Shown here: positions 1 to 64,000 of the stretch, in pieces
Position numbering within the stretch: position 1 is the stretch's first letter
Layout: every line of letters begins with the position of its first letter
Assembly (NCBI RefSeq): GCF_048403405.1
Contig: NZ_CP183129.1
DNA from: Escherichia coli
GTDB taxonomy: Bacteria; Pseudomonadota; Gammaproteobacteria; Enterobacterales; Enterobacteriaceae
Direction: 5' to 3' (one strand)
Length of the DNA stretch: 64,000 bases
Program-made: the position numbers and the translations under genes
Notes under the pieces: generated by a model
Databases searched by the model: none
What the model was told of the DNA's origin: nothing
The model's input: the letters and a program-made list of their open reading frames with translations, nothing else

Positions 1-116
1 ACCGTTGAGTCATACCAGCAAACCGGGATACACGTTGCCCAGTCAATAATTGATTACTTCGCAGGAAGGGAGATAAAAAACGTGTTGTGAGTTCAGCGAA
101 CGAAGATTTTAAATAC

Positions 117-150
117 AAAAAAACCGCAATTTGTGGAACACATTGCGGTT
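117..150 (-). terminator. Rho-independent terminator at the 3' end of the tRNA-fMet operon
   Basis: Inverted repeat ccgcaat / attgcgg (plus 124-130 and 143-149) followed on the minus strand by a 7-nt U run (plus-strand A run 117-123), directly downstream of the last tRNA copy. Confidence 0.55.
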
Positions 151-168
151 TATCAGCATTCTAAGTAT

Positions 169-245
<77 letters not shown>

Positions 246-279
246 TCACCGTACTGCTTTTACTTCATCAAATTTTGAT

Positions 280-356
<77 letters not shown>

Positions 357-389
357 TCACCGTACTGCTTTACTTCATCAAATTTTAAT

Positions 390-466
<77 letters not shown>

Positions 467-472
467 TCCGTG

Positions 473-520
473 GATGCGCACTATACTCCGCTCGCGTTTT
501 CATGCAACCTTTTTTTTAAC
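473..520 (-). promoter_or_regulatory. Stable-RNA type sigma70 promoter for the tRNA-fMet operon
   Basis: Minus-strand TTGCAT (plus 502-507), 16-bp spacer, TATAGT (plus 480-485), GC-rich discriminator (gcgcatcc) before the tRNA 5' end, A-tract UP-like element upstream (plus 511-519). Confidence 0.5.
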
Positions 521-674
521 CCGATCACGGATTCGGCATGATTTTGAACAAAAACAAATCACTAAAGCCTATTTTTTGTGCAAAATTTGCGTCAGGGAGA
601 GGCTGCTCATTTCATTAAACGCGGTGGTTTGTTATCTTCGTTGCGCCTTATTTTTTAACCTGAAGAAGAGAACA

Positions 675-1772
675 ATGAAAGGACGTTGGGTAAAGTACCT
701 TCTTATGGGCACGGTTGTGGCAATGCTTGCCGCCTGCTCTTCCAAACCAACCGATCGCGGACAGCAATATAAAGACGGGAAATTTACCCAGCCTTTCTCT
801 CTGGTGAACCAGCCAGATGCCGTTGGCGCGCCGATTAACGCCGGTGATTTTGCCGAGCAAATTAATCATATTCGTAATTCGTCACCGCGTCTGTATGGCA
901 ACCAGAGTAATGTTTATAACGCGGTGCAAGAGTGGCTGCGCGCAGGCGGTGATACCCGCAATATGCGCCAGTTCGGCATTGATGCCTGGCAGATGGAAGG
1001 TGCCGACAACTATGGTAACGTGCAGTTTACAGGCTATTACACGCCGGTAATTCAGGCGCGCCATACCCGCCAGGGCGAGTTCCAGTATCCGATTTACCGT
1101 ATGCCGCCAAAACGTGGTCGTTTGCCGTCTCGTGCGGAGATCTACGCGGGGGCATTGAGCGATAAATACATCCTCGCTTACAGCAACTCCCTGATGGATA
1201 ACTTCATTATGGATGTGCAGGGTAGTGGGTATATCGACTTTGGTGATGGCAGTCCGCTTAACTTTTTCAGCTATGCAGGGAAAAACGGTCATGCCTATCG
1301 CAGCATTGGTAAGGTGCTGATCGACCGTGGCGAAGTGAAAAAAGAAGATATGTCGATGCAGGCGATTCGTCACTGGGGCGAAACACACAGTGAAGCCGAG
1401 GTTCGCGAGCTGCTGGAACAGAACCCGTCTTTCGTCTTCTTTAAACCGCAATCTTTTGCACCGGTGAAAGGGGCAAGTGCGGTGCCGCTGGTTGGCCGTG
1501 CTTCTGTTGCCTCCGATCGTTCAATTATTCCGCCAGGTACTACCTTGCTGGCAGAAGTGCCGCTGCTGGATAATAACGGCAAATTTAACGGTCAGTACGA
1601 ATTGCGTCTGATGGTGGCGCTGGATGTCGGTGGCGCAATCAAAGGCCAACACTTCGATATCTATCAAGGGATCGGGCCGGAAGCCGGGCACCGCGCAGGT
1701 TGGTACAACCACTATGGACGTGTCTGGGTGCTGAAAACGGCTCCGGGCGCAGGTAACGTCTTTAGCGGCTGA
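675..1772 (+). CDS. mltA: Membrane-bound lytic murein transglycosylase A (lipoprotein)
   Basis: 365-aa product MKGRWVKYLL...NVFSG with lipobox LAACSS matches MltA. Track ORF 393..1772 runs through the tRNA gene; true start is the ATG at 675. Confidence 0.93.
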   Translation: MKGRWVKYLLMGTVVAMLAACSSKPTDRGQQYKDGKFTQPFSLVNQPDAVGAPINAGDFAEQINHIRNSSPRLYGNQSNVYNAVQEWLRAGGDTRNMRQFGIDAWQMEGADNYGNVQFTGYYTPVIQARHTRQGEFQYPIYRMPPKRGRLPSRAEIYAGALSDKYILAYSNSLMDNFIMDVQGSGYIDFGDGSPLNFFSYAGKNGHAYRSIGKVLIDRGEVKKEDMSMQAIRHWGETHSEAEVRELLEQNPSFVFFKPQSFAPVKGASAVPLVGRASVASDRSIIPPGTTLLAEVPLLDNNGKFNGQYELRLMVALDVGGAIKGQHFDIYQGIGPEAGHRAGWYNHYGRVWVLKTAPGAGNVFSG

Positions 1773-1847
1773 TGTGATATTCTGTATGCCGTTTTTACGG
1801 ATACGACAGGGTGAGGGATAACCTCGCCCTTTTTATTCTGAGGTGCT

Positions 1848-2654
1848 ATGTCTGTGGTAATTAGTGATGCATGGCGTCAGCGTTTTGGTGGCACAGCGCG
1901 TCTGTATGGTGAAAAAGCGTTGCAACTGTTTGCTGACGCGCATATTTGTGTGGTCGGTATTGGCGGTGTCGGTTCCTGGGCGGCGGAAGCGCTGGCGCGC
2001 ACAGGGATTGGCGCAATCACGCTTATCGATATGGATGATGTGTGCGTCACCAATACCAATCGGCAAATTCATGCCCTGCGCGATAACGTTGGGCTGGCAA
2101 AAGCGGAAGTTATGGCGGAGCGTATTCGCCAGATTAACCCGGAGTGCCGTGTAACGGTGGTGGATGATTTCGTGACGCCGGATAACGTAGCGCAGTATAT
2201 GAGCGTGGGTTATTCGTACGTGATTGATGCCATTGATAGTGTACGGCCCAAAGCGGCGCTGATTGCTTATTGTCGGCGCAATAAAATCCCACTGGTCACA
2301 ACCGGTGGCGCGGGTGGGCAGATTGACCCGACGCAGATTCAGGTTACCGATCTGGCGAAAACGATTCAGGACCCGCTGGCGGCGAAGTTGCGTGAGCGCC
2401 TGAAAAGCGATTTTGGCATAGTGAAAAACAGTAAAGGTAAGCTCGGCGTGGATTGCGTGTTCTCTACCGAAGCATTGGTGTACCCGCAGTCAGACGGTAC
2501 GGTGTGTGCTATGAAAGCCACGGCGGAAGGGCCGAAGCGGATGGATTGTGCATCTGGATTTGGCGCGGCGACGATGGTGACCGCCACCTTTGGTTTTGTT
2601 GCGGTTTCTCATGCGCTGAAGAAGATGATGGCGAAAGCGGCCCGTCAGGGGTAA
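1848..2654 (+). CDS. tcdA: tRNA threonylcarbamoyladenosine dehydratase (E1-like, ThiF/MoeB family)
   Basis: 268 aa; Rossmann motif VVGIGGVGSW; matches TcdA (CsdL/YgdL); ATG start with RBS. Confidence 0.9.
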   Translation: MSVVISDAWRQRFGGTARLYGEKALQLFADAHICVVGIGGVGSWAAEALARTGIGAITLIDMDDVCVTNTNRQIHALRDNVGLAKAEVMAERIRQINPECRVTVVDDFVTPDNVAQYMSVGYSYVIDAIDSVRPKAALIAYCRRNKIPLVTTGGAGGQIDPTQIQVTDLAKTIQDPLAAKLRERLKSDFGIVKNSKGKLGVDCVFSTEALVYPQSDGTVCAMKATAEGPKRMDCASGFGAATMVTATFGFVAVSHALKKMMAKAARQG

Positions 2655-2660
2655 ACAATC

Positions 2661-2694
2661 AGGTCGGATGCGACGCGAACGTCTTATCCGACCT
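2661..2694. repeat. REP (repetitive extragenic palindromic) element between convergent tcdA and csdE
   Basis: aggtcggatgcgacgcgaacgtcttatccgacct, typical REP consensus with inverted arms. Confidence 0.7.
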
Positions 2695-2704
2695 GGTGCA
2701 GTGC

Positions 2705-3148
2705 TTAAACCTGCTTCGCCACAGCGATAATCGCCTCGCTTAACGCATTCAACCCCTGGCTGCGTGAGGCGCTAAGCTGCGCACGCAATCCCAGCTCATC
2801 AAACAATGCCAGCGGCGACTGTGCCTGCAATTCGGCGGCGGTTTTCCCCTCAACGGCAGTCAACAACACCGCCAGCAGGCCGCGCACAATGCGCCCTTCG
2901 CTGTCGCCAAAGAAGTGCATTTTACCGTTTTCAGCCACGGTATATCCCAGCCAGACGCGGTTTTCGCATCCGGCAATCTCTTTAGCCTGCGCTTTTAACT
3001 CGTCTGGCAAAGCCGGAAGCTGTTTCCCCAGCATGATCAACTGGCGATATTTATCTTCCCATTGCGTCAACGGTGCGAAGGTATTGCGTAACGTTTCTGC
3101 GGTTACGGTTGTGCCGAACGGATGTCCGGCGAATTGCGGGTTTGTCAT
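2705..3148 (-). CDS. csdE: Sulfur acceptor protein CsdE (SufE-like)
   Basis: 147 aa [14 protein letters not shown]..., matches CsdE; start overlaps csdA stop. Confidence 0.92.
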
Positions 3149-4353
3149 TAATCCACCAATAATTCCAGCGCGCGGTCAACGGCATTCACCAGCGCATCCA
3201 CATCACTCTTTGTATTATATGGCGCAAAAGAGGCGCGCAGTGTGCCGGTTACGCCTAATTCTGCCAGTAGCGGCTGAGCGCAATGCTGCCCGGCGCGCAG
3301 GGCAATACCGTACTCCGCCAGCAGCGTCACCATATCGCTGTGATGAACGCCAGCAAAATCAAAGGCCAGCAGGCTGGAATCCTGGCAGCGAAATGAGCGG
3401 AAGCCAGGACGTTTTGCCAGCGCATCTTCCGCCAGCGTTGCTAAGCTACGGCTCCAGCTTTCTGCCTGGTTGATATCGTAATCTGCCAGCCATTCCAGCG
3501 CCGCGCTTAATCCTATGACACCAGCGACATTTGGCGTTCCGGCTTCCAGTTTCCACGGCGCAGATTGAGTCGTGAAGCCGTCAAAACTCACTTCGTGAAT
3601 CATTTTGCCGCCACCCAGCCAGGGTGACATCGCTTCCAGCAGTTCTGATTTGCCATACAGCACGCCGATACCCGTCGGGCCATACAGTTTGTGACCAGAG
3701 AAAGCATAGAAATCAATATCCAGTTGCTGAACATCTGCGGGGACATGCACCGCCCCCTGAGCACCATCAACCATCACCACCATCCCGGCTGAATGAGCAA
3801 AGGTAATCGCTCGCGCCAGATCCGGGCAACCGCCAGTGACGTTCGACATTTGTCCCAGAGCAAGAATTCGACTACGAGGTGTGATCAGTTCTGGCAACAA
3901 ATCGACATCCGGCAGTCGCTGCGCATTAAGCGGCAATTTCACCACTTTGGCTCCAGTTTGTTGGGCGACCATCAGCCAGGGGACGAGGTTGGCGTGGTGT
4001 TCTGCCACGCTGACAATAATCTCATCGCCCGGTTGCAGACGTGGACGCGCATAGCATTGTGCCACCATGTTGATGGATTCAGTGGTGCCGCGCGTCCAGA
4101 CGATAGTTTTGTCATCTGGTGCATTCAGTAATTGCGCCACTTTCTCTCGTGCAGCTTCATAACGCGCGGTCAGGCGTTGGGCTTCGGCAAACTGGCTGCG
4201 ATGGACGTTTCCGGCGCTCAGGCTGTAAAACTGTCGGGTGGCTTCAACCACGGCTTCAGGTTTAAGCGCGGTCGCGGCGCTGTCGAGATAGACGCCCGCA
4301 TCCTGAAGTGCGGGAAACTGGGCGCGAAACTGTGCGGGATTAAAAACGTTCAT
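3148..4353 (-). CDS. csdA: Cysteine desulfurase / sulfinate desulfinase CsdA (PLP-dependent)
   Basis: 401 aa starting [16 protein letters not shown]; PLP-lysine motif SGHKLYGP; start set at the internal ATG (4353) preceded by RBS gaggag rather than the TTG track start at 4389. Confidence 0.9.
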
Positions 4354-4544
4354 GGTACTCCTCGGCTTGATGAACCGATCGTGACGCAAAATTCACTTTG
4401 ATACAAGGAGAGTGCTAACCATCAGAATTATCTGGATATCCTGGCGAAGCCGCGTAAGTAACATATGCTGAATAGTGTTAGGCGTTAATTTTAGCCTGTT
4501 AATCAATACTATTAAGATTTATTAATCGCTTTAAGGAGAAGATG

Positions 4545-4772
4545 ATGAAAAAGACTGCCGCAATTATTTCTGCCTGTATGCTGACTTTTGCCCTGAGCGC
4601 CTGTTCCGGTTCGAACTATGTGATGCACACCAATGACGGACGTACCATCGTCTCTGACGGCAAACCACAGACTGATAACGATACCGGTATGATTTCGTAT
4701 AAAGACGCTAATGGCAACAAACAGCAGATCAACCGTACTGACGTGAAAGAGATGGTCGAACTGGATCAGTAA
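4545..4772 (+). CDS. ygdI: Small lipoprotein YgdI (DUF903)
   Basis: 75 aa [22 protein letters not shown]... with lipobox; RBS aaggag 6 nt upstream of the second ATG. Confidence 0.85.
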
Positions 4773-4788
4773 TTCGCGATCGCAAGGT

Positions 4789-4994
4789 AAAAAAAAGCAC
4801 CGCAATTAGGCGGTGCTACATTAATCACTATGGACAGACAGGGTAAATGTACAGGAAGTGAAAAAAGGTAGCTTTGCTACCATGGTCTGAATCGCAGACC
4901 AATTGCAAACACAACAACACAACATCACAACCGTAAGCCAAAAGTTCACCAGAACACGCATTCCGATAAAACTTTTCGTTCCGGCTCAGGAAGT
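4789..4994 (-). ncRNA. gcvB: GcvB small regulatory RNA (Hfq-dependent regulator of amino-acid and peptide transporter mRNAs)
   Basis: Minus strand reads ACTTCCTGAGCCGGAACGAAAAGTTTTATCGG...GTTGTGATGTTGTGTTGTTGTGTTTG...AGCACCGCCTAATTGCGGTGCTTTTTTTT, matching E. coli gcvB including the GU-rich R1 region and terminator; divergent from gcvA. Confidence 0.9.
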
Positions 4995-5122
4995 GCCGCC
5001 ACTATAGGTATTTGCTGGTAGAAGCTCAACGGACAATTTATAATGGCTCAGATTAAAAAAACTAATAGGTTACACAGTGTGATCTAATTGTTAAATTCAT
5101 TTAACATCAAAGTTTAAAAGCC

Positions 5123-6040
5123 ATGTCTAAACGATTACCACCGCTAAATGCCTTACGAGTTTTTGATGCCGCAGCACGCCATTTAAGTTTCACTCGCGCA
5201 GCAGAAGAGCTTTTTGTGACCCAGGCCGCAGTAAGTCATCAAATCAAGTCTCTTGAGGATTTTCTGGGGCTAAAACTGTTCCGCCGCCGTAATCGTTCAC
5301 TCCTGCTGACCGAGGAAGGTCAAAGCTATTTCCTCGATATCAAAGAGATATTTTCGCAATTAACCGAAGCGACGCGTAAACTCCAGGCCCGTAGCGCCAA
5401 GGGGGCGTTGACGGTCAGTTTACTCCCCAGTTTCGCCATTCATTGGTTGGTTCCGCGACTTTCCAGCTTTAATTCAGCTTATCCGGGAATTGACGTTCGA
5501 ATCCAGGCGGTTGATCGTCAGGAAGATAAGCTGGCGGATGATGTTGATGTGGCGATATTTTATGGTCGGGGCAACTGGCCGGGGCTACGGGTGGAAAAAC
5601 TTTACGCCGAATATTTATTGCCGGTGTGTTCGCCGCTACTGCTGACTGGCGAAAAACCCTTGAAGACCCCGGAAGATCTGGCTAAACATACGTTATTACA
5701 TGATGCGTCACGCCGTGACTGGCAGACATATACTCGCCAATTGGGGTTAAATCATATCAACGTTCAGCAAGGGCCAATTTTTAGCCATAGCGCCATGGTG
5801 CTGCAAGCGGCTATTCACGGGCAGGGAGTGGCGCTGGCAAATAACGTGATGGCGCAATCTGAAATCGAGGCCGGACGTCTTGTTTGCCCGTTTAATGATG
5901 TTCTGGTCAGTAAAAATGCTTTTTATCTGGTTTGTCATGACAGTCAGGCAGAACTGGGTAAAATAGCCGCCTTTCGTCAATGGATCCTGGCGAAAGCCGC
6001 TGCTGAACAAGAAAAATTCCGCTTTCGTTATGAACAATAA
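5123..6040 (+). CDS. gcvA: LysR-family transcriptional regulator of the glycine cleavage system
   Basis: 305 aa MSKRLPPLNALRVFDAAARHLSFTRAAEEL... matches GcvA; N-terminal HTH. Confidence 0.95.
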   Translation: MSKRLPPLNALRVFDAAARHLSFTRAAEELFVTQAAVSHQIKSLEDFLGLKLFRRRNRSLLLTEEGQSYFLDIKEIFSQLTEATRKLQARSAKGALTVSLLPSFAIHWLVPRLSSFNSAYPGIDVRIQAVDRQEDKLADDVDVAIFYGRGNWPGLRVEKLYAEYLLPVCSPLLLTGEKPLKTPEDLAKHTLLHDASRRDWQTYTRQLGLNHINVQQGPIFSHSAMVLQAAIHGQGVALANNVMAQSEIEAGRLVCPFNDVLVSKNAFYLVCHDSQAELGKIAAFRQWILAKAAAEQEKFRFRYEQ

Positions 6041-6058
6041 TTTACGTAGGGTACGACC

Positions 6059-6454
6059 ATGACCAGCCGTTTTATGCTGATTTTTGCCGCCATTAGCGGC
6101 TTCATTTTTGTGGCTCTGGGCGCTTTTGGCGCGCATGTGTTAAGTAAAACCATGGGGGCCGTTGAGATGGGCTGGATCCAGACCGGTCTCGAATACCAGG
6201 CGTTCCACACGCTGGCGATCTTAGGTCTGGCGGTGGCAATGCAGCGTCGCATCAGTATCTGGTTTTACTGGAGTAGCGTTTTCCTCGCGTTAGGCACGGT
6301 GCTGTTCAGCGGCAGCCTTTATTGCCTGGCGCTGTCCCATCTGCGTTTGTGGGCATTTGTCACACCGGTTGGCGGCGTGAGCTTCCTCGCGGGCTGGGCG
6401 TTAATGTTAGTTGGTGCTATCCGTTTAAAGCGCAAGGGCGTAAGTCATGAATAA
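6059..6454 (+). CDS. ygdD: Inner membrane protein YgdD (DUF423)
   Basis: 131 aa, four hydrophobic segments; position and sequence match YgdD. Confidence 0.85.
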
Positions 6455-7547
6455 GGTTGTATTGCTGTGCCGTCCGGGCTTTGAAAAAGAGTGCGCCGCA
6501 GAAATTACCGATAAAGCCGGCCAGCGGGAAATTTTCGGTTTTGCCCGCGTGAAAGAGAATGCGGGTTATGTCATTTATGAATGTTATCAACCTGATGATG
6601 GCGATAAGTTAATCCGTGAGCTGCCGTTCAGTTCATTAATTTTTGCCCGCCAGTGGTTTGTGGTGGGGGAACTCCTGCAGCATTTGCCGCCAGAAGATCG
6701 TATTACTCCCATTGTCGGCATGTTACAGGGCGTAGTAGAGAAGGGCGGTGAACTGCGTGTTGAAGTTGCCGATACCAACGAAAGCAAAGAGTTGCTGAAA
6801 TTCTGCCGTAAATTCACCGTGCCGCTACGCGCTGCCTTGCGCGATGCGGGTGTGCTGGCGAACTATGAAACGCCGAAGCGTCCGGTTGTACATGTATTCT
6901 TTATTGCACCAGGCTGCTGCTATACCGGTTACTCATACAGCAACAATAATTCGCTGTTCTATATGGGCATTCCGCGCCTGAAATTTCCGGCAGATGCGCC
7001 GAGTCGTTCCACGCTTAAACTGGAAGAGGCATTTCATGTGTTTATTCCTGCGGATGAGTGGGATGAACGCCTGGCGAACGGGATGTGGGCGGTGGATTTA
7101 GGCGCTTGCCCAGGCGGCTGGACCTACCAACTGGTGAAGCGCAACATGTGGGTTTATTCCGTCGACAACGGCCCGATGGCGCAAAGTCTGATGGATACCG
7201 GACAGGTGACGTGGCTGCGGGAAGACGGTTTCAAATTCCGTCCGACACGCAGCAATATCTCCTGGATGGTATGCGATATGGTTGAAAAACCGGCGAAAGT
7301 TGCGGCATTGATGGCGCAGTGGCTGGTTAATGGCTGGTGCCGTGAAACCATTTTCAACCTCAAACTGCCGATGAAAAAACGCTACGAAGAAGTGTCACAC
7401 AATCTGGCGTATATTCAGGCACAGCTTGATGAACATGGCATAAATGCTCAGATTCAGGCGCGGCAGTTGTATCACGATCGCGAAGAAGTGACGGTGCACG
7501 TCCGCCGTATCTGGGCTGCGGTGGGTGGTCGTCGCGACGAGCGATAA
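6447..7547 (+). CDS. rlmM: 23S rRNA (cytidine2498-2'-O)-methyltransferase
   Basis: 366 aa [20 protein letters not shown]... matches RlmM (YgdE); overlaps ygdD by 8 nt. Confidence 0.92.
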
Positions 7548-7590
7548 CAGGCAAGGCCGGGGCGTCGTCTCCGGCCTGCTACCCTTTCCG

Positions 7591-8322
7591 TCAGGCTGTT
7601 ACCAAAGAAGTTGCAACCTGGCGCTCATCAGAAATAATGTGCGTTACCTCATCCAGATGCCCGATGCGGGCTTCCCCTGAACGATTAAATTTACTTTTAT
7701 CAATCAATAACAACGATTGCGCGGCGCGTTTTAATAGCATTGATTTGTAATCAGCGTTGATGGCATTGGAGTCCCACAGTGCGCCGCTGCTATCGATCCC
7801 TTCACAAGAAAAAATAAACAGATCGATTTCCAGCGATTTAAGTTGGGAAATCAGCGAGGGATTGACGTAACAGCCATATTTGCGCTCAAGTGTGCCGCCG
7901 GAACTGATTAGTTGAATGCGTTCGCGTTTACCGAGTTCATGGCAAATCGGATGGCTATTGGTGAAGACCTGGATGTTGATGTCAGGCAACTGGCGTGCCA
8001 GATACCAGCAGGTTGAACTGGCGTCTAAGGCTATCACCATCCCTTCTTCAATCCACGCGAGCGCCTCGCGCGCGATATCTGCTTTATGCGCATAATGGCT
8101 TTTCAGCCGGATGTGAAAGGGATCGCCACTGTCTTGATTTTGACGGTGGATATATTTAGCGCGCCCATGATTGCGCAGAATTTTACCCTGCGTCTGTAAT
8201 TCATTGAGATCGCGACGAATGGTTTCTTTACTGACCTTTAGCTGTTCAGAAAGAGCTTCCGTGGTCAGGCTGGTATGGTTCAGCAGCAGGTCGACTATCG
8301 CTTGCTGGCGTGCCGCTTTCAT
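7591..8322 (-). CDS. fucR: DeoR-family activator of the fucose regulon
   Basis: Matches FucR; start set at the ATG (8322, MKAARQQAIV..., 243 aa) rather than the upstream GTG at 8331; N-terminal HTH, C-terminal sugar-phosphate binding domain. Confidence 0.88.
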   Translation of the reverse strand: MKAARQQAIVDLLLNHTSLTTEALSEQLKVSKETIRRDLNELQTQGKILRNHGRAKYIHRQNQDSGDPFHIRLKSHYAHKADIAREALAWIEEGMVIALDASSTCWYLARQLPDINIQVFTNSHPICHELGKRERIQLISSGGTLERKYGCYVNPSLISQLKSLEIDLFIFSCEGIDSSGALWDSNAINADYKSMLLKRAAQSLLLIDKSKFNRSGEARIGHLDEVTHIISDERQVATSLVTA

Positions 8323-8379
8323 ATTTTTCACCCCATCATTCGATAACCGCCCGCGTCATGCGGGCGTACCGGTATGAGA

Positions 8380-8802
8380 TTACGGTGTTACCCCTTTTTT
8401 TAAAAGAATATTCCCGTACTTCGCTCGTTCGCCTGTGATAACGATCGCAAAGGCTTTTTGCGCCCGTTCATAAAACGCAAAACGATTGATGCGGATGATG
8501 TCAGGACACGGGGCTTGTAGTGAAAGCGCATTACGGTAACGTCGTTCTACTTCAGGATCGAGAGTGTCACCTTCTACCGCCGCCATCATCACCAGCGGCG
8601 GTGCATAACTGTCCAGTTCAAATAACGGGATAATCGCCTGGAGCAAGTCGCTCACCAACAGGCCATCAGCGCGGATCACCTGCGGTCCCATCGAATGGGC
8701 GGGAAAGTGAGCATCGGAAAAAATAATTTCATCTCCATGTCCCATCTCTGCCAGCACTTTCAATAGTTCGGGAGAAATTAACGGCGAAATTGTTTTCAGC
8801 AT
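8380..8802 (-). CDS. fucU: L-fucose mutarotase
   Basis: 140 aa [26 protein letters not shown]... matches FucU (RbsD/FucU family). Confidence 0.93.
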
Positions 8803-8803
8803 T

Positions 8804-10222
8804 TCACACTTCCTCTATAAATTCAGGTTCAGTTTGCGGGTAGAAATAACGGTACTGATAATGAATCTGTGCACGGGCTTCTTCCGGGCTGTTAAATTCC
8901 CCTACGCCATACCAACCGAACAGCGCAGCTCCTGCGACGGTCGTTTCGGCATCGTCGAGAACTTTTACCGGAATATCAAGCATATTGGCTTTAATCTGAT
9001 TCCACAATGTGTTGCGACTTCCTCCGCCGACTAACAATAATTCAGAGGCTTTAAAGTGCCCGATTTTTTCCAGCATCTGTAGATTGCGCTGTAATTGCGC
9101 AGTTAACCCTTCCAGCGCCGCGCGATAGAAATGCCCCCGCGTGGTATTAAGCGTCACTCCTTGCCAGCCAGCGTTCTGACACGACAATAAATCACACTGC
9201 ATTTTCACACCATCCGCGCCAGGTGCGATCAGACGAGCCTCTTCAATCAACATTTGCCAGGGAGTTTCAGCCGTCCAGAACAGCTTTCTCACCCATTCCA
9301 GCACGCCGGATGCCAGCCATTGCATACCTGGGTTATACAACCCTGCCTGACTATCCAGTTCGCAGGTCGAACCGGCGTACTGACTTAACAGCGAAGTATC
9401 AACCTGGGCGCTACGGACCATTAAAATTTCCCATGTACCGGAAGAGAGCACGGGTTCATTTTGTTCGGCACCAGCGCCAAAAAGGGCGAACTGGGTATCG
9501 TGACCTGCGGAAATCACCGGTATGCCAACGGGTAAGCCGAGCATTGCTGCGGCGCTGTTCTGTAACGTACCAATCTGTTCACCCGCTTCCACCAGACGAG
9601 GGAAGAGTCGGCGTGGAATACCGGTGGCTTGTAAAATTTGCGGACTGAAATCGCGTTGCTGGATATCCAGCATCTGGCTGGTTCCGGCCATCGTGATATC
9701 AGTAGTGAATTCGCCGGTTAAACGGTGGTTAATCAGCGACGAAATAAAGAGCCAGGCGTGCGCGCGTTCCAGCAGTTGTGGATGATTTTCTTTCAACCAC
9801 ACCAACTTATATAACGTATTGAAACTAAAGGCTCCGACTCCAGAAATAGCCTGCAACTGCTGTGCGGAGATCAACCGTTCAATATTGTCCATTACCGCTG
9901 CTGTTCGCGGACATTTCCAGCTAATGATCGGATAGAGCAGATTGTTTTGCTTATCTACCAGAGCGCCATCCACACCAAAGGTGGTGACGGCGATACCGCG
10001 GATGTGGCAATCAGTCAGTTCACTATTGATTTGCCGACAGCAATCAGCAAAGCGTTGCAAAATGGCGGCTAAAGACCACTGGTGCCAGGTGTTGTTTTCC
10101 ATCGCGATATCGCTGGCATTAGGCGTTGAGGCGCGGGCAACAATTTTTCCCTGCCGATTAACCGCGATGGCCCTGACATTGGTCGCGCCACAGTCGAGTA
10201 CCAGGATAACTTCTTGTTTCAT
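8804..10222 (-). CDS. fucK: L-fuculokinase (FGGY family)
   Basis: Matches FucK; start set at the ATG at 10222 ([18 protein letters not shown], 472 aa) with strong RBS aggag 7 nt upstream; the track start at 10252 lies inside an upstream hairpin. Confidence 0.9.
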
Positions 10223-10240
10223 AATCGCTCCTGCAATATA

Positions 10241-10264
10241 GCCGGATAACATTGTTTATCCGGC
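10241..10264. repeat. Perfect hairpin palindrome in the fucI-fucK intergenic spacer
   Basis: gccggataa cattgt ttatccggc; a second inverted repeat gcccgg...ccgggc follows at about 10285-10309; REP-like mRNA stability element. Confidence 0.5.
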
Positions 10265-10330
10265 TAACCACTCTTGCTTGTTCAGGCCCGGTAGCCGGAG
10301 CGACCGGGCATCACATCAGGGAGTAATGTA

Positions 10331-12106
10331 TTAACGCTTGTACAACGGGCCGTAGTTCTGGCAAGCGCGGTAATCCTGGCCTTCAATATCCATGCCGTGC
10401 GCGGCCCAGGCAGAAGGACGATATACTTTGGTCTCTTCAACGTTGTGCATACATACCGGGATACGCAGCATGGAGGCGAGAGTGATAAAGTCTGCGCCAA
10501 CGTGGCCGATGGTTAGAACCCCGTGGTTAGCGCCCCAGTTCGCCATTACCGAGTACACATCCGTAAACGGCCCTTTACCGGTGAGGCGCGGTGCAAACCA
10601 GGTGGTTGGCCAGGTTGAGTTGGTGCGTTTGTTGAGGATGTCATGCACATCATTCGGTAACTCAACGCTCCAGCCTTCCGCGATTTGCAGTACCGGGCCC
10701 AGGCCTTTGATGATGTTGACACGGGTCATGGTGAACGGGACGCCGCCTTCGGTAAGGAAGCGGGAAGAGTAACCGCCGCCACGGAAGTATTCGTGGATCG
10801 CCGGGCACCATTCGGTAGCGGCGAGGCAAGCGTCAGCCTCTTGCTGAGAGATTTCCCAGTGTGGCTTCATCGTCGGGTTACCTTCGCTGTCGCGTTGTTT
10901 ACAGGAACCGTCCAGCGCAGCAGAACCGGAGTTGATCAAATGGATGATGCCGTGTTCTGCCAGTCCATCCAGTTTATGCCCCGTTACACGTTCAATTGCT
11001 TCTGGTGACCAGTAGGTACGCACATCGGCAAATACCTGAGCGGTGCCGGTGAGCTGGTGACCCATTAGCATTGCCACGCCGTTAAGACTGTCGTTTTCAG
11101 TCGCCACGACAAAGGGTTCGCGCACGCCATTCCAGTCAAATGAACTGTTGAGGATCGCTTCGGCGGTGTCACCATTGGGATATTGATCGGTCCAGTGACG
11201 TTGCCCCTGGAAGCCCGCAGCGATGGCGTTGTAGCCAAGTGATTCTTCCACGCGACCGATATCGGCCAGTTTGCTGTTGCCTTGCATCATGTCGCGGATA
11301 CACATCGCCATCAGTAAACTTTCGCGCAGAACTGCGCGGCTTTGCTCGGCATTTCGTTGATACTGTTTGTTATTTTCATCTTCGCCATAGCGGAAGTTTT
11401 TATCAGCCCAGGCCAGCGCCATTTCCAGTTCGGCTTCGTCGTAAATCTTCTGATCGATACGGCGACGCAGTTCGGTCATATCCACCGCCTGGACTTTCAT
11501 TCCCAGCCAGGATTCAAAGAAGTTGTGATCAACGATGGAACCAGCGATACCCATCGAAACGCCGCCCAGCGACAGATAGCTTTTACCTTTCATGCTGGCG
11601 ACGGCCAAACCGGCGCGGGCAAAGCGCAGCAGTTTTTCTTCAACATCGGCAGGAATCGATGTGTCATCGGCATCCTGAACGTCATGACCGTAAATGGAGA
11701 ATGCCGGGATGCCTTTCTGGCTGTGAGCTGCCAGAGCCGCTGCCAGGTAAACAGCGCCGGGACGTTCAGTGCCGTTAAAGCCCCAAATGGCTTTCGGGCG
11801 GGTTGGATCCATGTCGATGGTTTCACTGCCATAGCACCAGCAAGGCGTTACCGTAATGGTGAGGCCTACATTCTGGCTGCTGAATTTTTCTTCGCAAGCA
11901 GCGGCTTCAGCCATACCCGCGATACAGGTATCGGAAATGACACACTCGACGGCAGCTCCGCAGGCATGGCGCAGTTTCTCGGTCAGCAATGCAGCCGTGG
12001 CTTTCGCCATATTCATTGTTTGTTCTTCAAGCGACTCACGAACACCCATGCGACGACCGTCAATAACCGGGCGGATACCAATTTTCGGTAAGCTGATTTT
12101 TTTCAT
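10331..12106 (-). CDS. fucI: L-fucose isomerase
   Basis: 591 aa [19 protein letters not shown]... matches FucI. Confidence 0.95.
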
Positions 12107-12138
12107 TACTGATTCCTCACTTTATTCGGAAAATATGT

Positions 12139-13455
12139 TCAGTTAGTTGCCGTTTGAGAACGGAAACGGGCAAAGATAAAGATGACTGCGAAGCAGAGTG
12201 CCGGGATCAGTTCGGCAGTGGGGATGTTGCCCGCTGCGTCACTGACAAAACCCATGACCGGAGTGACAATACCGCCGCCAATAATGGTCATAACGATGAA
12301 GGACGAACCGTATTTGGTGTCCTGGCCGAGATTCTTAATGCCCAGCGAGAAGATTGTTGGGTACTGAATCGACATAAAGGCACTGCATAATGTCAGGGCT
12401 ATTAAGCCCACATGACCGCCAGCGAAGGCTGAGATCAGGCACAGTGCCATAGCGATTAATGCGTAGGCTGCCAGGACTTTGTGTGGTGCGAAGCGACTGA
12501 TGAGCCAGGTACCGGTGAAACGACCAATAAAGAAGCACACCATGGTTCCGGTTAAATAGTTAGCGGCAAAGCCTGCGGTCATACCTGGAATTTCTTCTAC
12601 AGCGTAGCGAATCAAATAGCTCCAGCAGGCCGTTTGCGCGCCGACATAGCAGAATTGCGCTAATACCGCCCAGCGCCAGTGACGAATACGCGCCAGACGA
12701 GAAAGCGATGCGGAGAACGATCCTTGTTTGGCGTCACTGTGATTATCACTCTGCAATGCCGGGAATTTCGTCAGCATGATCAGCAGGGCGACCAGTAACA
12801 CGATAGCCACGATGATCATATAAGGTGTCTGTACCGATAATACCAGGCTGTGTTTATACGCACTCAATTGCTCTGGAGACATTTTATCGAGAACGTCTTG
12901 CGATTGATGTGGCACGTTAGACAAAATAAGACTTTGTCCAAAGACAACCGCGATAATTGCGCCAAACGAGTTAAATGTTTGCGCAAGATTTAAGCGGAAG
13001 TGACCACTGCTTTCCGGCCCTAATACCGTAACAAAAGGGTTTGCGGCAGTTTCCAGACAACCTAATCCGGCTGCAATAATAAATAGGCCAACTAAAAATA
13101 AGGTGTAGTTCATTATTTCTGCAGCGGGCCAGAATAATGCAGCGCCCAAGGCATATAAAAATAATCCGGTAATAATCCCTGCTTTATAACTGAGTTTTTT
13201 CATCAATATCCCAGCAGGGATTGGGATAATGAAATAACCAAAGTAAAAGGCCGATTGGATCAGGCCAGCCTGGAAATTTGTCAGCGTAAAAGCCTGCTGG
13301 AATTGAGGTAATAAAATGTCGTTAAGGTTATTGGCTACCGCCCAAAGAAAAAACAGTGAGCACAGCAGCGCGAATGGAATAATGTAACTTCTGCTTTGCC
13401 CTGCATCTTTATCTACCGCACGGTAACTCTGCGTTTGTATTGATGTGTTTCCCAT
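12139..13455 (-). CDS. fucP: L-fucose:H+ symporter (MFS)
   Basis: 438 aa, 12 predicted TM segments, matches FucP. Confidence 0.95.
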   Translation of the reverse strand: MGNTSIQTQSYRAVDKDAGQSRSYIIPFALLCSLFFLWAVANNLNDILLPQFQQAFTLTNFQAGLIQSAFYFGYFIIPIPAGILMKKLSYKAGIITGLFLYALGAALFWPAAEIMNYTLFLVGLFIIAAGLGCLETAANPFVTVLGPESSGHFRLNLAQTFNSFGAIIAVVFGQSLILSNVPHQSQDVLDKMSPEQLSAYKHSLVLSVQTPYMIIVAIVLLVALLIMLTKFPALQSDNHSDAKQGSFSASLSRLARIRHWRWAVLAQFCYVGAQTACWSYLIRYAVEEIPGMTAGFAANYLTGTMVCFFIGRFTGTWLISRFAPHKVLAAYALIAMALCLISAFAGGHVGLIALTLCSAFMSIQYPTIFSLGIKNLGQDTKYGSSFIVMTIIGGGIVTPVMGFVSDAAGNIPTAELIPALCFAVIFIFARFRSQTATN

Positions 13456-13643
13456 AGCATCCTCTTAGGTTCAGAAGCTTAAGCACGTAATCGGTTATGT
13501 TTTCAAAAGTGCAAAACCAGCGAGTTCGGGCTTCATATCAGTGAATATTTGCCTGTCAGAAATGAACTCATGGATTCATTTTCAAATAAAAAACGCTCTG
13601 TAATATGACGGCGGTCACACTTATTAGCTGGGAGGTGACTTTA

Positions 13644-13659
13644 TGTGACTACCATCACT
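13644..13659. promoter_or_regulatory. CRP binding site in the divergent fucPIK / fucAO control region
   Basis: TGTGActaccaTCACt, 9 of 10 match to TGTGA-N6-TCACA; the fuc regulon is known to be CRP dependent. Confidence 0.6.
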
Positions 13660-13776
13660 TTAATAATCGAAATTTCATGCCCGTTTCAGAAAATAAATCA
13701 TAAAAAACACAAACCCGATGACCGTATTAATTGTTTGTGCCGAAAACGGGCATTTCTGGCGAGGGGGAATGGAAAA

Positions 13777-13812
13777 ATGACCGTTTTGATAAATATTTTT
13801 AAGAGCGGTCAT
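13777..13812. promoter_or_regulatory. Candidate FucR operator: inverted ATGACCG half-sites
   Basis: atgaccg (13777-13783) and its reverse complement cggtcat (13806-13812) flank a 22-bp AT-rich spacer; a third direct copy atgaccg lies at 13718-13724 and a related tgacggcggtca at about 13606-13617. Confidence 0.35.
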
Positions 13813-14001
13813 TTTTAATAGGGTTATAAAAAGAGAACTTGCGGTTATTTACTATGATTAGTTGAACCAGGTCACAAAATATAAGCTTGTGAATTTCTTT
13901 CTGGTTAATCAGGAAGAAGATGGTGGGTAATTAAACGGCTAATTCAATAGTGTGAAAGGAACAACATTATTGCCCTGTTTTGAATCAGAGAGAGGTAGCT
14001 A

Positions 14002-14649
14002 ATGGAACGAAATAAACTTGCTCGTCAGATTATTGACACTTGCCTGGAAATGACCCGCCTGGGACTGAACCAGGGGACAGCGGGTAACGTCAGTGTACGT
14101 TATCAGGATGGGATGCTGATTACGCCTACAGGTATTCCATATGAAAAACTGACGGAGTCGCATATTGTCTTTATTGATGGCAACGGTAAACATGAGGAAG
14201 GAAAGCTCCCCTCAAGCGAATGGCGTTTCCATATGGCGGCCTATCAAAGCAGACCGGATGCCAACGCGGTTGTTCACAATCATGCCGTTCATTGCACGGC
14301 AGTTTCCATTCTTAACCGACCAATCCCCGCTATTCACTACATGATTGCGGCGGCTGGCGGTAATTCTATTCCTTGCGCGCCTTATGCGACCTTTGGAACA
14401 CGTGAACTTTCTGAACATGTTGCGCTGGCTCTCAAAAATCGTAAGGCAACTTTGTTACAACATCATGGGCTTATCGCTTGTGAGGTGAATCTGGAAAAAG
14501 CGTTATGGCTGGCGCATGAAGTTGAAGTGCTGGCGCAACTTTACCTGACGACCCTAGCGATTACGGACCCGGTGCCAGTGCTGAGCGATGAAGAGATTGC
14601 CGTAGTGCTGGAGAAATTCAAAACCTACGGGTTACGGATTGAAGAGTAA
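14002..14649 (+). CDS. fucA: L-fuculose-1-phosphate aldolase (class II)
   Basis: 215 aa MERNKLARQIIDTCLEMTRLGLNQGTAGNVSVRY... matches FucA. Confidence 0.95.
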   Translation: MERNKLARQIIDTCLEMTRLGLNQGTAGNVSVRYQDGMLITPTGIPYEKLTESHIVFIDGNGKHEEGKLPSSEWRFHMAAYQSRPDANAVVHNHAVHCTAVSILNRPIPAIHYMIAAAGGNSIPCAPYATFGTRELSEHVALALKNRKATLLQHHGLIACEVNLEKALWLAHEVEVLAQLYLTTLAITDPVPVLSDEEIAVVLEKFKTYGLRIEE

Positions 14650-14676
14650 TTTCGTAAAGCAACAAGGAGAAGGATG

Positions 14677-15825
14677 ATGGCTAACAGAATGATTCTGAAC
14701 GAAACGGCATGGTTTGGTCGGGGTGCTGTTGGGGCTTTAACCGATGAGGTGAAACGCCGTGGTTATCAGAAGGCGCTGATCGTCACCGATAAAACGCTGG
14801 TGCAATGCGGCGTGGTGGCGAAAGTGACCGATAAGATGGATGCTGCAGGGCTGGCATGGGCGATTTACGACGGCGTAGTGCCCAACCCAACAATTACTGT
14901 CGTCAAAGAAGGGCTCGGTGTATTCCAGAATAGCGGCGCGGATTACCTGATCGCTATTGGTGGTGGTTCTCCACAGGATACTTGTAAAGCGATTGGCATT
15001 ATCAGCAACAACCCGGAGTTTGCCGATGTGCGTAGCCTGGAAGGACTTTCCCCGACCAATAAACCCAGTGTACCGATTCTGGCAATCCCCACCACAGCAG
15101 GCACTGCGGCAGAAGTGACCATTAACTACGTGATCACTGACGAAGAAAAACGGCGCAAGTTTGTTTGCGTTGATCCGCATGATATCCCGCAGGTGGCGTT
15201 TATTGACGCTGACATGATGGATGGTATGCCTCCAGCGCTGAAAGCTGCGATGGGTGTCGATGCGCTCACTCATGCTATTGAGGGGTATATTACCCGTGGC
15301 GCGTGGGCGCTAACCGATGCACTGCACATTAAAGCGATTGAAATCATTGCTGGGGCGCTGCGAGGATCGGTTGCTGGTGATAAGGATGCCGGAGAAGAAA
15401 TGGCGCTCGGGCAGTATGTTGCGGGTATGGGCTTCTCGAATGTTGGGTTAGGGTTGGTGCATGGTATGGCGCATCCACTGGGCGCGTTTTATAACACTCC
15501 ACACGGTGTTGCGAACGCCATCCTGTTACCGCATGTCATGCGCTATAACGCTGACTTTACCGGTGAGAAGTACCGCGATATCGCGCGCGTTATGGGCGTG
15601 AAAGTGGAAGGTATGAGCCTGGAAGAGGCGCGTAATGCCGCTGTTGAAGCGGTGTTTGCTCTCAACCGTGATGTCGGTATTCCGCCACATTTGCGTGACG
15701 TTGGTGTACGCAAGGAAGACATTCCGGCACTGGCGCAGGCGGCGCTTGATGACGTTTGTACCGGTGGCAACCCGCGCGAAGCAACGCTTGAGGATATTGT
15801 AGAGCTTTACCATACCGCCTGGTAA
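14677..15825 (+). CDS. fucO: L-1,2-propanediol oxidoreductase (iron-containing alcohol dehydrogenase)
   Basis: Matches FucO (MANRMILNETAWFGRG...); two adjacent ATGs, second chosen (382 aa); the first (14674) is equally possible. Confidence 0.92.
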   Translation: MANRMILNETAWFGRGAVGALTDEVKRRGYQKALIVTDKTLVQCGVVAKVTDKMDAAGLAWAIYDGVVPNPTITVVKEGLGVFQNSGADYLIAIGGGSPQDTCKAIGIISNNPEFADVRSLEGLSPTNKPSVPILAIPTTAGTAAEVTINYVITDEEKRRKFVCVDPHDIPQVAFIDADMMDGMPPALKAAMGVDALTHAIEGYITRGAWALTDALHIKAIEIIAGALRGSVAGDKDAGEEMALGQYVAGMGFSNVGLGLVHGMAHPLGAFYNTPHGVANAILLPHVMRYNADFTGEKYRDIARVMGVKVEGMSLEEARNAAVEAVFALNRDVGIPPHLRDVGVRKEDIPALAQAALDDVCTGGNPREATLEDIVELYHTAW

Positions 15826-15843
15826 ATGCGCTGATGTGATAAT

Positions 15844-15876
15844 GCCGGATGCGACGCTAGCTGCGTCTTATCCGGC
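15844..15876. repeat. REP element between convergent fucO and xni
   Basis: gccggatgcgacgctagctgcgtcttatccggc, canonical REP palindrome. Confidence 0.75.
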
Positions 15877-15929
15877 GTATAAGTTCATTAAATTCAATGT
15901 GTTGATAATCGTTTGCATCCGGCACGCCG

Positions 15930-18163
<2,234 letters not shown>

Positions 18164-18220
18164 AGGAAATACATCGCGTTAAAACGGAGGAAGCGCCGCC
18201 CGAAAGCGGCGCGAAAGGAC

Positions 18221-19510
18221 TTAGCTGAACAGAGAGTAGAAGATTGCGGAGATTGCAATCAGACCCATCACGACAACGAATACGTTGCTGATGTGACCGC
18301 TGTACTTACGCATTGCCGGTACTTTCTGAATTGCGTACATCGGCATCAGGAACAGGATCATCGCGATGATTGGGCCGCCCAGGGTTTCAATCATACCCAG
18401 GATGCTCGGGTTCAGGGTGGCAACAATCCAGGTCGTTACCAGCATGAACAGCGCAGTGATACGGTTCAGCTTGTTGATTTCGATAGACTTACCTTTACCA
18501 CGCAGAGATTTAATCACCATACCGTTGAAGCCTTCACGTGCGCCCAGGTAGTGGCCGAGGAAGGATTTGGTGATAGCGATAATCGCGATAATCGGAGCCA
18601 TCCACGCGATAACCGGTGCGTTAAAGTGGTTAGCCAGGTAAGACAGAATCGAGATGTTCTGCTCTTTAGCCGCAGCCAGGTCTGCCGGAGTCAGGCTCAG
18701 TACGCAGCTGAATACGAAGAACATTACGGTCAGCACCATCATGATGTGTGCGAATGCCAGGATCTTCGAGCATTTCTGTTCTGCCATATCGCCGTACTCT
18801 TCACGCTTCGCAACAGCGAAAGAAGAGATGATCGGAGAGTGGTTGAACGAGAACACCATTACTGGAATTGCCAGCCACAGGGTCATCCACAGACCGTTTC
18901 CGGTTGCCGATGCAGTGTCCAGAGACAGCGTTTCCAGTGCTGCGCCGTTCCACTGCGGGATCAGGTACAGAGCCAGCAGCATCAGTACGCCAACAAACGG
19001 GAATACCAGAATACTCATCGCTTTAACGATCATCTGCTCACCGAAGCGAACGATGGTCATCATACCCACGATCAGGATCAGCGACAGAATCGCACGCGGC
19101 GGTGGTGTCATACCCAGCTGATGAGACATGAAGCTTTCAACTGTATTGGTGATTGCCACGCTATAAACCAGCAGGATCGGGTAGATAGCGAAGAAGTAGA
19201 GCAGGGTAATCAGTTTACCTGCGCCAATACCAAAGTGTTCTTCTACAACCTCGGTGATGTCTTCGCCTGGGTTTTTACCAGACAGTACGAAGCGAGTCAG
19301 GCCGCGGTGAGCAAAAAATGTCATCGGGAACGCAAGGATAGCCATGATGATCAGCGGGATCATACCGCCAACACCGGCGTTGATTGGCAGGAACAGCACG
19401 CCCGCGCCGATTGCCGTGCCGTAAAGGCCCAGCATCCACATGGTGTCTGTCTTGCGCCAGGCACTACGAGAGTCTTTCGACGCAATCGTGCTGGTTTGAG
19501 TCGTTTCCAT
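18221..19510 (-). CDS. sdaC: Serine:H+ symporter
   Basis: 429 aa [31 protein letters not shown]... matches SdaC (HAAAP family). Confidence 0.95.
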
Positions 19511-20065
19511 CTATTTCTCCTGGAGGAATGCAAATAATTCAGCTTTTAGCCAGTTCAGCCCGGGAAGGTGCCTGACCGTAAAAATGAAATCTGTCTATCG
19601 GCGATGGCTTAATCATTTACCGCCGTAATAATTTGAGGGCGGAAAGATACACACAAGTTATGTATCTATCAGTGATCTTGATCCCAAATACAATAATCTA
19701 CTTGGAAGATAGATTATCCCAACGCTTTACTCTGTAAATCAAAAGTAAAAGAGAATTTAAGGGCAATATTTGCCCATTAAACGACATCTGACTTCTTCCG
19801 GGGCGCGCAATATATGTAGGTTGAACTGAAAAAATCAATACTTTTAGTTAATCATGGCGATAATTTCTTTTTCATAGCGATAAAATGTGGTTTATGAAAA
19901 TAGGGAAACGTTTGCGTTGCAATATAAATTGTATGACATATTAACTGTGATGATATTTATCGCGTGAGGGTGGTAAGAAACATTCATATAACAAATGAAA
20001 TAAATTGATGGGTATGTGACCAAAAACGAGAAAACCCGGCAACAAACGTCACCGGGGGAGGGAGA

Positions 20066-21430
20066 TTACGTGCAGATTTCGTAGCAAGGGATGTAGGCTG
20101 AGCCTGGCAACTTCATACGATGCTGGGCAACAAAACCCTGTAGCAGGTCGTCCATACGACGCATAATCTCTTTATCGCCGTTGATTTTGTAAGGACCAAA
20201 CTCTTCAATGGCGCGAATACCGACTTCTTTTACGTTACCCGCCACAATACCGGAGAACGCACGGCGCAGGTCGGCAGCCAGCACTTCAACGGGTTGATCC
20301 GGGTAAAGCTTCAGATTAGCCATATTCTCGTGAGAGGGCTCAAACGGCATTTGCAAATCTGGCGCAATGCGCATTGACCAGTTAAAGCTGTAGGCATCGC
20401 CTGTGTCGCGGCGATTTTCTTTCACCAGCGGCATCGATTTTTTCATCTGACGAGCGACTTCAGCGGCGTCATCAATGATGATGCGGTAATGGCGGCGCGC
20501 GTTTTCACCCAACGTATGCACGACAAACTCGTCCAGTACGCGGAAGTAGTCGGCGCTCTCTTTCGGGCCGGTGAGGATCAATGGTAAAACCTGATCTTTG
20601 TTGGCCGGGTTCATTAAAATTCCCAGCAAATACAGCAACTCTTCTGCCGTACCCACACCGCCAGGGAAGATAATGATACCGTGAGCGATACGGACAAACG
20701 CTTCCAGACGTTTTTCGATATCTGGCATGATGATCAATTCGTTGACCAGCGGGTTAGGCGGTTCAGCGGCGATAATCGACGGTTCTGTCATACCAATAAA
20801 ACGACTGTCTTTGTAACGCTGCTGTGCGTGTCCGACCGCAGCGCCTTTCATCGGCGCTTCCATCGCTCCCGGACCACAGCCGGTGCAGATATTCAGCTCA
20901 CGCAGGCCCAGCTGATTCCCGACGCGACGGGCATACAAATACTCGTTTTCGTTAATTGAGTGCCCGCCCCAGCAGACCACCATATTTGGCGCTTCACCGA
21001 CATGCAGCGCGCGAGCGTTACGCAAGATGGAAAAGACCAGGTTAGTGATGTGGACGGAGTTGTCGAGATTCAGGTTGGGAAAACGAACGGTGTTATGGAT
21101 TTGCCCGTAAACGAAGAGAATGTCACGCAGAACCGCGAACAAGTTGGCCTGCAAAGCGCGAATAATTCGCCCATCGACAAAAGCCTCTTCCGGGGGATTA
21201 ATCAGTTCCAGCTTTACGCCGCGTTCACGGCGCAAGACGTTAATATCGAAATTTTCAAAACGAGACAGCAATTCTTTGCTGTTATCGGTCAAACTACCGG
21301 AGTTCAGTACGGCAAGTGAACAGTTGCGAAACAGTTGATAGAGGTCGCTGCTGGCGGTGCGTTTAAGCATATCCACTTCCAGCTGCGACAACATATCCAT
21401 GGAGCCAAGCGGGCTAATATGTGTAATCAA
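20066..21430 (-). CDS. ppnN: Pyrimidine/purine nucleotide 5'-monophosphate nucleosidase (LOG-family, (p)ppGpp-regulated)
   Basis: 454 aa; matches YgdH/PpnN; LOG-family motif [10 protein letters not shown]. Confidence 0.9.
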
Positions 21431-21541
21431 GAAAAACTCCTTATGGGACGAATATCGTCATTCCCTTTGATTACAATAGCCCTGCCTGATGACCTTTCAC
21501 AACCTTCTGCGTGAATCCAGCACGCAAAATTGAGAAAAAAT

Positions 21542-22390
21542 TTATTGCCGAACCAGTCTTGTGGTCGATGGGACAAAATCGCTATTACTGCGCCACGGGT
21601 TAATGTCCAGACCGCCACGACGGGTATAACGTGCGTAAACGCTCAATTTCTCTGGCTGGCAGAAGCGTAACAGGTCATTAAAGATGCGTTCCACGCACTG
21701 TTCGTGGAACTCGTTGTGATGGCGGAAAGAAACCAGGTAACGCAGCAGTTTTTCTCTGTCAATTTGGCGTCCACGATACTGAATTTGGATCGATCCCCAA
21801 TCTGGTTGATGGGTGATCAGGCAGTTTGATTTCAGCAGGTGGCTGACGAGCGTCTCTTCTACTACTTTTTCGCCACTGGTGGCATTCTCCAGATAGTCAG
21901 TAGTGAATTCATAGTTATCGATAGTGATATCCTGGTCATCAATGCAAGTGCCATTGAAATGACCTATCGGTTGGCCTTCCAGTTCATCAAGACGATATAA
22001 CGCCACGCTAACCTTACCCTGAGCGCAAGTGCTTAAGTCGCGCTCCAGCGTCTGGCGCACCTCATCCCAGTTATTAAAACGCGTCTGGTTAAAACTGTTG
22101 AGATAGAGCTTAAAACTCTTCGATTCAATCAGATTTGCGCTGGTGTAATCAAGTTCAACATGACCGACGGCGACCTGCGGCAAACCTTTCGCATTCAGCC
22201 AGGAAAGTTCATATAGCGTCCAGATATCCGTACCGTGAAAAGGCAGGTTATCCGCTTTCAGACCCAGCGGATCGCGATTCAGACTACGCGGAACGCCTTG
22301 CAGTAGGCTGGCGTCATAGGTATCCCGGTAATCGGTTGATTTTCCAAGAGTCAGGCCCGCAAGTGCCTGATGGTTTGCATAAGAAGACAT
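21542..22390 (-). CDS. queF: NADPH-dependent 7-cyano-7-deazaguanine (preQ0) reductase
   Basis: 282 aa [31 protein letters not shown]... matches QueF (YqcD). Confidence 0.93.
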
Positions 22391-22457
22391 GTTTCACCGT
22401 CATAAACCAGATAAACTAAACGACAAGTGTATCTGGTTTAAGTGAAGAGAGAAATTA

Positions 22458-23003
22458 GTGGACGATTTGACCGCACAAGCCCTGAAAGATTTTACTGCAC
22501 GCTACTGCGATGCGTGGCATGAAGAGCATAAAAGCTGGCCGTTGAGTGAGGAACTGTACGGCGTTCCTTCACCGTGCATTATTTCAACCACCGAAGATGC
22601 CGTATACTGGCAACCCCAGCCGTTTACCGGGGAACAAAATGTAAACGCGGTTGAACGCGCTTTTGATCTTGTGATACAACCCACAATTCATACCTTTTAT
22701 ACGACTCAGTTTGCCGGGGATATGCACGCGCAGTTTGGCGATATCAAACTGACATTGCTGCAAACCTGGAGTGAAGACGACTTCCGTCGGGTGCAGGAAA
22801 ATCTGATTGGTCATCTGGTGACTCAGAAAAGGCTAAAATTGCCGCCCACGCTATTTATCGCGACGCTGGAAGAAGAGTTAGAGGTCATCTCGGTGTGTAA
22901 TCTCTCCGGTGAAGTGTGTAAAGAGACGCTGGGAACACGTAAACGGACGCATTTAGCCTCAAATCTTGCGGAATTCCTTAATCAACTTAAGCCTCTTCTG
23001 TAA
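22458..23003 (+). CDS. syd: SecY-interacting protein Syd
   Basis: 181 aa, GTG start, matches Syd. Confidence 0.9.
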
Positions 23004-23021
23004 TCCAAATACCCCATCTGG

Positions 23022-23039
23022 TTGTGAGAGATCTCTTAC
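23022..23039. promoter_or_regulatory. UvrY (SirA) response-regulator binding site upstream of csrB
   Basis: 18-bp near-perfect inverted repeat TGTGAGAGATCTCTTACA centred about 183 bp upstream of the csrB 5' end; matches the inverted repeat reported for UvrY/SirA at csrB; the cognate kinase gene barA is in this window. Confidence 0.7.
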
Positions 23040-23213
23040 AGACTCTGTAGGAGATCGCCAGGAAATAAGCGAATACTTAAAAAGATAAGAATCGTTATTT
23101 TCATTTAAAATCAATATATTGCTTGTCAATTCTTAACTTTCATATGAAGTTTTCCTTAAGGCATTGTCTGTAAGCGCCTTGTAAGACTTCGCGAAAAAGA
23201 CGATTCTATCTTC

Positions 23214-23579
23214 GTCGACAGGGAGTCAGACAACGAAGTGAACATCAGGATGATGACACTTCTGAAGGACACACCAGGATGGTGTTTCAGGGAAAGGCTT
23301 CTGGATGAAGCGAAGAGGATGACGCAGGACGCGTTAAAGGACACCTCCAGGATGGAGAATGAGAACCGGTCAGGATGATTCGGTGGGTCAGGAAGGCCAG
23401 GGACACTTCAGGATGAAGTATCACATCGGGGTGGTGTGAGCAGGAAGCAATAGTTCAGGATGAACGATTGGCCGCAAGGCCAGAGGAAAAGTTGTCAAGG
23501 ATGAGCAGGGAGCAACAAAAGTAGCTGGAATGCTGCGAAACGAACCGGGAGCACTGTGAATACAGTGCTCCCTTTTTTT
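23214..23579 (+). ncRNA. csrB: CsrB sRNA (CsrA-sequestering RNA)
   Basis: Begins GTCGACAGGGAGTCAGACAACGAAG; at least 8 CAGGATG/AGGATG motifs plus further GGA motifs; ends with hairpin gggagcactgtgaatacagtgctccc plus 7-nt T run; located between syd and yqcC as in E. coli. Confidence 0.92.
23547..23579 (+). terminator. csrB intrinsic terminator
   Basis: Perfect hairpin gggagcactgt / acagtgctccc followed by TTTTTTT. Confidence 0.85.
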
Positions 23580-23624
23580 ATTCCTGCTATCCTTCGCGGC
23601 AGTTTTTCTTATTGAGGTTGCTTT

Positions 23625-23954
23625 ATGACCACTCATGACCGCGTTCGTCTCCAGCTGCAGGCGCTTGAAGCATTACTGCGTGAACATCAGCACTGGCAAA
23701 ACGATGAACCCCAGCCGCATCAATTTAACAGTACCCAACCGTTCTTTATGGACACCATGGAACCACTGGAGTGGTTGCAGTGGGTGCTGATCCCGCGAAT
23801 GCACGATTTGTTAGATAACAACCAGCCGTTACCGGGCGCTTTTGCCGTTGCACCCTATTATGAAATGGTGCTGGCGACGGACCACCCGCAACGCGCGCTT
23901 ATTCTGGCTGAGCTGGAAAAACTGGATGCTCTTTTTGCGGATGATGCGAGCTAA
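23625..23954 (+). CDS. yqcC: YqcC (DUF446) protein
   Basis: 109 aa MTTHDRVRLQLQALEALLREHQHWQ... matches YqcC; stop overlaps truC start (TAATG). Confidence 0.88.
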   Translation: MTTHDRVRLQLQALEALLREHQHWQNDEPQPHQFNSTQPFFMDTMEPLEWLQWVLIPRMHDLLDNNQPLPGAFAVAPYYEMVLATDHPQRALILAELEKLDALFADDAS

Positions 23955-24736
23955 TGCTGGAAATACTCTATCAGGATGAATGGCTGGTTGCGGTAAATAA
24001 ACCCTCCGGCTGGCTGGTTCACCGCAGCTGGCTGGATCGCGACGAGAAAGTAGTGGTCATGCAAACCGTGCGTGACCAGATAGGCCAGCATGTGTTTACT
24101 GCTCATCGTCTGGACCGACCAACTTCTGGTGTGTTGTTGATGGGATTATCCAGCGAGGCCGGACGGCTGCTGGCACAACAGTTTGAACAGCACCAAATCC
24201 AGAAACGTTACCATGCGATTGTGCGCGGCTGGTTGATGGAAGAAGCAGTTCTGGATTATCCACTGGTGGAAGAACTGGACAAAATCGCTGATAAATTTGC
24301 CCGCGAAGATAAAGGCCCACAGCCAGCAGTGACGCATTATCGCGGTCTGGCGACCGTAGAAATGCCGGTAGCGACCGGACGTTACCCGACCACGCGCTAC
24401 GGCCTGGTGGAACTGGAGCCGAAAACCGGACGCAAGCACCAGCTCCGTCGCCATCTTGCCCATTTGCGCCACCCGATTATTGGCGACAGCAAACATGGTG
24501 ATTTACGCCAGAATCGCAGCGGTGCTGAACATTTTGGCCTTCAGCGGTTAATGCTGCATGCCAGTCAGTTGTCATTGACGCATCCTTTTACTGGCGAGCC
24601 GCTGACTATTCACGCGGGCCTGGACGACACCTGGATGCAGGCGTTATCACAATTTGGCTGGCGGGGGCTGCTTCCTGAAAATGAAAGGGTTGAGTTCAGT
24701 GCGCCATCGGGTCAGGATGGAGAGATAAGTTCCTAA
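23954..24736 (+). CDS. truC: tRNA pseudouridine(65) synthase
   Basis: 260 aa [23 protein letters not shown]... matches TruC (RluA family; catalytic-Asp motif HRLDRPTSG). Confidence 0.93.
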
Positions 24737-24753
24737 TCCAGGGAGAAAACGGT

Positions 24754-25203
24754 ATGGCGGAAATTGGTATTTTTGTGGGCACTATGTACGGAAATTCGCT
24801 GTTAGTGGCGGAAGAAGCGGAAGCAATTCTGACCGCGCAGGGCCACAAAGCAACGGTATTTGAAGATCCTGAATTAAGCGACTGGCTGCCCTATCAGGAT
24901 AAGTATGTTCTGGTGGTTACGTCCACGACCGGGCAGGGCGACCTTCCTGATAGCATTGTGCCGCTCTTTCAGGGAATCAAAGATACCCTGGGCTTCCAGC
25001 CGAATCTGCGTTATGGCGTGATTGCGCTCGGCGACAGTAGTTATGTGAATTTCTGCAATGGCGGCAAACAGTTCGATACCTTGTTGCAGGAACAGAGCGC
25101 TCAGCGGGTTGGCGAAATGCTGTTGATTGACGCCAGTGAGAACCCGGAACCGGAAACGGAATCAAATCCGTGGGTCGAACATTGGGGCACGCTGTTGTCC
25201 TGA
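24754..25203 (+). CDS. yqcA: Flavodoxin-like protein YqcA
   Basis: 149 aa [23 protein letters not shown]... flavodoxin fold signature. Confidence 0.9.
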
Positions 25204-25637
25204 TATGTTCAGCGAGCGGTAAATGCCGTTTTAGCGGTGCTGAATCGAATCTTTTCAGGCAAATGCCAGTAAAAACTGCTTCATAGCGCGGATTTTTACT
25301 GGCGTTTGCCTGGAGTCAAGCGATCCATTTCATACTCTTCTTTATTTCTTCGTTTTAACCCTTCCTTTCTTGTTCTTGTTTTCATTTCCGTGAAGTGGAT
25401 TCCACCGTCCAGGGCTAATGCCAAAATCGGGCCTCATTGAACGCATTAATGTTGTGTTGTTGCACGGTGAGCCGCTATGGCGCGCTTTTTATACTGCTAT
25501 TGCCAGATATAAACACGCGCCGTATTCGGCGAACGACCTATAAAAACGGCAAAAAACACCCTACGTCACCTCTGATTTCCTGGCGATGTCGCAGTCCAGA
25601 GTGAGCGTGGCTAACGCGAATTTTCAGGAGTGCAACA

Positions 25638-26990
25638 ATGAGTTCTTTAAGTCAGGCTGCGAGCAGTGTGGAAAAACGCACAAATGCTCGTTACTGGATA
25701 GTGGTGATGTTGTTTATCGTCACATCCTTCAACTACGGCGACCGCGCTACGCTCTCTATCGCCGGTTCGGAAATGGCCAAAGATATCGGCCTTGATCCTG
25801 TGGGAATGGGCTATGTGTTCTCTGCCTTCTCATGGGCTTATGTTATCGGGCAGATCCCTGGTGGTTGGTTGCTGGATCGTTTTGGTTCAAAACGCGTCTA
25901 CTTCTGGTCGATCTTTATCTGGTCGATGTTTACCTTGCTGCAAGGCTTCGTCGATATCTTTAGTGGATTCGGCATTATCGTTGCCCTGTTTACTCTGCGC
26001 TTCCTGGTCGGGCTTGCTGAAGCGCCATCTTTCCCCGGCAACAGTCGCATTGTTGCGGCCTGGTTTCCGGCGCAGGAAAGGGGAACGGCGGTGTCGATTT
26101 TTAACTCCGCTCAATACTTCGCAACGGTGATCTTCGCGCCGATTATGGGCTGGCTGACGCATGAAGTGGGCTGGTCACACGTCTTCTTCTTTATGGGCGG
26201 TCTGGGGATTGTCATCAGCTTTATCTGGTTGAAAGTCATCCACGAGCCAAATCAACATCCGGGGGTAAATCAGAAAGAGCTGGAGTACATCGCCGCGGGT
26301 GGCGCGCTGATCAATATGGATCAGCAAAACACCAAAGTTAAAGTGCCGTTCAGCGTGAAGTGGGGGCAGATCAAACAGCTGCTCGGGTCACGGATGATGA
26401 TCGGCGTTTATATCGGTCAGTACTGTATCAACGCCCTGACTTACTTTTTCATTACCTGGTTTCCGGTTTATCTGGTGCAGGCGCGTGGGATGTCGATTCT
26501 GAAAGCGGGCTTTGTGGCTTCCGTTCCGGCGGTTTGCGGTTTTATCGGCGGTGTGCTGGGTGGGATTATTTCCGACTGGCTGATGCGCCGCACGGGATCG
26601 CTGAACATTGCGCGTAAAACACCGATCGTAATGGGCATGTTGCTGTCGATGGTGATGGTGTTCTGCAACTACGTCAACGTTGAGTGGATGATCATCGGCT
26701 TTATGGCGCTGGCCTTCTTCGGTAAGGGCATCGGGGCGCTGGGTTGGGCAGTAATGGCAGATACCGCGCCAAAAGAGATCAGCGGTCTTTCCGGTGGCCT
26801 GTTCAACATGTTCGGTAACATTTCTGGCATCGTCACGCCAATCGCAATTGGTTATATCGTTGGCACGATTGGCTCGTTTAATGGGGCGCTGATTTATGTT
26901 GGTGTTCATGCCTTAATCGCGGTACTGAGCTACCTGGTGCTGGTGGGCGATATCAAGCGTATCGAGCTGAAACCTGTCGCGGGGCAATAA
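25638..26990 (+). CDS. gudP: Glucarate/galactarate MFS transporter
   Basis: 450 aa, MFS; matches GudP. Confidence 0.93.
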
Positions 26991-26991
26991 G

Positions 26992-28332
26992 ATGACGACA
27001 CAATCCAGTCCTGTTATTACTGATATGAAAGTCATTCCGGTCGCCGGGCACGATAGCATGTTGCTTAATATTGGTGGGGCGCATAACGCATATTTCACTC
27101 GCAATATTGTGGTACTCACCGATAACGCCGGGCATACCGGCATTGGTGAAGCGCCAGGCGGAGAGGTGATTTATCAGACACTGGTCGATGCTATTCCGAT
27201 GGTGTTGGGCCAGGAAGTTGCGCGCCTGAATAAAGTGGTTCAGCAGGTGCATAAAGGTAATCAGGCAGCCGATTTTGATACCTTCGGCAAAGGTGCCTGG
27301 ACTTTTGAATTGCGCGTTAATGCCGTGGCGGCGCTGGAAGCCGCCTTGCTTGACCTGCTAGGTAAGGCGCTGAATGTTCCGGTCTGCGAACTGTTGGGGC
27401 CAGGCAAGCAACGCGAGGCTATTACCGTCCTCGGTTATCTGTTTTATTTCGGTGATCGGACCAAAACCGATCTTCCTTATCTGGAAAATACGCCGGGCAA
27501 CCATGAGTGGTATCAGTTGCGCCATCAGAAAGCGATGAACAGCGAAGCCGTTGTGCGTCTGGCGGAAGCCTCACAGGATCGCTACGGCTTTAAAGATTTC
27601 AAACTTAAGGGCGGCGTGTTACCTGGCGAGCAAGAAATCGACACTGTTCGTGCATTGAAGAAACGCTTCCCGGATGCGCGGATTACCGTTGATCCCAACG
27701 GTGCATGGCTGCTTGATGAAGCCATTTCTCTGTGCAAAGGGCTGAATGATGTTCTTACCTATGCCGAAGATCCATGCGGAGCAGAACAGGGGGTCTCCGG
27801 ACGTGAAGTGATGGCGGAGTTTCGGCGGGCGACCGGCTTGCCCGTCGCGACTAATATGATCGCCACCAACTGGCGCGAAATGGGCCATGCGGTGATGCTC
27901 AATGCGGTAGATATTCCACTTGCCGATCCGCACTTCTGGACGCTTTCCGGTGCAGTCCGCGTGGCGCAGCTTTGCGACGACTGGGGGCTGACCTGGGGCT
28001 GCCATTCCAACAACCATTTCGATATCTCTCTGGCGATGTTTACCCATGTGGGCGCGGCGGCACCGGGTAATCCTACCGCTATCGATACCCACTGGATTTG
28101 GCAGGAGGGCGATTGTCGCCTGACCCAAAATCCGCTGGAGATTAAAAACGGAAAAATTGCCGTTCCTGATGCGCCCGGTCTGGGCGTGGAACTGGACTGG
28201 GAACAGGTACAAAAGGCACATGAGGCCTATAAACGTCTGCCTGGCGGTGCGCGTAACGACGCGGGCCCGATGCAGTACCTGATCCCCGGCTGGACCTTTG
28301 ACCGTAAACGTCCCGTTTTCGGCCGTCATTGA
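26992..28332 (+). CDS. gudX: Glucarate dehydratase-related protein (enolase superfamily paralog)
   Basis: 446 aa [24 protein letters not shown]...; paralog of the downstream gudD. Confidence 0.92.
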
Positions 28333-28352
28333 TTTTGAAAAAGGACATAAAT

Positions 28353-29693
28353 ATGAGTTCTCAATTTACGACGCCTGTTGTTACTGAAATGCAGGTCATC
28401 CCGGTGGCGGGCCATGACAGTATGCTGATGAATCTGAGTGGTGCACACGCACCGTTCTTCACGCGTAATATTGTGATTATCAAAGATAATTCTGGTCACA
28501 CCGGGGTAGGGGAAATTCCCGGCGGCGAGAAAATCCGTAAAACGCTGGAAGATGCGATTCCGCTGGTGGTGGGTAAAACGCTGGGTGAATACAAAAACGT
28601 TCTGACGCTGGTGCGTAATACATTTGCCGATCGTGATGCCGGCGGGCGCGGTTTGCAGACATTTGACCTGCGGACCACTATTCATGTGGTTACCGGGATA
28701 GAAGCGGCAATGCTGGATCTGCTGGGGCAGCATCTGGGGGTTAACGTGGCATCGCTGCTGGGCGATGGTCAACAGCGTAGCGAAGTCGAAATGCTCGGTT
28801 ATCTGTTCTTCGTCGGTAATCGCAAAGCCACACCGCTGCCGTATCAAAGCCAGCCGGATGATAAATGTGACTGGTATCGCCTGCGTCACGAAGAAGCGAT
28901 GACGCCGGATGCGGTGGTGCGCCTGGCGGAAGCGGCATATGAAAAATATGGCTTCAACGATTTCAAACTGAAGGGCGGTGTACTGGCCGGGGAAGAAGAA
29001 GCAGAATCTATTGTGGCACTGGCGCAACGCTTCCCACAGGCGCGTATTACCCTCGATCCTAACGGTGCCTGGTCGCTGAACGAAGCGATTAAAATTGGTA
29101 AATACCTGAAAGGTTCGCTGGCTTATGCAGAAGATCCGTGTGGTGCGGAGCAAGGTTTCTCCGGGCGTGAAGTGATGGCAGAGTTCCGTCGCGCGACTGG
29201 CCTGCCGACCGCAACCAATATGATCGCCACCGACTGGCGGCAGATGGGCCATACGCTCTCGTTACAATCCGTTGATATCCCGCTGGCGGATCCGCATTTC
29301 TGGACGATGCAAGGTTCGGTACGTGTGGCGCAAATGTGTCATGAATTTGGCCTGACCTGGGGTTCACACTCTAACAACCACTTCGATATTTCCCTGGCGA
29401 TGTTTACCCATGTAGCCGCTGCTGCACCGGGTAAAATTACTGCTATTGATACGCACTGGATCTGGCAGGAAGGCAATCAGCGTCTGACCAAAGAACCGTT
29501 TGAGATCAAAGGCGGGCTGGTACAGGTGCCGCAAAAACCAGGATTGGGCGTAGAAATCGATATGGATCAGGTGATGAAAGCCCACGAGCTGTATCAGAAA
29601 CATGGGCTTGGTGCGCGAGACGATGCGATGGGAATGCAGTATCTGATTCCTGGCTGGACGTTTGATAACAAGCGCCCGTGCATGGTGCGTTAA
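28353..29693 (+). CDS. gudD: D-glucarate dehydratase
   Basis: 446 aa starting [25 protein letters not shown] at the ATG (28353) with RBS; the track start is an upstream TTG. Confidence 0.93.
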
Positions 29694-29863
29694 GACAGAA
29701 AACCAAAACCGGCTTCATAAGAAGTCGGTTTGAGATTACTGACGAAGTGGTTTACGGGGCCGGTTTTCCCCCTCACCCTCTCCCCGGAGGGGCGAGGGGA
29801 CTGTCTGTGCTGCTCCCAGCATTGGCATTGGACGGAACCTATTTTGACTCGACAAGACGTCCA

Positions 29864-32620
29864 TTACCCGAGAATTTTGCTGGCTTCGCGCGCGACATTA
29901 TCCATCTCGTCCAACAGTTCCAGCAGCTCCGGCTCCAAATCTTCTTCTTTAGTACCGCTACGTAGCTGTTGTTCGATCAGCTGGCAGAGATTCTTCATAC
30001 GCGGCACACCGCTATAGCCGCAACTGCCATGCAGTTTATGAATCAAATCAACCAGGCCTTCCGGGTTTTCTCCAACCAGCTGTTCCTCAACTTTGTTGCG
30101 AACTTCAGGCAGGAAATCGAGTAACATTTGCAGCATATCGCGCGCTAAATCGGTTTTTCCTGCTGCCTGGCGTAGTGCCAGTTGCCAGTCGAGGGTCGCA
30201 TTCGGGTTCACCACAATTTCGTTGACTTCGGGCGTCACGACGCGAGACGAAATACCGCTGCCAGGCTTGTAGCGCAACAACAAATTATGCAATCGCTCTT
30301 CTTCAATCGGTTTCGCCAGATAATCGCTCATCCCTGCGCCAAGCAGCTTCTCTTTTTGCCCGGCCATTGCATGCGCCGTTACCGCGATAACTGGCGTTTG
30401 TTGCTGATGGGGGAGCTGGTGGATGAGTTCGCAGGCCCGAATGCCGTCCATGTCCGGCATTTGAATATCCATTAAGATCAAATCGAACGGCATCTGTTTC
30501 GCCCGTTCAACCGCCTGATGCCCGCTATCGCAAAGTTCCACATGTTGCACCATATCTTCCAGCAATGCGCCGATAAGTTTCAGGTTAGCGGGGTTGTCAT
30601 CAACCGCCATGACTGTCATTGCCAGCTTACTTTCATCGGTTACAGGCAAAAGCGTGTTTTGTTTGTGATGACAAAATTCCGTCAGGGCAGGTAACAGGCG
30701 CGTAGGTGTTAATGGTTTCAGCAGACACGCGCCGATACCATCTTGCTTAAGTTTTTCAGCATTGACTTGTGCATGGCAAGGAAGTGCCAGCATCAGAAAA
30801 TCGGTCATCGATACCGCTTTCGCTAATCGCTCATGTTGCATTGTTAGCGGCTCGCGGAAGGTCACCGCGATGCCTAACAACATCATGTCGTAATGCGCGG
30901 GAGGCAGCGCGGAGAACGTTGGGCTATAAACCACTTCCAGCGGCGTTTCACTTAAAATATCCAGCGTGCATTGCGCTGCTGCGGAGTTTGGTTCGACATA
31001 GGCCAGGCGCTTGCCGGCTAGGCACTGGGTGGATGGCCCTTCGATAATAATGTTCGGGTTCAGATCGAGATTAATGTGGAACCAGAAAGTTGAACCGCGA
31101 TTCGGCTGGCTATGGAACGAAATATCGCCGCCCATTTCATTAACCAGTTTTTGTGTAATCACCAGCCCCAGCCCGGTGCCACCATGACGGCGGGAAATAC
31201 TGGCATCAGCCTGTCGGAAGGCCTGGAATAAGCGCGATTGATCGCGTTCAGGAATACCAATGCCGGTATCCCGAATCTGCACTTCAATCTGCACTTTAGT
31301 ATTACTCAGAGCACGTTTTTCTACCAGAATATCAATGTTGCCATTCTCGGTGAATTTAATTGCATTCCCCACCAGGTTAGTGATGATTTGCTGTAATCGC
31401 AGTGGGTCGCCGATCACGTTATCGGGCACGTCGCTCTTAATATTGAGCGTCAGTTCCAACCCTTTATCGTGAGAAGAATGTGCCAGCAGGGTAACGACTT
31501 CATCCAGCGTGCTGCGTAGTGGGAATGGAATACTTTCCAGAATCAGCTTACCTGCTTCCAGTTTCGAGAAGTCGAGAACATCATTAATAATTGCCAGCAA
31601 ATTATTTGCCGAACGTTCAATCGTATTCAGGTGATCGCGCTGCGTTGGTGTTAATTCTGTTTTCAGCGTCAGGCGGGTAAAGCCAATAACACCATTCAGT
31701 GGTGTACGCAGCTCGTGTGACATATTTGCAAGAAACTCGGATTTAATACGCGCCGCTTCCTGGGCGCGCTTTTTCGCCAGATCCAACTCAACGTTCTGAA
31801 TTTCCATCTGCTCCAGCGTTTCACGCAGATCGGACGTCGCCTGGTCGATATTGTGCTGCATCTCTTCGTGATAAGCAGCCAGCGACATTGCCATCGAGTT
31901 GATACCGTTTTTCAGCATATCCAGCTCGCCGAGCATAAATCCTTCCACACGGCTGTCGAGTTGCCCGCGACGGATGCGGTCGACGGTATTCACCATATTG
32001 CGAATCGGACCGGTTACATCGCGCATTAAGCGCCAGCCAAAAATAAGCGCAATACCGATACAAAACAGCATCATCACGCTGGAAATAAAGATCTCTTTAT
32101 ATTGCTGCAAGCGAACCGATTTAAGATCCAGCTCCAGCGCAATATATCCCAGCATATTTTGACTATTTTTGGCATCGCTACTGGGCGATTCGTCGGGGGA
32201 GTAACTCTCAGAAATAATCGGCGTGCGGAGGATCATAATATCGCCGTCACGAGTGACAGTGAGCTGGCGAGGAAACGGCACGTTGCTGCCGAGCTGCATT
32301 GATGAAGGATCAAGATGAAAATTGGAGGTGACAAAGAGTCGGTTATTTTCATCATAAACCGAAATCGCGCGAACAATATCGGAATGGCGACGATGCAGTA
32401 CGCTTATTAACTGACCGATAGATTCGCGATTTTGCAGGCTCATGCCATATTCAGTAGAAACTGCAAGCGGCTCAATAATGCTGGCTCCGGCATCTTCCAG
32501 TTGACGCTGCAAGTCGTTATAGCGATGCACAACGAAAAAGATACTCAGCAATAAACCAATAAGGACGGTCGGTGCCAGGATCAGAATCATCATGCGTGCG
32601 CGCAGGCTGTAGTTGGTCAT
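29864..32620 (-). CDS. barA: Hybrid sensor histidine kinase BarA (HAMP-HisKA-HATPase-REC-HPt)
   Basis: 918 aa [24 protein letters not shown]...; H-box SHELRTPLN; matches BarA. Confidence 0.95.
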
Positions 32621-32676
32621 GGAGTTCCGTTATGGGACAATTAAGGTCACACTGTTAAATTGAGAAAGTCTCGCCA

Positions 32677-33978
32677 ATGGCGCAATTCTACTCTGCAAAA
32701 CGACGCACGACGACGCGTCAGATCATAACTGTTTCAGTCAACGACCTCGACTCTTTTGGTCAGGGCGTGGCACGACATAACGGCAAAGCGTTATTTATTC
32801 CTGGATTACTGCCACAGGAAAACGCGGAAGTTACTGTTACTGAAGATAAAAAACAGTACGCCCGCGCTAAAGTCGTGCGCCGGTTAAGCGATAGCCCGGA
32901 ACGCGAAACGCCACGCTGCCCTCATTTTGGCGTATGCGGTGGCTGTCAGCAACAACACGCCAGCGTGGATTTACAGCAGCGAAGCAAAAGTGCGGCACTC
33001 GCCCGATTAATGAAACACGAAGTCTCTGAAGTGATCGCCGATGTTCCCTGGGGCTATCGCCGTCGCGCGCGTTTAAGTTTGAACTACTTACCGAAAACAC
33101 AGCAACTTCAGATGGGGTTTCGCAAAGCGGGCTCCAGTGACATTGTCGACGTTAAACAATGCCCCATTTTAGTGCCCCAACTTGAAGCATTGCTGCCCAA
33201 AGTCAGGGCATGCCTGGACAGCTTACAAGCTATGCGCCATCTTGGTCATGTTGAACTGGTACAGGCAACCAGCGGCACGCTGATGATTTTGCGCCATACC
33301 GCACCGCTAAGTTCGGCTGATCGCGAAAAACTGGAACGCTTTTCGCATTCTGAAGGCCTGGATCTGTATCTCGCCCCCGATAGTGAGATACTCGAAACCG
33401 TCGCTGGTGAGATGCCCTGGTATGACTCAAACAGGTTGCGCTTAACTTTTAGCCCGCGCGATTTTATTCAGGTCAATGCGGGTGTGAACCAAAAAATGGT
33501 AGCGCGTGCGTTGGAATGGCTGGATGTGCAACCTGAAGATCGCGTACTGGATTTGTTCTGCGGTATGGGCAACTTTACACTGCCATTAGCGACACAAGCT
33601 GCCAGTGTGGTGGGTGTAGAAGGTGTTCCGGCGCTGGTGGAAAAAGGCCAGCAGAATGCGCGTCTTAATGGCTTACACAATGTGACGTTTTATCACGAAA
33701 ATCTTGAAGAAGATGTCACAAAGCAGCCGTGGGCGAAAAACGGCTTCGATAAAGTGTTGCTGGACCCGGCGCGAGCAGGTGCCGCAGGTGTTATGCAGCA
33801 AATTATAAAACTGGAACCTATTCGTATAGTTTATGTATCCTGTAACCCTGCAACGCTGGCTCGGGATAGCGAAGCGTTATTAAAAGCAGGATATACCATT
33901 GCGCGACTGGCGATGCTGGATATGTTCCCACACACGGGACATCTGGAATCGATGGTACTTTTCTCGCGCGTTAAATAG
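32677..33978 (+). CDS. rlmD: 23S rRNA (uracil1939-C5)-methyltransferase
   Basis: 433 aa [25 protein letters not shown]...; Fe-S cysteine cluster [10 protein letters not shown]; matches RlmD (RumA). Confidence 0.95.
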
Positions 33979-34025
33979 TTGCGATTTGCCGATTTCGGCA
34001 GGTCTGGTCCCTAAAGGAGAGGACG

Positions 34026-36260
34026 ATGGTTGCGGTAAGAAGTGCACATATCAATAAGGCTGGTGAATTTGATCCGGAAAAATGGATCGCAAGTCTGGGT
34101 ATTACCAGCCAGAAGTCGTGTGAGTGCTTAGCCGAAACCTGGGCGTATTGTCTGCAACAGACGCAGGGGCATCCGGATGCCAGTCTGTTATTGTGGCGTG
34201 GTGTTGAGATGGTGGAGATCCTCTCGACATTAAGTATGGACATTGACACGCTGCGGGCGGCGCTGCTGTTCCCTCTGGCGGATGCCAACGTAGTCAGCGA
34301 AGATGTGCTGCGTGAGTGCGTCGGTAAGTCGGTCGTTAACCTTATTCACGGCGTGCGTGATATGGCGGCGATCCGCCAGCTGAAAGCGACGCATACCGAT
34401 TCTGTTTCCTCCGAACAGGTCGATAACGTTCGCCGGATGTTATTGGCGATGGTCGATGATTTTCGCTGCGTGGTCATCAAACTGGCAGAGCGTATTGCTC
34501 ATCTGCGCGAAGTAAAAGACGCGCCGGAAGATGAACGCGTACTGGCGGCAAAAGAGTGCACCAATATCTACGCGCCGTTGGCGAACCGTCTTGGGATTGG
34601 ACAACTGAAATGGGAGCTGGAAGATTACTGCTTCCGTTATCTCCACCCGACCGAATACAAACGCATCGCAAAACTGCTGCATGAACGCCGTCTCGACCGC
34701 GAACACTATATCGAAGAGTTTGTCGGCCATCTGCGCGCTGAGATGAAAGCTGAAGGCGTTAAAGCTGAAGTGTATGGTCGACCGAAACACATCTACAGCA
34801 TCTGGCGCAAAATGCAGAAAAAGAACCTCGCCTTCGATGAGCTGTTTGATGTGCGTGCGGTACGTATTGTCGCCGAGCGTTTACAGGATTGCTATGCCGC
34901 ACTGGGGATAGTGCACACTCACTATCGCCACCTGCCGGATGAGTTTGACGATTACGTCGCTAACCCGAAACCAAACGGTTATCAGTCTATTCATACCGTG
35001 GTTCTGGGGCCGGGTGGCAAAACCGTTGAGATCCAAATCCGCACTAAACAGATGCATGAAGATGCAGAGTTGGGTGTTGCTGCGCACTGGAAATATAAAG
35101 AGGGCGCGGCAGCTGGCGGCGCACGTTCGGGACATGAAGACCGGATTGCCTGGCTGCGTAAACTGATTGCGTGGCAGGAAGAGATGGCTGATTCCGGCGA
35201 AATGCTCGACGAAGTACGTAGCCAGGTCTTTGACGACCGGGTGTACGTCTTTACGCCGAAAGGTGATGTCGTTGATTTGCCTGCGGGATCAACACCGCTG
35301 GACTTCGCTTACCACATCCACAGTGATGTCGGACACCGCTGCATCGGGGCAAAAATTGGCGGGCGCATTGTGCCGTTCACCTACCAGCTGCAGATGGGCG
35401 ACCAGATTGAAATTATCACCCAGAAACAGCCGAACCCCAGCCGTGACTGGTTAAACCCAAACCTCGGTTACGTCACAACCAGCCGTGGGCGTTCGAAAAT
35501 TCACGCCTGGTTCCGTAAACAGGACCGTGACAAAAACATTCTGGCTGGGCGGCAAATCCTTGACGACGAGCTGGAACATCTGGGGATCAGCCTGAAAGAA
35601 GCAGAAAAACATCTGCTGCCGCGTTACAACTTCAATGATGTCGACGAGTTGCTGGCGGCAATTGGTGGCGGGGATATCCGTCTCAATCAGATGGTGAACT
35701 TCCTGCAATCGCAATTTAATAAGCCGAGTGCCGAAGAGCAGGATGCCGCCGCGCTGAAGCAACTTCAGCAAAAAAGCTATACGCCGCAAAACCGCAGTAA
35801 AGATAACGGTCGTGTGGTGGTAGAAGGTGTCGGTAACCTGATGCACCACATCGCGCGCTGCTGCCAGCCGATTCCTGGAGATGAGATTGTCGGCTTCATT
35901 ACCCAGGGGCGCGGTATTTCAGTGCATCGTGCAGACTGTGAGCAACTGGCGGAACTGCGCTCCCATGCGCCAGAACGCATTGTTGACGCGGTATGGGGCG
36001 AGAGCTACTCCGCCGGATATTCGCTGGTGGTCCGGGTGATGGCCAATGATCGCAGTGGATTATTGCGTGATATCACGACCATTCTTGCCAACGAGAAGGT
36101 GAACGTGCTTGGCGTTGCCAGCCGTAGCGACACTAAACAGCAACTGGCGACTATCGACATGACCATTGAGATTTACAATCTGCAAGTGCTGGGCCGCGTG
36201 CTGGGTAAACTCAATCAGGTGCCGGATGTTATCGACGCGCGTCGGTTGCACGGGAGTTAG
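34026..36260 (+). CDS. relA: GTP pyrophosphokinase ((p)ppGpp synthetase I)
   Basis: 744 aa MVAVRSAHINKAGEFDPEKWIASLG... matches RelA. Confidence 0.96.
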   Translation: MVAVRSAHINKAGEFDPEKWIASLGITSQKSCECLAETWAYCLQQTQGHPDASLLLWRGVEMVEILSTLSMDIDTLRAALLFPLADANVVSEDVLRECVGKSVVNLIHGVRDMAAIRQLKATHTDSVSSEQVDNVRRMLLAMVDDFRCVVIKLAERIAHLREVKDAPEDERVLAAKECTNIYAPLANRLGIGQLKWELEDYCFRYLHPTEYKRIAKLLHERRLDREHYIEEFVGHLRAEMKAEGVKAEVYGRPKHIYSIWRKMQKKNLAFDELFDVRAVRIVAERLQDCYAALGIVHTHYRHLPDEFDDYVANPKPNGYQSIHTVVLGPGGKTVEIQIRTKQMHEDAELGVAAHWKYKEGAAAGGARSGHEDRIAWLRKLIAWQEEMADSGEMLDEVRSQVFDDRVYVFTPKGDVVDLPAGSTPLDFAYHIHSDVGHRCIGAKIGGRIVPFTYQLQMGDQIEIITQKQPNPSRDWLNPNLGYVTTSRGRSKIHAWFRKQDRDKNILAGRQILDDELEHLGISLKEAEKHLLPRYNFNDVDELLAAIGGGDIRLNQMVNFLQSQFNKPSAEEQDAAALKQLQQKSYTPQNRSKDNGRVVVEGVGNLMHHIARCCQPIPGDEIVGFITQGRGISVHRADCEQLAELRSHAPERIVDAVWGESYSAGYSLVVRVMANDRSGLLRDITTILANEKVNVLGVASRSDTKQQLATIDMTIEIYNLQVLGRVLGKLNQVPDVIDARRLHGS

Positions 36261-36276
36261 GCCGAAATTAGCTCGT

Positions 36277-36315
36277 ATCTACAATGTAGATTGATATATA
36301 CTGTATCTACATATG
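36277..36315. promoter_or_regulatory. mazEF promoter/operator palindromes (alternating palindrome)
   Basis: Perfect palindrome atctacaATGtagat (36277-36291) followed by ttgatatatactgtatctacata, the known MazE-MazF autoregulatory site upstream of mazE. Confidence 0.7.
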
Positions 36316-36337
36316 ATAGCGGTTTGAGGAAAGGGTT

Positions 36338-36586
36338 ATGATCCACAGTAGCGTAAAGCGTTGGGGAAATTCACCGGCGGTGCGGATCCCGGCTACGTTA
36401 ATGCAGGCGCTCAATCTGAATATTGATGATGAAGTGAAGATTGACCTGGTGGATGGCAAATTAATTATTGAGCCAGTGCGTAAAGAGCCCGTATTTACGC
36501 TTGCTGAACTGGTCAACGACATCACGCCGGAAAACCTCCACGAGAATATCGACTGGGGAGAGCCGAAAGATAAGGAAGTCTGGTAA
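36338..36586 (+). CDS. mazE: Antitoxin MazE
   Basis: 82 aa [27 protein letters not shown]... exact MazE-like sequence (AbrB/SpoVT fold). Confidence 0.96.
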
Positions 36587-36921
36587 TGGTAAGCCGATAC
36601 GTACCCGATATGGGCGATCTGATTTGGGTTGATTTTGACCCGACAAAAGGTAGCGAGCAAGCTGGACATCGTCCGGCTGTTGTCCTGAGTCCGTTCATGT
36701 ACAACAACAAAACAGGTATGTGTCTGTGTGTTCCTTGTACAACGCAATCAAAAGGATATCCGTTCGAAGTTGTTTTATCCGGTCAGGAACGTGATGGCGT
36801 AGCGTTAGCTGATCAGGTAAAAAGTATCGCCTGGCGGGCAAGAGGAGCAACGAAGAAAGGAACAGTTGCCCCAGAGGAATTACAACTCATTAAAGCCAAA
36901 ATTAACGTACTGATTGGGTAG
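36586..36921 (+). CDS. mazF: mRNA interferase toxin MazF (ACA-specific endoribonuclease)
   Basis: 111 aa [36 protein letters not shown]...; start overlaps mazE stop. Confidence 0.96.
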   Translation: MVSRYVPDMGDLIWVDFDPTKGSEQAGHRPAVVLSPFMYNNKTGMCLCVPCTTQSKGYPFEVVLSGQERDGVALADQVKSIAWRARGATKKGTVAPEELQLIKAKINVLIG

Positions 36922-36992
36922 GTGTTACTAACTCACTTCTATTCTGGTCACAGGTTTCCACCTGACAGACCCGCAATTTTCAGGACATTCTA

Positions 36993-37784
36993 ATGAATCA
37001 AATCGACCGTTTGCTCACTATTATGCAGCGCCTGCGCGATCCGGAAAACGGCTGCCCGTGGGATAAAGAGCAGACATTTGCCACCATTGCGCCTTACACC
37101 CTTGAAGAAACCTACGAGGTGCTGGACGCCATCGCCCGTGAAGATTTTGACGATCTTCGCGGTGAACTGGGCGATCTGCTATTCCAGGTGGTGTTTTACG
37201 CGCAAATGGCTCAGGAAGAAGGGCGCTTTGACTTTAATGATATTTGCGCTGCTATTAGCGATAAATTAGAACGTCGCCATCCGCATGTTTTTGCTGACAG
37301 TTCTGCCGAAAACAGTAGTGAAGTGCTTGCCCGTTGGGAGCAAATTAAAACCGAAGAGCGCGCGCAGAAAGCGCAGCATTCGGCGCTGGACGATATTCCT
37401 CGTAGTTTACCGGCTTTAATGCGTGCGCAAAAAATCCAGAAACGTTGCGCCAACGTTGGCTTCGACTGGACGACGCTTGGTCCGGTAGTCGATAAAGTCT
37501 ACGAAGAGATCGACGAGGTGATGTACGAGGCGCGGCAGGCTGTTGTCGACCAGGCTAAACTGGAGGAGGAAATGGGTGACCTGCTGTTTGCCACGGTCAA
37601 TCTGGCTCGTCATTTAGGGACAAAAGCGGAAATCGCATTGCAAAAAGCGAACGAAAAATTCGAGCGTCGTTTTCGCGAAGTGGAGCGTATTGTTGCCGCG
37701 CGTGGACTGGAAATGACAGGTGTTGACCTCGAAACAATGGAAGAAGTCTGGCAACAGGTAAAACGGCAGGAAATTGATCTCTAA
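36993..37784 (+). CDS. mazG: Nucleoside triphosphate pyrophosphohydrolase MazG
   Basis: 263 aa MNQIDRLLTIMQRLRDPENGCPWDKEQTF... matches MazG. Confidence 0.95.
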   Translation: MNQIDRLLTIMQRLRDPENGCPWDKEQTFATIAPYTLEETYEVLDAIAREDFDDLRGELGDLLFQVVFYAQMAQEEGRFDFNDICAAISDKLERRHPHVFADSSAENSSEVLARWEQIKTEERAQKAQHSALDDIPRSLPALMRAQKIQKRCANVGFDWTTLGPVVDKVYEEIDEVMYEARQAVVDQAKLEEEMGDLLFATVNLARHLGTKAEIALQKANEKFERRFREVERIVAARGLEMTGVDLETMEEVWQQVKRQEIDL

Positions 37785-37996
37785 GGGAATTACGTGGTCA
37801 AGCGCGATTTGTGTCATTTTTTAAATGACAAGCGCTTGATTTGCGTCAAAAACATTTACCCCAAAGGGGCTATTTTCTCACTCCTGATTTCAATAGTGCG
37901 CTGGCGAAGAGGAGGGATAATGAAAGTTTGTGGCACAGGTCATGTTCGGGTATACTGCTTTCCCGTCCTGGTTATTCCATCGTCTTTTCAACCTAA

Positions 37997-39649
<1,653 letters not shown>

Positions 39650-39668
39650 GTAAAAAAGTTAGAACGGC

Positions 39669-39691
39669 AACGCGTACCCTGGGTACGCGTT
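39669..39691 (+). terminator. Palindromic hairpin in the pyrG-eno spacer (partial terminator or processing site)
   Basis: aacgcgtaccc t gggtacgcgtt, 11-nt perfect arms, followed by gtttgt (weak U run). Confidence 0.4.
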
Positions 39692-39721
39692 GTTTGTCTG
39701 GAGTTTCAGTTTAACTAGTGA

Positions 39722-41035
<1,314 letters not shown>

Positions 41036-41060
41036 GTCTGACTTTATCTGATTTAAAAAT

Positions 41061-41085
41061 GCCAGCCTTCGGGCTGGCATTTTTT
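41061..41085. terminator. Bidirectional intrinsic terminator between convergent eno and ygcG
   Basis: gccagcc ttcg ggctggc hairpin flanked by A-rich run upstream and T run downstream (T/U run on both strands). Confidence 0.8.
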
Positions 41086-41094
41086 ATGGTTGAG

Positions 41095-41967
41095 TTACCA
41101 GCGACCGGACGCGCCGCCACCGCCAGAAGAACCGCCCCCGCCGCTAAATCCGCCGCCACTTGAGCCGCCACCGGAACCGCTGTTGTCTGAATGATAACTT
41201 CTACCAGATGCTTTTTTCTGAAGTACACATAAACAGGTAAAGACCATAATGGTGGTGAAAGTAAAAAAGAAGAAAAATACAGCAATGGAAAAAGTTTTAT
41301 CGGAGAACAGGAATAAATCTAAAAGATAGATTGCTGAAATACAGACACTGCTTTTACATGCGCGACAAAAATTACTGCCTTGATGAAAAAACCAGAAAGG
41401 GAAGAACATCACTGCAAATACCCAAAAAATAGCAAAGTAGTAATGATCGCTGGAAGACGCTGATTCACTTTCTGAAGGATTAGCCGAATATTGGTGTTGT
41501 GAAGTGAGTTGGTTATTCAAAGCGATTATAGCTAACTCTAATCCCTTAGCTAATTTTTGTTGTTTAAATGCGGGTATCATGTTGCTACGGATGATATCTC
41601 CAGCCAGAGCATCGGTTACCTTTTCTTCCAGCCCATAACCTACCTGGATGCGGACAGTACGATCCGACCAGGCAACAATGATCAGTATCCCATCATTGCG
41701 TTTGGCATCTCCTAAACGCCAATTGTTAAAAACCCTTGTAGCATATTGTTCAATTGTCTCGTCTTTGGTTGTGGGAATAATTAATACAGCAATTTGTACT
41801 TGGGTATTATTGAAAATAGATTCTAACTTCCGCGTCAGTTCTTTCTTTTCTTGTGAGTTTAAGCTACTCGTAAGATCCGTAACTTGTTGCTGTAATTGTG
41901 GGACAATAGTTGGTTGGGCTGCAACAAAGGAACACACGAATGTGAATATTAGTATGAAATAGCGCAT
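41095..41967 (-). CDS. ygcG: TPM-domain (TLP18.3/Psb32/MOLO-1 phosphatase-like) membrane protein YgcG
   Basis: Signal peptide [21 protein letters not shown] domain, TM segment, Gly/Ser-rich C-terminal tail ([27 protein letters not shown]); start set at the ATG at 41967 (290 aa), the track start at 42012 is also an ATG; AT-rich coding sequence. Confidence 0.8.
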
Positions 41968-42260
41968 TATAAATGTCCCATTAAAGCTGGATAAATAAAT
42001 TGACGGCGACATCGGTAATTTGAGATTCGTTATAATTAAAAACGAACACAGAAAAAATAAGTATAATTTTGGTGAATGTTTTTGACATGATTAAATCCAT
42101 TTGCTTTATTTATTTCTGACATAATACGTTACTCCCTTTTATTATTAACGATCTGTTTCTCATTTTTCTTTAAACCTGCCTGTAACAGAATGTTAATAAG
42201 ACATGATTGTTGCGGCAGGATCTGCAATAATTAACAATTATCCACTTCACAGAGAATGCT

Positions 42261-42932
42261 ATGCAGTACCCGATTAACGAGATGTTCCAGACCCTGCAAG
42301 GTGAGGGTTACTTTACCGGCGTCCCCGCCATTTTTATTCGTTTACAGGGATGCCCGGTTGGCTGTGCCTGGTGCGACACCAAACACACCTGGGAAAAGCT
42401 TGAGGATCGGGAAGTCTCCCTTTTCAGCATTCTGGCGAAGACCAAAGAGAGTGATAAGTGGGGGGCGGCGAGCAGTGAAGACTTGCTGGCTGTCATTGGT
42501 CGCCAGGGATACACCGCGCGGCATGTGGTGATTACGGGTGGTGAGCCTTGCATTCATGATTTGCTGCCACTGACTGACCTGCTCGAAAAGAACGGTTTTA
42601 GCTGCCAGATCGAAACCAGTGGTACTCATGAAGTACGCTGCACACCGAATACCTGGGTTACCGTATCGCCAAAGCTGAACATGCGCGGCGGCTATGAAGT
42701 GTTGTCACAGGCACTGGAGCGAGCCAACGAAATCAAGCATCCAGTGGGACGCGTGCGTGATATTGAAGCACTGGATGAACTACTGGCAACACTGACCGAT
42801 GATAAACCGCGAGTCATTGCGCTGCAGCCGATTAGCCAAAAGGAAGATGCTACTCGTTTATGTATCGATACGTGCATTGCGCGCAACTGGCGTTTGTCGA
42901 TGCAAACACATAAATATTTAAATATTGCCTGA
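42261..42932 (+). CDS. queE: 7-carboxy-7-deazaguanine synthase (radical SAM)
   Basis: 223 aa MQYPINEMFQTLQGEGYFTGVPAIFIRLQGCPVGCAWCDTKHTW... (CxxxCxxC-variant radical SAM motif). Confidence 0.95.
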   Translation: MQYPINEMFQTLQGEGYFTGVPAIFIRLQGCPVGCAWCDTKHTWEKLEDREVSLFSILAKTKESDKWGAASSEDLLAVIGRQGYTARHVVITGGEPCIHDLLPLTDLLEKNGFSCQIETSGTHEVRCTPNTWVTVSPKLNMRGGYEVLSQALERANEIKHPVGRVRDIEALDELLATLTDDKPRVIALQPISQKEDATRLCIDTCIARNWRLSMQTHKYLNIA

Positions 42933-43069
42933 TTAAACATTTATAAGCGTTATAAATGGGTGGAACCTGTAAAGACTTCTACTCATTTATATTCTTTGTC
43001 GCCTCTAAAAAACCTCCATTTTGCCCATCCTGGACTAATCATTATCATTTTCTACAAATTCTGTGGTGT

Positions 43070-43270
43070 TAATTTTTCGTTGGAGTGAAAATTATTGCGG
43101 TGAAATTTGGTAGATTTTAGTTTGAATAGAGTTATTTTAAATATTTATCTTTTTAATCAATGGATTAAATGCTCTTTAACATAATGGATGTGTTGTTTGT
43201 GTGATCCTGTAAAGTTGGTAGATTGTGACTGGCTTAAAAAATCATTAATTAATAATAGGTTATGTTTAGA
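43070..43270 (+). promoter_or_regulatory. CRISPR leader (AT-rich, promoter and spacer-acquisition signals)
   Basis: About 200 bp AT-rich sequence ending ...aatcattaattaataataggttatgtttaga directly abutting the first repeat; degenerate repeats lie at the opposite end of the array, fixing polarity; left boundary approximate. Confidence 0.55.
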
Positions 43271-44031
43271 GTGTTCCCCGCGCCAGCGGGGATAAACCGC
43301 GTTCAGCGTTGCTGGGCTGCGCAATGGACTGGTGTTCCCCGCGCCAGCGGGGATAAACCGCGGAGTTTTCACGGAACGCACAGCGAATTATGGTGTTCCC
43401 CGCGCCAGCGGGGATAAACCGCCGATAAATTTTCGCCCCGTTTCCAGCGCCGCGTGTTCCCCGCGCCAGCGGGGATAAACCGTTCAAACTGTAGGGATCG
43501 GCAATGGTGCCGAAGTGTTCCCCGCGCCAGCGGGGATAAACCGGGGCATTAGAATAACTTAAATGGAAAAAGAAAGTGTTCCCCGCGCCAGCGGGGATAA
43601 ACCGTCAGCCAGCACATAATTTTTATAGTCAGTATTGTGTTCCCCGCGCCAGCGGGGATAAACCGAAAGAGGTTATCGAGCGATATAACGCGTCCATGTG
43701 TTCCCCGCGCCAGCGGGGATAAACCGGTGCCTGGCGTCCATCTATTCACATGCCGCGCGTGTTCCCCGCGCCAGCGGGGATAAACCGTATTGGCGACGAT
43801 GGCATACCAGGACTACTCCGTGTTCCCCGCGCCAGCGGGGATAAACCGGCTCAGCGTCTGCTCTGGTGCCTCGCCCGTGAGTGTTCCCCGCGCCAGCGGG
43901 GATAAACCGGACCGTTACGGGCGCGTTCTTGGACTTGTTGAGTGTTCCCCACATCAGCGGGGATAAACCGGACACAGAGCGCCGCTATAGCGCCTATGCC
44001 AAGAGTTTCCCGCACCAGCGGGAATAAACCA
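43271..44031 (+). CRISPR. Type I-E CRISPR array: 13 repeats of 29 bp, 12 spacers of 32 bp (the queE-ygcE array of E. coli)
   Basis: Repeat GTGTTCCCCGCGCCAGCGGGGATAAACCG at 43271, 43332, 43393, 43454, 43515, 43576, 43637, 43698, 43759, 43820, 43881, then degenerate copies at 43942 (gtgttccccacatcagcggggataaaccg) and 44003 (gagtttcccgcaccagcgggaataaacca); exact 61-bp period. Confidence 0.97.
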
Positions 44032-44500
44032 CCATATAACCCGTTATCTCTTTCTCAAGTTTTTATATTAGCTGTACTTGTAATAAGCAACATATCCACG
44101 TAACACCTCATGTTCAAAATAGTTCTCCATGTCAGAGAAGTTCACAATTATCGATACAAAAAATTAAATTTAATCAAAGTGTTATTTGTATGATTCTTAA
44201 ATCGTTAAGAAATTTTAATCTATTATTTTTTTAATATTGAATTAATGCCTGTTAATTTTTTCTTTAGAATAACAGTGTGTTTTTTAAGCTTGTTATTCAT
44301 TGATTAAGTAATAAATCTGGAAGTTTGTCTTTGTTTTGAGGCTAATGAGTGGTTTTACATAACCGTCTCTATAGGCTGTTGATGAATAGTTCTTATGAAT
44401 AAAGATATCCAGTTCATACTTTAAATGAAAATTGATAAAGTACGGTTTGCGTTGTCTTTTATTCTAAAGACATCGAGTGTAGTTAATATTCCTTGTAAAA

Positions 44501-44623
44501 ACAGGGATAAACCGAACTAGTTAAAGTTTTTATTATGTTCCCTGCATCAGCGGGGATAAACCGGACTTGTTATCATTTTTTAAGTTGTCGAACTTATGTT
44601 CCCCACGTCAGCGGGGATAACCA
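44501..44623 (+). CRISPR. Decayed satellite CRISPR array (truncated repeat, two degenerate repeats, one 32-bp spacer)
   Basis: Partial repeat cagggataaaccg (ends 44514), degenerate repeats atgttccctgcatcagcggggataaaccg (44535-44563) and atgttccccacgtcagcggggataacc (44596-44623) separated by a 32-bp spacer; preceded by about 470 bp of AT-rich leader-like sequence. Confidence 0.8.
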
Positions 44624-44669
44624 TTCAGGTATGTTCAGGCCGGGCAGTTTCCCGCCCGGTCTTCCTCAC

Positions 44670-46148
44670 TTACGCATTCGACCAGCTCTGGATCGAATCC
44701 GCATTCCCCAATTCCCCATGCATCACTTCATACGATTTTTTCAGGATTACATCAGTATGTTTGGTTAACTCCTTGAAAATGCCTTTATTCATCGCGTTGT
44801 AGCGTTTGGCGTTGCTCTCAACAGGCATAAAGATATCTTTCACGCGAACCATTTTGTCGACAGCCGTTGCGTAATCCGGGTATAGCCCCAGACCTACCGC
44901 CGTATTAATCGCTGCCCCCAGGCTTGCACAACCATTAATGGCGTTACGGCGTGCCGGAAGGTTGAACACGTCGGCAAAAATCTGCATAAACAGATCGCTG
45001 TTCGAACCGCCGCCAGTAATGATCACATGCTTTGCAAAGTGATTCATTTCATTACACATATTGTCGTAATTGTTCTTCAGCGTCAGCGCCACGCTTTCCA
45101 GTATCGAACGATATATCCATGCGTAATCCATGCTGGAATCAAAGCCAATCATAATCCCGCGTTTGTACGGTTCCCACGGATTGGTCAGCCAGTCCAGCAC
45201 CGTCATCAGACCATTACAGCCTGGCGGCACACAAGACGCTTTTTTGTTGAGCAAATCTTCCGGTGAAAGATCCTGTGCTTTGGCATCCTGAATTAACGAC
45301 TCGCCTAACATGTCGCGTAGCCAGCTCACCGTCCACATGCCTTTGCGAATACCGTAACCTTCATACAGCAAGGTTTGCGGAATAGAAGACATAATCGGCC
45401 AGTACGCTACCGGATCTTTCGGTAGTAATTTGCCGTTCATCATCAACGCGATGTAAGTGCCAAGAGAAATTACCGCAGTTTCATCATCCAGTAACCCGGC
45501 TCCCAGTGCTTCTACCGGTTTATCACTGGTGGTACAAACAACCGGCAGCCCAGCCGGGAAATGTGTCGCCAGCGCGGCTTGAGGAGTGATATGCCCAAGA
45601 ACAGTGCCCGGCATTTGCACATCAAACAGCATATGACGGGGGATATTAAACTTCTCCATGACTGCGGCATCTTCACTCCATGCCCAGGTCTTATAATCCA
45701 CCGGCCACTGACCAAAATAGTTGGCGATATTGTCTTTAAACTCGCCGGTTAAGCGATGCGTCAGATAACCCGAAAAAGAGGTGACATATGCCACGTCAGG
45801 ATTCGTATGTTCGTAAGGGCGTGTAACGCGTGCATCCTGCCAGCTAATCAACGGCGCAGCTGGCGTGCCATCGGCTTTCAATAACGCACGGCAGCAACGG
45901 ATGGATCCCAGACCAATACCGACAATATCTTCTTTATTTCCGGCAAACTGACTCATCAAATCGTGACCGGCAAAGCATAATGATGCCCATAAATCGTCGT
46001 CAGGATGTTCTGCGGTATCGGCATCTGGCGTGTGCATCGGCTGCAATAAGCCTTTGCCTTCGCAAACCACATTACCTTCCAGATCGTACATCACCACTTT
46101 TGTGCTCTGACTTCCACCATCAATCCCTATGATGTATTTTTTCGACAT
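44670..46148 (-). CDS. ygcE: FGGY-family carbohydrate kinase (uncharacterised substrate)
   Basis: 492 aa MSKKYIIGIDGGSQSTKVVMYDLEGN...; FGGY sugar kinase fold; matches YgcE. Confidence 0.88.
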   Translation of the reverse strand: MSKKYIIGIDGGSQSTKVVMYDLEGNVVCEGKGLLQPMHTPDADTAEHPDDDLWASLCFAGHDLMSQFAGNKEDIVGIGLGSIRCCRALLKADGTPAAPLISWQDARVTRPYEHTNPDVAYVTSFSGYLTHRLTGEFKDNIANYFGQWPVDYKTWAWSEDAAVMEKFNIPRHMLFDVQMPGTVLGHITPQAALATHFPAGLPVVCTTSDKPVEALGAGLLDDETAVISLGTYIALMMNGKLLPKDPVAYWPIMSSIPQTLLYEGYGIRKGMWTVSWLRDMLGESLIQDAKAQDLSPEDLLNKKASCVPPGCNGLMTVLDWLTNPWEPYKRGIMIGFDSSMDYAWIYRSILESVALTLKNNYDNMCNEMNHFAKHVIITGGGSNSDLFMQIFADVFNLPARRNAINGCASLGAAINTAVGLGLYPDYATAVDKMVRVKDIFMPVESNAKRYNAMNKGIFKELTKHTDVILKKSYEVMHGELGNADSIQSWSNA

Positions 46149-46174
46149 GATTTTTCTCCTGTAATTTTCTGGAC

Positions 46175-47452
46175 TTACTTGCTGCTAGCCATAGCAGGGG
46201 CGCTATCAGCAGTACGAATTTTTTGGAACAGCAAAAAGGTAAAGACGATCACCATGGCAAGCGCCGCCATGCCCATCAGCCACATATTGCGGTAGGCTTC
46301 TGCAGCGGGCAGGGTGTCTTGCCAGTAGCCGATAATCGGGTAAACGAAGACATCCGGCAGGAATCCAATCACCGAACAAATACCTACCGTGGTGCCCATA
46401 ATGTAAGACGGTGTTCTCGCTTCGCCAGGGCAGGCCCAGTACAGCCCGCGTGAGGCGTAACAGGTGAATCCCAGCAGTAAAATCAGGCCAATCCCCATCG
46501 CGACCGATTGCGGGTTAGAGTTCGTGACGAGCAGGGCAGTTAACGCCAGCAAGCCGAGTACGGAAAGGATTTGGATCACGCGGGTAGGGGATTTCACTTT
46601 GCTGTAGGTGGAGATAATGCCACCAAGTGGGCCGCACAGTGCGCGGAAGATTTTGTTGATCACAATCCCCATGTAGCTCGCCGCCACCAGCGACATGCCG
46701 TACATTTCGGTCAGATAGTTGGTGGAGTAACTCAGAATGGCGTAGATGGTGAAGACACCAAAAATCACCATGCTGCAATACCAGGTGGTGCTGATGCGCA
46801 AAACAGCCAGGATGTCGCTAAGCTGGAATGACTGTTTTTCTTCGTTATTGGTATTGCGCAGGTTGTTGTTATCGCTAACAAAAAACCAACACAAAATGCC
46901 CAGCAGAATGTAAACCACACTATAGATAATAATGACCGTTTTCAGGCTGGCGCTGTCATCCGGTGCAAAGCGAGAAAAGACCCACATGGTAAACACCGCC
47001 AGCGACATTACACCGACGCCGCGCAGCCCTTCCATCCAGCCCATAATTTTCCCTTGCTCGCTATGATCGCCCAGCAACGAGGCGGCTTTAATCGACACCG
47101 ACCACAGCATTAAAATCGTCGTTATCGCAAAGGCGACCTGAATACAGAGCATTACCCACAGCGGTGGATATGTTGCCATTAACAGACCCAGTAATCCGGT
47201 AATGATCATCGCGGAAGTAATCATTTTGCGGTGTGAAAATTTATCGGCAATAACGCCGCTGGGGGCATAAAGAATAATAGCCGCAATACCAAAGGTACTC
47301 ATTATTAAACCTATCTCGGTATTGCTGAATCCCATAAATTTCGCCATGGGAATTTGATAAATATAACGTAAATAAGCCAGGTCGAAACTAACGCCGCCGC
47401 TAAAACTAATTATCGCGAGGGTTATCCAACGGCGATATGAGTTGTGTTGCAT
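46175..47452 (-). CDS. yqcE: MFS transporter (uncharacterised)
   Basis: 425 aa, 12 predicted TM helices; matches YqcE. Confidence 0.88.
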   Translation of the reverse strand: MQHNSYRRWITLAIISFSGGVSFDLAYLRYIYQIPMAKFMGFSNTEIGLIMSTFGIAAIILYAPSGVIADKFSHRKMITSAMIITGLLGLLMATYPPLWVMLCIQVAFAITTILMLWSVSIKAASLLGDHSEQGKIMGWMEGLRGVGVMSLAVFTMWVFSRFAPDDSASLKTVIIIYSVVYILLGILCWFFVSDNNNLRNTNNEEKQSFQLSDILAVLRISTTWYCSMVIFGVFTIYAILSYSTNYLTEMYGMSLVAASYMGIVINKIFRALCGPLGGIISTYSKVKSPTRVIQILSVLGLLALTALLVTNSNPQSVAMGIGLILLLGFTCYASRGLYWACPGEARTPSYIMGTTVGICSVIGFLPDVFVYPIIGYWQDTLPAAEAYRNMWLMGMAALAMVIVFTFLLFQKIRTADSAPAMASSK

Positions 47453-47629
47453 ATCGTATTCCCATTTGTAATAGACAAAAAAAGAGAAAAGTAAGCCGCC
47501 CTTTCAGGTGGATTACTTTTCTCAGGTCTCTAGTAATTGCAATAAGAAATAACATGGAAAGTAGTGGTGTTGTGTGAGAGTAATCACGCTTCTGCTTTTT
47601 AAAATTATTTGACAATTCGAATATCACAC

Positions 47630-47645
47630 TGTGATTACGATCACA
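47630..47645. promoter_or_regulatory. Consensus CRP binding site upstream of ygcW
   Basis: TGTGAttacgaTCACA, perfect match to both CRP half-sites, centred about 130 bp upstream of the ygcW start; candidate -10 (tatgat / gataaa, 47662-47670) places it near a class II position. Confidence 0.65.
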
Positions 47646-47698
47646 TTAGCGATTATGCCCTTATGATAAAAATTATCTCCAGTTACCAGAGATAATGA

Positions 47699-47743
47699 GA
47701 AAGGTAACTTCCCTCTCGCGGGGGAAGTTACCTTTCTTTTTTT
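47699..47743 (+). terminator. Strong intrinsic terminator inside the ygcW 5' leader (candidate antitermination target)
   Basis: Perfect 15-bp stem gaaaggtaacttccc / gggaagttacctttc (47699-47713 and 47722-47736), 8-nt loop, then TTTTTTT (47737-47743), ending 24 nt before the ygcW ATG. Confidence 0.75.
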
Positions 47744-47767
47744 GCCTTACGGAAATTGGAGCTAACT

Positions 47768-48553
47768 ATGTCAATCGAATCTCTCAATGCGTTCTCAATG
47801 GATTTTTTCTCCCTGAAAGGTAAAACCGCAATTGTTACCGGCGGGAATAGCGGTTTAGGCCAGGCATTTGCCATGGCGCTGGCCAAAGCAGGCGCAAATA
47901 TCTTTATTCCAAGCTTCGTTAAAGATAACGGCGAAACAAAGGAAATGATTGAAAAACAGGGTGTTGAGGTGGACTTCATGCAGGTGGATATCACCGCAGA
48001 AGGCGCGCCGCAGAAGATAATCGCCGCCTGTTGCGAACGTTTCGGTACCGTCGATATTCTGATTAACAATGCCGGTATTTGTAAGCTGAATAAGGTGCTG
48101 GACTTCGGTCGTGCCGACTGGGACCCGATGATTGATGTGAACCTGACCGCCGCATTCGAGTTAAGCTATGAAGCTGCAAAAATTATGATCCCGCAGAAAA
48201 GCGGTAAAATCATTAATATCTGTTCATTATTCTCTTACTTAGGTGGACAATGGTCACCTGCATATTCTGCCACTAAACATGCTCTTGCCGGGTTCACCAA
48301 AGCTTATTGTGATGAACTAGGTCAATATAATATTCAGGTAAATGGTATTGCTCCGGGATATTACGCTACCGATATCACTCTGGCGACCCGTAGTAATCCA
48401 GAAACTAACCAGCGCGTTCTTGATCATATTCCGGCAAACCGTTGGGGCGATACTCAGGATTTAATGGGCGCAGCCGTATTCCTCGCAAGTCCGGCATCGA
48501 ATTATGTCAACGGACATTTATTAGTGGTTGATGGCGGTTATTTAGTGCGCTAA
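47768..48553 (+). CDS. ygcW: Short-chain dehydrogenase/reductase (SDR), uncharacterised
   Basis: Start at ATG 47768 (MSIESLNAF..., RBS ggag 7 nt upstream); NAD(P)-binding motif TGGNSGLG and catalytic YxxxK (YSATK); track start is an upstream TTG. Confidence 0.88.
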   Translation: MSIESLNAFSMDFFSLKGKTAIVTGGNSGLGQAFAMALAKAGANIFIPSFVKDNGETKEMIEKQGVEVDFMQVDITAEGAPQKIIAACCERFGTVDILINNAGICKLNKVLDFGRADWDPMIDVNLTAAFELSYEAAKIMIPQKSGKIINICSLFSYLGGQWSPAYSATKHALAGFTKAYCDELGQYNIQVNGIAPGYYATDITLATRSNPETNQRVLDHIPANRWGDTQDLMGAAVFLASPASNYVNGHLLVVDGGYLVR

Positions 48554-48622
48554 TCCATAACGGTGGTTTCTGTTTTCTCTTATTAATGATTATTCCATTT
48601 TTATTATCAGGAAGGAATTACT

Positions 48623-50077
48623 ATGTCTTTATCTCGCGCAGCGATTGTCGACCAGCTAAAGGAAATTGTTGGTGCAGATCGCGTAATTACCGATGAAACA
48701 GTATTAAAGAAGAACAGTATTGACCGTTTTCGCAAATTTCCGGATATTCATGGCATTTATACTTTGCCGATTCCGGCAGCGGTCGTAAAACTCGGTTCCA
48801 CAGAACAAGTATCCCGTGTGCTGAATTTTATGAATGCGCACAAAATTAACGGTGTGCCGCGTACCGGTGCTTCCGCTACCGAAGGTGGGCTGGAAACCGT
48901 TGTGGAAAACTCGGTGGTGCTCGACGGCTCTGCCATGAATCAAATCATTAATATTGATATTGAGAATATGCAGGCCACGGCGCAATGCGGAGTTCCGCTG
49001 GAAGTGCTGGAAAACGCGTTGCGTGAAAAAGGTTACACCACGGGGCATTCTCCGCAGTCAAAGCCGCTGGCGCAGATGGGCGGCCTGGTAGCAACCCGCA
49101 GTATCGGGCAGTTCTCCACACTCTACGGCGCAATCGAAGATATGGTCGTTGGTCTGGAAGCAGTATTGGCTGATGGCACCGTAACACGCATTAAAAACGT
49201 ACCACGCCGCGCGGCAGGCCCGGACATTCGTCACATCATCATCGGCAACGAAGGTGCATTGTGCTATATCACTGAAGTAACAGTGAAAATCTTTAAGTTC
49301 ACCCCGGAAAACAACCTCTTCTACGGCTATATCCTGGAAGACATGAAAACCGGCTTCAACATCCTGCGTGAAATCATGGTGGAAGGGTATCGTCCGTCGA
49401 TCGCTCGTTTGTATGACGCTGAAGATGGCACCCAACACTTCACCCATTTTGCCGACGGAAAATGCGTGCTGATCTTTATGGCTGAAGGTAACCCTCGCAT
49501 TGCGAAGGCGACGGGCGAAGGGATTGCTGAAATCGTGGCACGTTACCCGCAATGCCAGCGAGTGGACAGCAAGCTGATCGAAACCTGGTTTAACAACCTG
49601 AACTGGGGACCGGATAAAGTAGCTGCCGAACGTGTGCAGATCCTCAAAACCGGCAACATGGGCTTTACCACCGAAGTGTCCGGCTGCTGGAGCTGCATTC
49701 ACGAAATCTACGAAAGCGTTATTAACCGTATTCGTACCGAGTTCCCGCACGCCGACGACATCACCATGCTGGGCGGTCACTCCTCTCATAGCTATCAGAA
49801 CGGCACCAACATGTACTTCGTCTACGACTACAACGTCGTTGACTGTAAGCCGGAAGAGGAAATCGACAAGTACCACAATCCGCTCAACAAAATCATCTGC
49901 GAAGAAACCATTCGCCTCGGTGGTTCGATGGTGCACCACCACGGCATTGGTAAACATCGCGTTCACTGGAGCAAGCTGGAACACGGCAGCGCGTGGGCGT
50001 TGCTGGAAGGGCTGAAAAAGCAGTTCGATCCTAACGGCATTATGAATACGGGTACTATCTATCCGATTGAAAAATAA
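48623..50077 (+). CDS. ygcU: FAD-linked oxidase (alkyldihydroxyacetonephosphate-synthase / D-lactate dehydrogenase-like)
   Basis: 484 aa; FAD-binding PCMH-type domain; matches YgcU. Confidence 0.88.
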   Translation: MSLSRAAIVDQLKEIVGADRVITDETVLKKNSIDRFRKFPDIHGIYTLPIPAAVVKLGSTEQVSRVLNFMNAHKINGVPRTGASATEGGLETVVENSVVLDGSAMNQIINIDIENMQATAQCGVPLEVLENALREKGYTTGHSPQSKPLAQMGGLVATRSIGQFSTLYGAIEDMVVGLEAVLADGTVTRIKNVPRRAAGPDIRHIIIGNEGALCYITEVTVKIFKFTPENNLFYGYILEDMKTGFNILREIMVEGYRPSIARLYDAEDGTQHFTHFADGKCVLIFMAEGNPRIAKATGEGIAEIVARYPQCQRVDSKLIETWFNNLNWGPDKVAAERVQILKTGNMGFTTEVSGCWSCIHEIYESVINRIRTEFPHADDITMLGGHSSHSYQNGTNMYFVYDYNVVDCKPEEEIDKYHNPLNKIICEETIRLGGSMVHHHGIGKHRVHWSKLEHGSAWALLEGLKKQFDPNGIMNTGTIYPIEK

Positions 50078-50170
50078 TGTGTCAGGCAGCGTTCCGCGAT
50101 GACGGAGCGTTGCCTTTTCGGCTTCTCAGGCGAGAAGCCGTTCTTATTACCGGACAATGAAGGGGTAAAG

Positions 50171-51508
50171 ATGAACACTTCACCGGTGCGAATGGATGAT
50201 TTACCGCTTAACCGTTTTCACTGTCGAATTGCTGCGCTCACTTTCGGCGCACACCTGACCGACGGTTATGTTCTCGGCGTCATTGGTTACGCCATTATTC
50301 AGCTTACGCCCGCCATGCAACTGACGCCGTTAATGGCGGGAATGATTGGCGGCTCGGCGCTCCTTGGTTTGTTTCTTGGCAGCCTGGTTCTTGGATGGAT
50401 CTCCGACCATATTGGTCGGCAAAAAATCTTCACCTTCAGCTTTTTGCTGATTACGCTCGCTTCGTTTTTACAATATTTTGCCACCACGCCAGAGCATCTT
50501 ATAGGACTACGCATTTTGATTGGCATTGGTCTGGGAGGCGATTACTCAGTAGGTCACACTTTGCTGGCTGAATTTTCTCCGCGCCGCCATCGCGGTGTTT
50601 TGCTGGGCGCATTCAGTGTGGTGTGGACCGTAGGCTATGTGCTGGCAAGTATTGCCGGACATCACTTTATTACCGAAAGCCCGGAGGCCTGGCGCTGGCT
50701 GCTGGCATCAGCGGCGTTACCAGCCTTGCTGATTACGCTGCTACGTTGGGGAACGCCAGAATCGCCACGCTGGCTACTGCGCCAGGGGCGTTTTGCAGAA
50801 GCTCACGCTATCGTGCATCGCTACTTTGGTCCCCATGTTTTACTGGGCGATGAAGTGGCAACGGCGACCCATAAACACATCAAAACCTTGTTCTCTTCGC
50901 GCTACTGGCGGCGCACGGCGTTTAACAGCGTCTTCTTTGTCTGCCTCGTAATCCCATGGTTTGTGATTTACACCTGGCTGCCAACTATCGCGCAAACTAT
51001 TGGTCTGGAAGATGCGCTGACAGCTAGCCTGATGCTTAATGCGTTGTTAATTGTGGGCGCGCTGCTGGGATTAGTTCTGACGCACCTGCTGGCACATCGC
51101 AAATTTTTGCTGGGAAGTTTTTTGCTGCTGGCGGCAACGCTGGTAGTGATGGCCTGTTTGCCTTCCGGTAGTTCATTAACGCTGCTGCTTTTTGTTCTCT
51201 TCAGCACCACCATTTCGGCAGTCAGTAATCTGGTGGGCATTTTGCCTGCGGAAAGTTTTCCTACTGACATTCGCTCGCTGGGCGTCGGTTTTGCCACCGC
51301 CATGAGTCGGTTGGGCGCGGCAGTAAGTACGGGCCTGCTGCCGTGGGTGCTGGCGCAGTGGGGAATGCAAGTCACCTTATTGCTCCTGGCGGCAGTGTTG
51401 TTGGTTGGTTTTGTCGTGACCTGGCTATGGGCACCAGAAACCAAAGCACTCCCGCTGGTGGCGGCGGGAAATGTAGGAGGTGCGAATGAACATTCTGTTA
51501 GCGTTTAA
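50171..51508 (+). CDS. ygcS: MFS transporter (sugar-porter-like, uncharacterised)
   Basis: Start at ATG 50171 (MNTSPVRMDDLPL..., RBS aggggt); 12 TM MFS protein; the track start is 24 codons upstream. Confidence 0.85.
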   Translation: MNTSPVRMDDLPLNRFHCRIAALTFGAHLTDGYVLGVIGYAIIQLTPAMQLTPLMAGMIGGSALLGLFLGSLVLGWISDHIGRQKIFTFSFLLITLASFLQYFATTPEHLIGLRILIGIGLGGDYSVGHTLLAEFSPRRHRGVLLGAFSVVWTVGYVLASIAGHHFITESPEAWRWLLASAALPALLITLLRWGTPESPRWLLRQGRFAEAHAIVHRYFGPHVLLGDEVATATHKHIKTLFSSRYWRRTAFNSVFFVCLVIPWFVIYTWLPTIAQTIGLEDALTASLMLNALLIVGALLGLVLTHLLAHRKFLLGSFLLLAATLVVMACLPSGSSLTLLLFVLFSTTISAVSNLVGILPAESFPTDIRSLGVGFATAMSRLGAAVSTGLLPWVLAQWGMQVTLLLLAAVLLVGFVVTWLWAPETKALPLVAAGNVGGANEHSVSV

Positions 51509-52265
51509 AGCCGAACCGGATGCCGGAATGCTGGCGGAAAAAGAGTGGCAGGCGGCGGCTCAGGGTAATAGCGGACCGGATGTTTCGCTTCTGCTAAGTT
51601 TACTCGGTGCTGATGAACAGGCTGCCGCCGCGCTGCTGTTGGCGCAGAGAAAAAACGGTACGTCGATGTCTTTAACCGCGTTGAGCATGGGGAATGAACG
51701 GGCGTTGCACTGGCTGCGCTATCTCATGGCTCTTGGGTTTGAGGAAGCTGTATTGCTGGAGACGGCGGCAGATCTGCGCTTTGCGCCGGAATTTGTCGCT
51801 CGCCATATTGCCGAATGGCAGCGTCAGAATCCGCTGGATCTGATAATTACCGGCTGCCAAAGCAGCGAAGGGCAGAATGGGCAAACGCCATTTTTGCTGG
51901 CGGAAATGCTGGGCTGGCCCTGCTTCACCCAGGTGGAGCGTTTCACTCTCGACGCGCCGTTTATCACCCTCGAACAGCGTACTGAACATGGGCTGCGCTG
52001 TTGCCGGGTTCGCTTGCCTGCGGTGATTGCCGTGCGTCAGTGTGGTGAAGTGGCCTTGCCAGTACCGGGAATGCGCCAGCGAATGGCTGCGGGGAAAGCA
52101 GCAATTATCCGTAAAACTGTTGCTGCCGAATCGCCAGCGATGCAGTGTCGGCAACTGGCAAGAGCAGAGCAACGACGCGGAGCGACGCTGATTGATGGGC
52201 AAACGGTAGCAGAAAAAGCGCAAAAGCTATGGCAGGACTATTTACGCCAAAGGATGCAGCCATGA
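51486..52265 (+). CDS. ygcR: Electron-transfer flavoprotein beta-subunit paralog (FixA-like)
   Basis: MNILLAFKAEPDAGMLAEKEW...; ETF-beta-like; start ATG 51486 with RBS aggagg; overlaps ygcS 3' end by 23 nt. Confidence 0.82.
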   Translation: MNILLAFKAEPDAGMLAEKEWQAAAQGNSGPDVSLLLSLLGADEQAAAALLLAQRKNGTSMSLTALSMGNERALHWLRYLMALGFEEAVLLETAADLRFAPEFVARHIAEWQRQNPLDLIITGCQSSEGQNGQTPFLLAEMLGWPCFTQVERFTLDAPFITLEQRTEHGLRCCRVRLPAVIAVRQCGEVALPVPGMRQRMAAGKAAIIRKTVAAESPAMQCRQLARAEQRRGATLIDGQTVAEKAQKLWQDYLRQRMQP

Positions 52266-53122
52266 ATATCGCAATTGTGACAATAAATCAGGAGAATGCC
52301 GCAATAGCGAGCTGGCTGGCAGAACAGGATTTCAGCGGTTGTACCCTGGCACACTGGCAGATTGAACCTCAGCCCGCTGTGGCGGAACAGGTACTGGATG
52401 CGCTGGTGGAACAGTGGCAGCGAACGCCTGCGGACGTTGTTATCTTTCCGCCGGGAACGTTTGGCGATGAACTGTCGACCCGGCTGGCCTGGCGTTTACA
52501 TGGTGCAAGCATCTGCCAGGTGACTTCGTTAGATATTCCAACCGTAAGCGTGCGCAAATCCCACTGGGGAAATGCGCTAACGGCGACGCTGCAAACAGAA
52601 AAACGCCTGCTATGCCTTTCCCTGGCGCGTCAGGCGGGAGCAGCGAAAAACGCCACGTTGCCCTCTGGTATGCAGCAACTGAACATTGTCCCAGGTGCGC
52701 TTCCCGACTGGCTGGTTAGCATAGAGAATCTGAAAAATGTTAGCCGCGACCCATTAGCTGAAGCCAGACGGGTGCTGGTGGTGGGGCAGGGCGGAGAGGC
52801 AGATAACCAGGAAATCGCTATGCTGGCAGAAAAGCTGGGAGCCGAAGTGGGCTACAGTCGGGCGCGAGTGATGAACGGTGGCGTTGATGCTGAAAAAGTG
52901 ATTGGTATTTCCGGACATCTGCTGGCACCTGAGGTGTGCATTGTTGTTGGCGCTTCCGGCGCAGCAGCGTTAATGGCGGGCGTACGCAATAGCAAGTTTG
53001 TGGTGGCGATTAATCATGACGCCAGCGCGGCGGTATTTTCACAGGCAGATGTTGGCGTGGTTGATGACTGGAAAGCGGTGCTGGAGGCACTGGTGACAAA
53101 CATTCACGCAGATTGCCAATAA
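52262..53122 (+). CDS. ygcQ: Electron-transfer flavoprotein alpha-subunit paralog (FixB-like)
   Basis: MNIAIVTINQENAAIASWLAEQ...; ETF-alpha-like; ATGA overlap with the ygcR stop. Confidence 0.82.
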   Translation: MNIAIVTINQENAAIASWLAEQDFSGCTLAHWQIEPQPAVAEQVLDALVEQWQRTPADVVIFPPGTFGDELSTRLAWRLHGASICQVTSLDIPTVSVRKSHWGNALTATLQTEKRLLCLSLARQAGAAKNATLPSGMQQLNIVPGALPDWLVSIENLKNVSRDPLAEARRVLVVGQGGEADNQEIAMLAEKLGAEVGYSRARVMNGGVDAEKVIGISGHLLAPEVCIVVGASGAAALMAGVRNSKFVVAINHDASAAVFSQADVGVVDDWKAVLEALVTNIHADCQ

Positions 53123-53170
53123 CGTGTTGCCGGATGATCCTGCCGATGGTTCTGGGCTGGGGATTTGTAA

Positions 53171-53204
53171 GCCTGATAAGACGCGTCAAGCGTCGTATCA
53201 GGCG
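53171..53204. repeat. REP element (part of a BIME-like cluster spanning about 53125-53235) between convergent ygcQ and ygcP
   Basis: gcctgataagacgcgtcaagcgtcgtatcaggcg palindrome flanked by further partial REP copies (gccggatg..., gtcggatgtggcgtg...). Confidence 0.7.
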
Positions 53205-53268
53205 CTGAATGTCGGATGTGGCGTGCAGCCTACAAATCACACAAATTCAATTCGTTACGATTATCCCG

Positions 53269-53844
53269 TCAAAGCAATTTTTTCGCTAGCGTCCAGACCC
53301 CGGTATTCGTGGTGGAAAGCGCCACAACACCCGCGTTAATCGCATTACGCGCATCTTCTTCATCGCACACCAGCCCGCCGGCAATCAGCGGTTGGCGGAT
53401 TTTCTCCGTCACCCAGCCCAGCACTTTGGGCATACAGCCTGGCAGGATCTCAATACAATCCGGATTCGATTGCGCAACTTGCTTATCAATGTTGTGAAAC
53501 GAAATCGAATCAACAATAAACAGGCGATGAATACAGAAAAAACCTTCCGCTCTTGCTGCTTTCAGCATCGATGCTTTCGTGCTGATAATGCCGTCCGCCT
53601 CAGTCACCAGTTTCAAAAACTGAATCACCACTTCTTTATTTGACGCGCCTTCCAGCAAATCAACATGAATAAAAGCATATTTTCCGGCGTTCTTAATCTT
53701 TTTAACGATATTACTGATGGTGCAGATATTGCCGTACAACACGGAAATAAACTGGCATTCAGAGTCGATTGCCAGTTGCAGGCTGGCATTATCTTTAACG
53801 GCAGCAATCACCGGATTCTGGCGGAGCAGGTGTAAGAGGGGCAT
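53269..53844 (-). CDS. ygcP: GlpP-like glycerol-3-phosphate-responsive transcription antiterminator family protein
   Basis: 191 aa MPLLHLLRQNPVIAAVKDNASLQLAIDSECQFISVLYGNICT...; resembles the B. subtilis GlpP antiterminator family. Confidence 0.85.
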   Translation of the reverse strand: MPLLHLLRQNPVIAAVKDNASLQLAIDSECQFISVLYGNICTISNIVKKIKNAGKYAFIHVDLLEGASNKEVVIQFLKLVTEADGIISTKASMLKAARAEGFFCIHRLFIVDSISFHNIDKQVAQSNPDCIEILPGCMPKVLGWVTEKIRQPLIAGGLVCDEEDARNAINAGVVALSTTNTGVWTLAKKLL

Positions 53845-53860
53845 AAATTATCCTTATTAT

Positions 53861-54121
53861 TTATCCAAAACGGTAGGTGATGCCGAATCCGGAAGGCGGA
53901 TAGCGCCACTGTTGTAGTGTTGATTCGTCGCACAGCAAACGGCAGGTGCCACACTCCAGGCAGCCGCGATAATCAACGCGTAAGTCACCTTCCGGTGTGA
54001 GCGAAAAAAGACCAGCCGGACAAGCGTTAATCAACCGTTGTACCGTCTGACGCTCAACGGAGTCAGCCGGAACAATGTGCGGCGCATCGGCAACGCGCCA
54101 GAGATTACGGGCTACAGACAT
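53861..54121 (-). CDS. ygcO: Ferredoxin-like protein (FixX-like)
   Basis: 86 aa from the ATG at 54121 (MSVARNLWRV...); Cys cluster CxxCxxC (CLECGTCRLLC); track ORF extends upstream. Confidence 0.8.
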   Translation of the reverse strand: MSVARNLWRVADAPHIVPADSVERQTVQRLINACPAGLFSLTPEGDLRVDYRGCLECGTCRLLCDESTLQQWRYPPSGFGITYRFG

Positions 54122-55383
54122 CGCAGACTCCTGATAACATCGCCCGCCAGATGCCACAGGCCGTGACGACGTAAATGACGCCAGAATAACTGGCGCAGCG
54201 GTGGAACAGGTTTATCACCCTGATCCCATAAATCACGGGAAATATCCTGCATTAACGCAGGCCATGCACGGTACCATCCAGGGCGTTGCAAAAGCGCCGG
54301 AACATGCTGATAACGTTGTAGAACATCCCATAGCAGGCTGCGCTCTATGTTGTGATGATAAAGCGCAAACAGATTTTGCGGCTCGCGGTGCTGGCAGGCG
54401 CTTATCAGCGTTTGTGCCGCCGCCTGCGCGCCAGTCAGCGCCATATCCATGCCGCGCACGGAAATTCCGGTATTGACGCAACTGCGCAACGCATCGCCCA
54501 GCAGCAGCCAGCCGTTACCGGCGTATTGCACCGGCATACTGTGCAAGCCACCTTCTGGCACCAGATGCGCACCATACTCCAGTGATTCCGTGTTTTTGAT
54601 AAGCGGGCGCACTGCCGGATGCGTTTTAAAGCGAGCCAGCAGCTCGCTTGCCGGAACACGACTTTGCGTAAGGGAAGAGAGCGGGCAAACAATCCCTAAC
54701 GAGAGCGTTTGTTGATTAGTATAAAGAAATGTGCCGCCGGGTAAGTCATCACAGATCCTGCCGCTGAACAGCAACGCTGCGCCTTCGTTATTCTCCAGAT
54801 GAAAACGTTCTTCAATAGCGGATGTTTCCAGCGACAGCACTTCTTTGATCCCCAACGCCATCGCTTCGCCAGCAGGACGAGTCACTAACCCGTGACGTTC
54901 AGCCAGGACGCTGTTGGCACCTTCTGCCAGCACCACATAACGGGCGCGGAGAATATCGTCACCACAAATGACACCACACACCCTGCCGTTTTCTTCATAC
55001 AGCGCATCCACCGTCGCACCAGGGATGCATTCGACACCTTCTTTTTCGGCTTCGGCAACCAGCCACGGATCGAACCGTGCACGTAATACGCTCCAGGATT
55101 CACCGCCGGGCTGTAAGCTGGAAAACGTCGTTGCGCCATCCGGCGTTAACAGGGAAAGGCTTTCGTGAGTGATGCGTCGTTCAAGAGGCGCGGTCAGATG
55201 AAATTGTGGGAGGAGTTCCGCGAGCGCATGGGTGTATAAACGCCCGCCGGAAAGGTTTTTACTGCCGGGAATTTCAGCTCGTTCCAGTAACAGAACGGAC
55301 AAACCTGCCCGCGCGCAGCGTAAAGCACAAGCGGTGCCTGCTATACCCGCACCAATAATAATAATGTCGCAGTCGTCTTCCAT
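54112..55383 (-). CDS. ygcN: FAD-dependent oxidoreductase (FixC / ETF-quinone oxidoreductase-like)
   Basis: FAD-binding motif IIIIGAGIAG near the N-terminus; start uncertain (ATG at 55383 or 55395, GTG at 55413). Confidence 0.82.
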   Translation of the reverse strand: MEDDCDIIIIGAGIAGTACALRCARAGLSVLLLERAEIPGSKNLSGGRLYTHALAELLPQFHLTAPLERRITHESLSLLTPDGATTFSSLQPGGESWSVLRARFDPWLVAEAEKEGVECIPGATVDALYEENGRVCGVICGDDILRARYVVLAEGANSVLAERHGLVTRPAGEAMALGIKEVLSLETSAIEERFHLENNEGAALLFSGRICDDLPGGTFLYTNQQTLSLGIVCPLSSLTQSRVPASELLARFKTHPAVRPLIKNTESLEYGAHLVPEGGLHSMPVQYAGNGWLLLGDALRSCVNTGISVRGMDMALTGAQAAAQTLISACQHREPQNLFALYHHNIERSLLWDVLQRYQHVPALLQRPGWYRAWPALMQDISRDLWDQGDKPVPPLRQLFWRHLRRHGLWHLAGDVIRSLRCL

Positions 55384-55460
55384 GTCGTGCCCCATATATC
55401 CAGAGCGCAACACCCTAACATAGCGTTACTTAAGGGAAATTGACCGCCGACACACTCTTA

Positions 55461-55826
55461 TCATTCGCCGCGATAGATGCAACCTGCGGTGCAGGTTTCT
55501 TTCACCATAACCGCACTTAACAGCGGAACAACCGGTTTAACCTGATCCCAAATCCATTTTGCTAAAACCTCGCTGGTCGGGTTTTCCAGGCCAGGAATAT
55601 CATTGAGATAATAGTGATCGAGGCGCTCGTAGGTTGGCTTAAACGCCGCTTTTAGTTCAGCGAAATCGATAATCCAGCCCGTATGCGGATCGACTTCCCC
55701 GGTAATTTCCAGTCGCACCATAAAGGAATGCCCGTGCAGGCGACCACATTTATGCCCTTCCGGGACGTGTGGTAAGCGGTGAGCGGCTTCGAAGGTGAAA
55801 TCTTTAAATAACGTGGTGGACATCAT
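55461..55826 (-). CDS. queD: 6-carboxy-5,6,7,8-tetrahydropterin synthase
   Basis: 121 aa [35 protein letters not shown]... matches QueD; track ORF extends 28 codons upstream. Confidence 0.93.
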
Positions 55827-56141
55827 AATTTCTCTACATGACGATAAAACCGCCGTAGAGTACCGGAAAGGCTGTTTTTTCGCATTATCTAAAACGACTT
55901 TGTTGCGCAAAATCGCTGATTTATCTTAATGATTGGCTAAATTCATTTGTTTTTCATTGGGTTGGTTAATCTGTTTTGTTGTTAAAGACTATTGCTAAAA
56001 CAGGTTAGTCGATTTGGTTATTAGTTATCGCTATCCCGTCTTTAATCCACACCGTTCACCCCGTTAACCTTACCTTCTCTTCTGTTTTATGGGCGCTGAC
56101 AGGGCGCAGAAACAGCTTTGCTTACTGGAACATAACGACGC

Positions 56142-57941
56142 ATGACGACACAGGTCCCACCTTCCGCGTTGCTTCCGTTGAACCCGGAGCAACTGGCACG
56201 CCTTCAGGCGGCCACGACCGATTTAACTCCCACCCAGCTTGCCTGGGTTTCTGGCTATTTCTGGGGCGTGCTCAACCAGCAGCCTGCTGCGCTTGCAGCG
56301 ACGCCAGCGCCCGCCGCAGAAATGCCGGGTATAACTATTATCTCTGCTTCGCAAACCGGCAATGCGCGCCGGATTGCTGAAGCATTACGCGATGATTTAT
56401 TGACGGCAAAACTGAACGTTAAGCTGGTGAACGCGGGCGACTATAAATTCAAACAAATCGCCAGCGAAAAACTGCTTATCGTGGTGACGTCAACGCAAGG
56501 GGAAGGGGAACCGCCGGAAGAAGCCGTCGCGCTGCATAAGTTCCTGTTCTCCAAAAAAGCGCCGAAGCTGGAAAACACCGCGTTTGCCGTGTTTAGCCTC
56601 GGCGATAGTTCTTATGAATTTTTCTGCCAGTCCGGGAAAGATTTTGACAGTAAGCTGGCGGAACTGGGCGGTGAACGCCTGCTCGACCGTGTCGATGCCG
56701 ACGTTGAATACCAGGCTGCTGCCAGCGAGTGGCGCGCCCGCGTGGTTGATGCGCTTAAATCGCGTGCGCCTGTCGCGGCACCTTCGCAATCCGTCGCTAC
56801 TGGCGCGGTAAATGAAATCCACACCAGCCCGTACAGCAAAGACGCGCCGCTGGTGGCGAGCCTCTCTGTTAACCAGAAAATTACCGGGCGTAACTCTGAA
56901 AAAGACGTTCGCCATATCGAAATTGACTTAGGTGACTCGGGCCTGCGTTACCAGCCGGGTGACGCGCTGGGTGTCTGGTATCAGAACGATCCGGCACTGG
57001 TGAAAGAACTTGTCGAACTGCTGTGGCTGAAAGGTGATGAACCTGTCACCGTTGAGGGCAAAACCCTGCCGCTGAACGAAGCGCTACAGTGGCACTTCGA
57101 ACTGACCGTCAACACCGCCAACATTGTTGAGAACTATGCCACGCTTACCCGCAGCGAAACGCTGCTGCCGCTGGTGGGCGATAAAGCGAAGTTACAGCAT
57201 TACGCCGCGACGACGCCGATTGTCGACATGGTGCGTTTCTCTCCGGCGCAACTGGATGCCGAAGCGCTGATTAACCTGCTGCGCCCGCTGACCCCGCGCC
57301 TGTATTCCATCGCCTCCTCGCAGGCGGAAGTCGAGAACGAAGTACACGTCACCGTTGGCGTGGTGCGTTACGACGTGGAAGGCCGCGCCCGTGCCGGTGG
57401 TGCCTCCAGCTTCCTCGCGGACCGCGTGGAAGAAGAGGGCGAAGTCCGCGTCTTTATCGAACATAACGATAACTTCCGCCTGCCAGCCAATCCGGAAACC
57501 CCGGTGATTATGATTGGCCCAGGCACCGGCATCGCGCCGTTCCGCGCCTTTATGCAGCAGCGCGCTGCTGACGAAGCGCCGGGGAAAAACTGGCTGTTCT
57601 TTGGCAACCCGCACTTTACGGAAGATTTCCTCTACCAGGTGGAGTGGCAGCGCTACGTCAAAGAGGGCGTGCTGACGCGTATCGATCTCGCCTGGTCGCG
57701 CGATCAAAAAGAAAAAGTTTACGTACAAGACAAACTGCGCGAACAGGGCGCGGAGCTGTGGCGCTGGATCAATGACGGTGCCCACATTTATGTCTGCGGC
57801 GACGCTAATCGCATGGCGAAAGACGTTGAGCAGGCACTTCTGGAAGTGATTGCCGAATTTGGTGGCATGGACACCGAAGCGGCGGATGAATTTTTAAGTG
57901 AGCTGCGCGTAGAGCGCCGTTATCAGCGAGATGTCTACTAA
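56142..57941 (+). CDS. cysJ: Sulfite reductase [NADPH] flavoprotein alpha subunit
   Basis: 599 aa [28 protein letters not shown]... matches CysJ. Confidence 0.97.
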
Positions 57942-59653
57942 TGAGCGAAAAACATCCAGGGCCTTTAGTGGTCGAAGGAAAACTGACAGACGCCGAGCGC
58001 ATGAAGCTTGAAAGCAACTACCTGCGCGGCACCATTGCGGAAGATTTAAACGACGGCCTGACCGGTGGTTTTAAGGGCGACAACTTCCTGCTGATCCGCT
58101 TCCACGGCATGTATCAGCAGGATGACCGCGACATCCGCGCCGAACGTGCTGAACAGAAGCTGGAGCCACGTCATGCAATGCTGTTGCGCTGTCGTCTGCC
58201 GGGTGGGGTTATTACCACCAAACAGTGGCAGGCGATCGATAAATTTGCCGGTGAAAACACCATCTATGGCAGCATTCGCCTGACCAACCGCCAGACGTTT
58301 CAGTTCCACGGCATTCTGAAAAAGAACGTCAAACCGGTGCACCAGATGCTGCACTCGGTCGGTCTTGATGCGCTGGCGACTGCTAACGACATGAACCGTA
58401 ACGTACTCTGCACCTCGAACCCTTACGAGTCGCAGCTGCACGCGGAAGCCTATGAATGGGCGAAGAAAATCTCTGAACATCTGCTGCCGCGTACCCGCGC
58501 GTATGCGGAGATCTGGCTCGATCAGGAAAAAGTCGCCACCACCGATGAAGAACCGATCCTCGGTCAGACTTATTTGCCGCGTAAATTCAAAACCACGGTA
58601 GTGATCCCGCCGCAGAACGATATCGATCTGCACGCCAACGACATGAACTTCGTGGCGATCGCCGAAAACGGCAAGTTGGTGGGCTTTAACCTGCTGGTGG
58701 GCGGTGGGCTTTCTATCGAACACGGCAACAAGAAAACCTACGCCCGCACGGCGAGTGAGTTTGGTTATCTGCCGCTGGAGCATACGCTGGCGGTGGCAGA
58801 AGCCGTCGTGACGACTCAGCGCGACTGGGGTAACCGTACCGATCGTAAAAATGCCAAAACCAAATACACGCTGGAGCGCGTGGGAGTTGAGACGTTTAAA
58901 GCGGAAGTGGAGCGTCGCGCGGGGATCAAATTTGAACCGATCCGTCCATATGAGTTCACCGGACGCGGCGATCGTATTGGTTGGGTTAAGGGCATTGATG
59001 ATAACTGGCACCTGACGCTGTTTATCGAAAATGGTCGCATCCTTGATTATCCGGGGCGTCCGCTGAAAACTGGCCTGCTGGAGATCGCGAAGATCCACAA
59101 AGGTGATTTCCGCATTACGGCGAACCAGAATCTGATCATCGCCGGTGTGCCGGAAAGCGAGAAAGCGAAGATCGAGAAGATCGCCAAAGAGAGCGGGTTA
59201 ATGAATGCCGTCACGCCGCAGCGTGAAAACTCAATGGCCTGCGTGTCATTCCCGACTTGCCCGCTGGCGATGGCCGAAGCCGAGCGTTTCCTGCCGTCTT
59301 TTATCGACAACATCGATAATTTAATGGCGAAACATGGTGTCAGCGATGAGCATATCGTGATGCGTGTAACAGGCTGCCCGAACGGTTGTGGTCGCGCGAT
59401 GCTGGCGGAAGTGGGCCTGGTGGGTAAAGCGCCGGGTCGCTACAACCTGCATCTTGGCGGCAACCGCATTGGGACACGTATCCCACGGATGTATAAAGAA
59501 AACATCACCGAGCCGGAAATCCTGGCGTCGCTTGATGAACTGATAGGGCGCTGGGCGAAAGAGCGCGAAGCGGGTGAAGGCTTCGGCGACTTTACGGTGC
59601 GTGCGGGCATCATTCGCCCGGTGCTCGATCCGGCGCGCGATTTGTGGGATTAA
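57941..59653 (+). CDS. cysI: Sulfite reductase [NADPH] hemoprotein beta subunit
   Basis: 570 aa [30 protein letters not shown]... matches CysI; start overlaps the cysJ stop (TAATG). Confidence 0.97.
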
Positions 59654-59670
59654 CCATCAGCCCGGTCTTG

Positions 59671-59705
59671 TAGGCCTGATAAGACGCGTGAGCGTCGCAT
59701 CAGGC
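59671..59705. repeat. REP element in the cysI-cysH spacer
   Basis: taggcctgataagacgcgtgagcgtcgcatcaggc. Confidence 0.7.
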
Positions 59706-59726
59706 AAGGCAAACAGTGAGGAATCT

Positions 59727-60461
59727 ATGTCCAAACTCGATCTAAACGCCCTGAACGAACTGCCGAAGGTAGATCGCATTCTGGCGCTGGCGGAAACTAA
59801 CGCCGAACTGGAAAAACTGGACGCTGAAGGCCGCGTTGCTTGGGCGCTGGATAATCTGCCCGGTGAATATGTACTTTCTTCTAGCTTTGGCATTCAGGCG
59901 GCGGTGAGCCTGCATCTGGTGAATCATATTCGCCCGGATATTCCAGTGATCCTCACCGATACCGGTTATCTGTTCCCGGAAACCTACCGCTTTATTGACG
60001 AGTTAACGGACAAACTCAAGCTCAACCTGAAAGTGTACCGTGCTACCGAAAGCGCGGCCTGGCAGGAAGCACGCTACGGCAAACTGTGGGAACAGGGCGT
60101 TGAAGGCATTGAAAAGTACAATGACATCAACAAAGTCGAACCGATGAACCGGGCGCTGAAAGAACTTAACGCGCAAACCTGGTTTGCTGGCCTGCGCCGT
60201 GAACAATCCGGCAGCCGCGCCAATTTACCGGTGCTGGCAATTCAGCGTGGCGTATTTAAAGTGCTGCCGATTATCGACTGGGATAACCGAACTATTTATC
60301 AGTACCTGCAAAAACATGGCCTGAAATATCACCCATTATGGGACGAAGGATATTTATCGGTGGGCGATACCCATACAACCCGTAAATGGGAACCCGGCAT
60401 GGCGGAAGAAGAAACGCGTTTCTTTGGCTTAAAAAGGGAATGTGGGTTACACGAAGGGTAA
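59727..60461 (+). CDS. cysH: Phosphoadenosine phosphosulfate (PAPS) reductase
   Basis: 244 aa [36 protein letters not shown]...; the track ORF begins upstream inside the REP / cysI 3' end. Confidence 0.96.
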
Positions 60462-60479
60462 ATATTGCCGGATAAATTA

Positions 60480-60517
60480 AACGCCTCTGTCAGAAATGAT
60501 GGGGGCGTTTTTATTTT
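60480..60517 (+). terminator. Candidate cysH intrinsic terminator
   Basis: aacgcc...ggcgtt stem with a long loop followed by tttttatttt. Confidence 0.4.
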
Positions 60518-60725
60518 GCGAGCAGCATTCCGGCATTTAAAGGTGAACATCGCAGGGAGAATTAACAGGTATAGAATGGAGTTGGGTGCTTGAGGCTGTC
60601 TGGCGTTAAGCATTCGCGAGGTTCCAGATGGACAAAAGCCCCAGGCGATATTTCTATCAACCTGAGGCCAGCGTTCGAACCTAAGCAATTCGAATGTTAG
60701 TCTCTTCTTTGCAGGGAGGCAAGAC

Positions 60726-60878
60726 ATGCTGACAAAATATGCCCTTGTGGCAATCATCGTACTGTGTTGTACAGTACTGGGATTCACGCTGATGGTAGGC
60801 GACTCGTTGTGTGAGTTGAGTATCAGAGAACGTGGTATGGAGTTTAAGGCAGTTCTCGCTTACGAATCGAAGAAGTAG
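60726..60878 (+). CDS. Hok-family type I toxin (50-aa small membrane protein), part of a hok/sok-like locus
   Basis: [53 protein letters not shown]: N-terminal TM helix plus conserved Hok motif DSLCE...R...[11 protein letters not shown]; below the 60-aa cutoff of the ORF track; followed by hairpin cgcgggg gtaaaa ccccgcg (60885-60904) and a T run; K-12 carries a hok/sok-type locus (sokX) at this position. Confidence 0.8.
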
Positions 60879-61115
60879 CCACCACGCGGGGGTAAAACCC
60901 CGCGTATTGGATTGTGATGGTTTGGTCTCCTGCACCCTTTTTTAATTTATATTGTTTATGTAAATATTATGCCTATGTTTATTATTCATATATATTACGG
61001 ATGAAAATTATTTGATTATTCATAATGTAAATATTTTATTGAACGATATATATCACAGATAATTTTTAATATATGCGTAAATATCCTTTAAGTTTTACTG
61101 AAGGATAAAAACATT

Positions 61116-63773
61116 GTGACTTTCTTTGATTTCTGGGGAAAAACCCGACGTGGCGAGAAAGAGGGTGGTGACGACTATCACCTTCTTTGCTGGCATTCGC
61201 TGGATGTAGCCGCGATGGGCTATTTAATGGTTAAAAGCAATTGCTTCGGGCTGGCTGACTATTTTCGTCAACTAGGTTTCGCTGATACGGAGCAGGCAGC
61301 ACAATTTTTCGCCTGGTTGCTGTGCTGGCACGATACTGGAAAATTTGCCCGCTCTTTTCAGCAACTTTACCTGCACCCGCAACTCAAGGTTCCGGAAAGC
61401 TCTAGAAAAAATTACGAAAAAATCTCTCATTCAACGCTGGGTTACTGGTTGTGGCACCATTATTTAAGTGAATGCGAAGAATTGCTTCCTTCATCTTCAC
61501 TCTCTCCGCGCAAACTTAAACGGGTGATAGAGATGTGGATGCCCATGACTACCGGGCATCATGGTCGCCCGCCTGACCGTATGGATGAACTGGATAATTT
61601 TCTGCCTGAAGACAAAGCCGCCGCGCGAGATTTTCTCCTTGTAATCAAGGCACTGTTTCCTCTCATCGAGATCCCCGCATTCTGGGATGATGACGATGGC
61701 GTTGAACTTTTAAAACAACTTTCCTGGTATATCTCTGCAACTGTCGTACTTGCAGACTGGACGGGATCGTCAACGCGATTTTTTCCACGCGTCGCGCAGG
61801 CAATGGATATTGAAGATTACTGGCAGAAGGCTTTAGTTCAGGCTCAAAACGCATTAACCGTCTTTCCTCCAAAAGCACAAACCGCGCCTTTCACCGGAAT
61901 TAATACGCTGTTTCCTTTTATTGAGCACCCGACACCGTTACAGCAAAAGGTGCTGGATCTGGATATCAGCCAGCCTGGGCCACAGTTATTTATTCTGGAG
62001 GATGTGACTGGCGCAGGTAAAACAGAAGCGGCGCTTATCCTGGCCCACAGGTTGATGGCTGCGGGGAAAGCACAGGGTTTGTTTTTTGGCCTGCCAACAA
62101 TGGCAACGGCCAATGCCATGTACGATCGGCTGGTAAAAACCTGGCTTGCTTTCTATTCGCCAGAATCCCGCCCCAGCCTGGTGCTGGCACACAGTGCCCG
62201 CACATTAATGGACCGCTTTAATGAATCACTCTGGTCCGGTGATTTAGTCGGGTCAGAAGAACCGGATGAACAAGCGTTCAGTCAGGGATGTGCGGCCTGG
62301 TTTGCCGACAGTAACAAGAAGGCGTTGCTGGCTGAAATTGGCGTCGGCACGCTGGATCAGGCGATGATGGCGGTGATGCCGTTTAAACATAATAATCTGC
62401 GGCTTCTGGGACTGAGTAACAAAATCCTGCTGGCTGATGAGATCCATGCCTGTGACGCTTACATGTCGTGCATTCTTGAAGGATTGATTGAGCGGCAGGC
62501 GCGTGGCGGAAACAGCGTTATTTTGCTTTCTGCCACGTTATCTCAACAGCAGCGCGACAAACTCGTTGCTGCCTTTGCGCGTGGTGCAGAGGGTCAGCAA
62601 GAAGCTCCGTTCCTGGAAAAGGATGATTACCCCTGGCTGACGCACGTTACGAAATCGGATGTGCATTCACACCGGGTAGCAACGCGCAAAGACGTTGAGC
62701 GTAGCGTGAGCGTGGGTTGGCTTCATAGCGAACAAGAGTGTATTGCGCGTATCGAATCGGCGGTAAGTCAGGGGAAATGCATCGCCTGGATCCGGAATTC
62801 TGTCGATGATGCTATTAAAGTTCATCGTCAGTTGCTTGCCCGCGGCGTCATTCCTGCTTCCAGCCTTTCTCTGTTTCATAGCCGCTTTGCTTTTAGCGAT
62901 CGCCAGCGAATTGAAACGGAAACGCTGGCACGCTTCGGTAAAGAAGATAGCTCACAGCGTGCCGGAAAAGTCCTCATTTGTACTCAGGTCTTAGAGTCGA
63001 GCGTTGATTGCGATATGGACGAAATGATTTCCGACCTGGCCCCTGTTGATTTGCTGATCCAGCGAGCGGGGCGATTACAGCGGCATATCCGCGATATTAA
63101 TGGTCAGTTAAAGCGTGACGGAAAAGACGAGCGTTCTCCTCCTGAATTGCTGATTCTGGCCCCCGTCTGGGACGACGCTCCAGGTGACGAATGGTTCGGC
63201 AGTGCCATGCGTAACAGTGCATATGTCTATCCCGATCATGGACGAATCTGGCTGACGCAGCGTGTACTGCGTGAGCAAGGCGCGATTCAAATGCCACACG
63301 CAGCCCGCCTTCTTATTGAATCAGTCTACGGTGAGGACGTGGTAATGCCGGAAGGATTTGCCCGCAGCGAGCAGGAACAAGTGGGCAAATATTACTGCGA
63401 TCGCGCAATGGCTAAAAAGTTTGTGCTGAACTTCAGGCCCGGCTATGCCGCCAATATCAACGATTACCTCCCGGAAAAGCTGTCGACACGTCTGGCTGAG
63501 GAGTCTGTTTCCCTGTGGCTGGCTACCTGTATTGACGGTGTGGTGAAGCCTTATGCCACCGGTGCTCACGCATGGGAAATGAGCGTTGTCAGAGTGCGTC
63601 GAAGCTGGTGGAAAAAACATTGCGATGAGTTTTCTTTACTGGAAGGGGAAGCGTTCAGGCAGTGGTGCGTTGAACAGCGGCAAGATCCGGAGATGGCAAA
63701 TGTGATTTTAGTTACCGATGACGAAAGTTGCGGGTATTCGGCTAGGGAGGGATTGATTGGTAAGGTTGATTGA
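61116..63773 (+). CDS. cas3: Cas3 (type I-E CRISPR-associated HD nuclease / SF2 helicase), non-K-12 allele
   Basis: 885 aa; HD motifs (HSLDVAA, WHDTGKF), helicase motif I TGAGKTEA, motif II DEIH, motif III SATL, motif VI QRAGRLQRH; GTG start; sits directly downstream of cysH as in E. coli; N-terminal sequence differs from the K-12 Cas3 I recall (MEPFKYICHYWGKS...). Confidence 0.9.
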   Translation: MTFFDFWGKTRRGEKEGGDDYHLLCWHSLDVAAMGYLMVKSNCFGLADYFRQLGFADTEQAAQFFAWLLCWHDTGKFARSFQQLYLHPQLKVPESSRKNYEKISHSTLGYWLWHHYLSECEELLPSSSLSPRKLKRVIEMWMPMTTGHHGRPPDRMDELDNFLPEDKAAARDFLLVIKALFPLIEIPAFWDDDDGVELLKQLSWYISATVVLADWTGSSTRFFPRVAQAMDIEDYWQKALVQAQNALTVFPPKAQTAPFTGINTLFPFIEHPTPLQQKVLDLDISQPGPQLFILEDVTGAGKTEAALILAHRLMAAGKAQGLFFGLPTMATANAMYDRLVKTWLAFYSPESRPSLVLAHSARTLMDRFNESLWSGDLVGSEEPDEQAFSQGCAAWFADSNKKALLAEIGVGTLDQAMMAVMPFKHNNLRLLGLSNKILLADEIHACDAYMSCILEGLIERQARGGNSVILLSATLSQQQRDKLVAAFARGAEGQQEAPFLEKDDYPWLTHVTKSDVHSHRVATRKDVERSVSVGWLHSEQECIARIESAVSQGKCIAWIRNSVDDAIKVHRQLLARGVIPASSLSLFHSRFAFSDRQRIETETLARFGKEDSSQRAGKVLICTQVLESSVDCDMDEMISDLAPVDLLIQRAGRLQRHIRDINGQLKRDGKDERSPPELLILAPVWDDAPGDEWFGSAMRNSAYVYPDHGRIWLTQRVLREQGAIQMPHAARLLIESVYGEDVVMPEGFARSEQEQVGKYYCDRAMAKKFVLNFRPGYAANINDYLPEKLSTRLAEESVSLWLATCIDGVVKPYATGAHAWEMSVVRVRRSWWKKHCDEFSLLEGEAFRQWCVEQRQDPEMANVILVTDDESCGYSAREGLIGKVD

Positions 63774-63777
63774 GATG

Positions 63778-63801
63778 CCCTGGAGTCGGAGGACTCCAGG
63801 G
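63778..63801 (+). other. GC-rich hairpin 5 nt after the cas3 stop codon
   Basis: ccctggagtc ggag gactccaggg, 10-bp perfect stem with 4-nt loop, no following U run. Confidence 0.6.
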
Positions 63802-63889
63802 CCTATCCCCGCTGACGCGGGGAACGGAATAACAGAGTAACAGGAGCTACCTCTTACTGCTGGTTTATCCCTACGTTAATAGGGAAGAA
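63799..63889 (-). repeat. Two degenerate CRISPR-repeat-like units in inverted orientation, 62 bp apart
   Basis: gggcctatccccgctgacgcggggaacgg (63799-63827) matches the reverse complement of the array repeat at 24 of 29 positions with the stem-loop preserved; ctggtttatccctacgttaatagggaaga (63861-63889) matches at 17 of 29, concentrated at both ends; spacing close to the 61-bp array period. Confidence 0.5.
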
Positions 63890-64000
63890 GGGAGTATAGC
63901 ATCTACTGAGATGAATTTGTTTTGATATTTAATGTGAACTTCCTCTTACTGCCTTTACATTTTTCTATGCGAGGAGTAATCTTTGCTCAGTTTGGGAGAG

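Follow-up and report, generated by a model that had tools for sequence, protein, structure and literature searches.

The CRISPR-II locus of Escherichia coli is composed of the CRISPR2.3 array, which has its own leader (leader 2.3), and of the small CRISPR2.2 array located 0.5 kb apart, and it occurs whatever cas-E variant a strain has (PMC3903273, PMC3737337). Both CRISPR2.1 and CRISPR2.3 possess a leader and take up new spacers on the side next to it (PMC3903273, PMC3737337), shared spacers occupying the leader-distal end (PMC3903273). CRISPR2.1 lies directly beside the cas operon and has a leader that changes together with the cas variant, while CRISPR2.3 has one leader type across strains and fits the strain phylogeny more closely than CRISPR2.1 does (PMC3903273). 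Leader 2.3 carries a promoter, and its first 40-60 bp are needed for acquisition (PMC3903273, PMC3737337). The targets of E. coli spacers were long mostly unknown and those found are almost exclusively prophages; when up to 4 mismatches are allowed, the share of E. coli spacers with a match rises to about 60% (PMC10910852).

Examination of the window, i.e. the whole stretch of 64,000 nucleotides of E. coli DNA analysed here, places such a locus in its second half. Positions 43271-44031 almost certainly correspond to the CRISPR2.3 array (CRISPR-II, or CRISPR2) of the E. coli type I-E system, at the queE-ygcE site. Of 5,426 complete E. coli genomes, 5,423 have a match to the 2-kb array region, and every match listed has an annotated CRISPR feature lying between queE and ygcE. 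Positions 22900-64000 of the window (41 kb) are 99.8% identical to E. coli TUM14771, and the orthologous stretch is labelled CRISPR by RefSeq in TUM14771, K-12, 4621 and GN02461. The annotated layout of queE, array and ygcE is the same as in K-12, and comprises the following features:

42261-42932, + strand: queE (ygcF), upstream flank of the CRISPR-II locus; ORF with annotation carried over from TUM14771 (99.8% identical)

42933-43270 (338 bp), + strand: leader 2.3, 29% GC, abutting repeat 1; placed by alignment with K-12 and strain 042

43271-44031, + strand: CRISPR2.3 array, read left to right, with 12 spacers (32 nt each) between 13 repeats (29 nt each)

44032-44485, strand not assigned: trailer between CRISPR2.3 and CRISPR2.2, AT-rich (27.5% GC)

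44486-44624, + strand: CRISPR2.2 vestigial mini-array, with repeats at 44486-44514, 44535-44563 and 44596-44624

44670-46148, - strand: ygcE (FGGY-family kinase), downstream flank of the CRISPR-II locus; ORF and TUM14771 annotation

Repeat finding combined with direct extraction allowed us to delimit 13 repeat copies of 29 nt each on the + strand of 43271-44031, with starts at 43271 + 61k (k = 0 to 12), the start-to-start distance being 61 nt in all 12 intervals of the array. The 12 spacers between them are all distinct and each is exactly 32 nt long (43300-43331 for the first to 43971-44002 for the last). Repeats 1-11 are identical (GTGTTCCCCGCGCCAGCGGGGATAAACCG), and the same 11 of the 13 repeats match the K-12 CRISPR2.3 repeat exactly. 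No insertion element interrupts the array. The presence of eleven identical 29-mers at a constant 61-nt period excludes a chance origin of the array. A first-pass annotation of this DNA had described an intact type I-E array with 12 spacers, all of exactly 32 bp; our extraction agrees with that description, its coordinates and counts were correct, and the repeat, which has the sequence of K-12 CRISPR2.3, is of the E. coli type-2 (I-E) family.

The 29/32 split into repeat and spacer used here is the conventional partition. The final G of each repeat comes from the protospacer side (PMC3737337), and the unit can therefore be read as a 28-nt repeat followed by a 33-nt spacer, a reading that agrees with the G of the ATG PAM at all three protospacers described below. 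In silico folding of the consensus repeat predicts a hairpin with a 7-bp stem and a 4-nt loop (-15.2 kcal/mol, z = -3.2), and the palindromic core of the repeat is predicted to be the hairpin recognised by Cas6e.

The two last repeats depart from the consensus, with 3 and 5 mismatches, respectively:

43942-43970, + strand: repeat 12, degenerate, GTGTTCCCCACATCAGCGGGGATAAACCG (G10A, G12A, C13T)

44003-44031, + strand: repeat 13, terminal, GAGTTTCCCGCACCAGCGGGAATAAACCA (T2A, C6T, G12A, G21A, G29A)

In repeat 12, one pair of the stem is broken by G10A, and the predicted fold is -9.0 kcal/mol against -15.2 kcal/mol for the consensus. Strains 042, TUM14771 and GN02461 have an older form of this repeat, ACGT, and the window and strain 4621 have ACAT, with a further G-to-A change. 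In repeat 13, T2A and G29A are also present in the terminal repeats of K-12 and 042, which identifies them as old features of the locus and not as lineage-specific decay; the three lineage-specific changes are C6T, G12A and G21A. The decay of the terminal repeats had been taken in the first-pass annotation as the mark of the leader-distal end. The position is right, but lineage-specific decay accounts for only part of the changes, T2A and G29A being older. C6T and G21A constitute a compensatory pair, a curiosity in its own right, and a 7-bp hairpin is still predicted for the terminal repeat, with a fold of -11.9 kcal/mol here versus -15.1 kcal/mol in K-12 and 042. The trailer after repeat 13 reads CCATATAACCCGTTATCTC, the same as in K-12.

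On the other side of the array, the 338 bp of the leader align over their full length with K-12 and 042, and the last 70 bp before repeat 1 are identical in all three. The stretch 42933-43270 is the expected location of the array promoter and of the spacer-integration signals. A promoter scan of the leader reached at best 9 of 12 consensus positions, a score that shuffled sequence attains as well, and revealed no strong sigma-70 consensus.

CRISPR2.2 begins 0.45 kb downstream of CRISPR2.3 and differs from K-12 by one base. It is made of three degenerate repeats with spacers of 20 nt and 32 nt; its repeats are very divergent and their hairpins are still predicted to form. The strong conservation of this vestigial element is a second curiosity of the locus. 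Autoregulation of the cr-like type, by CRISPR2.2 spacers matching the region upstream of cas3 or other window sequence, was considered and rejected, the best match being 20/32, which is chance level.

The spacers were compared with those of other strains. Any of the 12 spacers is found in 52 of the 5,426 complete E. coli genomes, and six genomes hold most of them. The related arrays and the two end spacers can be described as follows:

Strain 4621: 13 spacers, namely the 12 of the window in unchanged order and one extra unit between S06 and S07

MS 69-1, TUM1226 and the OX030728 isolate: appear to be the same as 4621 (identical span and score)

TUM14771: extra unit present, S03 absent

GN02461: extra unit present, S01 absent

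43300-43331, + strand: S01, leader-proximal and presumably the newest spacer; absent from GN02461

43971-44002, + strand: S12, at the trailer end and the oldest; anchor spacer common to several lineages, present in about 40 of the 52 spacer-sharing genomes

The spacer of the extra unit in strain 4621 is ACAGCATGAGCGTAATCAGTTGCGATTCCATC. Apart from this 61-bp unit, 2 SNPs are the sole differences between the window and strain 4621 across 3.6 kb, and the exact arrangement of 12 spacers was found in none of the 5,426 complete E. coli genomes. As judged from these alignments, the window array is a single-unit (61-bp) deletion derivative of the 13-spacer array of strain 4621. A comparison of spacer order with other strains had been proposed in the first-pass annotation as a check; all 12 spacers occur in strain 4621 with their order kept, so that spacer novelty is refuted. 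The array is already known, it is an ordinary textbook feature of E. coli, and none of its spacers is novel.

A search of spacer targets yielded credible ones for three of the 12 spacers (S02, S06 and S08), and all of these targets are in temperate elements:

43361-43392, + strand: S02; its protospacer, with 5' ATG, is in the baseplate J gene of a P2-family prophage carried by E. coli N1420 (31/32)

43605-43636, + strand: S06; its protospacer, with 5' ATG, is in a DNA adenine methylase gene that belongs to a P2-like prophage of E. coli 40EC (32/32)

43727-43758, + strand: S08; its match in phage P1 is to pmgT (28/32, with positions 4, 5, 17 and 32 mismatched; 5' ATG)

S08, further match: pmgT homologue of the P1-like Leclercia plasmid pZ96-1_2 (31/32, 5' ACG, non-consensus)

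S08, further match: pmgT homologue of the E. coli plasmid pGMI14-004_3, of about 48 kb (29/32, 5' ATG)

All spacers were searched by BLAST against INPHARED (phage) and PLSDB (plasmid) at E <= 1. This comparison with phage and plasmid databases, also suggested by the first-pass annotation, returned credible matches for S08 only; the plasmid records of PLSDB matching S08 number 206, of which 201 are non-mobilizable. A match of S10 to Gordonia phage GMA2 (26/28, E = 0.1) was rejected as chance, the host being an actinobacterium. The prophage of 40EC around the S06 protospacer carries genes for ogr/Delta, a replication endonuclease, a portal protein, a terminase and an integrase. When the protospacers were examined for the AWG PAM, ATG was found on the 5' side for S02, for S06 and for S08 in both P1 and pGMI14-004_3, while the closest match of S08, that of Leclercia, has ACG. 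These targets, in P2-family prophages and P1-like phage-plasmids, agree with the view that E. coli spacers are directed mainly against temperate elements (PMC10910852).

By analogy with studied type I-E systems, the targets of S06 and S02 should be cleavable. Seed mismatches impair direct interference in type I-E systems. The mismatches of S08 to P1 at positions 4 and 5 are seed mismatches, so that direct interference with P1 would probably be poor or escaped, with priming at most.

The remaining 9 of the 12 spacers gave no target match in INPHARED, PLSDB and the E. coli genomes and, for some of them, in IMG/VR, JGI and GTDB. For S01, S03, S04, S07, S09, S10 and S11, the search of complete E. 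coli genomes at E <= 10 recovered other CRISPR arrays only. Exact-pattern scans of IMG/VR, in which the flipped positions (6, 12, 18, 24 and 30) were set to N, returned no match for S01, S03, S04, S06, S07 and S12. S06 was thus missed in IMG/VR despite having a 32/32 protospacer in an E. coli prophage, which indicates that nulls obtained with exact patterns are weak. Neither the scan of JGI metagenomes for S01 nor that of GTDB species representatives for S03 produced a match. Self-targeting within the window was looked for on both strands by blastn-short and by exhaustive Hamming comparison, and the best match outside the array was 21/32, i.e. chance level; against the cas/CRISPR2.1 region of TUM14771 the best match of the spacers was 20/32. 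In the genomes sharing the array, each genome has one matching place at >= 31/32 and no second one.

The cas genes lie at the far end of the window, where two features are relevant:

60726-60878, + strand: toxin gene of the Hok/Gef family, with cysH and cas3 on either side, a mark of the E1 (non-K-12) form of the CRISPR-I locus; annotation from the identical TUM14771 sequence

61116-63773, + strand: cas3, type I-E nuclease-helicase, 885 aa, GTG start; ORF with HD and helicase profile matches

The start of cas3 is 17,085 bp from the end of CRISPR2.3, in accordance with the distance of about 17 kb given in the first-pass annotation. An AAGGA motif is located upstream of the GTG start at 61116. 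Cas3 covers the whole HD profile (positions 1-178 of 178) and also matches the helicase core; its alignment with the K-12 Cas3 profile begins at position 6 and scores 424 bits, below the equivalog cut-off of 569. The exact 885-aa protein is present in NCBI as an intact Cas3 on 214 contigs. The cas3 sequence of the window is identical to that of TUM14771, which RefSeq flags as frameshifted, and the RefSeq start is an ATG 43 nt upstream (window position 61073) in another frame. With complete domains and an intact protein on 214 contigs, we take the flag to be a start-site annotation issue and not proof of inactivation. As far as can be told from its sequence, cas3 looks intact and full length. 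To judge from TUM14771, which has a complete cas-E operon and a CRISPR2.1 array of 397 bp, the genes casA to cas2 and CRISPR2.1 would lie past position 64000.

The hok-sok genes are found in all strains but those with the E2 (K-12) variant (PMC3903273), and the adjacent hok together with the divergent Cas3 therefore indicates the major non-K-12 (E1/cas-EO) variant. CAT (= ATG) is the commonest PAM for spacers of arrays tied to the non-K-12 variant (PMC3737337). The ATG motifs found here fit the PAM bias of the E1/cas-EO variant, in agreement with the reported link between the non-K-12 cas variant and the CAT/ATG PAM (PMC3737337).

By analogy with K-12, a promoter in the queE-side leader would drive transcription of the array from left to right into a pre-crRNA, and Cas6e would cleave it at the hairpin base to produce 61-nt crRNAs composed of a 5' handle (AUAAACCG), a 32-nt guide and a 3' hairpin. 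Cascade loaded with a crRNA would locate DNA with a matching protospacer bearing an AWG PAM on its 5' side, and Cas3, encoded 17 kb off, would degrade the DNA marked in this way. New spacers would be inserted at the leader-repeat junction by Cas1-Cas2. The reading that fits the array best is a record of past temperate-phage encounters, inherited vertically and changing slowly.

Several other explanations deserve to be weighed against this reading. That the repeats are not CRISPR, but REP/BIME elements, a minisatellite, some other tandem or interspersed repeat or an assembly artefact, has a practically negligible probability in the face of the exact 61-nt period, the unique and non-repetitive spacers, a repeat matching exactly the characterised I-E repeat of E. 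coli, an orthologous locus in 5,423 of 5,426 genomes (with CRISPR annotated between queE and ygcE among the matches listed) and spacers that match phage genes with the correct PAM. What could be put forward for it is the Rfam search of the repeats, which returned no covariance-model match at the gathering score and, at E <= 1, the irrelevant Chlorobi-1 as sole match (15.8 bits); the Rfam copy used seems to be without a model for the E. coli repeat, and this null result therefore has no bearing on the CRISPR identity. A genuine array could also have been given the wrong polarity, with its leader on the ygcE side in 44032-44485 and the array read from right to left. The ygcE-side stretch, at 27.5% GC, is indeed as AT-rich as the queE side (29%), but since both flanks share this property AT-richness alone is no guide to polarity. 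The + strand sense of the repeats is that of the K-12 array adjoining leader 2.3, GTGTTCCCCGCGCCAGCGGGGATAAACCG reading 5'-3' on the + strand as it does in K-12 beside this leader (PMC3737337). The GN02461 array lacks the queE-proximal unit (repeat 1 and S01) yet is otherwise collinear with the shared array, so that this relative departs from the common order in a queE-end unit only. Strain 042 shares S12 alone, the ygcE-proximal spacer, and S12 is likewise the sole common spacer in about 40 genomes; this most widely shared spacer and the degenerate repeats are both at the ygcE end. Finally, ATG is immediately 5' of all three protospacers found when these are taken in + strand orientation, which is the position of the AWG PAM only if the crRNA is the + strand. 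Taken together, the repeat sense, GN02461, the sharing of S12 and the 5' ATG put the leader on the queE side and make S12 the oldest spacer, and a reversed array is extremely unlikely. The first-pass annotation had also placed the leader at the queE side, and the repeat sense, the K-12-identical leader end, the PAM side and the array comparison all concur.

With identity and polarity settled in this manner, the main live alternative is that the record is currently silent and not an active defence, in view of the laboratory repression reported for E. coli. In such a case the locus would be a genuine CRISPR2.3 array, unexpressed or unused, kept by vertical inheritance with slow loss of units and of no present value for defence; we put this a little below an even chance. 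E. coli CRISPR-Cas is described as inactive in laboratory conditions through a transcriptional repressor, and its arrays as stable over years (PMC10910852). A silent array would be consistent with spacers that are near-unchanged in several isolates of human origin, Japanese and US, where the changes are limited to single-unit losses and one unit at the leader end, and with the 9 of 12 spacers unmatched in phage, plasmid, E. coli, IMG/VR and metagenome collections; the RefSeq frameshift flag on the identical cas3 of TUM14771 points the same way. Against it stand the perfect conservation of repeats 1-11, an intact leader end, a cas3 that looks full length and the complete cas-E operon retained by the nearest relative, TUM14771. 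The spacer carriers are also without the protospacer elsewhere (>= 31/32), an observation that both working interference and simple non-exposure fit. A different proposal is that the trailer end is kept for a non-immune role, an S12 crRNA or CRISPR2.2 cr-like RNAs serving, instead of being inert remnants, as regulatory guides whose target could be a partially matching host or prophage sequence. It arises because S12 is conserved in some 40 genomes from differing lineages, C6T/G21A keeps the hairpin of the terminal repeat, and CRISPR2.2 is near-invariant between this strain and K-12 and is still predicted to fold; we consider such a role to be very improbable.

The window array, read as an inherited record of temperate-phage encounters, adds to the CRISPR2.3 variants already on record one that differs from a known 13-spacer array by the deletion of a single unit. 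It is usable as a strain-typing marker, which places this genome beside 4621, MS 69-1, TUM14771 and GN02461. Known biology is confirmed here, not extended.

Among described systems, strain 4621 resembles the window down to the degenerate end of the array, where both terminal repeats are the same, including ACAT in repeat 12. CRISPR2.1 (CRISPR-I), beside cas2 and iap, has a repeat of the same family and uses the same Cas machinery. CRISPR2.3 of K-12 MG1655 occupies the same site and has the same GTGTTCCCCGCGCCAGCGGGGATAAACCG repeat, 61-nt period, last 70 bp of the leader, trailer and CRISPR2.2, and its terminal repeat carries T2A and G29A as in the window. In contrast, the K-12 array has 6 spacers, none of them in common with the window, is without the degenerate penultimate repeat, and ends on a terminal repeat without C6T, G12A and G21A. 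K-12 also represents the minor E2 cas variant, with no hok beside cas3, whereas hok is present in the window (PMC3903273).

The following two features lie at the cas3 end of the window:

60726-60878, Hok/Gef family toxin gene, between cysH and cas3
61073-63773, cas3, identical in sequence to the copy of the close relative TUM14771

RefSeq lists the TUM14771 cas3 as a frameshifted pseudogene, starting it at an ATG 43 nt upstream of the GTG at 61116 and in a different frame. From this GTG runs an 885-aa open reading frame with complete HD and helicase domains, and the 885-aa protein is itself a database entry, recorded as an intact Cas3 on 214 contigs. The pseudogene flag thus seems to reflect a discrepancy in annotation rather than a true inactivation. 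All E. coli other than carriers of the K-12 (E2) cas variant have hok-sok at this site (PMC3903273); the Hok/Gef gene between cysH and cas3 therefore marks the window strain as a carrier of E1, the major non-K-12 variant.

In CRISPR2.3, the 12-spacer type I-E array, the terminal repeat (44003-44031) carries three lineage-specific changes. The hairpin of this repeat is kept because two of them, C6T and G21A, fall on opposite sides of the same stem pair. By a rough estimate, the chance of such a coincidence is a few percent. The pair could reflect ongoing selection for processing of the crRNA from S12, the oldest, trailer-end spacer, or it could be mere coincidence. A second, vestigial array lies about 0.45 kb downstream:

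44486-44624, CRISPR2.2 mini-array, three very degenerate repeats with spacers of 20 nt and 32 nt

Folding still predicts a type I-E hairpin for all three of these divergent repeats. The first is changed on both strands of its stem, yet the full 7-bp stem is predicted to be retained (ATATTCCTTGTAAAAACAGGGATAAACCG, predicted -7.9 kcal/mol). A single base separates the mini-array from that of K-12. A search with its spacers against the window and the cas region gave a best match of 20/32, which is at chance level.

The leader of CRISPR2.3, on the queE side, contains two copies (43107-43116 and 43215-43224) of the 10-nt motif TTGGTAGATT, both of which are conserved in K-12 and in strain 042. A role in protein binding or in promoter function is possible for this motif, but its duplication may equally be a chance repeat within AT-rich DNA.

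Between ygcG and queE, a small ORF (about 41980-42125, minus strand) is the orthologue of yqcG, coding in K-12 for a cell envelope stress response protein; it is marked as frameshifted in the annotations of three close relatives, TUM14771, 4621 and GN02461.

All CRISPR2.3 repeats of the window have G as their last base, with the exception of the terminal repeat. In K-12 (L002 1934-1962), the second CRISPR2.3 repeat ends in T instead (…ATAAACCT), which fits the view of the last repeat base as the protospacer-side, 33rd nucleotide (PMC3737337).

Follow-up and report, generated by a model that had tools for sequence, protein, structure and literature searches.

The locus examined here lies in a 64-kb stretch of Escherichia coli DNA, referred to below as the window, which belongs to strain MS 69-1 (window identity 100%). 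Along the locus, queE (ygcF) is followed by a leader, an array of 13 repeats, a 454-bp AT-rich block, a mini-array, and finally ygcE (Table 1). The leader next to queE, leader 2.3, carries the conserved motifs of type I-E leaders, namely a TTTAGA junction, a GTTGGTAGATTGT box, and a AATCAATGGATTA box corresponding to the IHF consensus. Its counterpart in E. albertii is 93% identical. The final two repeats of the main array, CRISPR2.3, are degenerate (26/29 and 24/29 positions), and the very last one ends in ...ACCA. Between the mini-array and the stop codon of ygcE lies a GC-rich hairpin, which likely marks the end of the array transcript and/or of the ygcE mRNA. This hairpin is kept in E. albertii and E. 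whittamii, and a simple terminator scan did not call it.

Table 1. Features of the CRISPR-II locus between queE and ygcE, with positions in the window.
Feature	Position	Strand	Description	Basis
queE (ygcF)	42261–42932	+	Upstream anchor gene of the CRISPR-II locus	ORF; RefSeq annotation of identical record NZ_CP146675.1
Leader 2.3	42933–43270	+	True leader of the queE-side array; GC 0.29	
CRISPR2.3, main array	43271–44031	+	13 repeats, 12 spacers, 61-nt spacing	PGAP: CRISPR direct_repeat
AT-rich non-coding block	44032–44485		454 bp; GC 0.275	
Mini-array (CRISPR2.2)	44486–44624	+	R1-S1-R2-S2-R3; 45 bp from ygcE stop	
R1	44486–44514	+	Full-length degenerate repeat; 19/29 vs consensus	
S1	44515–44534	+	Short spacer, 20 nt; GC 0.15	
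R2	44535–44563	+	Degenerate repeat; 25/29; 3' handle intact	
S2	44564–44595	+	32-nt spacer GACTTGTTATCATTTTTTAAGTTGTCGAACTT; GC 0.28	
R3	44596–44624	+	Terminal repeat; 23/29; 3' end degenerate (ATAACCAT)	
GC-rich hairpin GGCCGGGCAGTTTCCCGCCCGG	44638–44661		Between R3 and ygcE stop; TCTTCCTCACTT follows on + strand	
ygcE	44670–46148	-	FGGY-family carbohydrate kinase; downstream anchor gene, convergent with the arrays	ORF and annotation

The mini-array corresponds to CRISPR2.2, described by Diez-Villasenor et al. in 2010, as cited in PMC3903273, PMC4489801, and PMC3737337. It shares with the published array the locus, the gene order, the orientation, the three repeats, the two invariable spacers, the distance of 0.5 kb from CRISPR2.3, and the fact that no leader has been assigned, and it is 99.3% identical to the K-12 copy (one base in 139 differs). 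Nothing essential distinguishes the two, as MS 69-1 only adds a private change in the R3 stem and a cluster of five substitutions. The spacers of CRISPR2.2 have been called 'invariable' (PMC4489801), and leaders have been described only for the CRISPR2.1 and CRISPR2.3 arrays (PMC3903273). The separating block is also known: Touchon & Rocha mention a conserved '~0.5 kb non-coding sequence' dividing CRISPR2 (PMC2886076), and a paper in ISME J from 2024 refers to a '0.5-kb AT-rich sequence' in this role (PMC10910852). Both describe the same 454-bp block as an interruption of one array, in agreement with the spacer-slot geometry discussed below. Since the feature has been described since 2010 in a textbook organism, finding it adds nothing new in itself. 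Added to the published descriptions of the block are its conserved flanks and variable centre, its lack of leader motifs, and the presence of R3 in Escherichia that do not carry the block. The value for annotation is small: PGAP leaves the mini-array unmarked in both MS 69-1 and K-12, and CRISPR typing schemes are inconsistent in treating the locus as one array or two.

Repeats, spacers and predicted processing of the mini-array

The repeats were scored against the 29-nt consensus GTGTTCCCCGCGCCAGCGGGGATAAACCG. R1, R2, and R3 are oriented like the repeats of the main array, and all three begin with AT instead of GT or GA. Elsewhere in the 64-kb window, zero plus-strand 29-mers reach at least 19 of 29 consensus positions, and zero matches to the consensus with up to three mismatches are expected in shuffled sequence. 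A chance origin of the repeats, the outcome that would have undermined the original prediction, is thereby rejected. The period from R2 to R3 is 61 nt, while R1 and R2 are only 49 nt apart because S1 measures just 20 nt. The sequence of S2 is exactly the 32-nt spacer quoted earlier from the same stretch.

R1 had been taken for a truncated repeat fragment ending at 44514. This view is rejected, as R1 is a full-length repeat that retains the canonical hairpin. It folds as the consensus repeat does, with a 7-bp stem and a 4-nt loop in the same register, with two compensated pairs and a G-U pair preserving the hairpin. The probability that a random AT-rich 5' half gives this fold is about 0.0009. 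The last 8 nt of R1, ATAAACCG, which form the 5' handle of a crRNA, are intact. All ten changes in R1 lie outside these 8 nt and leave the stem in place, a pattern expected under neutral decay with P = 5e-5 to 1.6e-3. With R1 as a full-length repeat, the mini-array consists of three repeats and two spacers of 20 and 32 nt. The original prediction of two degenerate repeats and a single spacer holds for R2, R3, and S2, and had missed the 20-nt S1. The two spacers are related in their 5' portions, with 12 of the first 17 nt in common (shuffle P = 0.0012). Among the other repeats, R2 has an intact hairpin with one U-G wobble, and R3 of MS 69-1 carries a private G-to-A change that creates an A-C mismatch within the stem. 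The private cluster of five substitutions is located just upstream of R1.

The repeats were further assessed as substrates of Cas6e, using a 7-bp stem with a 4-nt loop (fold ....(((((((....))))))).) as the criterion. On the plus strand, the hairpin is predicted in the same register in R1, R2, and R3, with fold energies of -7.9 and -12.1 kcal/mol for R1 and R2, -15.1 kcal/mol for the common R3 allele, and -9.7 kcal/mol for the MS 69-1 allele with its mismatch. On the minus strand, the predicted hairpins of R1 and R2 are broken by a mismatch. Judged from the sequence, RNA of the mini-array looks processable by Cas6e. Transcription would most likely proceed on the plus strand, either as read-through from the promoter of leader 2.3 or starting at a weak promoter within the block, and would end at the hairpin at 44638–44661. 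A consensus promoter scan detected one weak plus-strand site inside the block (44141–44170); the five sites in the region are no excess over shuffled sequence (3.5 ± 2.0), and a terminator scan of the block likewise gave no excess over shuffles. Given three Cas6e hairpins and the 8-nt handles of R1 and R2, cells expressing the Cas proteins should be capable of processing such a transcript. The predicted products are a canonical 61-nt crRNA containing S2 and a 49-nt crRNA containing S1. Cascade still assembles with spacers as short as 14–20 nt (PMC5159557).

The AT-rich block and the trailer end of the array

The block takes up exactly one spacer slot, as a full repeat ends at 44031 and the full-length R1 begins at 44486. 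Its extent agrees with the roughly 470 bp of AT-rich sequence noted before, being 454 bp, or 470 bp when counted to 44501. A single type I-E array runs from leader 2.3 by queE towards ygcE, and its oldest, leader-distal end, R1-S1-R2-S2-R3, is split from the active part by the block. The mini-array is the older, leader-distal portion of this array. The tandem arrangement of two arrays of different age proposed in the original prediction is borne out in this form, and the literature names the two parts CRISPR2.2 and CRISPR2.3 (PMC3903273, PMC4489801). Conservation of the block is confined to its flanks; its centre (about 44180–44330) is hypervariable and constitutes the most variable stretch of the locus.

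Relatives without the block identify R3 as the repeat that ancestrally ends this array within the genus. R3 is orthologous to the terminal repeat of single arrays in E. albertii (leader-R-S-R-S-R3), E. whittamii (leader-R3), and the B2 E. coli strains MS7163 and ATCC 11775 (leader-R-S-R3). The block is absent from all four, and all of them end in the ...GTCAGCGGGGATAACCATTCAGGTATGTTCAGG junction. The only variants of mini-array content seen, in metagenomes, are deletions. Two contigs carry R1-S1-R3 (L096, L158) and one carries R1-S2-R3 (L182), and in a fourth (L165) the array is continuous, with a hybrid 2.3/R2 repeat followed by S2 and R3. When metagenomes were searched for more diverged mini-arrays related to this one, only sequences at the level of E. 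coli were recovered. The differences between S1 and S2, and between R1 and R2, far exceed the variation of any one of them within E. coli, which suggests that the mini-array unit is older than the species. Given this divergence, an insertion in E. coli fits no better than losses in B2 strains, E. albertii, and E. whittamii.

No homologues of the block were found among INPHARED phages, PLSDB plasmids, or 80 Enterobacteriaceae queE loci, the matches in the first two collections being mislabelled chromosomes, CRISPR repeats, or noise with E > 0.01. Rfam holds no family for it. A mobile element was considered and rejected, as the block has no terminal inverted repeats or target duplications and contains only short AT-rich inverted repeats.

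The original prediction saw in the block a second leader, now or formerly, and in the mini-array a decayed independent array, so that two leader-array units would stand in tandem. The block matches leader 2.3 in AT-richness and adjoins R1 on its upstream side in the right orientation, although AT-rich sequence directly upstream of a first repeat is by itself unspecific. The three repeats starting with AT would form a lineage of their own, S2 has exactly the 32 nt expected of a genuine Cas1-Cas2 product, and published work lists the mini-array as an array of its own. For comparison, ten I-E leaders from Enterobacteriaceae were aligned and an nhmmer profile HMM was built from them. These leaders share TTTAGA at -6 to -1, GTTGGTAGATTGT near -58, and AATCAAT..GTTAG, the IHF consensus, near -105, and the TTTAGA junction and the GGTAGAT box are invariant across all ten. 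At the corresponding distances upstream of R1 and R2, none of the shared motifs occurs, and the TTTAGA junction and GGTAGAT box are missing there. The best hit of the profile in the block and mini-array reaches only E = 0.41 (-0.9 bits), and the lone match to the IHF consensus (44172–44184) is about 300 nt from R1. Smith-Waterman comparison of the block with leader 2.3 returned a 46-nt AT-rich local match of about 83% identity (43134–43180 vs 44212–44256), which spans the IHF-box/CTCTTTAA region of the leader. Its score (z = 3.5) was attained by 2 of 300 shuffles and is borderline after four comparisons, and the match is 230–270 nt away from R1, where about 100 nt would be expected. Furthermore, spacer gain at R1 was seen in no genome examined, number and content of the mini-array are invariant across more than 4000 genomes, and published leaders are assigned only to the 2.1 and 2.3 arrays. 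The claim of a second leader is thus not supported, and the tandem reading built on it is regarded as improbable.

The locus is probably best explained as the published CRISPR2.2 together with the 0.5-kb AT-rich separator of CRISPR-II (queE/ygcF-ygcE), that is, as the frozen, leader-less trailer of one I-E array. The conserved leader elements used in Cas1-Cas2/IHF-dependent integration are lacking in the block. Without them the mini-array would be unable to gain spacers and would thus be frozen, as both the anatomy and the population data suggest. It would change solely through recombination between repeats, which may delete S1, S2, or the whole block, the last yielding a merged 'CRISPR2.2-3' array. 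Ordinary trailer ends with 'anchor' spacers are similar in that their oldest units are leader-distal, their terminal repeat is degenerate at the 3' end, and their spacers are present in most strains. In contrast, 454 bp of non-CRISPR DNA set the mini-array apart, and it includes a spacer of only 20 nt. The overall interpretation given in the original prediction is therefore partly supported, the older downstream array being retained and its leader abandoned.

Conservation, targets and possible functions

Comparison with other E. coli, which had been proposed as a check, located the block and mini-array at a coverage of at least 80% in 4123 of 5426 complete genomes, always on the chromosome and at a median copy number of one. 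About a quarter of the genomes, B2 strains included, lack the mini-array. Its content is unchanged in 4036 genomes (at least 80% coverage), at most one of the 139 bases differs from MS 69-1 in 2834 of 4155 matching genomes (68%), and all but three of these 4155 are at least 95% identical. Nucleotide diversity (pi) amounts to 0.009 in the mini-array, compared with 0.05 in the real leader and 0.09–0.14 at four-fold sites of the neighbouring queE and ygcE. The suggestion that the retained spacer is ancient and possibly fixed is supported by this near-invariance. Among 82 metagenome loci, mean divergence from K-12 is 0.26% in the mini-array and 2.1–2.3% in the adjacent ygcE coding sequence, with the search pattern having fixed 42 of the 139 mini-array positions. 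This leader-less remnant with two spacers is more conserved than neighbouring protein-coding sequence. Polymorphism in 89 sequences is concentrated in the loop and the degenerate tail of R3, and common variants avoid stems, handles, and spacers. The near-invariance could reflect purifying selection, hence a function beyond that of a relic, and in that case the relic explanation would be incomplete. However, in the same strains the first 200 nt of queE, synonymous sites included, likewise show a pi near 0. This equal trough weakens the diversity of the mini-array as proof of selection; a trough of this kind can also arise from a shallow local genealogy, with no selection involved.

The search of the spacers against mobile elements, the second proposed check, yielded no protospacer for S1 or S2 in phages or plasmids (for S2, no match at E ≤ 1) or in IMG/VR. 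Exact 17- to 20-mers of the spacers in IMG/VR came down to a mis-binned copy of the same E. coli locus, which is also the sole full match to S2, and one chance 17-mer. The sequence of S2 had no match in the full text of the literature searched. As no target was found for either spacer, a relic of old immunity is the simplest reading.

Alternatively, selection may maintain the mini-array as a crRNA-like regulatory gene of the CreR/CreA/scaRNA type. RNA of S1, of S2, or of both would then direct Cascade to a promoter on the chromosome and repress it by partial, PAM-proximal pairing instead of destroying an invader. Like CreR/CreA (bioRxiv 10.1101/2023.03.10.532045; PMC10120712), the mini-array is degenerate, with the 5' handle kept in its first repeat and the hairpin side in its last; it also has conserved 'spacers' and lacks a leader competent for acquisition. 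R1 retains both handle and hairpin while the rest decays, and in R3 the hairpin side persists despite a decayed 3' end, matching the CreR repeats; since 3' decay also affects ordinary terminal repeats, the pattern is informative in R1 only. The decay pattern of R1, the sparing of stems, handles, and spacers by frequent variants, and the extremely low diversity and divergence all fit a selectively maintained crRNA-like gene, and the common 5' portions of S1 and S2 point the same way. The mechanism is available in the strain: between cas3 and casA, MS 69-1 has a genuine CreR-type mini-array, for which there is an 11-nt seed target with an AAG PAM.

For S1 and S2, a scan with the functional I-E PAMs (AAG/ATG/AGG/GAG) and a 5'-anchored run of at least 9 nt found no such site in the 64-kb window or in the cas loci of MS 69-1 (L003) and K-12 (L004). 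A regulatory crRNA-like role is unproven because no PAM-plus-seed target was found there. Known CreR/CreA elements sit inside the cas operon and have two repeats, whereas the mini-array has three and is separated from the cas genes by about 19 kb, the distance being about 16.5 kb to the cas3 start and about 19.6 kb to the casA start. The diversity trough shared with queE, the quarter of genomes lacking the mini-array, and the positions set by the metagenome search pattern also count against selection. Promoter repression by these RNAs is therefore considered unlikely, and equally little likelihood is given to CRISPR2.2 being a species-wide, selectively maintained crRNA-like gene that guides Cascade by partial pairing. 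In such a gene, R1-S1-R2-S2-R3 would be transcribed and cleaved by Cas6e, and the invariant S2 and/or the 20-nt S1, the latter with a Cascade of reduced stoichiometry, would direct the complex to a chromosomal or prophage site. If true, this would be a second, array-linked regulatory guide RNA of E. coli outside the cas operon. The concept of CreR/crRNA-like regulators would then reach a locus distant from cas, in the type I-E system that has been studied most.

Coding constraint offers another explanation for the conservation. The right end of the block together with R1 could encode a 31-residue protein (44425–44520, MKIDKVRF[A/V]LSFILKTSSVVNIPCKNRDKPN). The reading frame is open in 9 of 9 genomes compared, and its start codon is ATG in MS 69-1 but GTG elsewhere. 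Of the six further variable sites, four fall on third codon positions, and both replacements are conservative. Nevertheless, the bias towards third positions lacks significance (binomial P about 0.1) and stems mostly from the private cluster of five changes in MS 69-1. No Shine-Dalgarno sequence precedes the start, and the exact peptide, in either allele, is missing from about 15 billion predicted proteins, as are five peptides from small ORFs of the block. One metagenome allele (L104) stops at codon 10 and another (L170) has a 1-nt deletion. A protein-coding origin of the conservation appears very improbable. S2, R2, and R3 are equally conserved, yet they lie outside this reading frame.

Layout and published status of the mini-array

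In the window, ygcG (minus strand) is followed by queE (plus), a leader, a 13-repeat array (CRISPR2.3), an AT-rich block with a mini-array, and ygcE (minus). The original prediction placed repeats and AT-rich sequence downstream of the main array. Both are present there, and the observation is confirmed, as no plus-strand 29-mer outside the CRISPR locus attains 19/29 matches or more in the 64-kb window. A truncated repeat fragment ending at 44514, two degenerate repeats and a single 32-nt spacer had been described. The 32-nt spacer, S2, was recovered exactly. The supposed fragment is instead a full-length repeat, R1, which folds like the consensus repeat and in register with it, as a 7-bp stem with a 4-nt loop; an unrelated AT-rich 5' half would do so with P ~0.0009. 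The mini-array therefore comprises three repeats and two spacers, including the additional 20-nt S1. Seven of the 29 positions distinguish R1 from R2, and S1 significantly resembles S2, with 12 of the first 17 positions matching (shuffle P = 0.0012).

Features of the queE-ygcE interval and of the cas3-casA mini-array (repeat scores are matches to the array consensus)
Feature	Coordinates	Strand	Remarks
queE	42261-42932	+	
AT-rich leader			338 bp, between queE and array
Type I-E array	43271-44031		13 repeats
AT-rich block	44032-44485		454 bp, GC 0.275
R1	44486-44514		19/29
S1	44515-44534		20 nt
R2	44535-44563		25/29
S2	44564-44595		32 nt
R3	44596-44624		23/29
ygcE	44670-46148	-	
cas3-casA mini-array	63799-63955 (including the site matched by its spacer)	-	
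cas3-casA repeat-like unit 1	63889..63861	-	17/29, hairpin kept, ATAAACCA handle
cas3-casA spacer	63860..63828	-	33 nt, GCAGTAAGAGGTAGC...
cas3-casA repeat-like unit 2	63827..63799	-	23/29

Between ygcE and ygcF, the CRISPR-II locus contains either one array (CRISPR2.2-3) or two (CRISPR2.2 and CRISPR2.3) located 0.5 kb apart, with leaders adjoining CRISPR2.1 and CRISPR2.3 only (PMC3903273). Mini-array and block are already in the literature, the former as CRISPR2.2 and the latter as the 0.5-kb AT-rich sequence that interrupts the E. coli CRISPR2 array. Of 5426 RefSeq complete genomes, 4123 carry block and mini-array at ≥80% coverage, on the chromosome in every case and with a median copy number of one. 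PGAP annotation covers the main array only, in strain MS 69-1 (chromosome NZ_CP146675.1, identical to the window over the region queried) and K-12 alike.

The AT-rich block and type I-E leaders

The block starts directly after a full 29-nt repeat ending in ...ACCA and ends immediately before the first base of R1. Flush between two full-length repeats, it therefore fills exactly one spacer slot. No relatives were detectable in phages, plasmids or 80 enterobacterial queE loci, no Rfam family matched, and the block has no terminal inverted repeats.

The block had been interpreted as a second leader. Ten type I-E leaders were used for comparison, namely E. coli 2.1 (two cas variants), E. coli 2.3, and seven from other Enterobacteriaceae obtained by a scan for QueE loci. 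Common to these leaders are TTTAGA at the border with the first repeat, a GTTGGTAGATTGT box at about -58 and, at about -105, the box AATCAAT..GTTAG, which in leader 2.3 is a perfect IHF consensus. None of the three was found at a matching distance upstream of R1 or R2, and a ten-leader profile HMM with all filters off gave a best E of 0.41 (-0.9 bits) against block and mini-array. One 46-nt AT-rich local match links leader 2.3 (43134-43180) with the block (44212-44256; z = 3.5, reached by 2 of 300 shuffles). Its spacing from R1 is wrong, and over their final 100 nt the two sequences score lower than their shuffles. A promoter scan gave no excess of sites over shuffles. As the defining motifs are missing and no spacer gain was seen at the mini-array, the leader interpretation is supported neither by sequence features nor by behaviour.

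Leader 2.3 itself has two TTGGTAGATT boxes (43110-43125 and 43213-43228), ~105 nt apart. In the E. whittamii leader, the stretch between these boxes is deleted, leaving one hybrid box (6840-6870 of locus L005) in front of a single-repeat array.

Variability in the queE-ygcE locus peaks in the block centre (44180-44330), where pi rises to as much as 0.2 in 50-nt windows. Strain MIN6 has a mostly different centre with long poly-T runs, while both flanks are conserved. Relaxed constraint, slippage-prone tracts or allele replacement may lie behind this variability. MS 69-1 carries a private cluster of five substitutions (44442, 44445, 44448, 44450 and 44451, four of them exactly 3 nt apart) and an A/G difference at 44425, in near-invariant surroundings. 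This allele (44425-44451) gains CGGTTT, the reverse complement of the repeat's AAACCG. The cluster resembles the outcome of one multi-base event or of a small import.

Array relationships and predicted crRNAs

The queE-side arrays of E. albertii (leader-R-S-R-S-R3), E. whittamii (leader-R3) and B2 E. coli (MS7163 and type strain ATCC 11775; leader-R-S-R3) lack the block. Because R3 and the sequence flanking it have orthologues in the last repeat and flank (...GTCAGCGGGGATAACCATTCAGGTATGTTCAGGCCGGGCAG...) of these arrays, R3 is the ancestral terminal repeat of a single queE-to-ygcE array, and R1-S1-R2-S2-R3 is the leader-distal end of that array. Phytobacter and Pseudocitrobacter likewise carry arrays beside queE in this orientation.

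The unit was recovered on 93 metagenome contigs, all at E. coli-level divergence and most of them canonical. S2 is lost in two (L096 and L158, R1-S1-R3) and S1 in one (L182, R1-S2-R3). Contig L165 has a continuous array ending in a hybrid 2.3/R2 repeat, S2 and R3, a structure that points to block deletion through repeat-repeat recombination. Merged "2.2-3" arrays can therefore be secondary; for this reason, and as the two units are deeply diverged, the block may either have been inserted in E. coli or have been lost elsewhere. Larger rearrangements were also observed. In E. coli OkiPb01688 (L086), IS1 lies 62 bp into the block, and the remaining block, mini-array, ygcE and yqcE are deleted. 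FWSEC0010 (L089) keeps the mini-array; a truncated ygcE is joined there to queD, and ~11 kb of ygc genes are lost.

In predicted folds, the plus-strand hairpin is kept in R1, R2 and R3, being held by two compensated pairs and a G-U pair in R1 and by a G-U pair in R2. On the minus strand, these G-U pairs become mismatches and the hairpins are interrupted. The 8-nt crRNA 5' handle ATAAACCG is intact in R1 and R2 and lost in R3, the last unit. Survival of both the full R1 stem and its last 8 nt through ten neutral substitutions has a probability of 5e-5 to 1.6e-3. In MS 69-1, the R3 stem contains an A-C mismatch private to this strain. As hairpins and handles are kept and E. coli Cascade accepts shortened spacers (PMC5159557), one 61-nt and one 49-nt crRNA are plausible products if the mini-array is transcribed. 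Spacer searches yielded no protospacer for S1 or S2 in phages, plasmids or IMG/VR, where exact 17-20-mers matched just a mis-binned copy of the E. coli locus and one chance sequence. In MS 69-1, cas3 is annotated as a frameshifted pseudogene (~61076-63776; 17080-19780 of its cas locus L003), and casA through cas2 and the CRISPR2.1 array are intact directly past the window end; thus, interference is probably disabled and crRNA processing is not.

Conservation and its possible sources

Pairwise diversity (pi) among nine diverse genomes is 0.009 in the mini-array, 0.022 in the right 145 bp of the block, 0.031 in its left 99 bp, 0.047 in the 45-bp R3-ygcE spacer, 0.050 in leader 2.3, 0.07-0.12 in the block centre, and 0.089 and 0.137 at four-fold sites of queE and ygcE, respectively, the ygcE value being unusually high. 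The mini-array lies within one base in 139 of MS 69-1 in 2834 of 4155 genomes having a match, compared with just 608 of 5367 for a 139-nt stretch of ygcE coding sequence next to it (median identity ~95.7%). In the metagenome loci, mean divergence from K-12 is 2.1-2.3% in ygcE, 1.66% in the leader and 0.26% in the mini-array, where the search pattern itself fixed 42 of the 139 positions. Recurrent variants among 89 full-length sequences fall in the R3 loop and the R3 degenerate tail; in addition, a site in the R2 stem varies in three sequences and a site in S1 in two. These data support the proposed fixed spacer, and the original prediction is half right, in its old, fixed mini-array and not in its second leader.

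Such conservation agrees with "invariable spacers" and could reflect purifying selection. Another possible source is a shallow local genealogy of this recombining region, since the first 200 nt of queE, synonymous sites included, have a pi near 0 among these strains too. A coding explanation, by a 31-codon ORF (44425-44520) overlapping the conserved right end of the block and R1, is very unlikely: its few variable sites show third-position bias, but it has no ribosome-binding site, its product is missing among ~15 billion predicted proteins, two metagenome alleles break it, and the equally conserved R2-S2-R3 is left uncovered. Regulation of the CreR type, described for I-E loci including E. 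coli (bioRxiv 10.1101/2023.03.10.532045; PMC10120712), is possible but unsupported for the queE-side mini-array, as neither the 64-kb window nor the cas loci of MS 69-1 and K-12 contain a PAM-flanked seed match to S1 or S2 (a 5'-anchored run of ≥9 nt next to a functional PAM).

A second degenerate mini-array, in the cas3-casA intergenic region and antisense to the cas genes, resembles these published crRNA-like cas-regulating mini-arrays and is probably already known. The first 11 nt (PAM-proximal) of its spacer match 63952..63942, 92 nt off and ~290 nt upstream of casA, with an AAG PAM before the site (chance ~1e-5 in a region of such size). The cas3-casA spacer of K-12 has one comparable repeat-like hairpin.

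Within queE, the 5' 200 nt (42261-42460) show zero diversity among eight diverse strains and the 3' third (42600-42930) a pi of 0.05-0.08. From this contrast, the surroundings of the CRISPR-II locus are a recombination mosaic. In the ygcG-queE interval, yqcG, a small envelope-stress gene (~41920-42061; 889-1030 of locus L001), is annotated as frameshifted in MS 69-1 and is intact in K-12. The annotation also places a toxin gene of the Hok/Gef family immediately upstream of the cas locus, in the cysH-cas3 interval (~60729-60881; L003 16733-16885).

Follow-up and report, generated by a model that had tools for sequence, protein, structure and literature searches.

The organising feature of the ygc cluster of Escherichia coli is a probable antiterminator system. 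Its two divergent operons each begin with the same leader of about 70 nt, containing a terminator and an alternative antiterminator hairpin, and the cluster encodes YgcP, a GlpP-family RNA-binding antiterminator. An initial annotation had rightly listed an antiterminator but had given it only passing mention. Antitermination probably governs the cluster.

Gene content and conservation

The cluster was analysed in a 64,000-nucleotide stretch of E. coli DNA (the window). The ten consecutive genes of the initial annotation (ygcE, yqcE, ygcW, ygcU, ygcS, ygcR, ygcQ, ygcP, ygcO and ygcN) are all present at 44670-55383 as open, full-length reading frames. They coincide with the RefSeq genes of a 100%-identical strain, with no pseudogene flags; the pseudogenisation named in that annotation as counter-evidence was not seen. 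The features, with genes given as their ORFs, are as follows.

ygcE, 44670..46148, minus strand: FGGY-family kinase, 492 aa, second gene of the yqcE-ygcE operon
yqcE, 46175..47452, minus strand: MFS transporter, 425 aa
yqcE leader RNA element, 47472..47542, minus strand: terminator hairpin and U-run, with a AAUUACUAGAG box upstream
CRP site, 47628..47648, no strand assigned: acTGTGAttacgaTCACAtta, between the divergent operons, read from the sequence
ygcW leader RNA element, 47677..47750, plus strand: AGUUACC box, 19-bp terminator hairpin and U-run
ygcW, 47768..48553, plus strand: SDR dehydrogenase, 261 aa, heads the ygcW-U-S-R-Q operon
ygcU, 48623..50077, plus strand: FAD-linked flavoenzyme of the alkyl-DHAP synthase type, 484 aa
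ygcS, 50099..51508, plus strand: MFS transporter, 469 aa; the K-12 start would fall at 50171
ygcR, 51486..52265, plus strand: divergent ETF beta subunit, 259 aa
ygcQ, 52262..53122, plus strand: divergent ETF alpha subunit, 286 aa
ygcP, 53269..53844, minus strand: GlpP-family RNA-binding antiterminator, 191 aa
ygcO, 53861..54121, minus strand: FixX-like ferredoxin, 86 aa
ygcN, 54112..55383, minus strand: FixC/YdiS-like FAD oxidoreductase, 423 aa

Overlaps are seen between ygcR and ygcS (23 nt), ygcR and ygcQ (4 nt) and ygcO and ygcN (10 nt). A match to the region is found in 5425 of 5426 complete E. coli genomes, 5061 of which carry 80% or more of it as a single piece at 95-99% identity, and the synteny extends through Klebsiella, Citrobacter, Enterobacter, Cedecea and Budviciaceae. 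The families originally assigned (FGGY kinase, SDR, FAD-linked oxidase, two MFS transporters, ETF beta and alpha, FixC-like, FixX-like and GlpP-type antiterminator) all hold in profile and structure-relative matches, while none of the ten proteins reaches an NCBIfam curated cut-off. All ten genes are labelled "putative" in the K-12 RefSeq record and no published pathway was found for them in open-licence papers and preprints, in agreement with the earlier statement that substrate and role were undefined.

Comparison of co-occurring genes at 82 YgcU loci across phyla, a check proposed with the initial annotation, revealed a conserved core of YgcW, YgcE, YgcU and YgcP accompanied by the leader, together with synteny of YgcU and the ETF genes. 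YgcW is present at 74 of these loci, YgcE at 71, YgcR at 60, YgcQ at 59 and YgcP at 56. YgcW, YgcU, YgcP and YgcE share 54-75% identity with orthologues from other phyla (YgcW about 75%, YgcU 65-76%), the corresponding value for YgcR and YgcQ being only about 30%. No isomerase, epimerase or aldolase gene recurs beside the core in the 82 loci.

Leader elements, YgcP and CRP control

The ygcW leader ends about 20 nt ahead of the ATG at 47768 and scores 66.6 bits with covariance model R1. It folds with -44.4 kcal/mol (z=-8.1), and the terminator scan gives its hairpin 19 pairs, 8 of them G-C. The yqcE leader (52.8 bits, E ~2e-8 with the same model, filters off) forms the hairpin GAGAAAAGUAAUCCACC...GGGCGGCUUACUUUUCUC followed by U7, and is matched at the same position in all Enterobacterales loci covering this intergenic stretch. 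A search of positions 40-60 kb with filters off gave these two copies only, as did a search of the entire window with default filters; none was found upstream of ygcN by the R1 search with filters off, so that co-regulation of ygcN and ygcO with the other genes is presumptive. Both alternative structures are backed by covariation. In the terminator helix 95.9% of cells are paired and 9 of 16 pairs show compensatory changes, a result reached by none of 500 shuffles. The antiterminator, in which AGUUACY pairs with an RGUAACU that belongs to the terminator 5' arm, is 98.1% paired, with compensatory changes in 3 of 7 pairs, compared with 17-56% pairing in slid controls. No Rfam family matched the element. 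Its sequence is kept across Gammaproteobacteria (Enterobacterales included), Bacilli, Clostridia and Negativicutes, and it also lies ahead of the yqcE orthologue in Photobacterium.

Pfam PF04309 covers the full length of YgcP (E=1.6e-62), which also matches PDB entry 3kts with E=1e-27. Every fetched locus that encodes YgcP also has the leader (56/56; Fisher p=1e-14); the leader alone occurs at 6 loci, YgcP alone at none, and 21 have neither. GlpP bound to glycerol-3-phosphate disrupts terminators in the 5'UTRs of glp operons (PMC9604022; PMC10573289). By analogy, we infer that YgcP binds the leader RNA and that its ligand would be the phosphorylated product of YgcE, as glycerol-3-phosphate is that of GlpP.

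A perfect CRP site is common to the two divergent operons. Binding to it has been measured in vitro with a Kd of 1.7 nM (PMC12871828), it was also predicted by PhyloScan (PMC1794230), and yqcE-ygcE is on a list of Crp-activated genes (PMC8085971). The site and this listing support the view that the cluster is catabolic, as had been proposed.

Kinase, dehydrogenase and transporters

YgcE scores at most 142 bits with the NCBIfam FGGY models, which have cut-offs of 380-912, and among solved structures it comes nearest to the AI-2 kinase LsrK (E=6.5e-29), with glycerol kinases next. YgcW reaches 350 bits with the KduD model, slightly under the cut-off of 369. YqcE, with orthologues at 45 loci including Photobacterium, has only weak matches to MFS subfamilies. 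YgcS, limited to Enterobacterales loci, matches aromatic acid, sugar porter and organic cation MFS subfamilies below cut-off; its overexpression increased the NMN made from nicotinamide (PMC8601175).

YgcU and the electron-transfer chain

YgcU consists of the Pfam domains FAD_binding_4 and FAD-oxidase_C, and among solved relatives it is matched best by AGPS (profile E=1e-55), with LctD at 1e-25. R419, Y578 and H615-617 of AGPS, residues whose roles were reportedly described by Nenci and colleagues in 2012, align with R262, Y398 and H438-440 of YgcU, which are invariant in alignment A1. As judged from this alignment, YgcU carries the Arg, Tyr and HHH residues of alkyl-DHAP synthase and not those of the D-2-hydroxyacid dehydrogenases, having HHHGIG where that group has EHG. 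The alkyl-DHAP synthase reaction involves no net redox change, and so does not itself account for a requirement for an ETF.

Both ETF subunits are divergent. ETF beta models give YgcR at most 45 bits, although it matches solved ETF beta chains (E=6e-12). YgcQ matches human ETF alpha (E=7e-23) and retains the flavin-site motifs S-R and GxSG, but carries AAAL in place of the IQH of canonical ETFs; in E. coli it is 286 aa long, compared with about 320 elsewhere. In bifurcating ETFs the signature is DGDTAQ, with the Thr 100% conserved (PMC8958531). The signature hexapeptide of YgcR, EGQNGQ, agrees with neither the bifurcating nor the canonical form, so the bifurcation that the initial annotation had considered possible is unsupported. 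In anaerobes a pair with the bifurcating signature adjoins a second, LctD-like oxidase (FAD2); no such pair is present in E. coli.

The proposal that oxidation is tied to a dedicated ETF chain is supported by gene context. The order U-R-Q is kept at 60 of the 82 loci across phyla, and YgcR, YgcQ and YgcN are all present in 31 Enterobacterales loci and all absent from 14, without exception. The 21 of 82 loci that lack the ETF pair comprise aerobic Bacilli, those of the Erwinia/Pantoea/Serratia type and some short contigs. YgcN and YgcO are confined to Enterobacterales, YgcN occurring only together with YgcR and YgcQ. YgcN scores 382 bits with PRK10015 and 366 with the FixC subfamily, both under their cut-offs, and is probably an ETF:quinone oxidoreductase; YgcO scores 84 bits with the FixX model (cut-off 166). 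On balance we favour, by a little, a route in which electrons would flow from YgcU through the ETF and YgcNO to quinone.

Genomic context of the leader

Elsewhere the leader directly precedes BCCT genes nine times and MttB/OpuA-type operons at least twice, and MTTB genes flank the core at loci L050, L053, L057, L076, L077, L206 and L207. In SAR324, genes for Fae, GFA, an aldo-keto reductase, an aldehyde dehydrogenase and a BCCT transporter lie beside YgcW, YgcU and YgcE, and at Erwinia, Pantoea and Serratia loci YgcS is accompanied by Fae, an aldo-keto reductase and an aldehyde dehydrogenase. The organic-cation-transporter-type match of YgcS is a further link to quaternary amines.

Discussion

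We tentatively suggest, at a little short of even confidence, that all ten genes belong to a single catabolic system controlled at two levels. CRP would activate the two divergent promoters, and both transcripts would stop at the leader terminator unless YgcP, bound to a phosphorylated intermediate made by YgcE, stabilised the small antiterminator hairpin. Substrate taken up by YqcE and/or YgcS would be phosphorylated on its terminal hydroxyl by YgcE, and YgcW would oxidise the adjacent secondary alcohol; the resulting ketone would be a C1-substituted compound resembling dihydroxyacetone phosphate. YgcU, with its alkyl-DHAP synthase active site, would then remove or oxidise the C1 substituent, passing electrons to YgcR/YgcQ, its dedicated non-canonical ETF, from which in E. 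coli they would reach the quinone pool through the FixC/FixX-like YgcN/YgcO. The order of these steps is the one that we infer.

It seems rather unlikely that the cluster serves ordinary polyol or sugar acid catabolism, with YgcU as a polyol-phosphate dehydrogenase coupled to a bifurcating FixABCX-like chain. An SDR with an FGGY kinase is the classical pairing of polyol catabolism, as in the ribitol or arabitol pathways; YgcW almost reaches the KduD model, YgcS matches the sugar porters, YgcE is closest to LsrK and xylulokinase, and YgcR, Q, N and O mirror FixA, B, C and X. The YgcR hexapeptide is not, however, the bifurcating one, the core lacks a recurrent isomerase, epimerase or aldolase, its minimal set of three enzymes suits a C3 unit, YgcU has AGPS-type residues and the leader-defined regulon contains BCCT, OpuA-type and MttB genes rather than sugar transporters. 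Similarly improbable, in our estimation, is a chain running in reverse during anaerobic growth, in which YgcNO and YgcRQ would feed a YgcU that cleaves the C-N or C-O bond beside the ketone, releasing, for example, trimethylamine or an alcohol. The model would be FixABCX, proposed in E. coli to serve the carnitine (cai) pathway; its FixC and FixX are paralogous to YgcN and YgcO, and the BCCT association resembles that of CaiT with the cai/fix system. The ETF genes occur in facultative and strict anaerobes and are absent from aerobic Bacilli, and a leaving group alpha to a carbonyl would be chemically fit for reductive cleavage. Against this, the nearest relatives of YgcU with a known ETF partner (LctD, LDHD and D2HGDH) donate electrons to it, and CRP activation is typical of oxidative catabolism.

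Far less probable still is that YgcU is a D-2-hydroxyacid dehydrogenase acting on D-lactate, glycolate or D-2-hydroxyglutarate and feeding a private ETF on the model of LctBCD or mitochondrial LDHD/D2HGDH, with the kinase and SDR in an unrelated upstream step. Significant structural-sequence relatives of YgcU include glycolate oxidase, LctD, LDHD and D2HGDH, and the FAD-oxidase/ETF-beta/ETF-alpha gene order is that of lctBCD, but YgcU lacks the EHG motif and fits AGPS far better than LctD; it is FAD2 of the anaerobes that has EHG, LctD as best match and a bifurcating ETF partner. We consider it equally remote that what E. coli carries is only the cryptic remains of an island acquired horizontally, without current function. 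The cross-phylum identity of YgcW, U, P and E suggests horizontal transfer, decades of screens have reported no phenotype in open-licence papers and preprints, and E. coli YgcQ is short; yet the ten ORFs are all intact, as are the two leader elements and the nanomolar CRP site, and at least 5061 of 5426 genomes retain the cluster, which is also present in syntenic form in related genera.

Under the favoured reading of a single catabolic system, the most likely substrate class would be glycerol-like and carry a quaternary ammonium group, as suggested by the BCCT and OpuA-type transporter genes and the MttB-family methyltransferase genes that follow the leader in other taxa. Betaine or choline derivatives with a glyceryl link would be examples. 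The polyol or sugar acid first proposed is refined in this way, a plain one being disfavoured by the YgcU residues and the leader regulon. The E. coli cluster has no BCCT, OpuA-type or MttB genes, its transporters being MFS proteins, so the quaternary-amine assignment is carried over from other taxa, and it is possible, though doubtful, that such a glyceryl compound is the substrate in E. coli itself. The companionship of the core and leader with betaine/choline-type transporters and enzymes narrows the search for the substrate.

Gene content of the ygc cluster

The ten genes of the cluster (44670-55383) are all open and full length and coincide with RefSeq genes; with ten of ten reading frames intact and none flagged as a pseudogene, the cluster is not pseudogenised. 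Between 44000 and 56000 the sequence is 100% identical to that of strain MS 69-1 except for one 3-bp indel, which lies somewhere in the yqcE/ygcW intergenic region at 47453-47767 (12001 versus 12004 aligned bases). The region was matched in 5425 of 5426 complete E. coli genomes, and 5061 of them carry 80% or more of it as a single segment. All ten genes are still named "putative ..." in the K-12 MG1655 record. A full-text search of open-licence papers and preprints turned up no published pathway for the cluster, in keeping with the initial annotation; the matches on ygc genes were gene lists, catalogues of promoters and CRP targets and, for YgcS, a paper on NMN engineering. The family assignments made there were also all right, as judged by domain, profile and structure-sequence matches of the ten proteins:

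ygcE: FGGY kinase
yqcE and ygcS: MFS transporters
ygcW: SDR
ygcU: FAD_binding_4 and FAD-oxidase_C domains
ygcR and ygcQ: ETF beta and ETF alpha
ygcN and ygcO: FixC-like and FixX-like
ygcP: full-length PF04309

None of the ten proteins reached a curated NCBIfam cut-off. YgcE is below the FGGY equivalog cut-offs, the best being XylB (142 bits against 380) and LsrK (139 against 528), and by sequence it is an FGGY member that matches none of the characterised specificities at cut-off. The start of ygcS is ambiguous, with PGAP giving 469 residues from 50099 and the K-12 annotation 445 residues, equivalent to a start at 50171; a 9-bp GC-rich hairpin (50119-50140) lies between the two candidates. Outside the cluster, between queE and ygcE, 13 copies of a repeat form a CRISPR array of type I-E (43270-44039; GTGTTCCCCGCGCCAGCGGGGATAAACCG, period 61), one unit shorter than in the otherwise identical MS 69-1, in whose annotation there are also a frameshifted cas3 and a hok/gef gene beyond cysH.

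A terminator-antiterminator leader RNA and its association with YgcP

The 315-bp region between the divergent yqcE and ygcW contains the following features:

47472-47542, minus strand: yqcE leader, with a hairpin and U-run related to those of ygcW
47630-47645: perfect CRP site, TGTGATTACGATCACA
47677-47750, plus strand: ygcW leader
47697-47738, plus strand: 19-bp hairpin of the ygcW leader (z = -8.1), followed by a U-run to 47746 that ends about 20 nt before the ATG

CRP binds the ygcW/yqcE site in vitro with a Kd of 1.7 nM (2026 preprint, PMC12871828), and yqcE-ygcE has been listed as Crp-activated (PMC8085971). Both divergent transcripts carry an intrinsic terminator in the leader. A covariance model built from the ygcW leaders of other species scores the ygcW leader at 66.6 bits and the yqcE leader at 52.8 bits, and the two are paralogous. 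No third copy was found at 40-60 kb with filters off, or in the whole window with default filters, and the covariance search gave no element upstream of ygcN-ygcO-ygcP. Rfam holds no family for this leader, the search of the intergenic region giving sub-threshold chance matches only.

Before ygcW orthologues the leader has the nearly invariant consensus AGTTACTAGAG-N3-5-GAGAAAAGTAACTTCC-loop-GGAAGT-N-GCTTTTCTC-T8 in Enterobacterales, Photobacterium, Halobacillus, Thalassobacillus, Geosporobacter, Dethiosulfatibacter, Syntrophomonadaceae and Sporomusa. Two helices are supported by covariation, and none of 500 shuffles of the antiterminator helix reached its proportion of paired cells, its number of both-side changes or its covariation score.

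Pairing in the two leader helices
Terminator, 16 pairs: 95.9% of cells paired; 9 compensatory pairs; shuffles 0 of 500; slid controls 56-69% paired
Antiterminator, 7 pairs: 98.1% of cells paired; 3 compensatory pairs; slid controls 17-56% paired

In the antiterminator helix an upstream AGUUACU pairs with AGUAACU and, because the latter lies within the 5' arm of the terminator, the two structures are mutually exclusive. The E. coli leader itself holds one compensatory change, AGUUACC with GGUAACU.

Residues 12-184 of YgcP match positions 1-173 of the 173-position PF04309 (G3P_antiterm) model with E=1.6e-62, and the protein matches PDB 3kts with E=1e-27. Every YgcP-encoding locus among those collected (56 of 56) has at least one leader element; YgcP alone was seen in none, the element alone in 6, mostly cut contigs, and neither in 21, chiefly Desulfobacterales (Fisher p=1e-14). 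A conserved AGUUACUAGAG box and the 7-bp alternative helix with its three compensatory pairs thus co-occur strictly with YgcP, and by analogy with GlpP it would seem likely that YgcP binds the leader RNA. In Bacillus subtilis GlpP binds glycerol-3-phosphate and disrupts the 5'UTR terminators of glpD, glpFK and glpTQ (PMC9604022, PMC10573289). Given that the ygc cluster has its own kinase, YgcE, a phosphorylated compound other than glycerol-3-phosphate is suggested as a candidate ligand of YgcP.

Clostridia have a second leader copy within the operon, after which comes ygcU and before which comes the kinase gene (L065:9848-9915, L071:4469-4536, L063:9782-9872 and similar contigs), which therefore would place the part encoding the flavoenzyme, the ETF and a second oxidase (FAD2) behind a second checkpoint. 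When metagenomes were scanned with a 20-base leader pattern, 88 of 119 contigs were E. coli and the informative loci were few (L099, L112, L169, L190, L203). About 14 further matches were on phage-like contigs, whose ORFs are short, numerous and co-directional and include none homologous to ygc genes (L086, L096, L107, L110, L115, L118, L140, L147, L158, L162, L165, L168, L194, L200); these are probably chance matches, since they failed the covariance model.

A core conserved across phyla

A scan of representative genomes for YgcU gave matches in at least 559 species; 80 of these and two loci from contig look-ups make up the 82 loci compared here, all with a YgcU relative.

Occurrence of the other genes among the 82 loci
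ygcW: 74
ygcE: 71
ygcR: 60
ygcQ: 59
ygcP: 56
yqcE: 45
ygcS: 40 (Enterobacterales only)
ygcN: 31 (Enterobacterales only)

Outside Enterobacterales the median identity to the E. coli protein is 75% for YgcW, 70% for YgcU, 57% for YgcP, 54% for YgcE and 30-32% for YgcR and YgcQ, and in Firmicutes the gene order is ygcP-ygcW-ygcE-ygcU-ygcR-ygcQ. The ETF genes are absent from aerobic Bacilli and from loci of the Erwinia/Pantoea/Serratia type. Within Enterobacterales ygcR, ygcQ and ygcN are all present in 31 loci and all absent in 14, with no discordant case, and this co-variation speaks for the ETF and YgcN/YgcO acting in one functional chain. The moeBA, iaaA and gsiABCD genes beside the cluster in Erwinia and Pantoea are ordinary neighbours, and the Dpp-type ABC transporters close to the loci of actinomycetes and Thalassobacillus were set aside as a possible coincidence. 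One contig (L207:349-5317, GCA_900089805) has a paralogous trio beside a full ygcW-U-R-Q-FAD2-E-MTTB set, comprising a longer FAD_binding_4 oxidase (561 aa), an FGGY kinase (517 aa) and a GlpD-like DAO/DAO_C dehydrogenase, with an aldehyde:ferredoxin oxidoreductase and an Fe-ADH downstream.

YgcU resembles alkyl-dihydroxyacetonephosphate synthase

The best solved relative of YgcU is alkyl-dihydroxyacetonephosphate synthase (AGPS; profile E=1e-55), ahead of glycolate oxidase (6e-37) and LctD (1e-25). Nenci and colleagues reportedly described Arg419, Tyr578 and His615-617 as the catalytic residues of AGPS in 2012; these align with Arg262, Tyr398 and His438-440 of YgcU, which are invariant across phyla in the YgcU protein alignment, and the AGPS Y578F mutant structure (4bca) is among the structure matches. 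The two proteins share the two-domain VAO-type fold family with the active-site Arg, Tyr and His-His-His loop conserved. D-2-hydroxyacid dehydrogenases of the GlcD/LctD/LDHD/D2HGDH kind have E-H-G in the C-terminal active-site loop; in YgcU the loop reads V-H-H-H-G-I-G, whereas both FAD2 and LctD have S/G-E-H-G, and the assignment of YgcU to these dehydrogenases was rejected as very unlikely.

YgcU differs from AGPS in lacking about 155 N-terminal residues, beginning at about AGPS residue 158, in being cytosolic, catabolic by context and paired with an ETF, and in having transporters of hydrophilic solutes, not lipid genes, as neighbours. The YgcE kinase and the YgcW SDR would yield a 1-substituted DHAP, the type of substrate on which AGPS acts. 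Known AGPS chemistry involves no net redox change, yet the AGPS-type YgcU keeps an ETF of its own, and a quarter of the loci do without one.

The electron-transfer proteins

The initial annotation had taken the ETF to be possibly bifurcating. Bifurcating ETF beta subunits carry the signature DGDTAQ, with the Thr 100% conserved, and canonical ones DDDxNQ (PMC8958531). E. coli YgcR has EGQNGQ in this position, and its family [ED]-G-[DQE]-N-[GA]-[QK], and on this signature YgcRQ was rejected as a bifurcating ETF. The canonical signature is also missing, and in YgcQ, which retains the Ser-Arg and GxSG flavin-site motifs, SGAAAL stands where the alpha subunit has SGAIQH, AAAL replacing IQH. YgcN reaches 382 bits with the PRK10015 subfamily model and 366 bits with that of FixC, and YgcO 84 bits with FixX, none of them attaining the curated cut-off; a FixC-like FAD protein and a FixX-like ferredoxin are encoded here together with an ETF, the composition of an ETF:quinone oxidoreductase of the FixCX type.

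A set that does look bifurcating is present in the loci of anaerobes, where FAD2 (EHG motif, best match LctD) follows the first ETF pair and is itself followed by a second one, in which the signature is DGDT[AG]Q and the alpha subunit bears a ferredoxin domain. FAD2 and this second ETF are, from their motifs, a bifurcating-type, LctBCD-like set that is absent from E. coli. LctBCD of Acetobacterium woodii (PDB 7qh2) shares with ygc a VAO-family FAD oxidase directly upstream of ETF beta and alpha, and LctD, LctB and LctC are all significant matches to ygc proteins, but the true counterpart is FAD2 with its own ETF in the anaerobes' versions of the cluster, not YgcU-R-Q. The cai-linked FixABCX of E. 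coli, YdiQRST and the bifurcating FixABCX of diazotrophs comprise the same four proteins as ygc, namely the two ETF subunits (beta and alpha), a flavoprotein of the FixC type and a ferredoxin of the FixX type, and a link of ygc to a quaternary-amine pathway would parallel fix/cai. Less probably, the ygc chain might run in the reductive direction, as proposed for FixABCX with carnitine. Ygc differs from these sets in that YgcR and YgcQ are very divergent (45 and 75 bits) and are without the DGDTAQ of bifurcating ETFs; the ygc genes are also spread over two convergent operons, and the client is a VAO-family flavoprotein, not an acyl-CoA dehydrogenase.

Clues to the substrate

With the leader element taken as a regulon marker, the first gene downstream was counted.

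First gene after the leader element
ygcW: 57 times
yqcE: 44 times
BCCT transporter: 9 times
ygcU: 7 times
MttB-family gene or OpuA-type ABC operon: 2 times

Three metagenome contigs (L091, L119, L190) add to the MttB/OpuA-type cases, and loci of Desulfobacterota and Bacillota have MTTB genes flanking the core. In SAR324 genes for GFA, an aldo-keto reductase, an aldehyde dehydrogenase fragment, Fae and BCCT lie directly upstream of ygcW-U-E, and the Erwinia/Pantoea/Serratia type has, under a LysR regulator, YgcS, a Fae-like protein, an aldo-keto reductase and a betaine-aldehyde-dehydrogenase-like enzyme. Transporters of trimethylammonium solutes together with methyl-transfer and formaldehyde-handling enzymes point to a substrate with N-methyl groups. 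No isomerase, epimerase or aldolase recurs with the core among the 82 loci, and the three enzymes of the minimal set (kinase, SDR, AGPS-like) suit a glycerol-like C3 handle that is made into a 1-substituted DHAP. A glycerol-like compound bearing N-methyl groups is thus the predicted substrate, less securely so for E. coli because its transporters are MFS proteins. YgcS has an organic-cation-type MFS match, and its overexpression helped nicotinamide conversion (PMC8601175).

Aspartate-ammonia-lyase-like genes lie by the cluster in a Bacillus relative (L003:1932-3281) and a Desulfopila MAG (L050:16412-17773), where genes for aldehyde and alcohol dehydrogenases, or else for MttB and an aldo-keto reductase, go with them. 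The two proteins are 41% identical to each other, fall below the aspartase equivalog cut-offs and may belong to a lyase module acting on a head group, perhaps trimethyl-aspartate; that homoserine betaine might be converted to fumarate by way of trimethyl-aspartate is a weak lead from these two loci only. In Bacillota from soda lakes and deep lakes (L077:10004-11038, L190:7854-8800; also L077:14687-15538) a PanB-like hydroxymethyltransferase, which scores above its NCBIfam cut-off, is among the products of the leader-controlled operon of the MttB/OpuA type, and a proline-racemase-like protein ends the block of MttB/OpuA-type genes in three contigs (L077, L078, L081).

Discussion

The observations of the initial annotation stand, and its reading of the genes as a catabolic cluster is supported; bifurcation is not. 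As to its "polyol or sugar acid", the glycerol-like handle fits the enzyme set, while the BCCT, OpuA, MttB and Fae context points to an N-methyl-bearing compound. We propose that CRP and YgcP-dependent antitermination would switch on yqcE-ygcE and ygcW-U-S-R-Q, with the substrate taken up by YqcE and/or YgcS. YgcE would phosphorylate it, giving a product that is likely to be the YgcP effector, YgcW would oxidise the adjacent secondary alcohol, and YgcU would act at C1 of the resulting ketone phosphate, passing electrons through YgcRQ and YgcNO to quinone. The link of the cluster to quaternary-amine metabolism is probable.

A bolder reading, which we consider unlikely as it stands, is that YgcE, YgcW and YgcU reverse the opening steps of ether-lipid biosynthesis, acting on glyceryl quaternary ammonium compounds under induction by the antiterminator. 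The three would correspond to glycerol-kinase-like, alkyl-DHAP-reductase-like (SDR) and alkyl-DHAP-synthase-like enzymes, and would release the glycerol unit, in the form of DHAP or of an oxidised C3 phosphate, from compounds soluble in water such as deacylated betaine lipids (glyceryl-trimethylhomoserine and relatives) or glyceryl derivatives of choline and betaine; the cross-phylum RNA element, of a kind not described before, would be read by a GlpP-family protein sensing the phosphorylated intermediate.

The catabolic regulon and its GlpP-type antitermination are of known kinds. The glp regulon of B. subtilis and ygc share a PF04309 antiterminator, target operons opened by a 5'UTR intrinsic terminator with a conserved box before it, a transporter, an FGGY kinase and a flavin dehydrogenase for a phosphorylated intermediate, and catabolite control layered above antitermination. 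In ygc the YgcP ligand need not be glycerol-3-phosphate, and the regulon adds an SDR, an AGPS-like enzyme and an ETF, with BCCT and MttB elsewhere; the leader is a family of its own outside Rfam, and the system is found in E. coli and other Gram-negatives. The erythritol pathway of Brucella and Rhizobium is similar in that an FGGY kinase (EryA) is followed by flavin-dependent oxidation of the polyol phosphate (EryB). EryB is a member of the GlpD/DAO family and the pathway needs isomerases, whereas YgcU is of the VAO/AGPS family and ygc has no counterpart of the isomerases; unlike ygc, the erythritol pathway has no antiterminator, ETF or betaine-type transporters. What is new in ygc is the cross-phylum leader RNA family, a distinct ETF subfamily, an AGPS-like catabolic flavoenzyme and the probable link to quaternary amines.

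The ygc genes are among the larger gene blocks of E. coli K-12 still without a function. Their core is among the most conserved unassigned catabolic modules known to us: the identity of YgcU among E. coli, Clostridia, Bacilli and Desulfobacterota is about 70%, and the genomes of at least 559 species encode a relative. We know of no GlpP-type system characterised in E. coli; here such an antiterminator has a defined, testable RNA target, and the leader element is a ready reporter for an inducer search. The BCCT, OpuA-type, MttB and formaldehyde-handling genes narrow the candidates to quaternary-ammonium compounds, which are relevant to trimethylamine production in the gut and to the cycling of carbon and nitrogen in the sea. 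To enzymology, a catabolic flavoenzyme of the alkyl-DHAP synthase type that acts together with an ETF would be new. If the reversal of ether-lipid biosynthesis were true, it would be a widespread, unrecognised route from membrane-lipid head groups into trimethylamine and betaine turnover in guts, sediments and the sea.

Follow-up and report, generated by a model that had tools for sequence, protein, structure and literature searches.

The window analyzed here is the whole 64-kb stretch of Escherichia coli DNA. It contains a gene cluster in which two predicted operons diverge from the 316-bp ygcW/yqcE intergenic region. The plus-strand operon, ygcW-ygcU-ygcS-ygcR-ygcQ, encodes a KduD-like SDR, a GlcD-like FAD oxidase, an MFS transporter, and the beta and alpha subunits of an ETF, and strong terminator-like sites were not seen inside ygcW–ygcQ. 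The minus-strand operon, yqcE-ygcE, encodes an MFS transporter and an FGGY-family kinase. The NCBIfam resemblances of these genes all fall below the curated family cut-offs, and a literature search on ygc gene function found nothing useful. To our knowledge, neither the substrate nor the regulation of the approximately 10 adjacent y-genes of E. coli K-12 (ygcN–ygcW, yqcE, and ygcE) has been established. The intergenic region carries two back-to-back modules of like design, and the gene for a putative RNA-binding antiterminator, ygcP, is located in the same cluster. The coordinates of all features are collected in Table 1.

Table 1. Features of the ygc locus (positions in the window; pairing partners and predicted elements as indicated)
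Feature	Position	Strand	Remarks
CRP site 1, perfect palindrome TGTGATTACGATCACA	47630-47645		Center 47637.5; from sequence
CRP-like site 2, TGTGAGAGTAATCACG, one mismatch	47573-47588		Center 47580.5; from sequence; predicted
ygcW promoter, predicted extended -10	47664-47672	+	TG 47664-65 and TAAAAA 47667-72; predicted start ~47679
yqcE promoter, predicted extended -10	47546-47554	-	TG 47554-53 and TATTTC 47551-46; predicted start 47539 or 47538
ygcW leader RNA	47679-47743	+	~65 nt; terminated transcript ecr2774
Antiterminator 5' strand, AGUUACC	47681-47687	+	Pairs with 47703-47709
Antiterminator loop, AGAGAUAAUGAGAAA	47688-47702	+	Two GAG triplets; putative YgcP site
Antiterminator 3' strand, GGUAACU	47703-47709	+	Within the terminator 5' arm
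ygcW leader intrinsic terminator	47697-47743	+	Hairpin 47697-47738; U-run 47737-47743
yqcE leader RNA	47477-47539	-	~63 nt; ecr2775
yqcE antiterminator	47537-47532 and 47517-47512	-	AUUACU pairing with AGUAAU
yqcE terminator	47523-47477	-	Hairpin 47523-47484; U-run 47483-47477
ygcW-ygcU-ygcS-ygcR-ygcQ	47768-53122	+	Proposed regulated operon; operon structure predicted
yqcE-ygcE	44670-47452	-	Proposed regulated operon
ygcP	53269-53844	-	GlpP family; putative RNA-binding antiterminator; proposed regulator of both leaders

A consensus CRP palindrome had been recognized at site 1 in an earlier reading of this DNA made from the sequence alone (the sequence-only reading), and this assignment is borne out. 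The sequence TGTGATTACGATCACA is the sole exact match to TGTGA-N6-TCACA in the window, and published ChIP-seq and footprinting experiments show that CRP binds there. Site 1 is occupied by CRP in vivo in ETEC H10407, as determined by ChIP-seq (PMC4287617), and the affinity for CRP in vitro corresponds to a Kd of ~1.7 nM (PMC12871828). Relative to the predicted ygcW start at 47679, site 1 is centered at -41.5, which is a class II position. On the yqcE side, the leader motif is ~100 nt downstream of this site. CRP-like site 2, which the sequence-only reading had overlooked, is centered at approximately -41.5 relative to the predicted yqcE start at 47539 on the minus strand. The start sites were assigned from the boundaries of one RNA-seq study together with our own mapping between genome versions: the 5' end of ecr2774 maps to ~47678 and the center of site 1 plus 41.5 gives 47679, and the 5' end of ecr2775 maps to ~47539 and the center of site 2 minus 41.5 gives 47539.

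The same arrangement is found in other genomes. The 43.5-nt spacing between CRP-like site 2 and the ATTACT motif of the yqcE leader recurs in the loci of Citrobacter, Klebsiella, Enterobacter, and Raoultella. All 26 proteobacterial elements have a CRP-like site centered 42.5–45.5 nt upstream of the leader motif, at 43.5–44.5 nt in 24 cases, and such sites are present upstream of the motif in none of the six Firmicute leaders. In every leader, a conserved (R)TGnTAnnn block, which reads CATGTTATTTC for yqcE, keeps a constant spacing to the motif. Judged from the spacing of the CRP sites, both promoters would be CRP-dependent and of class II.

The presence of a strong hairpin followed by seven Ts in the ygcW leader, as claimed earlier, is confirmed by RNA folding, by the short transcripts of RNA-seq, and by Term-seq ends. 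The hairpin comprises 19 pairs including G-U, 16 of which are perfect Watson–Crick pairs, and its folding energy is ~-31 kcal/mol. A z-score of -6.4 relative to shuffled sequences was obtained for the 130-nt region that contains it, and no other terminator-like site of the 11-kb cluster comes close to it in strength. The T-run does end 24 nt before the ygcW start codon as previously described, but the ATG begins at 47768 rather than 47769. Over 48 leaders, pairing in the terminator helix amounts to 92%, and both partners have changed in six of its pairs.

The yqcE-ygcE operon bears a twin terminator leader, which was missed in the sequence-only reading. A 73-nt RNA (ecr2774) and a 63-nt RNA (ecr2775) have been reported on the gene strands upstream of ygcW and yqcE, respectively (PMC4681348, Table S5). 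In published Term-seq data, 3' ends appear 38 nt upstream of the ygcW start and 36 nt upstream of the yqcE start; neither is Rho-dependent, and the intrinsic terminator scores are 15.8 and 11.4, respectively. The ygcW leader end is supported by 40,640 Term-seq reads in LB. In both leaders, the Term-seq ends fall a few nucleotides inside the 3' arm of the hairpin, short of the end of the U-run, which may reflect 3' trimming. The northern probe published for ecr2775 has no match at the yqcE leader locus. The position of the transcription start relative to the hairpin had been set beforehand as a check. The outcome favors the sequence-only reading, as the 73- and 63-nt RNAs begin upstream of the hairpins and end at them. 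An intrinsic terminator consisting of a hairpin and a U-run, with Rho-independent ends, is located between the transcription start and the start codon in both leaders. A bidirectional terminator for converging genes was rejected as an explanation of the two hairpins; the flanking genes diverge, and each U-run is on the gene side only.

The sequence-only reading had drawn attention to a small hairpin, UUAUCUC/GAGAUAA (47673-47695), just upstream of the terminator, and had supposed that an alternative pairing would involve it. The inverted repeat is present as a perfect 7-bp match (47673-47679 with 47689-47695) in this strain and in K-12, but it is not conserved as an antiterminator. Only 35% of the cells are paired across the 48 leaders, which equals the values for shuffled (34.7%) and slid (32–44%) controls, and the yqcE twin lacks the repeat. 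The 5' arm of the repeat extends no further downstream than the predicted start at ~47679, and the hairpin, having no nucleotides in common with the terminator, could not prevent termination. It is therefore extremely improbable that this hairpin is the structure stabilized by YgcP. An alternative pairing in the leader does exist, but it is a different helix, whose 5' strand derives from the loop of the supposed hairpin (Table 1).

This helix, the antiterminator, is paired at 88.5% over 95 distinct sequences in the model-based alignment A4 and at 83.6% in the MAFFT alignment A3; both values are underestimates because six leaders with a 3–4-nt insert after GTTACT are misplaced in A3 and some, not all, of these are corrected in A4. 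Slid controls are 11–55% paired over both alignments and 16–55% paired in A4, and none of 500 shuffles reached the observed value, the shuffle control taking no account of relatedness among the sequences. Compensatory changes are seen at two variable positions of the 7-bp helix (57 G-C and 27 A-U at one position; 60 U-A and 23 C-G at the other) among related sequences. The GAG columns of the loop are invariant in both alignments. A conserved leader element that overlaps the terminator, as in GlpP-type systems, is present here as the covarying helix and the invariant GAG loop.

The antiterminator and terminator share sequence. The terminator stem has as its base the 3' part of the loop, GAGAAA. 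In 36 of the 48 leaders, the alignment column corresponding to C47708 has no partner in the terminator, yet it is paired in the antiterminator. For ygcW, the folding energies are -31 kcal/mol for the terminator versus -6.7 kcal/mol for the antiterminator. For yqcE, the corresponding energies are -20.5 and -1.4 kcal/mol; by itself, the yqcE antiterminator has very little stability. The minimum-energy fold of the nascent leader RNA is the antiterminator. Attenuation by translation of a leader peptide from the AUG at 47695 was considered separately and rejected; the AUG is not conserved, and other leaders carry UGAG, AGAG, GGAG, or CGAG in its place.

A hairpin followed by a U-run is the usual Hfq-binding module. 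An alternative explanation is that the hairpins attenuate constitutively or form the 3' ends of stand-alone, trans-acting sRNAs (ecr2774 and ecr2775), with operon expression set by CRP and leaky read-through only. The abundance of the short RNAs in LB, exemplified by the Term-seq reads of the ygcW leader, and the cataloguing of ecr2774 and ecr2775 as candidate sRNAs agree with this explanation. A constitutive attenuator leaves unexplained, however, the covarying antiterminator helix with its invariant GAG loop, the occurrence of terminator mismatches at exactly the positions that pair in the antiterminator, and the strict linkage to ygcP homologues described below. We regard this explanation as unlikely. 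A function in trans could coexist with control of the leader RNAs in cis.

The distribution of the RNA element was determined with a covariance model. The ygcW element (47669-47746) scores 78.1 bits with E = 1e-14, and the yqcE element (47476-47550, minus strand) scores 84.9 bits with E = 4e-16. These are the only two elements found in the 64-kb window by covariance model R1; a third copy was not found in the window, and the next non-self match has E = 2.3. The opposite strands of both elements score ~40 bits lower. In total, 102 matches at E <= 1e-6 were obtained from 65 sources, and most loci have two; the held-out loci of Vibrio, Photobacterium, Halobacillus, Gracilibacillus, Salibacterium, and Geosporobacter are matched with E = 1e-9 to 1e-7. 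The elements found always precede ygcW-, yqcE-, ygcU-, or ygcE-like genes and lie beside a ygcP homologue. A ygcP homologue is present less than 10 kb from the element in all examined loci of Enterobacterales, Vibrionaceae, and Firmicutes with ygc-like genes, and this linkage of the regulator gene to its target leaders is a feature of GlpP-type systems. A BLAST search of E. coli with the 65-nt element gave matches at two places in the median genome; no match is on a plasmid and none is annotated. The element does not belong to a described RNA family: a permissive-filter scan of 18 kb (40000-58000) with Rfam 15 gave no match at E <= 1 in 47400-47800.

The PF04309 domain (G3P_antiterm) is the sole significant Pfam domain of YgcP. 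Residues 12-184 of the protein align with positions 1-173 of the 173 positions of this model with E = 1.6e-62. YgcP also matches PDB entries 3KTS (E = 1e-27) and 1VKF (E = 8e-15), both of which were deposited as glycerol uptake operon antiterminator proteins. The earlier identification of YgcP as a relative of GlpP is upheld by the full-length domain match and by these two structures. A search against the curated NCBIfam models gave no match for YgcP, and a literature search on ygcP found no work on its function and no experiment tying YgcP to the leaders.

The leaders might alternatively be ligand-sensing riboswitches, in which the RNA itself binds a metabolite and YgcP is not involved. Two conserved, mutually exclusive structures would suit a riboswitch, as would the outcome of the literature search for an experiment connecting YgcP and RNA. 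However, the sensor would amount to ~30 nt, namely a hairpin of 7 bp and its 15-nt purine loop, which is far simpler than known aptamers, and it has no Rfam match at E <= 1. In different phyla, the element is found only beside genes for antiterminators of an RNA-binding family, and in the homologous system of B. subtilis the protein is required, since induction is absent in a glpP deletion. A riboswitch is thus very unlikely. A protein-controlled read-through switch for a sugar or polyol pathway is the most likely reading in E. coli because the same RNA signature adjoins GlpP-family genes from E. coli to the relatives of Bacillus.

These results are brought together in the following proposal, which we consider highly probable: both ygc operons are controlled by class II CRP activation and by YgcP-dependent antitermination. 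Each module would consist of a CRP site at -41.5, an extended -10 element, a start 2-3 nt before the motif, and a leader of ~65 nt. In the default, off state, the nascent leader would first form the weak antiterminator, with a 14-15-nt loop displaying two GAG triplets, and the far more stable terminator would displace it once its 3' arm has been transcribed. Termination at the U-run would yield the short RNAs of the published data. We infer that YgcP binds the RNA and that binding depends on a ligand. When the effector is present, YgcP would bind the GAG-rich loop and clamp the antiterminator helix, and with the helix clamped, both GAGAAA at the base and GGUAACU in the middle of the 5' arm of the terminator would be sequestered. 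With the terminator blocked, RNA polymerase would read into ygcWUSRQ and yqcE-ygcE. The effector is probably a phosphorylated metabolite; the compound made by the YgcE kinase and glycerol-3-phosphate itself are candidates. Expression would therefore require both cAMP-CRP as the catabolite signal and YgcP with its ligand as the substrate signal.

The combination of CRP and YgcP-mediated antitermination had been put forward in the sequence-only reading. The core of that idea has gained strong comparative and published transcriptomic support, and it has been revised in the alternative structure, the extent of the regulon, and the wording of its novelty. The regulon had been taken as ygcWUSRQ, which holds for the ygcW operon but is incomplete, as the divergent yqcE-ygcE operon bears the twin element.

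A more general reading extends beyond E. coli. The ygc leaders may represent an undescribed, cross-phylum motif, a GAG-repeat hairpin that overlaps a terminator and serves as the general recognition element for all GlpP/YgcP proteins. A distinct YgcP subfamily in Enterobacterales, Vibrionaceae, and many Firmicutes would then control a horizontally transferred catabolic module of ygcW-ygcU-ygcE with transporter and ETF genes, in response to the product of the YgcE kinase and not to glycerol-3-phosphate. On this reading, E. coli K-12 would possess a second, unrecognized class of protein-dependent antitermination, and the switch could provide a handle on the substrate of ~10 y-genes. We hold this extension tentatively and put its chances slightly below even.

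The proposed switch joins three scattered observations, namely an orphan strong CRP site, two abundant short RNAs, and an antiterminator gene annotated by homology. The resulting circuit is testable and makes predictions at the level of single nucleotides. The GlpP family gains a defined RNA signature that is absent from Rfam and could be used for regulon annotation across phyla. A YgcP-dependent leader might serve as a reporter in screens for the inducer of the pathway, and the ygc leader, like the B. subtilis glpD leader, could become a compact and portable expression switch.

The transcripts themselves have been seen before. The RNAs ecr2774(u+) and ecr2775(u+) (Romero et al. 2014) and unannotated 3' ends in 5'-UTRs (Adams et al. 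2021) correspond to the terminated ygcW and yqcE leaders. The earlier catalogues of ecr2774 and ecr2775 give no function for them and no link to YgcP, an antiterminator, or CRP.

Oligomeric proteins that read spaced triplets offer a second comparison. TRAP and HutP of B. subtilis recognize spaced GAG, UAG, or NAG triplets, and the ygc leaders likewise have invariant spaced GAGs. Ligand-loaded HutP also blocks formation of a terminator. TRAP, by contrast, promotes termination, whereas YgcP is proposed to prevent it, and the protein families differ. The ygc leaders have only two triplets, displayed in a hairpin loop, unlike the targets of TRAP and HutP. The resemblance may be of use as a lead.

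The E. coli bgl operon, with BglG, is the classical case of protein-dependent antitermination at a leader terminator. The sequence-only reading had stated that such a mechanism is not established for any E. coli operon; this is correct for the GlpP type but not in general, BglG/bgl being the precedent. BglG, SacY, and LicT with their RAT elements share the logic proposed here, in which a weak hairpin overlapping the 5' arm of the terminator is stabilized by a substrate-controlled RNA-binding protein. The fold of BglG/SacY is unrelated to that of YgcP, which has neither CAT nor PRD domains, so that the ygc system is RAT-like in its working but YgcP is not a member of the CAT-PRD antiterminators. 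Control is presumably exerted by a small ligand on YgcP versus PTS phosphorylation for the BglG type, and the RNA motif is a GAG-rich loop in ygc versus the internal loops of RAT.

The closest counterpart is GlpP of B. subtilis, which acts on the glpD, glpFK, and glpTQ leaders and belongs to the same regulator family (PF04309) as YgcP. We know of no solved complex that shows how a GlpP-family protein binds RNA. According to reviews, GlpP loaded with glycerol-3-phosphate binds the antiterminator, and a glpP deletion in B. subtilis abolishes induction. The 5'-UTR of glpD is a validated GlpP target and contains GGUC-[CUGAGAUGAGGAGA]-GACC, which runs into the terminator arm. Its layout, as judged by eye, is like that of the ygc leaders: a promoter, a hairpin with a GAGA..GAG(G/A)AGA loop, a 3' strand that starts the terminator, and the gene. 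Three to four GAG triplets are present in the glpD leader and two in the ygc leaders, and the stems are GGUC/GACC versus GUUAC/GUAAC. The glpP loci of clostridia have a like GAGA..GAGA-loop layout with quite different stem sequences, and their elements precede glycerol-3-phosphate oxidase-like and glycerophosphodiesterase genes. A layer of catabolite control over antitermination would be common to both systems, through predicted class II CRP promoters in ygc versus CcpA in B. subtilis, and both keep the regulator gene beside its targets. The targets differ from those of glp; the ygc operons encode a KduD-like SDR, a GlcD-like FAD oxidase with ETF, an FGGY kinase, and MFS transporters, and not functions in glycerol or glycerol-3-phosphate utilization. 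The identity of the targets is a trait of the glp regulon and not of the antitermination mechanism.

The 315-bp intergenic region between the divergent genes ygcW and yqcE contains two leaders, each of which ends in a terminator hairpin (see table). The hairpin and T-run described in front of ygcW by the sequence-only reading were found again, with a folding energy of about -31 kcal/mol, and the surrounding 130 nt fold 6.4 SD better than shuffled sequences. This is the strongest terminator-like site of the 11-kb cluster. A twin that was not reported in that reading stands in front of yqcE, and the bases of the two stems are nearly identical (GAGAAAAGUAA...UUACUUUUCUC for yqcE versus GAGAAAGGUAA...UUACCUUUCU for ygcW). 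The length of the U-run varies by strain: each run has 7 Ts in the window, against 9 and 8 in K-12 (L001).

Two short abundant RNAs, ecr2774 (73 nt) and ecr2775 (63 nt), were reported in this intergenic region by Romero et al., each upstream of its own gene and on the same strand (PMC4681348). No match to the ecr2775(u+) northern probe (Table S9, PMC4681348) was found in the 64-kb window at three or fewer mismatches, and the published northern confirmation therefore cannot be tied to the yqcE-leader RNA. In the Term-seq data of Adams et al. (supplementary file 3; LB at OD 0.4; scores of 3 or higher suggest intrinsic termination), 3' ends appear 38 nt 5' of ygcW (40,640 reads, score 15.8) and 36 nt 5' of yqcE (1,557 reads, score 11.4). 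Rho dependence is given as "No" for the two ends and no regulatory element is noted (PMC7815308). The ends fall 3-6 nt inside the 3' arms of the hairpins, an offset that may reflect trimming. From the short RNAs and the Term-seq ends it follows that transcription starts 5' of both hairpins and stops there under non-inducing conditions. A start site downstream of the hairpin is contradicted by the published short RNAs, which begin upstream and end at the hairpins.

Coordinates of the leader elements and neighboring features in the window
Feature	Position	Strand	Remarks
CRISPR array	43270-44039 and 44534-44632		between queE and ygcE
yqcE	46175-47452	minus	
yqcE terminator	47523-47477 (T-run 47477-47483)	minus	hairpin and U7, 25 nt before yqcE ATG
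yqcE antiterminator		minus	AUUACU with AGUAAU
Second CRP-like site	47573-47588		TGTGAGAGTAATCACG; yqcE side
CRP palindrome	47630-47645		TGTGATTACGATCACA
ygcW antiterminator	47681-47687 with 47703-47709	plus	AGUUACC with GGUAACU
ygcW terminator	47697-47738 (T-run 47737-47743)	plus	ends 24 nt before ygcW ATG
ygcW	47768-48553	plus	
Probable REP-like element	53171-53203	minus	ygcQ/ygcP convergent spacer

Every leader carries [A/G]UUAC[C/U] about 15 nt 5' of the terminator, complementary to [G/A]GUAA[C/U] in the terminator 5' arm. This antiterminator helix is paired in 83.6% of cases in the MAFFT alignment and in 88.5% over the 95 distinct rows of the alignment fitted solely to the terminator model, both figures being underestimates because a 3-4-nt insert throws several rows out of register. 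Pairings slid along the alignment gave 11-55%, and none of 500 shuffles, a control that ignores phylogeny, attained the observed values. Compensatory changes occur at two positions (G-C 57/A-U 27 and U-A 60/C-G 23), the covariation lying mainly in these two variable positions and among related sequences. G-U and G-C variants are found in other leaders, for example in Listeria (AGUUGCU/AGCGACU) and in an Enterobacteriaceae MAG (L028, AGUUGCC/GGCGACU). The alignment column of C47708 pairs in the antiterminator but has no partner in the terminator in 36 of 48 leaders; the constraint on this base thus comes from the antiterminator rather than the terminator. The terminator helix itself is 92% paired over the 48 leaders, with six pairs altered on both sides. 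Two GAG triplets in the loop between the antiterminator strands are invariant (AGAGA-N3-4-GAGAAA), and the second doubles as the base of the terminator stem.

A small hairpin (ttatctc/gagataa) had been proposed as the alternative structure. The inverted repeat is present, but it is not conserved as a structure, its 35% pairing being that of shuffles (34.7%) and slid controls, and it was rejected for this role. Comparison of leader orthologs supports an alternative pairing as anticipated, but through the helix AGUUACC/GGUAACU. Energies of -6.7 and -31.0 kcal/mol were calculated for the antiterminator and terminator of ygcW, and of -1.4 and -20.5 kcal/mol for those of yqcE; the minimum-energy structure of the nascent ygcW RNA to 47722 is the antiterminator. 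This pattern is that of a default-off switch in which a protein is needed to hold the weak hairpin.

The CRP palindrome described in the sequence-only reading is the sole exact match to TGTGA-N6-TCACA within the window; the second CRP-like site was not reported in that reading. Prediction of the palindrome as a CRP site dates from 2007 (PMC1794230). ChIP-seq shows it bound in vivo in ETEC H10407 (PMC4287617), and it was catalogued as "novel" for ygcW/yqcE with an estimated in vitro Kd of 1.7 nM (PMC12871828). Among leaders matching the strict pattern, all 26 from proteobacteria have a CRP-like site (at most two mismatches) centered 42.5-45.5 nt (24 at 43.5-44.5) 5' of the base with which the motif begins, and no such site was found in the six Firmicute leaders scanned. 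An (R)TGnTAnnn block is conserved between site and motif. The class II position of CRP is -41.5, and on this assumption transcription would start at 47679 (ygcW) and 47539 (yqcE). Conversion of the 2014 coordinates, with a shift of 1,977 bp from one MG1655 genome version to the other, places the published 5' ends at about 47678 and 47539. The leader RNA would therefore begin 2-3 nt before the antiterminator, leaving the 5' arm of the small hairpin (47673-47679) outside the transcript. At 47667, in the inferred promoter region, the window has T-A and K-12 (L001) has C.

An alignment of YgcP homologues (19 proteobacterial) was used to retrieve 80 loci, one genome per species. A regular-expression search, followed by a covariance model from 48 distinct leaders, showed the leader element to be conserved throughout these loci. 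Searched with this model, the 64-kb window yields just the two leaders (84.9 and 78.1 bits, E = 4e-16 and 1e-14); on the reverse strands the scores of both hairpins drop by about 40 bits, and the next match has E = 2.3. Over 65 sources, 102 matches reached E <= 1e-6, most loci having two. Loci outside the model-building set were recovered at E = 1e-9 to 1e-7 from Vibrio, Photobacterium, Budvicia aquatica, Halobacillus, Gracilibacillus, Salibacterium, and Geosporobacter. All recovered elements stand 5' of a ygcW-, yqcE-, ygcU-, or ygcE-like gene. No Rfam family matches the element, and no annotation is present at it in RefSeq E. coli genomes. In Limnobaculum eriocheiris (L034:13876-13961), a single ygc-type hairpin between divergent genes is flanked by A9 and, on its opposite side, T9. 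It lacks the antiterminator part (GTTAC..AGAGA) and so looks like a bidirectional terminator version of the element.

The genes ygcP, ygcW, ygcU, and ygcE co-occur across loci, and identity to the E. coli proteins is 62-93% for YgcW and 57-89% for YgcU, Firmicutes included. When 44670-53844 of the window was compared with Firmicutes having this core (Geosporobacter, Listeria sensu lato, Halobacillus, Gracilibacillus, and others; L051, L056, L058, L061, L062, L066), protein identities were 51-77%. The sequence comparison suggests that enzymes, regulator, and RNA element were horizontally transferred together.

The 351 bases around the leaders are 100% identical to ETEC1738 and 96.9% to the K-12 derivative JM109, and are present in 5,045 of 5,426 complete genomes. 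In the K-12 RefSeq record the order is queE, CRISPR, ygcE, yqcE on the first strand and ygcW-ygcU-ygcS-ygcR-ygcQ on the opposite strand, with ygcP-ygcO-ygcN converging on that operon. The start of ygcW is ATG 47768 (261 aa) in RefSeq and homologues, with GGAG 8 nt 5' of it, and TTG 47756 (265 aa) in a mechanical ORF list. The CRISPR array, also annotated at the equivalent K-12 position, has 13 repeats (GTGTTCCCCGCGCCAGCGGGGATAAACCG) at regular 61-bp spacing, followed by two degenerate copies. The probable REP-like element was recognized by a sub-threshold Rfam match to the REP-derived RNA naRNA4/CssrE (28.4 bits; gathering score 59.5). In strain 510016 (L002, 3248-4019) an IS1 element adjoins ygcW; CRISPR, ygcE, and yqcE are gone, as is nearly all of the intergenic region with the two leaders, and ygcR carries a frameshift. 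Decay of the cluster is under way in some strains.

The description of YgcP as GlpP-like is borne out by a Pfam G3P_antiterm match across the whole model (E = 1.6e-62) and by matches to two proteins of solved structure that were deposited as antiterminators of the glycerol uptake operon. In the proposed mechanism, both operons would require cAMP-CRP to fire, and transcripts would by default stop after about 65 nt. YgcP with its effector would bind the GAG loop and clamp the antiterminator, hiding the base and middle of the terminator 5' arm. The proposed target genes encode a dehydrogenase resembling KduD, an FAD oxidase resembling GlcD together with its ETF and ETF-oxidoreductase-like partners, an FGGY kinase, and two MFS transporters; none reaches a curated family cut-off. 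Their arrangement parallels the uptake, phosphorylation, and flavin-linked oxidation of the glp genes, and so the effector may, speculatively, be the YgcE product rather than glycerol-3-phosphate.

No paper connecting YgcP to the ygcW/yqcE leaders was found in the literature searched. The earlier statement that no E. coli operon has an established mechanism of this kind was too broad, because bgl has protein-dependent antitermination at a leader terminator. The ygc switch shares its way of working with the BglG/LicT RAT systems, but YgcP lacks CAT and PRD domains and is not a member of that family. By analogy, the mechanism appears to be of the GlpP type known from B. subtilis, and what is new is a defined RNA signature and regulon within it. 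The B. subtilis glpD 5' UTR reads ...CGGUCC UGAGAUGAGGAGA GACCACAGCACC..., followed by a terminator (Table S4, PMC9604022). As in ygc, a GAG-repeat loop is flanked by a 5' strand (GGUC) and by a 3' strand (GACC) with which the terminator arm begins, and the nascent glpD fold is the GGUC/GACC hairpin. Deletion of glpP abolishes induction, and foreign promoters come under glycerol control when given the glpD 5' UTR alone (PMC9604022); the antiterminator is described in a review as bound by glycerol-3-P-bound GlpP. Judged by eye, as for glpD, a ygc-like layout with unrelated stems (GCUAU/AUAGC, CGCU/AGCG, UCGUUU/AAACGA, AUUGCA/UGCAAU) is seen at clostridial and Lachnospiraceae glpP loci, where the element stands 5' of glycerol-3-phosphate oxidase-like and glycerophosphodiesterase genes.

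Follow-up and report, generated by a model that had tools for sequence, protein, structure and literature searches.

That neighbouring genes of an Escherichia coli operon can overlap briefly, and that such overlaps are linked to translational coupling, is textbook knowledge. The ygc cluster raises the question of how far such overlaps can be read in this way, since ygcS, which encodes a sugar-type transporter, runs into ygcR, and ygcR in turn runs into ygcQ, the latter two encoding a pair of ETF-like proteins. A first-pass annotation had described the overlaps in this and other operons of the region as dense translational coupling, and had taken the ygcS-ygcR-ygcQ overlaps as support for co-translation of the transporter with the ETF-like pair. 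We analyzed the window, a 64,000-nt stretch of the E. coli chromosome (contig NZ_CP183129.1) that runs from mltA-csdAE via the ygc cluster to cysJIH-cas3. Our preferred reading, to which we assign a probability of about 85%, is that all eight overlaps considered here are ordinary operon overlaps at background frequency, that the short ones fit reinitiation, and that the ygcS/ygcR overlap is a by-product, with independent initiation of ygcR.

Eight overlaps at the frequency of the genome

The eight junctions are the following.

csdA/csdE, 3148, minus strand: TAATG, 1 nt overlap
ygdD/rlmM, 6447-6454, plus strand: ATGAATAA, 8 nt overlap
yqcC/truC, 23954, plus strand: TAATG, 1 nt overlap
mazE/mazF, 36586, plus strand: TAATG, 1 nt overlap
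ygcS/ygcR, 51486-51508, plus strand: 23 nt overlap, in the phase -8/-11/.../-23
ygcR/ygcQ, 52262-52265, plus strand: ATGA, 4 nt overlap (-4 spacing)
ygcN/ygcO, 54112-54121, minus strand: 10 nt overlap between a FixC/ETF-QO-like gene and a FixX-like ferredoxin gene that follows it, with the ygcO Shine-Dalgarno sequence AGGAG
cysJ/cysI, 57941, plus strand: TAATG, 1 nt in common (shared A)

All of them are present where the first-pass annotation had placed them. When rebuilt from the window sequence, 8/8 junctions have the coordinates and lengths originally given, and the coding sequences on both sides are in frame, without internal stop, and begin and end at the assigned codons. RefSeq assigns the same coordinates in the nearest strain and, for cysJ/cysI, ygcN/ygcO, ygcR/ygcQ and ygcS/ygcR, they agree with the K-12 MG1655 annotation in the stretch compared. 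The ygc and cysJ/cysI distances are therefore already known from MG1655, and a published K-12 table contains five of the eight (ygcS/R at -23, ygcR/Q at -4, ygcN/O at -10, cysJ/I and mazE/F at -1), with cysJ/cysI marked as a complex.

The description of these overlaps as dense does not hold. Beyond the eight, no overlapping pair was found among the 37 co-directional neighbour pairs formed by the 52 annotated genes of the window, which gives a rate of 8/37 or 21.6%. The background was taken from published counts over the whole K-12 genome, whose denominators are explicit, in preference to sampling annotated 50-kb regions. According to these counts (from a 2023 paper), 707 of 2,987 unidirectional pairs in K-12 (23.7%) are spaced between -8 and +6 nt, predicting 8.8 overlapping pairs in the window (binomial P(X>=8) = 0.68). 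The overlaps cannot be called dense, because their frequency equals the K-12 genome background.

One could still argue that overlaps are unusually common in the window, or in its ygc cluster, as a consequence of special selection for compact co-expression. Within its 8 kb, the cluster does account for three of the eight, among them the two long ones (-10 and -23). Its three overlaps are, however, drawn from only six or seven co-directional pairs (ygcE/yqcE, ygcW/U, ygcU/S, ygcS/R, ygcR/Q, ygcP/O and ygcO/N were counted), a sample too small to tell from chance. Moreover, the ratio of short to long overlaps in the window, 6:2, fits the ratio of roughly 4:1 reported for prokaryotes (Huber et al., 2023; PMC10666635), and an overlap of 4 nt is likewise seen at the FixC/FixX-type junction of the fix and ydi clusters, which encode paralogous ETFs. 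Together with the background rate for the window as a whole, this makes special enrichment very improbable.

Genes and start codons of ygcS, ygcR and ygcQ

The genes and initiation signals of the three-gene stretch are as follows.

ygcS, 50171-51508, plus strand: MFS sugar-type transporter; probable true coding sequence of 445 aa (MNTSPVRMDD...), with Pfam Sugar_tr and MFS_1
ygcR Shine-Dalgarno sequence, 51475-51480, plus strand: AGGAGG, within the last ygcS codons, 5 nt before the ATG
ygcR, 51486-52265, plus strand: ETF beta/FixA-like subunit of 259 aa, with Pfam PF01012
ygcQ Shine-Dalgarno sequence, 52250-52254, plus strand: AAGGA, inside the ygcR 3' end, 7 nt before the ATG; duplex energy -5.4 kcal/mol
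ygcQ, 52262-53122, plus strand: ETF alpha/FixB-like subunit of 286 aa, with PF00766 and PF01012

YgcR matches PF01012 (E=6e-17), and its best PDB matches are the ETF beta chains 1efp_B and 1efv_B. YgcQ matches the full PF00766 profile (E=1e-17) as well as PF01012, and its best PDB matches are the ETF alpha chains 1efv_A and 1efp_A. The domain composition fits a predicted ETF-like heterodimer of YgcR (beta) and YgcQ (alpha). The published K-12 table lists the pair as not forming a complex ("CMPLX not"), it being uncharacterised. The literature mentions of ygcR and ygcQ are mostly unrelated to these questions, except for papers on MazF "death proteins" and a SELEX table.

Overlaps of this kind can be artefacts of annotation, with the true starts lying downstream (for ygcR, for example, at Met15, position 51528), a possibility that the first-pass annotation had itself named as one that would remove the overlaps. 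Start calls do vary between pipelines: the ygcS start is placed at 50099 (469 aa) by RefSeq PGAP in the nearest strain and at 50171 (445 aa) in the K-12 annotation, and ygcQ has an alternative upstream in-frame ATG at 52229. For ygcS, the Raoultella and Citrobacter reading frames open at the ATG equivalent to 50171, with GAAGGGG as Shine-Dalgarno sequence before it, suggesting that the PGAP start is probably over-extended. For the downstream genes of the junctions, K-12 and PGAP agree wherever they can be compared. The ygcR start at 51486 is preceded by the properly spaced AGGAGG, while Met15 is without a comparable Shine-Dalgarno sequence. Upstream of 51486 there is an in-frame stop at a distance of 9 nt, and the GTG at 51480 overlaps the Shine-Dalgarno sequence. 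The YgcR N-terminus (MNILLAFK.EPD) is kept across genera, with residues 1-14 conserved and substitutions falling on third positions in the annotated frame. As for ygcQ, the ATGA and an upstream AGGA are retained in all relatives; the ATG at 52229 arises out of YgcR Leu-Trp codons, has no Shine-Dalgarno sequence, and would lengthen the overlap with ygcR rather than abolish it. The annotated starts are thus upheld, and we consider it extremely unlikely that the overlaps are artefacts.

Overlap geometry and RNA structure

Two classes of junction can be distinguished. Six have stop/start overlaps of 1, 4 or up to 8 nt (cysJ/I, yqcC/truC, mazE/F, csdA/E, ygcR/Q and ygdD/rlmM), while ygcN/O (-10) and ygcS/R (-23) fall outside this class. 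The latter two also lie outside the range of -8 to +10 for which coupling is predicted by Huber 2019 (PMC6728339). At the short junctions (-1, -4, -8), a ribosome that has just terminated upstream could re-initiate on the downstream start (termination-reinitiation), and four of them join known or predicted complex partners, namely CysJ/CysI, MazE/MazF, CsdA/CsdE and YgcR/YgcQ. What ribosomes do at these junctions we infer from their geometry, since searches of the literature for experiments on them (reporter assays, ribosome profiling) found none.

Shine-Dalgarno sequences of downstream genes lie inside the upstream coding sequence for ygcR (-11.5 kcal/mol), ygcO (AGGAG, -6.9 kcal/mol), mazF (AAGGA, -6.2 kcal/mol) and ygcQ (AAGGA); those of truC and cysI are weaker, at about -3.5 kcal/mol. 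The folds of the three ygc junctions have z-scores of -1.37, +0.81 and -0.28 against shuffled sequences, and the mean unpaired probability is 0.45 at overlapped starts versus 0.47 at other starts of the window. The junctions thus carry no structural signal for coupling by unfolding that differs from shuffled controls, which neither supports nor refutes coupling.

The ygcR/ygcQ junction

Among the ygcS/ygcR/ygcQ and the other overlaps, the ATGA of ygcR-ygcQ is alone in having the geometry from which tight coupling normally results. In a reporter assay, strict coupling was seen for four of five native E. coli pairs whose stop and start codons overlap (PMC6728339), and spacings between -8 and +10 are 4.5-fold enriched for heteromeric complexes (2023 paper). 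We compared the locus with seven relatives, comprising five other Escherichia lineages, Raoultella terrigena and Citrobacter sedlakii; protein identity is about 70% in Raoultella and Citrobacter. The ATGA is present in 7/7 of them, a Shine-Dalgarno sequence of the form RAGGA/GAGG is conserved, and 4,163 of the 5,426 complete E. coli genomes carry the 50-nt context of the junction at 100% identity. Termination-reinitiation coupling of ygcR and ygcQ is therefore likely on the grounds of geometry, and the ATGA together with the AAGGA would lead to coupled, roughly equimolar synthesis of YgcR and YgcQ. A weak sigma-factor SELEX peak has been recorded inside ygcR (PMC5493296), which leaves room for some independent transcription of ygcQ.

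The order of a beta gene followed by an alpha gene, with a FixC/FixX-type pair nearby, is shared with the E. coli ETF paralogues fixA/fixB and ydiQ/ydiR and with the FixA-FixB class in general (COG2086@COG2025). The spacing differs, however, being +14 nt for fixA/fixB and +19 nt for ydiQ/ydiR, instead of an overlap of 4 nt; for the gene-pair class, the value tabulated over 1,695 species is +11 nt (2023 paper). Conversely, the overlap is 4 nt for fixC/fixX and for ydiS/ydiT, as compared to 10 nt for ygcN/ygcO. The latter overlap is the same in K-12 and appears to be kept in the relatives too, as judged from tblastn coordinates, which give 10 nt in L008 and L009.

The ygcS/ygcR junction

The longer overlap is of a different kind. 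The ygcS stop codon (TAA, 51506-51508) sits within ygcR codons Phe7-Lys8 (TTT AAA), and the AGGAGG of ygcR lies 26-31 nt upstream of it. The duplex energy of this AGGAGG (-11.5 kcal/mol) is the second strongest of the 52 genes in the window, and GGAGG or GGAGA is found in 7/7 relatives. The distance of -23 is in phase with the "phase 1" long overlaps (-8, -11, -14, ...) of Huber et al. (2023; PMC10666635), which are modelled as by-products of stop-codon loss and are typically uncoupled. As in these, the stop occurs by chance in conserved codons of the downstream gene, and a point mutation cannot shorten the overlap to -4 or -1. We suggest that the ygcS/ygcR overlap, too, is a retained by-product, in which the ygcS frame would simply run on to the next stop, inside ygcR codons 7-8. 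The non-overlapping ancestral state was not observed, as 8/8 genomes examined carry the 23-nt overlap. The strong AGGAGG with its 5-nt spacer fits independent initiation, by which ygcR would mainly be translated; ribosomes translating ygcS would add at most modest help by melting local structure.

The alternative is that the 23-nt overlap has been selected as a means of coupling, in which ribosomes terminating on ygcS back up by about 20 nt onto the AGGAGG, or in which translation of ygcS unmasks this site. Several observations lend it some plausibility. The -23 overlap, like the -4 overlap of ygcR/ygcQ, was measured in 7/7 species-level relatives, so that its length is invariant in three genera, and 4,325 of the 5,426 complete E. 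coli genomes match the ygcS/ygcR junction sequence at 100% identity. Within the overlap, synonymous sites are conserved: codon identity for ygcR codons 2-8 is 12/14, versus 127/293 (43%) in the rest of ygcR (Fisher p=0.002). This excess shows that the region of the overlap is under selection, and it might point to a role in addition to dual coding. Yet dual coding by itself would also keep the overlap conserved, YgcR residues 1-8 being invariant. In the minimum-energy fold, four of the six Shine-Dalgarno bases and the ygcR AUG pair with upstream ygcS, which would fit coupling by unfolding, but the predicted fold is not exceptional: its stability does not exceed that of shuffled sequence (z = -1.37), and the initiation region is unpaired about as often as other starts of the window. 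In E. coli gene pairs, coupling depends in part on the Shine-Dalgarno sequence. Bidirectional scanning by ribosomes has been discussed in the literature, and a strong Shine-Dalgarno sequence could recapture ribosomes that terminate. Against this, in a series of reporters coupling fell as the overlap grew, and was absent at -25 nt (reviewed in PMC12548453).

On balance, we regard a selected coupling device as unlikely. The same low degree of belief attaches to the idea that the overlap sets the product ratio, with ETF beta and alpha made only on mRNAs that actively make the transporter. Our analysis does not support tight translational coupling of ygcS to ygcR via the 23-nt overlap, and favors a by-product with independent initiation of ygcR. 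What remains of the proposed co-translation is the ATGA geometry of ygcR/ygcQ and co-transcription: neighbours that overlap at stop and start share a transcript, and it is certain that the transporter gene is co-transcribed with the ETF pair. The term co-translation blurs this with translational coupling. The translational ratio of transporter to ETF pair is probably not fixed.

Other features of the ygc region

YgcP matches PF04309, the GlpP-type antiterminator family, over its entire length (1-173/173, E=1e-62), and two conserved terminator-like hairpins lie near its gene, which also adjoins a perfect CRP-type palindrome (47630-47645). One hairpin of 19 bp, followed by a T-run (47697-47748), belongs to the ygcW 5' leader, where it lies after a promoter-like site and before the ATG. 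The seven relatives retain it, and in Citrobacter one of its pairs has changed in a compensatory manner. The arrangement resembles the GlpP-controlled glp operons of Bacillus subtilis, with a PF04309 gene in the cluster and a promoter-like site followed by a strong intrinsic-terminator hairpin upstream of ygcW. Unlike B. subtilis glp, the ygc cluster is not a glycerol regulon. YgcP and the ygcW leader terminator are a candidate antitermination system of the GlpP type. Literature searches found nothing connecting ygcP with antitermination, and nothing on function or regulation that treats three or more of ygcS, ygcU, ygcW, ygcN, ygcP and ygcE together. An Rfam scan of the whole window returned only CsrB, GcvB, sok and three tRNAs, without matches in the ygc region. 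The window also contains a CRISPR array, which was missed by Tandem Repeats Finder and recovered by a repeat search.

Implications

In themselves, the overlaps matter little, as they are normal operon features and largely present in the reference annotation. The 23-nt junction should not be taken as evidence that the transporter is coupled to the ETF pair. YgcR and YgcQ, on the other hand, qualify as a further pair with an ATGA junction that probably forms a complex, contrary to their entry in the published table. The probable correction of the ygcS start, the hairpins and the CRP-type palindrome may help to activate the cryptic ygc cluster and to find its substrate.

Overlapping genes in the window

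The gene map of the window is the annotation of the nearest strain, 4621, transferred onto the window sequence. It comprises 52 genes. Starting from mltA it covers csdAE, the operons fuc and gud, relA-mazEFG, eno, a CRISPR array, the ygc cluster and cysJIH, and ends with cas3. The stretch 51486-52265 is exactly the ygcR coding sequence, and the 3.5 kb around it are 100% identical to strain 4621 and matched in 5,104 of 5,426 complete E. coli genomes. The RNA genes are those to be expected in this part of the E. coli chromosome.

RNA genes in the window (Rfam)
172-466, minus strand: three tRNA genes, annotated tRNA-Met
4789-4994, minus strand: GcvB
23223-23582, plus strand: CsrB
60584-60741, plus strand: sok, adjoining a hok-family gene (60726-60878)

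The CRISPR array is type I-E-like, with 13 repeats (GTGTTCCCCGCGCCAGCGGGGATAAACCG) at a 61-nt period (43271-44033), and is shorter by one repeat-spacer unit (61 nt) than that of the otherwise near-identical strain 4621; degenerate repeat copies lie about 500 nt beyond it (44486-44628). According to the nearest strain's annotation cas3 (61073-63773) is frameshifted, and its longest ORF in the window is 61116-63773 (885 aa, GTG start).

The first-pass annotation had listed eight gene overlaps and called them dense. Each junction was rebuilt from the raw window sequence, and reading frame, internal stops, start and end were checked. The genes at all eight junctions are in frame, lack internal stops and both start and end as listed, which confirms every overlap in position and length.

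Overlapping gene pairs, rebuilt from the sequence
3148, minus strand: csdA/csdE, TAATG, 1 nt in common
6447-6454: ygdD/rlmM, 8 nt
23954: yqcC/truC, TAATG, 1 nt in common
36586: mazE/mazF, TAATG, 1 nt in common
51486-51508: ygcS/ygcR, 23 nt
52262-52265: ygcR/ygcQ, ATGA, 4 nt
54112-54121, minus strand: ygcN/ygcO, 10 nt
57941: cysJ/cysI, TAATG, 1 nt in common

No others occur among the window's 37 co-directional neighbour pairs. In a K-12 census of 2,987 unidirectional pairs, 707 (24%) are spaced at -8 to +6 nt and 820 at -8 to +10 nt, negative values being overlaps (PMC10666635). In the window each class contains 8 of the 37 pairs (21.6%), where 8.8 and 10.2 would be expected (P(X>=8) = 0.68 and 0.84, respectively). 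As this count is close to the K-12 expectation, the description "dense" is not supported. Two of the overlaps are long and six short; in prokaryotes overall the -4, -1 and -8 classes are about four-fold commoner than long overlaps (PMC10666635). Nor are the overlaps new. The MG1655 RefSeq annotation is identical to the window at the junctions compared (ygcS/ygcR 23, ygcR/ygcQ 4, ygcN/ygcO 10 and cysJ/cysI 1 nt), and five are listed singly in the supplement of PMC10666635 (ygcS/ygcR -23, ygcR/ygcQ -4, ygcN/ygcO -10, cysJ/cysI -1, mazE/mazF -1).

Start codons and conservation

Use of alternative downstream starts, which would remove the overlaps, had been named as the refuting observation; on inspection, the annotated starts of ygcR and ygcQ stand. 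The ygcR Shine-Dalgarno sequence, AGGAGG (51475-51480), lies 5 nt before ATG 51486, and its predicted duplex energy (-11.5 kcal/mol) ranks second among the 52 genes. An in-frame stop lies 9 nt 5' of this ATG, and the sole further upstream candidate, GTG 51480, falls inside the Shine-Dalgarno sequence. Initiation at Met15, which would abolish the overlap, is not credible in view of the AGGAGG spacing, of residues 1-14 (MNILLAFKAEPDAG), near-invariant in the Raoultella and Citrobacter orthologues (about 70% identical overall), and of nucleotide changes that, past the overlap, mostly affect third codon positions in the ygcR frame. For ygcQ, the ATGA and the upstream AGGA are kept in all seven relatives. 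A longer ygcQ ORF from ATG 52229 was rejected: it lacks a Shine-Dalgarno sequence, its NTG derives from YgcR Leu-Trp codons, and it would extend the overlap, not abolish it.

The YgcR protein is evidently made, since it has been observed on E. coli 2D gels after MazF induction (PMC2646832). According to the same 2009 paper its synthesis continues after MazF induction, and under DNA damage ygcR is a "death gene" (PMC2646832). An ACA, the MazF site, is present at ygcR codons 2-3 (ATGAACATT), with no evident link to the overlaps; mazEF itself (36338-36921) lies 15 kb from ygcR in the same window.

When one genome per species was scanned, the ygc cluster was present in E. albertii, E. whittamii, three further Escherichia lineages, Raoultella terrigena and Citrobacter sedlakii. 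All seven share the gene order ygcW-U-S-R-Q / P-O-N-queD, the 23-nt ygcS/ygcR overlap and the ATGA junction of ygcR/ygcQ; judged by tblastn coordinates, the ygcN/ygcO overlap is likewise 10 nt. The 50 nt spanning ygcS/ygcR recur with 100% identity in 4,325 of the 5,426 complete E. coli genomes; for the 50 nt spanning ygcR/ygcQ the number is 4,163, with K-12 derivatives and O157:H7 among them. Of 14 conserved residues in the 23-nt overlap, 12 are encoded by the same codon in Raoultella and Citrobacter, compared with 127 of 293 in the rest of ygcR (Fisher p = 0.002). Third positions of ygcR are first positions of ygcS here, and such conservation is therefore expected from dual purifying selection or from constraint on the initiation region. 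The comparison shows that both genes genuinely use the overlap as coding sequence; the codon conservation is no demonstration of coupling.

Possible translational coupling in ygcSRQ

YgcS is an MFS sugar-type transporter. YgcR has an electron transfer flavoprotein (ETF) domain and YgcQ an ETF alpha FAD-binding domain, with best matches to ETF beta chains of solved heterodimers and to ETF alpha chains, respectively. YgcN has an ETF-QO ubiquinone-binding domain, and YgcO is a small ferredoxin-like protein. The cluster thus carries a FixABCX-like electron-transfer set, beside YgcU (FAD-linked oxidase), YgcW (short-chain dehydrogenase), two transporters and a sugar kinase. Our literature search found no paper assigning the cluster a substrate, and no experiments on these junctions.

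ETFs are obligate alpha/beta dimers. A YgcR/YgcQ heterodimer is predicted by homology, contrary to a published K-12 table that scores the pair "not complex" (PMC10666635 supplement). Subunits of heteromeric complexes are 4.5-fold enriched at spacings of -8 to +10 nt (PMC10666635), and reporter assays on five native E. coli pairs with overlaps showed strict coupling in four (PMC6728339). In the model that we favor, ribosomes would terminate on ygcR and reinitiate on ygcQ at the ATGA junction; from its geometry, we put the probability of coupling here at about 0.8. In this the pair is atypical, as genes for ETF beta and alpha subunits usually have a gap between them: +14 nt in fixA/fixB, +19 nt in ydiQ/ydiR, and a tabulated +11 nt for the FixA-FixB class across 1,695 species (PMC10666635), in place of the 4-nt overlap.

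The first-pass annotation had extended co-translation to the transporter, a reading that is supported in part. For the ETF pair coupling is plausible; as evidence that the transporter is co-translated with it, the 23-nt overlap is weak. In a systematic series coupling weakened as overlaps lengthened, reaching zero at -25 nt (PMC12548453). Overlaps in the -8/-11/.../-23 phase have been read as left behind when the upstream gene lost its stop codon; shortening them to -4 or -1 is not possible, and they typically lack coupling (PMC10666635). More probably, ygcR would be initiated independently at its own strong Shine-Dalgarno sequence, and the geometry makes substantial coupling at ygcS/ygcR unlikely. 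In the minimum-energy fold of this junction the Shine-Dalgarno sequence and the AUG base-pair in part with ygcS, with a stability not above shuffled controls (z = -1.37); the folds of the other two ygc junctions are unremarkable. Predicted RNA folding thus gives no decisive signal on coupling.

Co-transcription of ygcS, ygcR and ygcQ is certain, because overlapping genes leave no space for a terminator and a promoter. A minor caveat is a weak (4.0) genomic SELEX peak of minor-sigma RNA polymerase inside ygcR (K-12 2894072, old numbering; PMC5493296); if real, some ygcQ transcription would be possible without ygcS and ygcR.

Upstream regions of ygcS and ygcW

The RefSeq annotation (PGAP) of strain 4621 starts ygcS at ATG 50099 (469 aa), behind a weak Shine-Dalgarno sequence (-2.8 kcal/mol). 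The 445-aa K-12 protein corresponds to ATG 50171 (MNTSPVRMDD), behind GAAGGGG, and the Raoultella and Citrobacter ORFs start at the equivalent ATG with GAAGGGG conserved before it. The 24-codon extension (50099-50170) is probably an annotation artefact and 50171 the true start, making the ygcU-ygcS spacer 93 nt instead of 21 nt. The 72-nt "extension" holds a terminator-like hairpin (50119-50140), CGGCTTCTC-AGGC-GAGAAGCCG, followed by TTCTTATT. In Escherichia a second stem-loop, GGCAGCGTTCCG...CGGAGCGTTGCC then TTTT, lies upstream, both being conserved within 50087-50150; at this position a single hairpin is present in Citrobacter (12 bp, then T7), and the Raoultella hairpin has 10 bp and precedes T5. 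Given these conserved hairpins, the spacer is probably non-coding and structured.

In the ygcW 5' leader a perfect hairpin of 19 bp and the T-run after it occupy 47697-47748 (plus strand), downstream of a promoter-like site (47640-47667) and ahead of the ygcW ATG (47768). All seven relatives keep the hairpin; in Citrobacter one C-G pair is replaced by G-C, a compensatory change. Just upstream, in the divergent yqcE-ygcW promoter region, lies the sole perfect TGTGA-N6-TCACA (CRP-consensus-type) palindrome in the 64 kb (TGTGATTACGATCACA, 47630-47645; 0.07 expected), which is conserved in the relatives. An Rfam scan of the window returned no family at the ygcW leader or the ygcU-ygcS hairpins, and the literature search no paper on YgcP or on antitermination in the cluster. 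YgcP, which the cluster itself encodes (53269-53844, minus strand), is a full-length GlpP-family antiterminator (PF04309), and the ygcW leader has the promoter/leader-terminator layout of GlpP-controlled operons in B. subtilis.

The spacer hairpins may be an internal attenuator, a terminator or an mRNA-processing site that divides ygcWU from ygcSRQ. By analogy, the arrangement suggests that both ygcWU and ygcSRQ would be under putative YgcP-dependent antitermination and CRP control.
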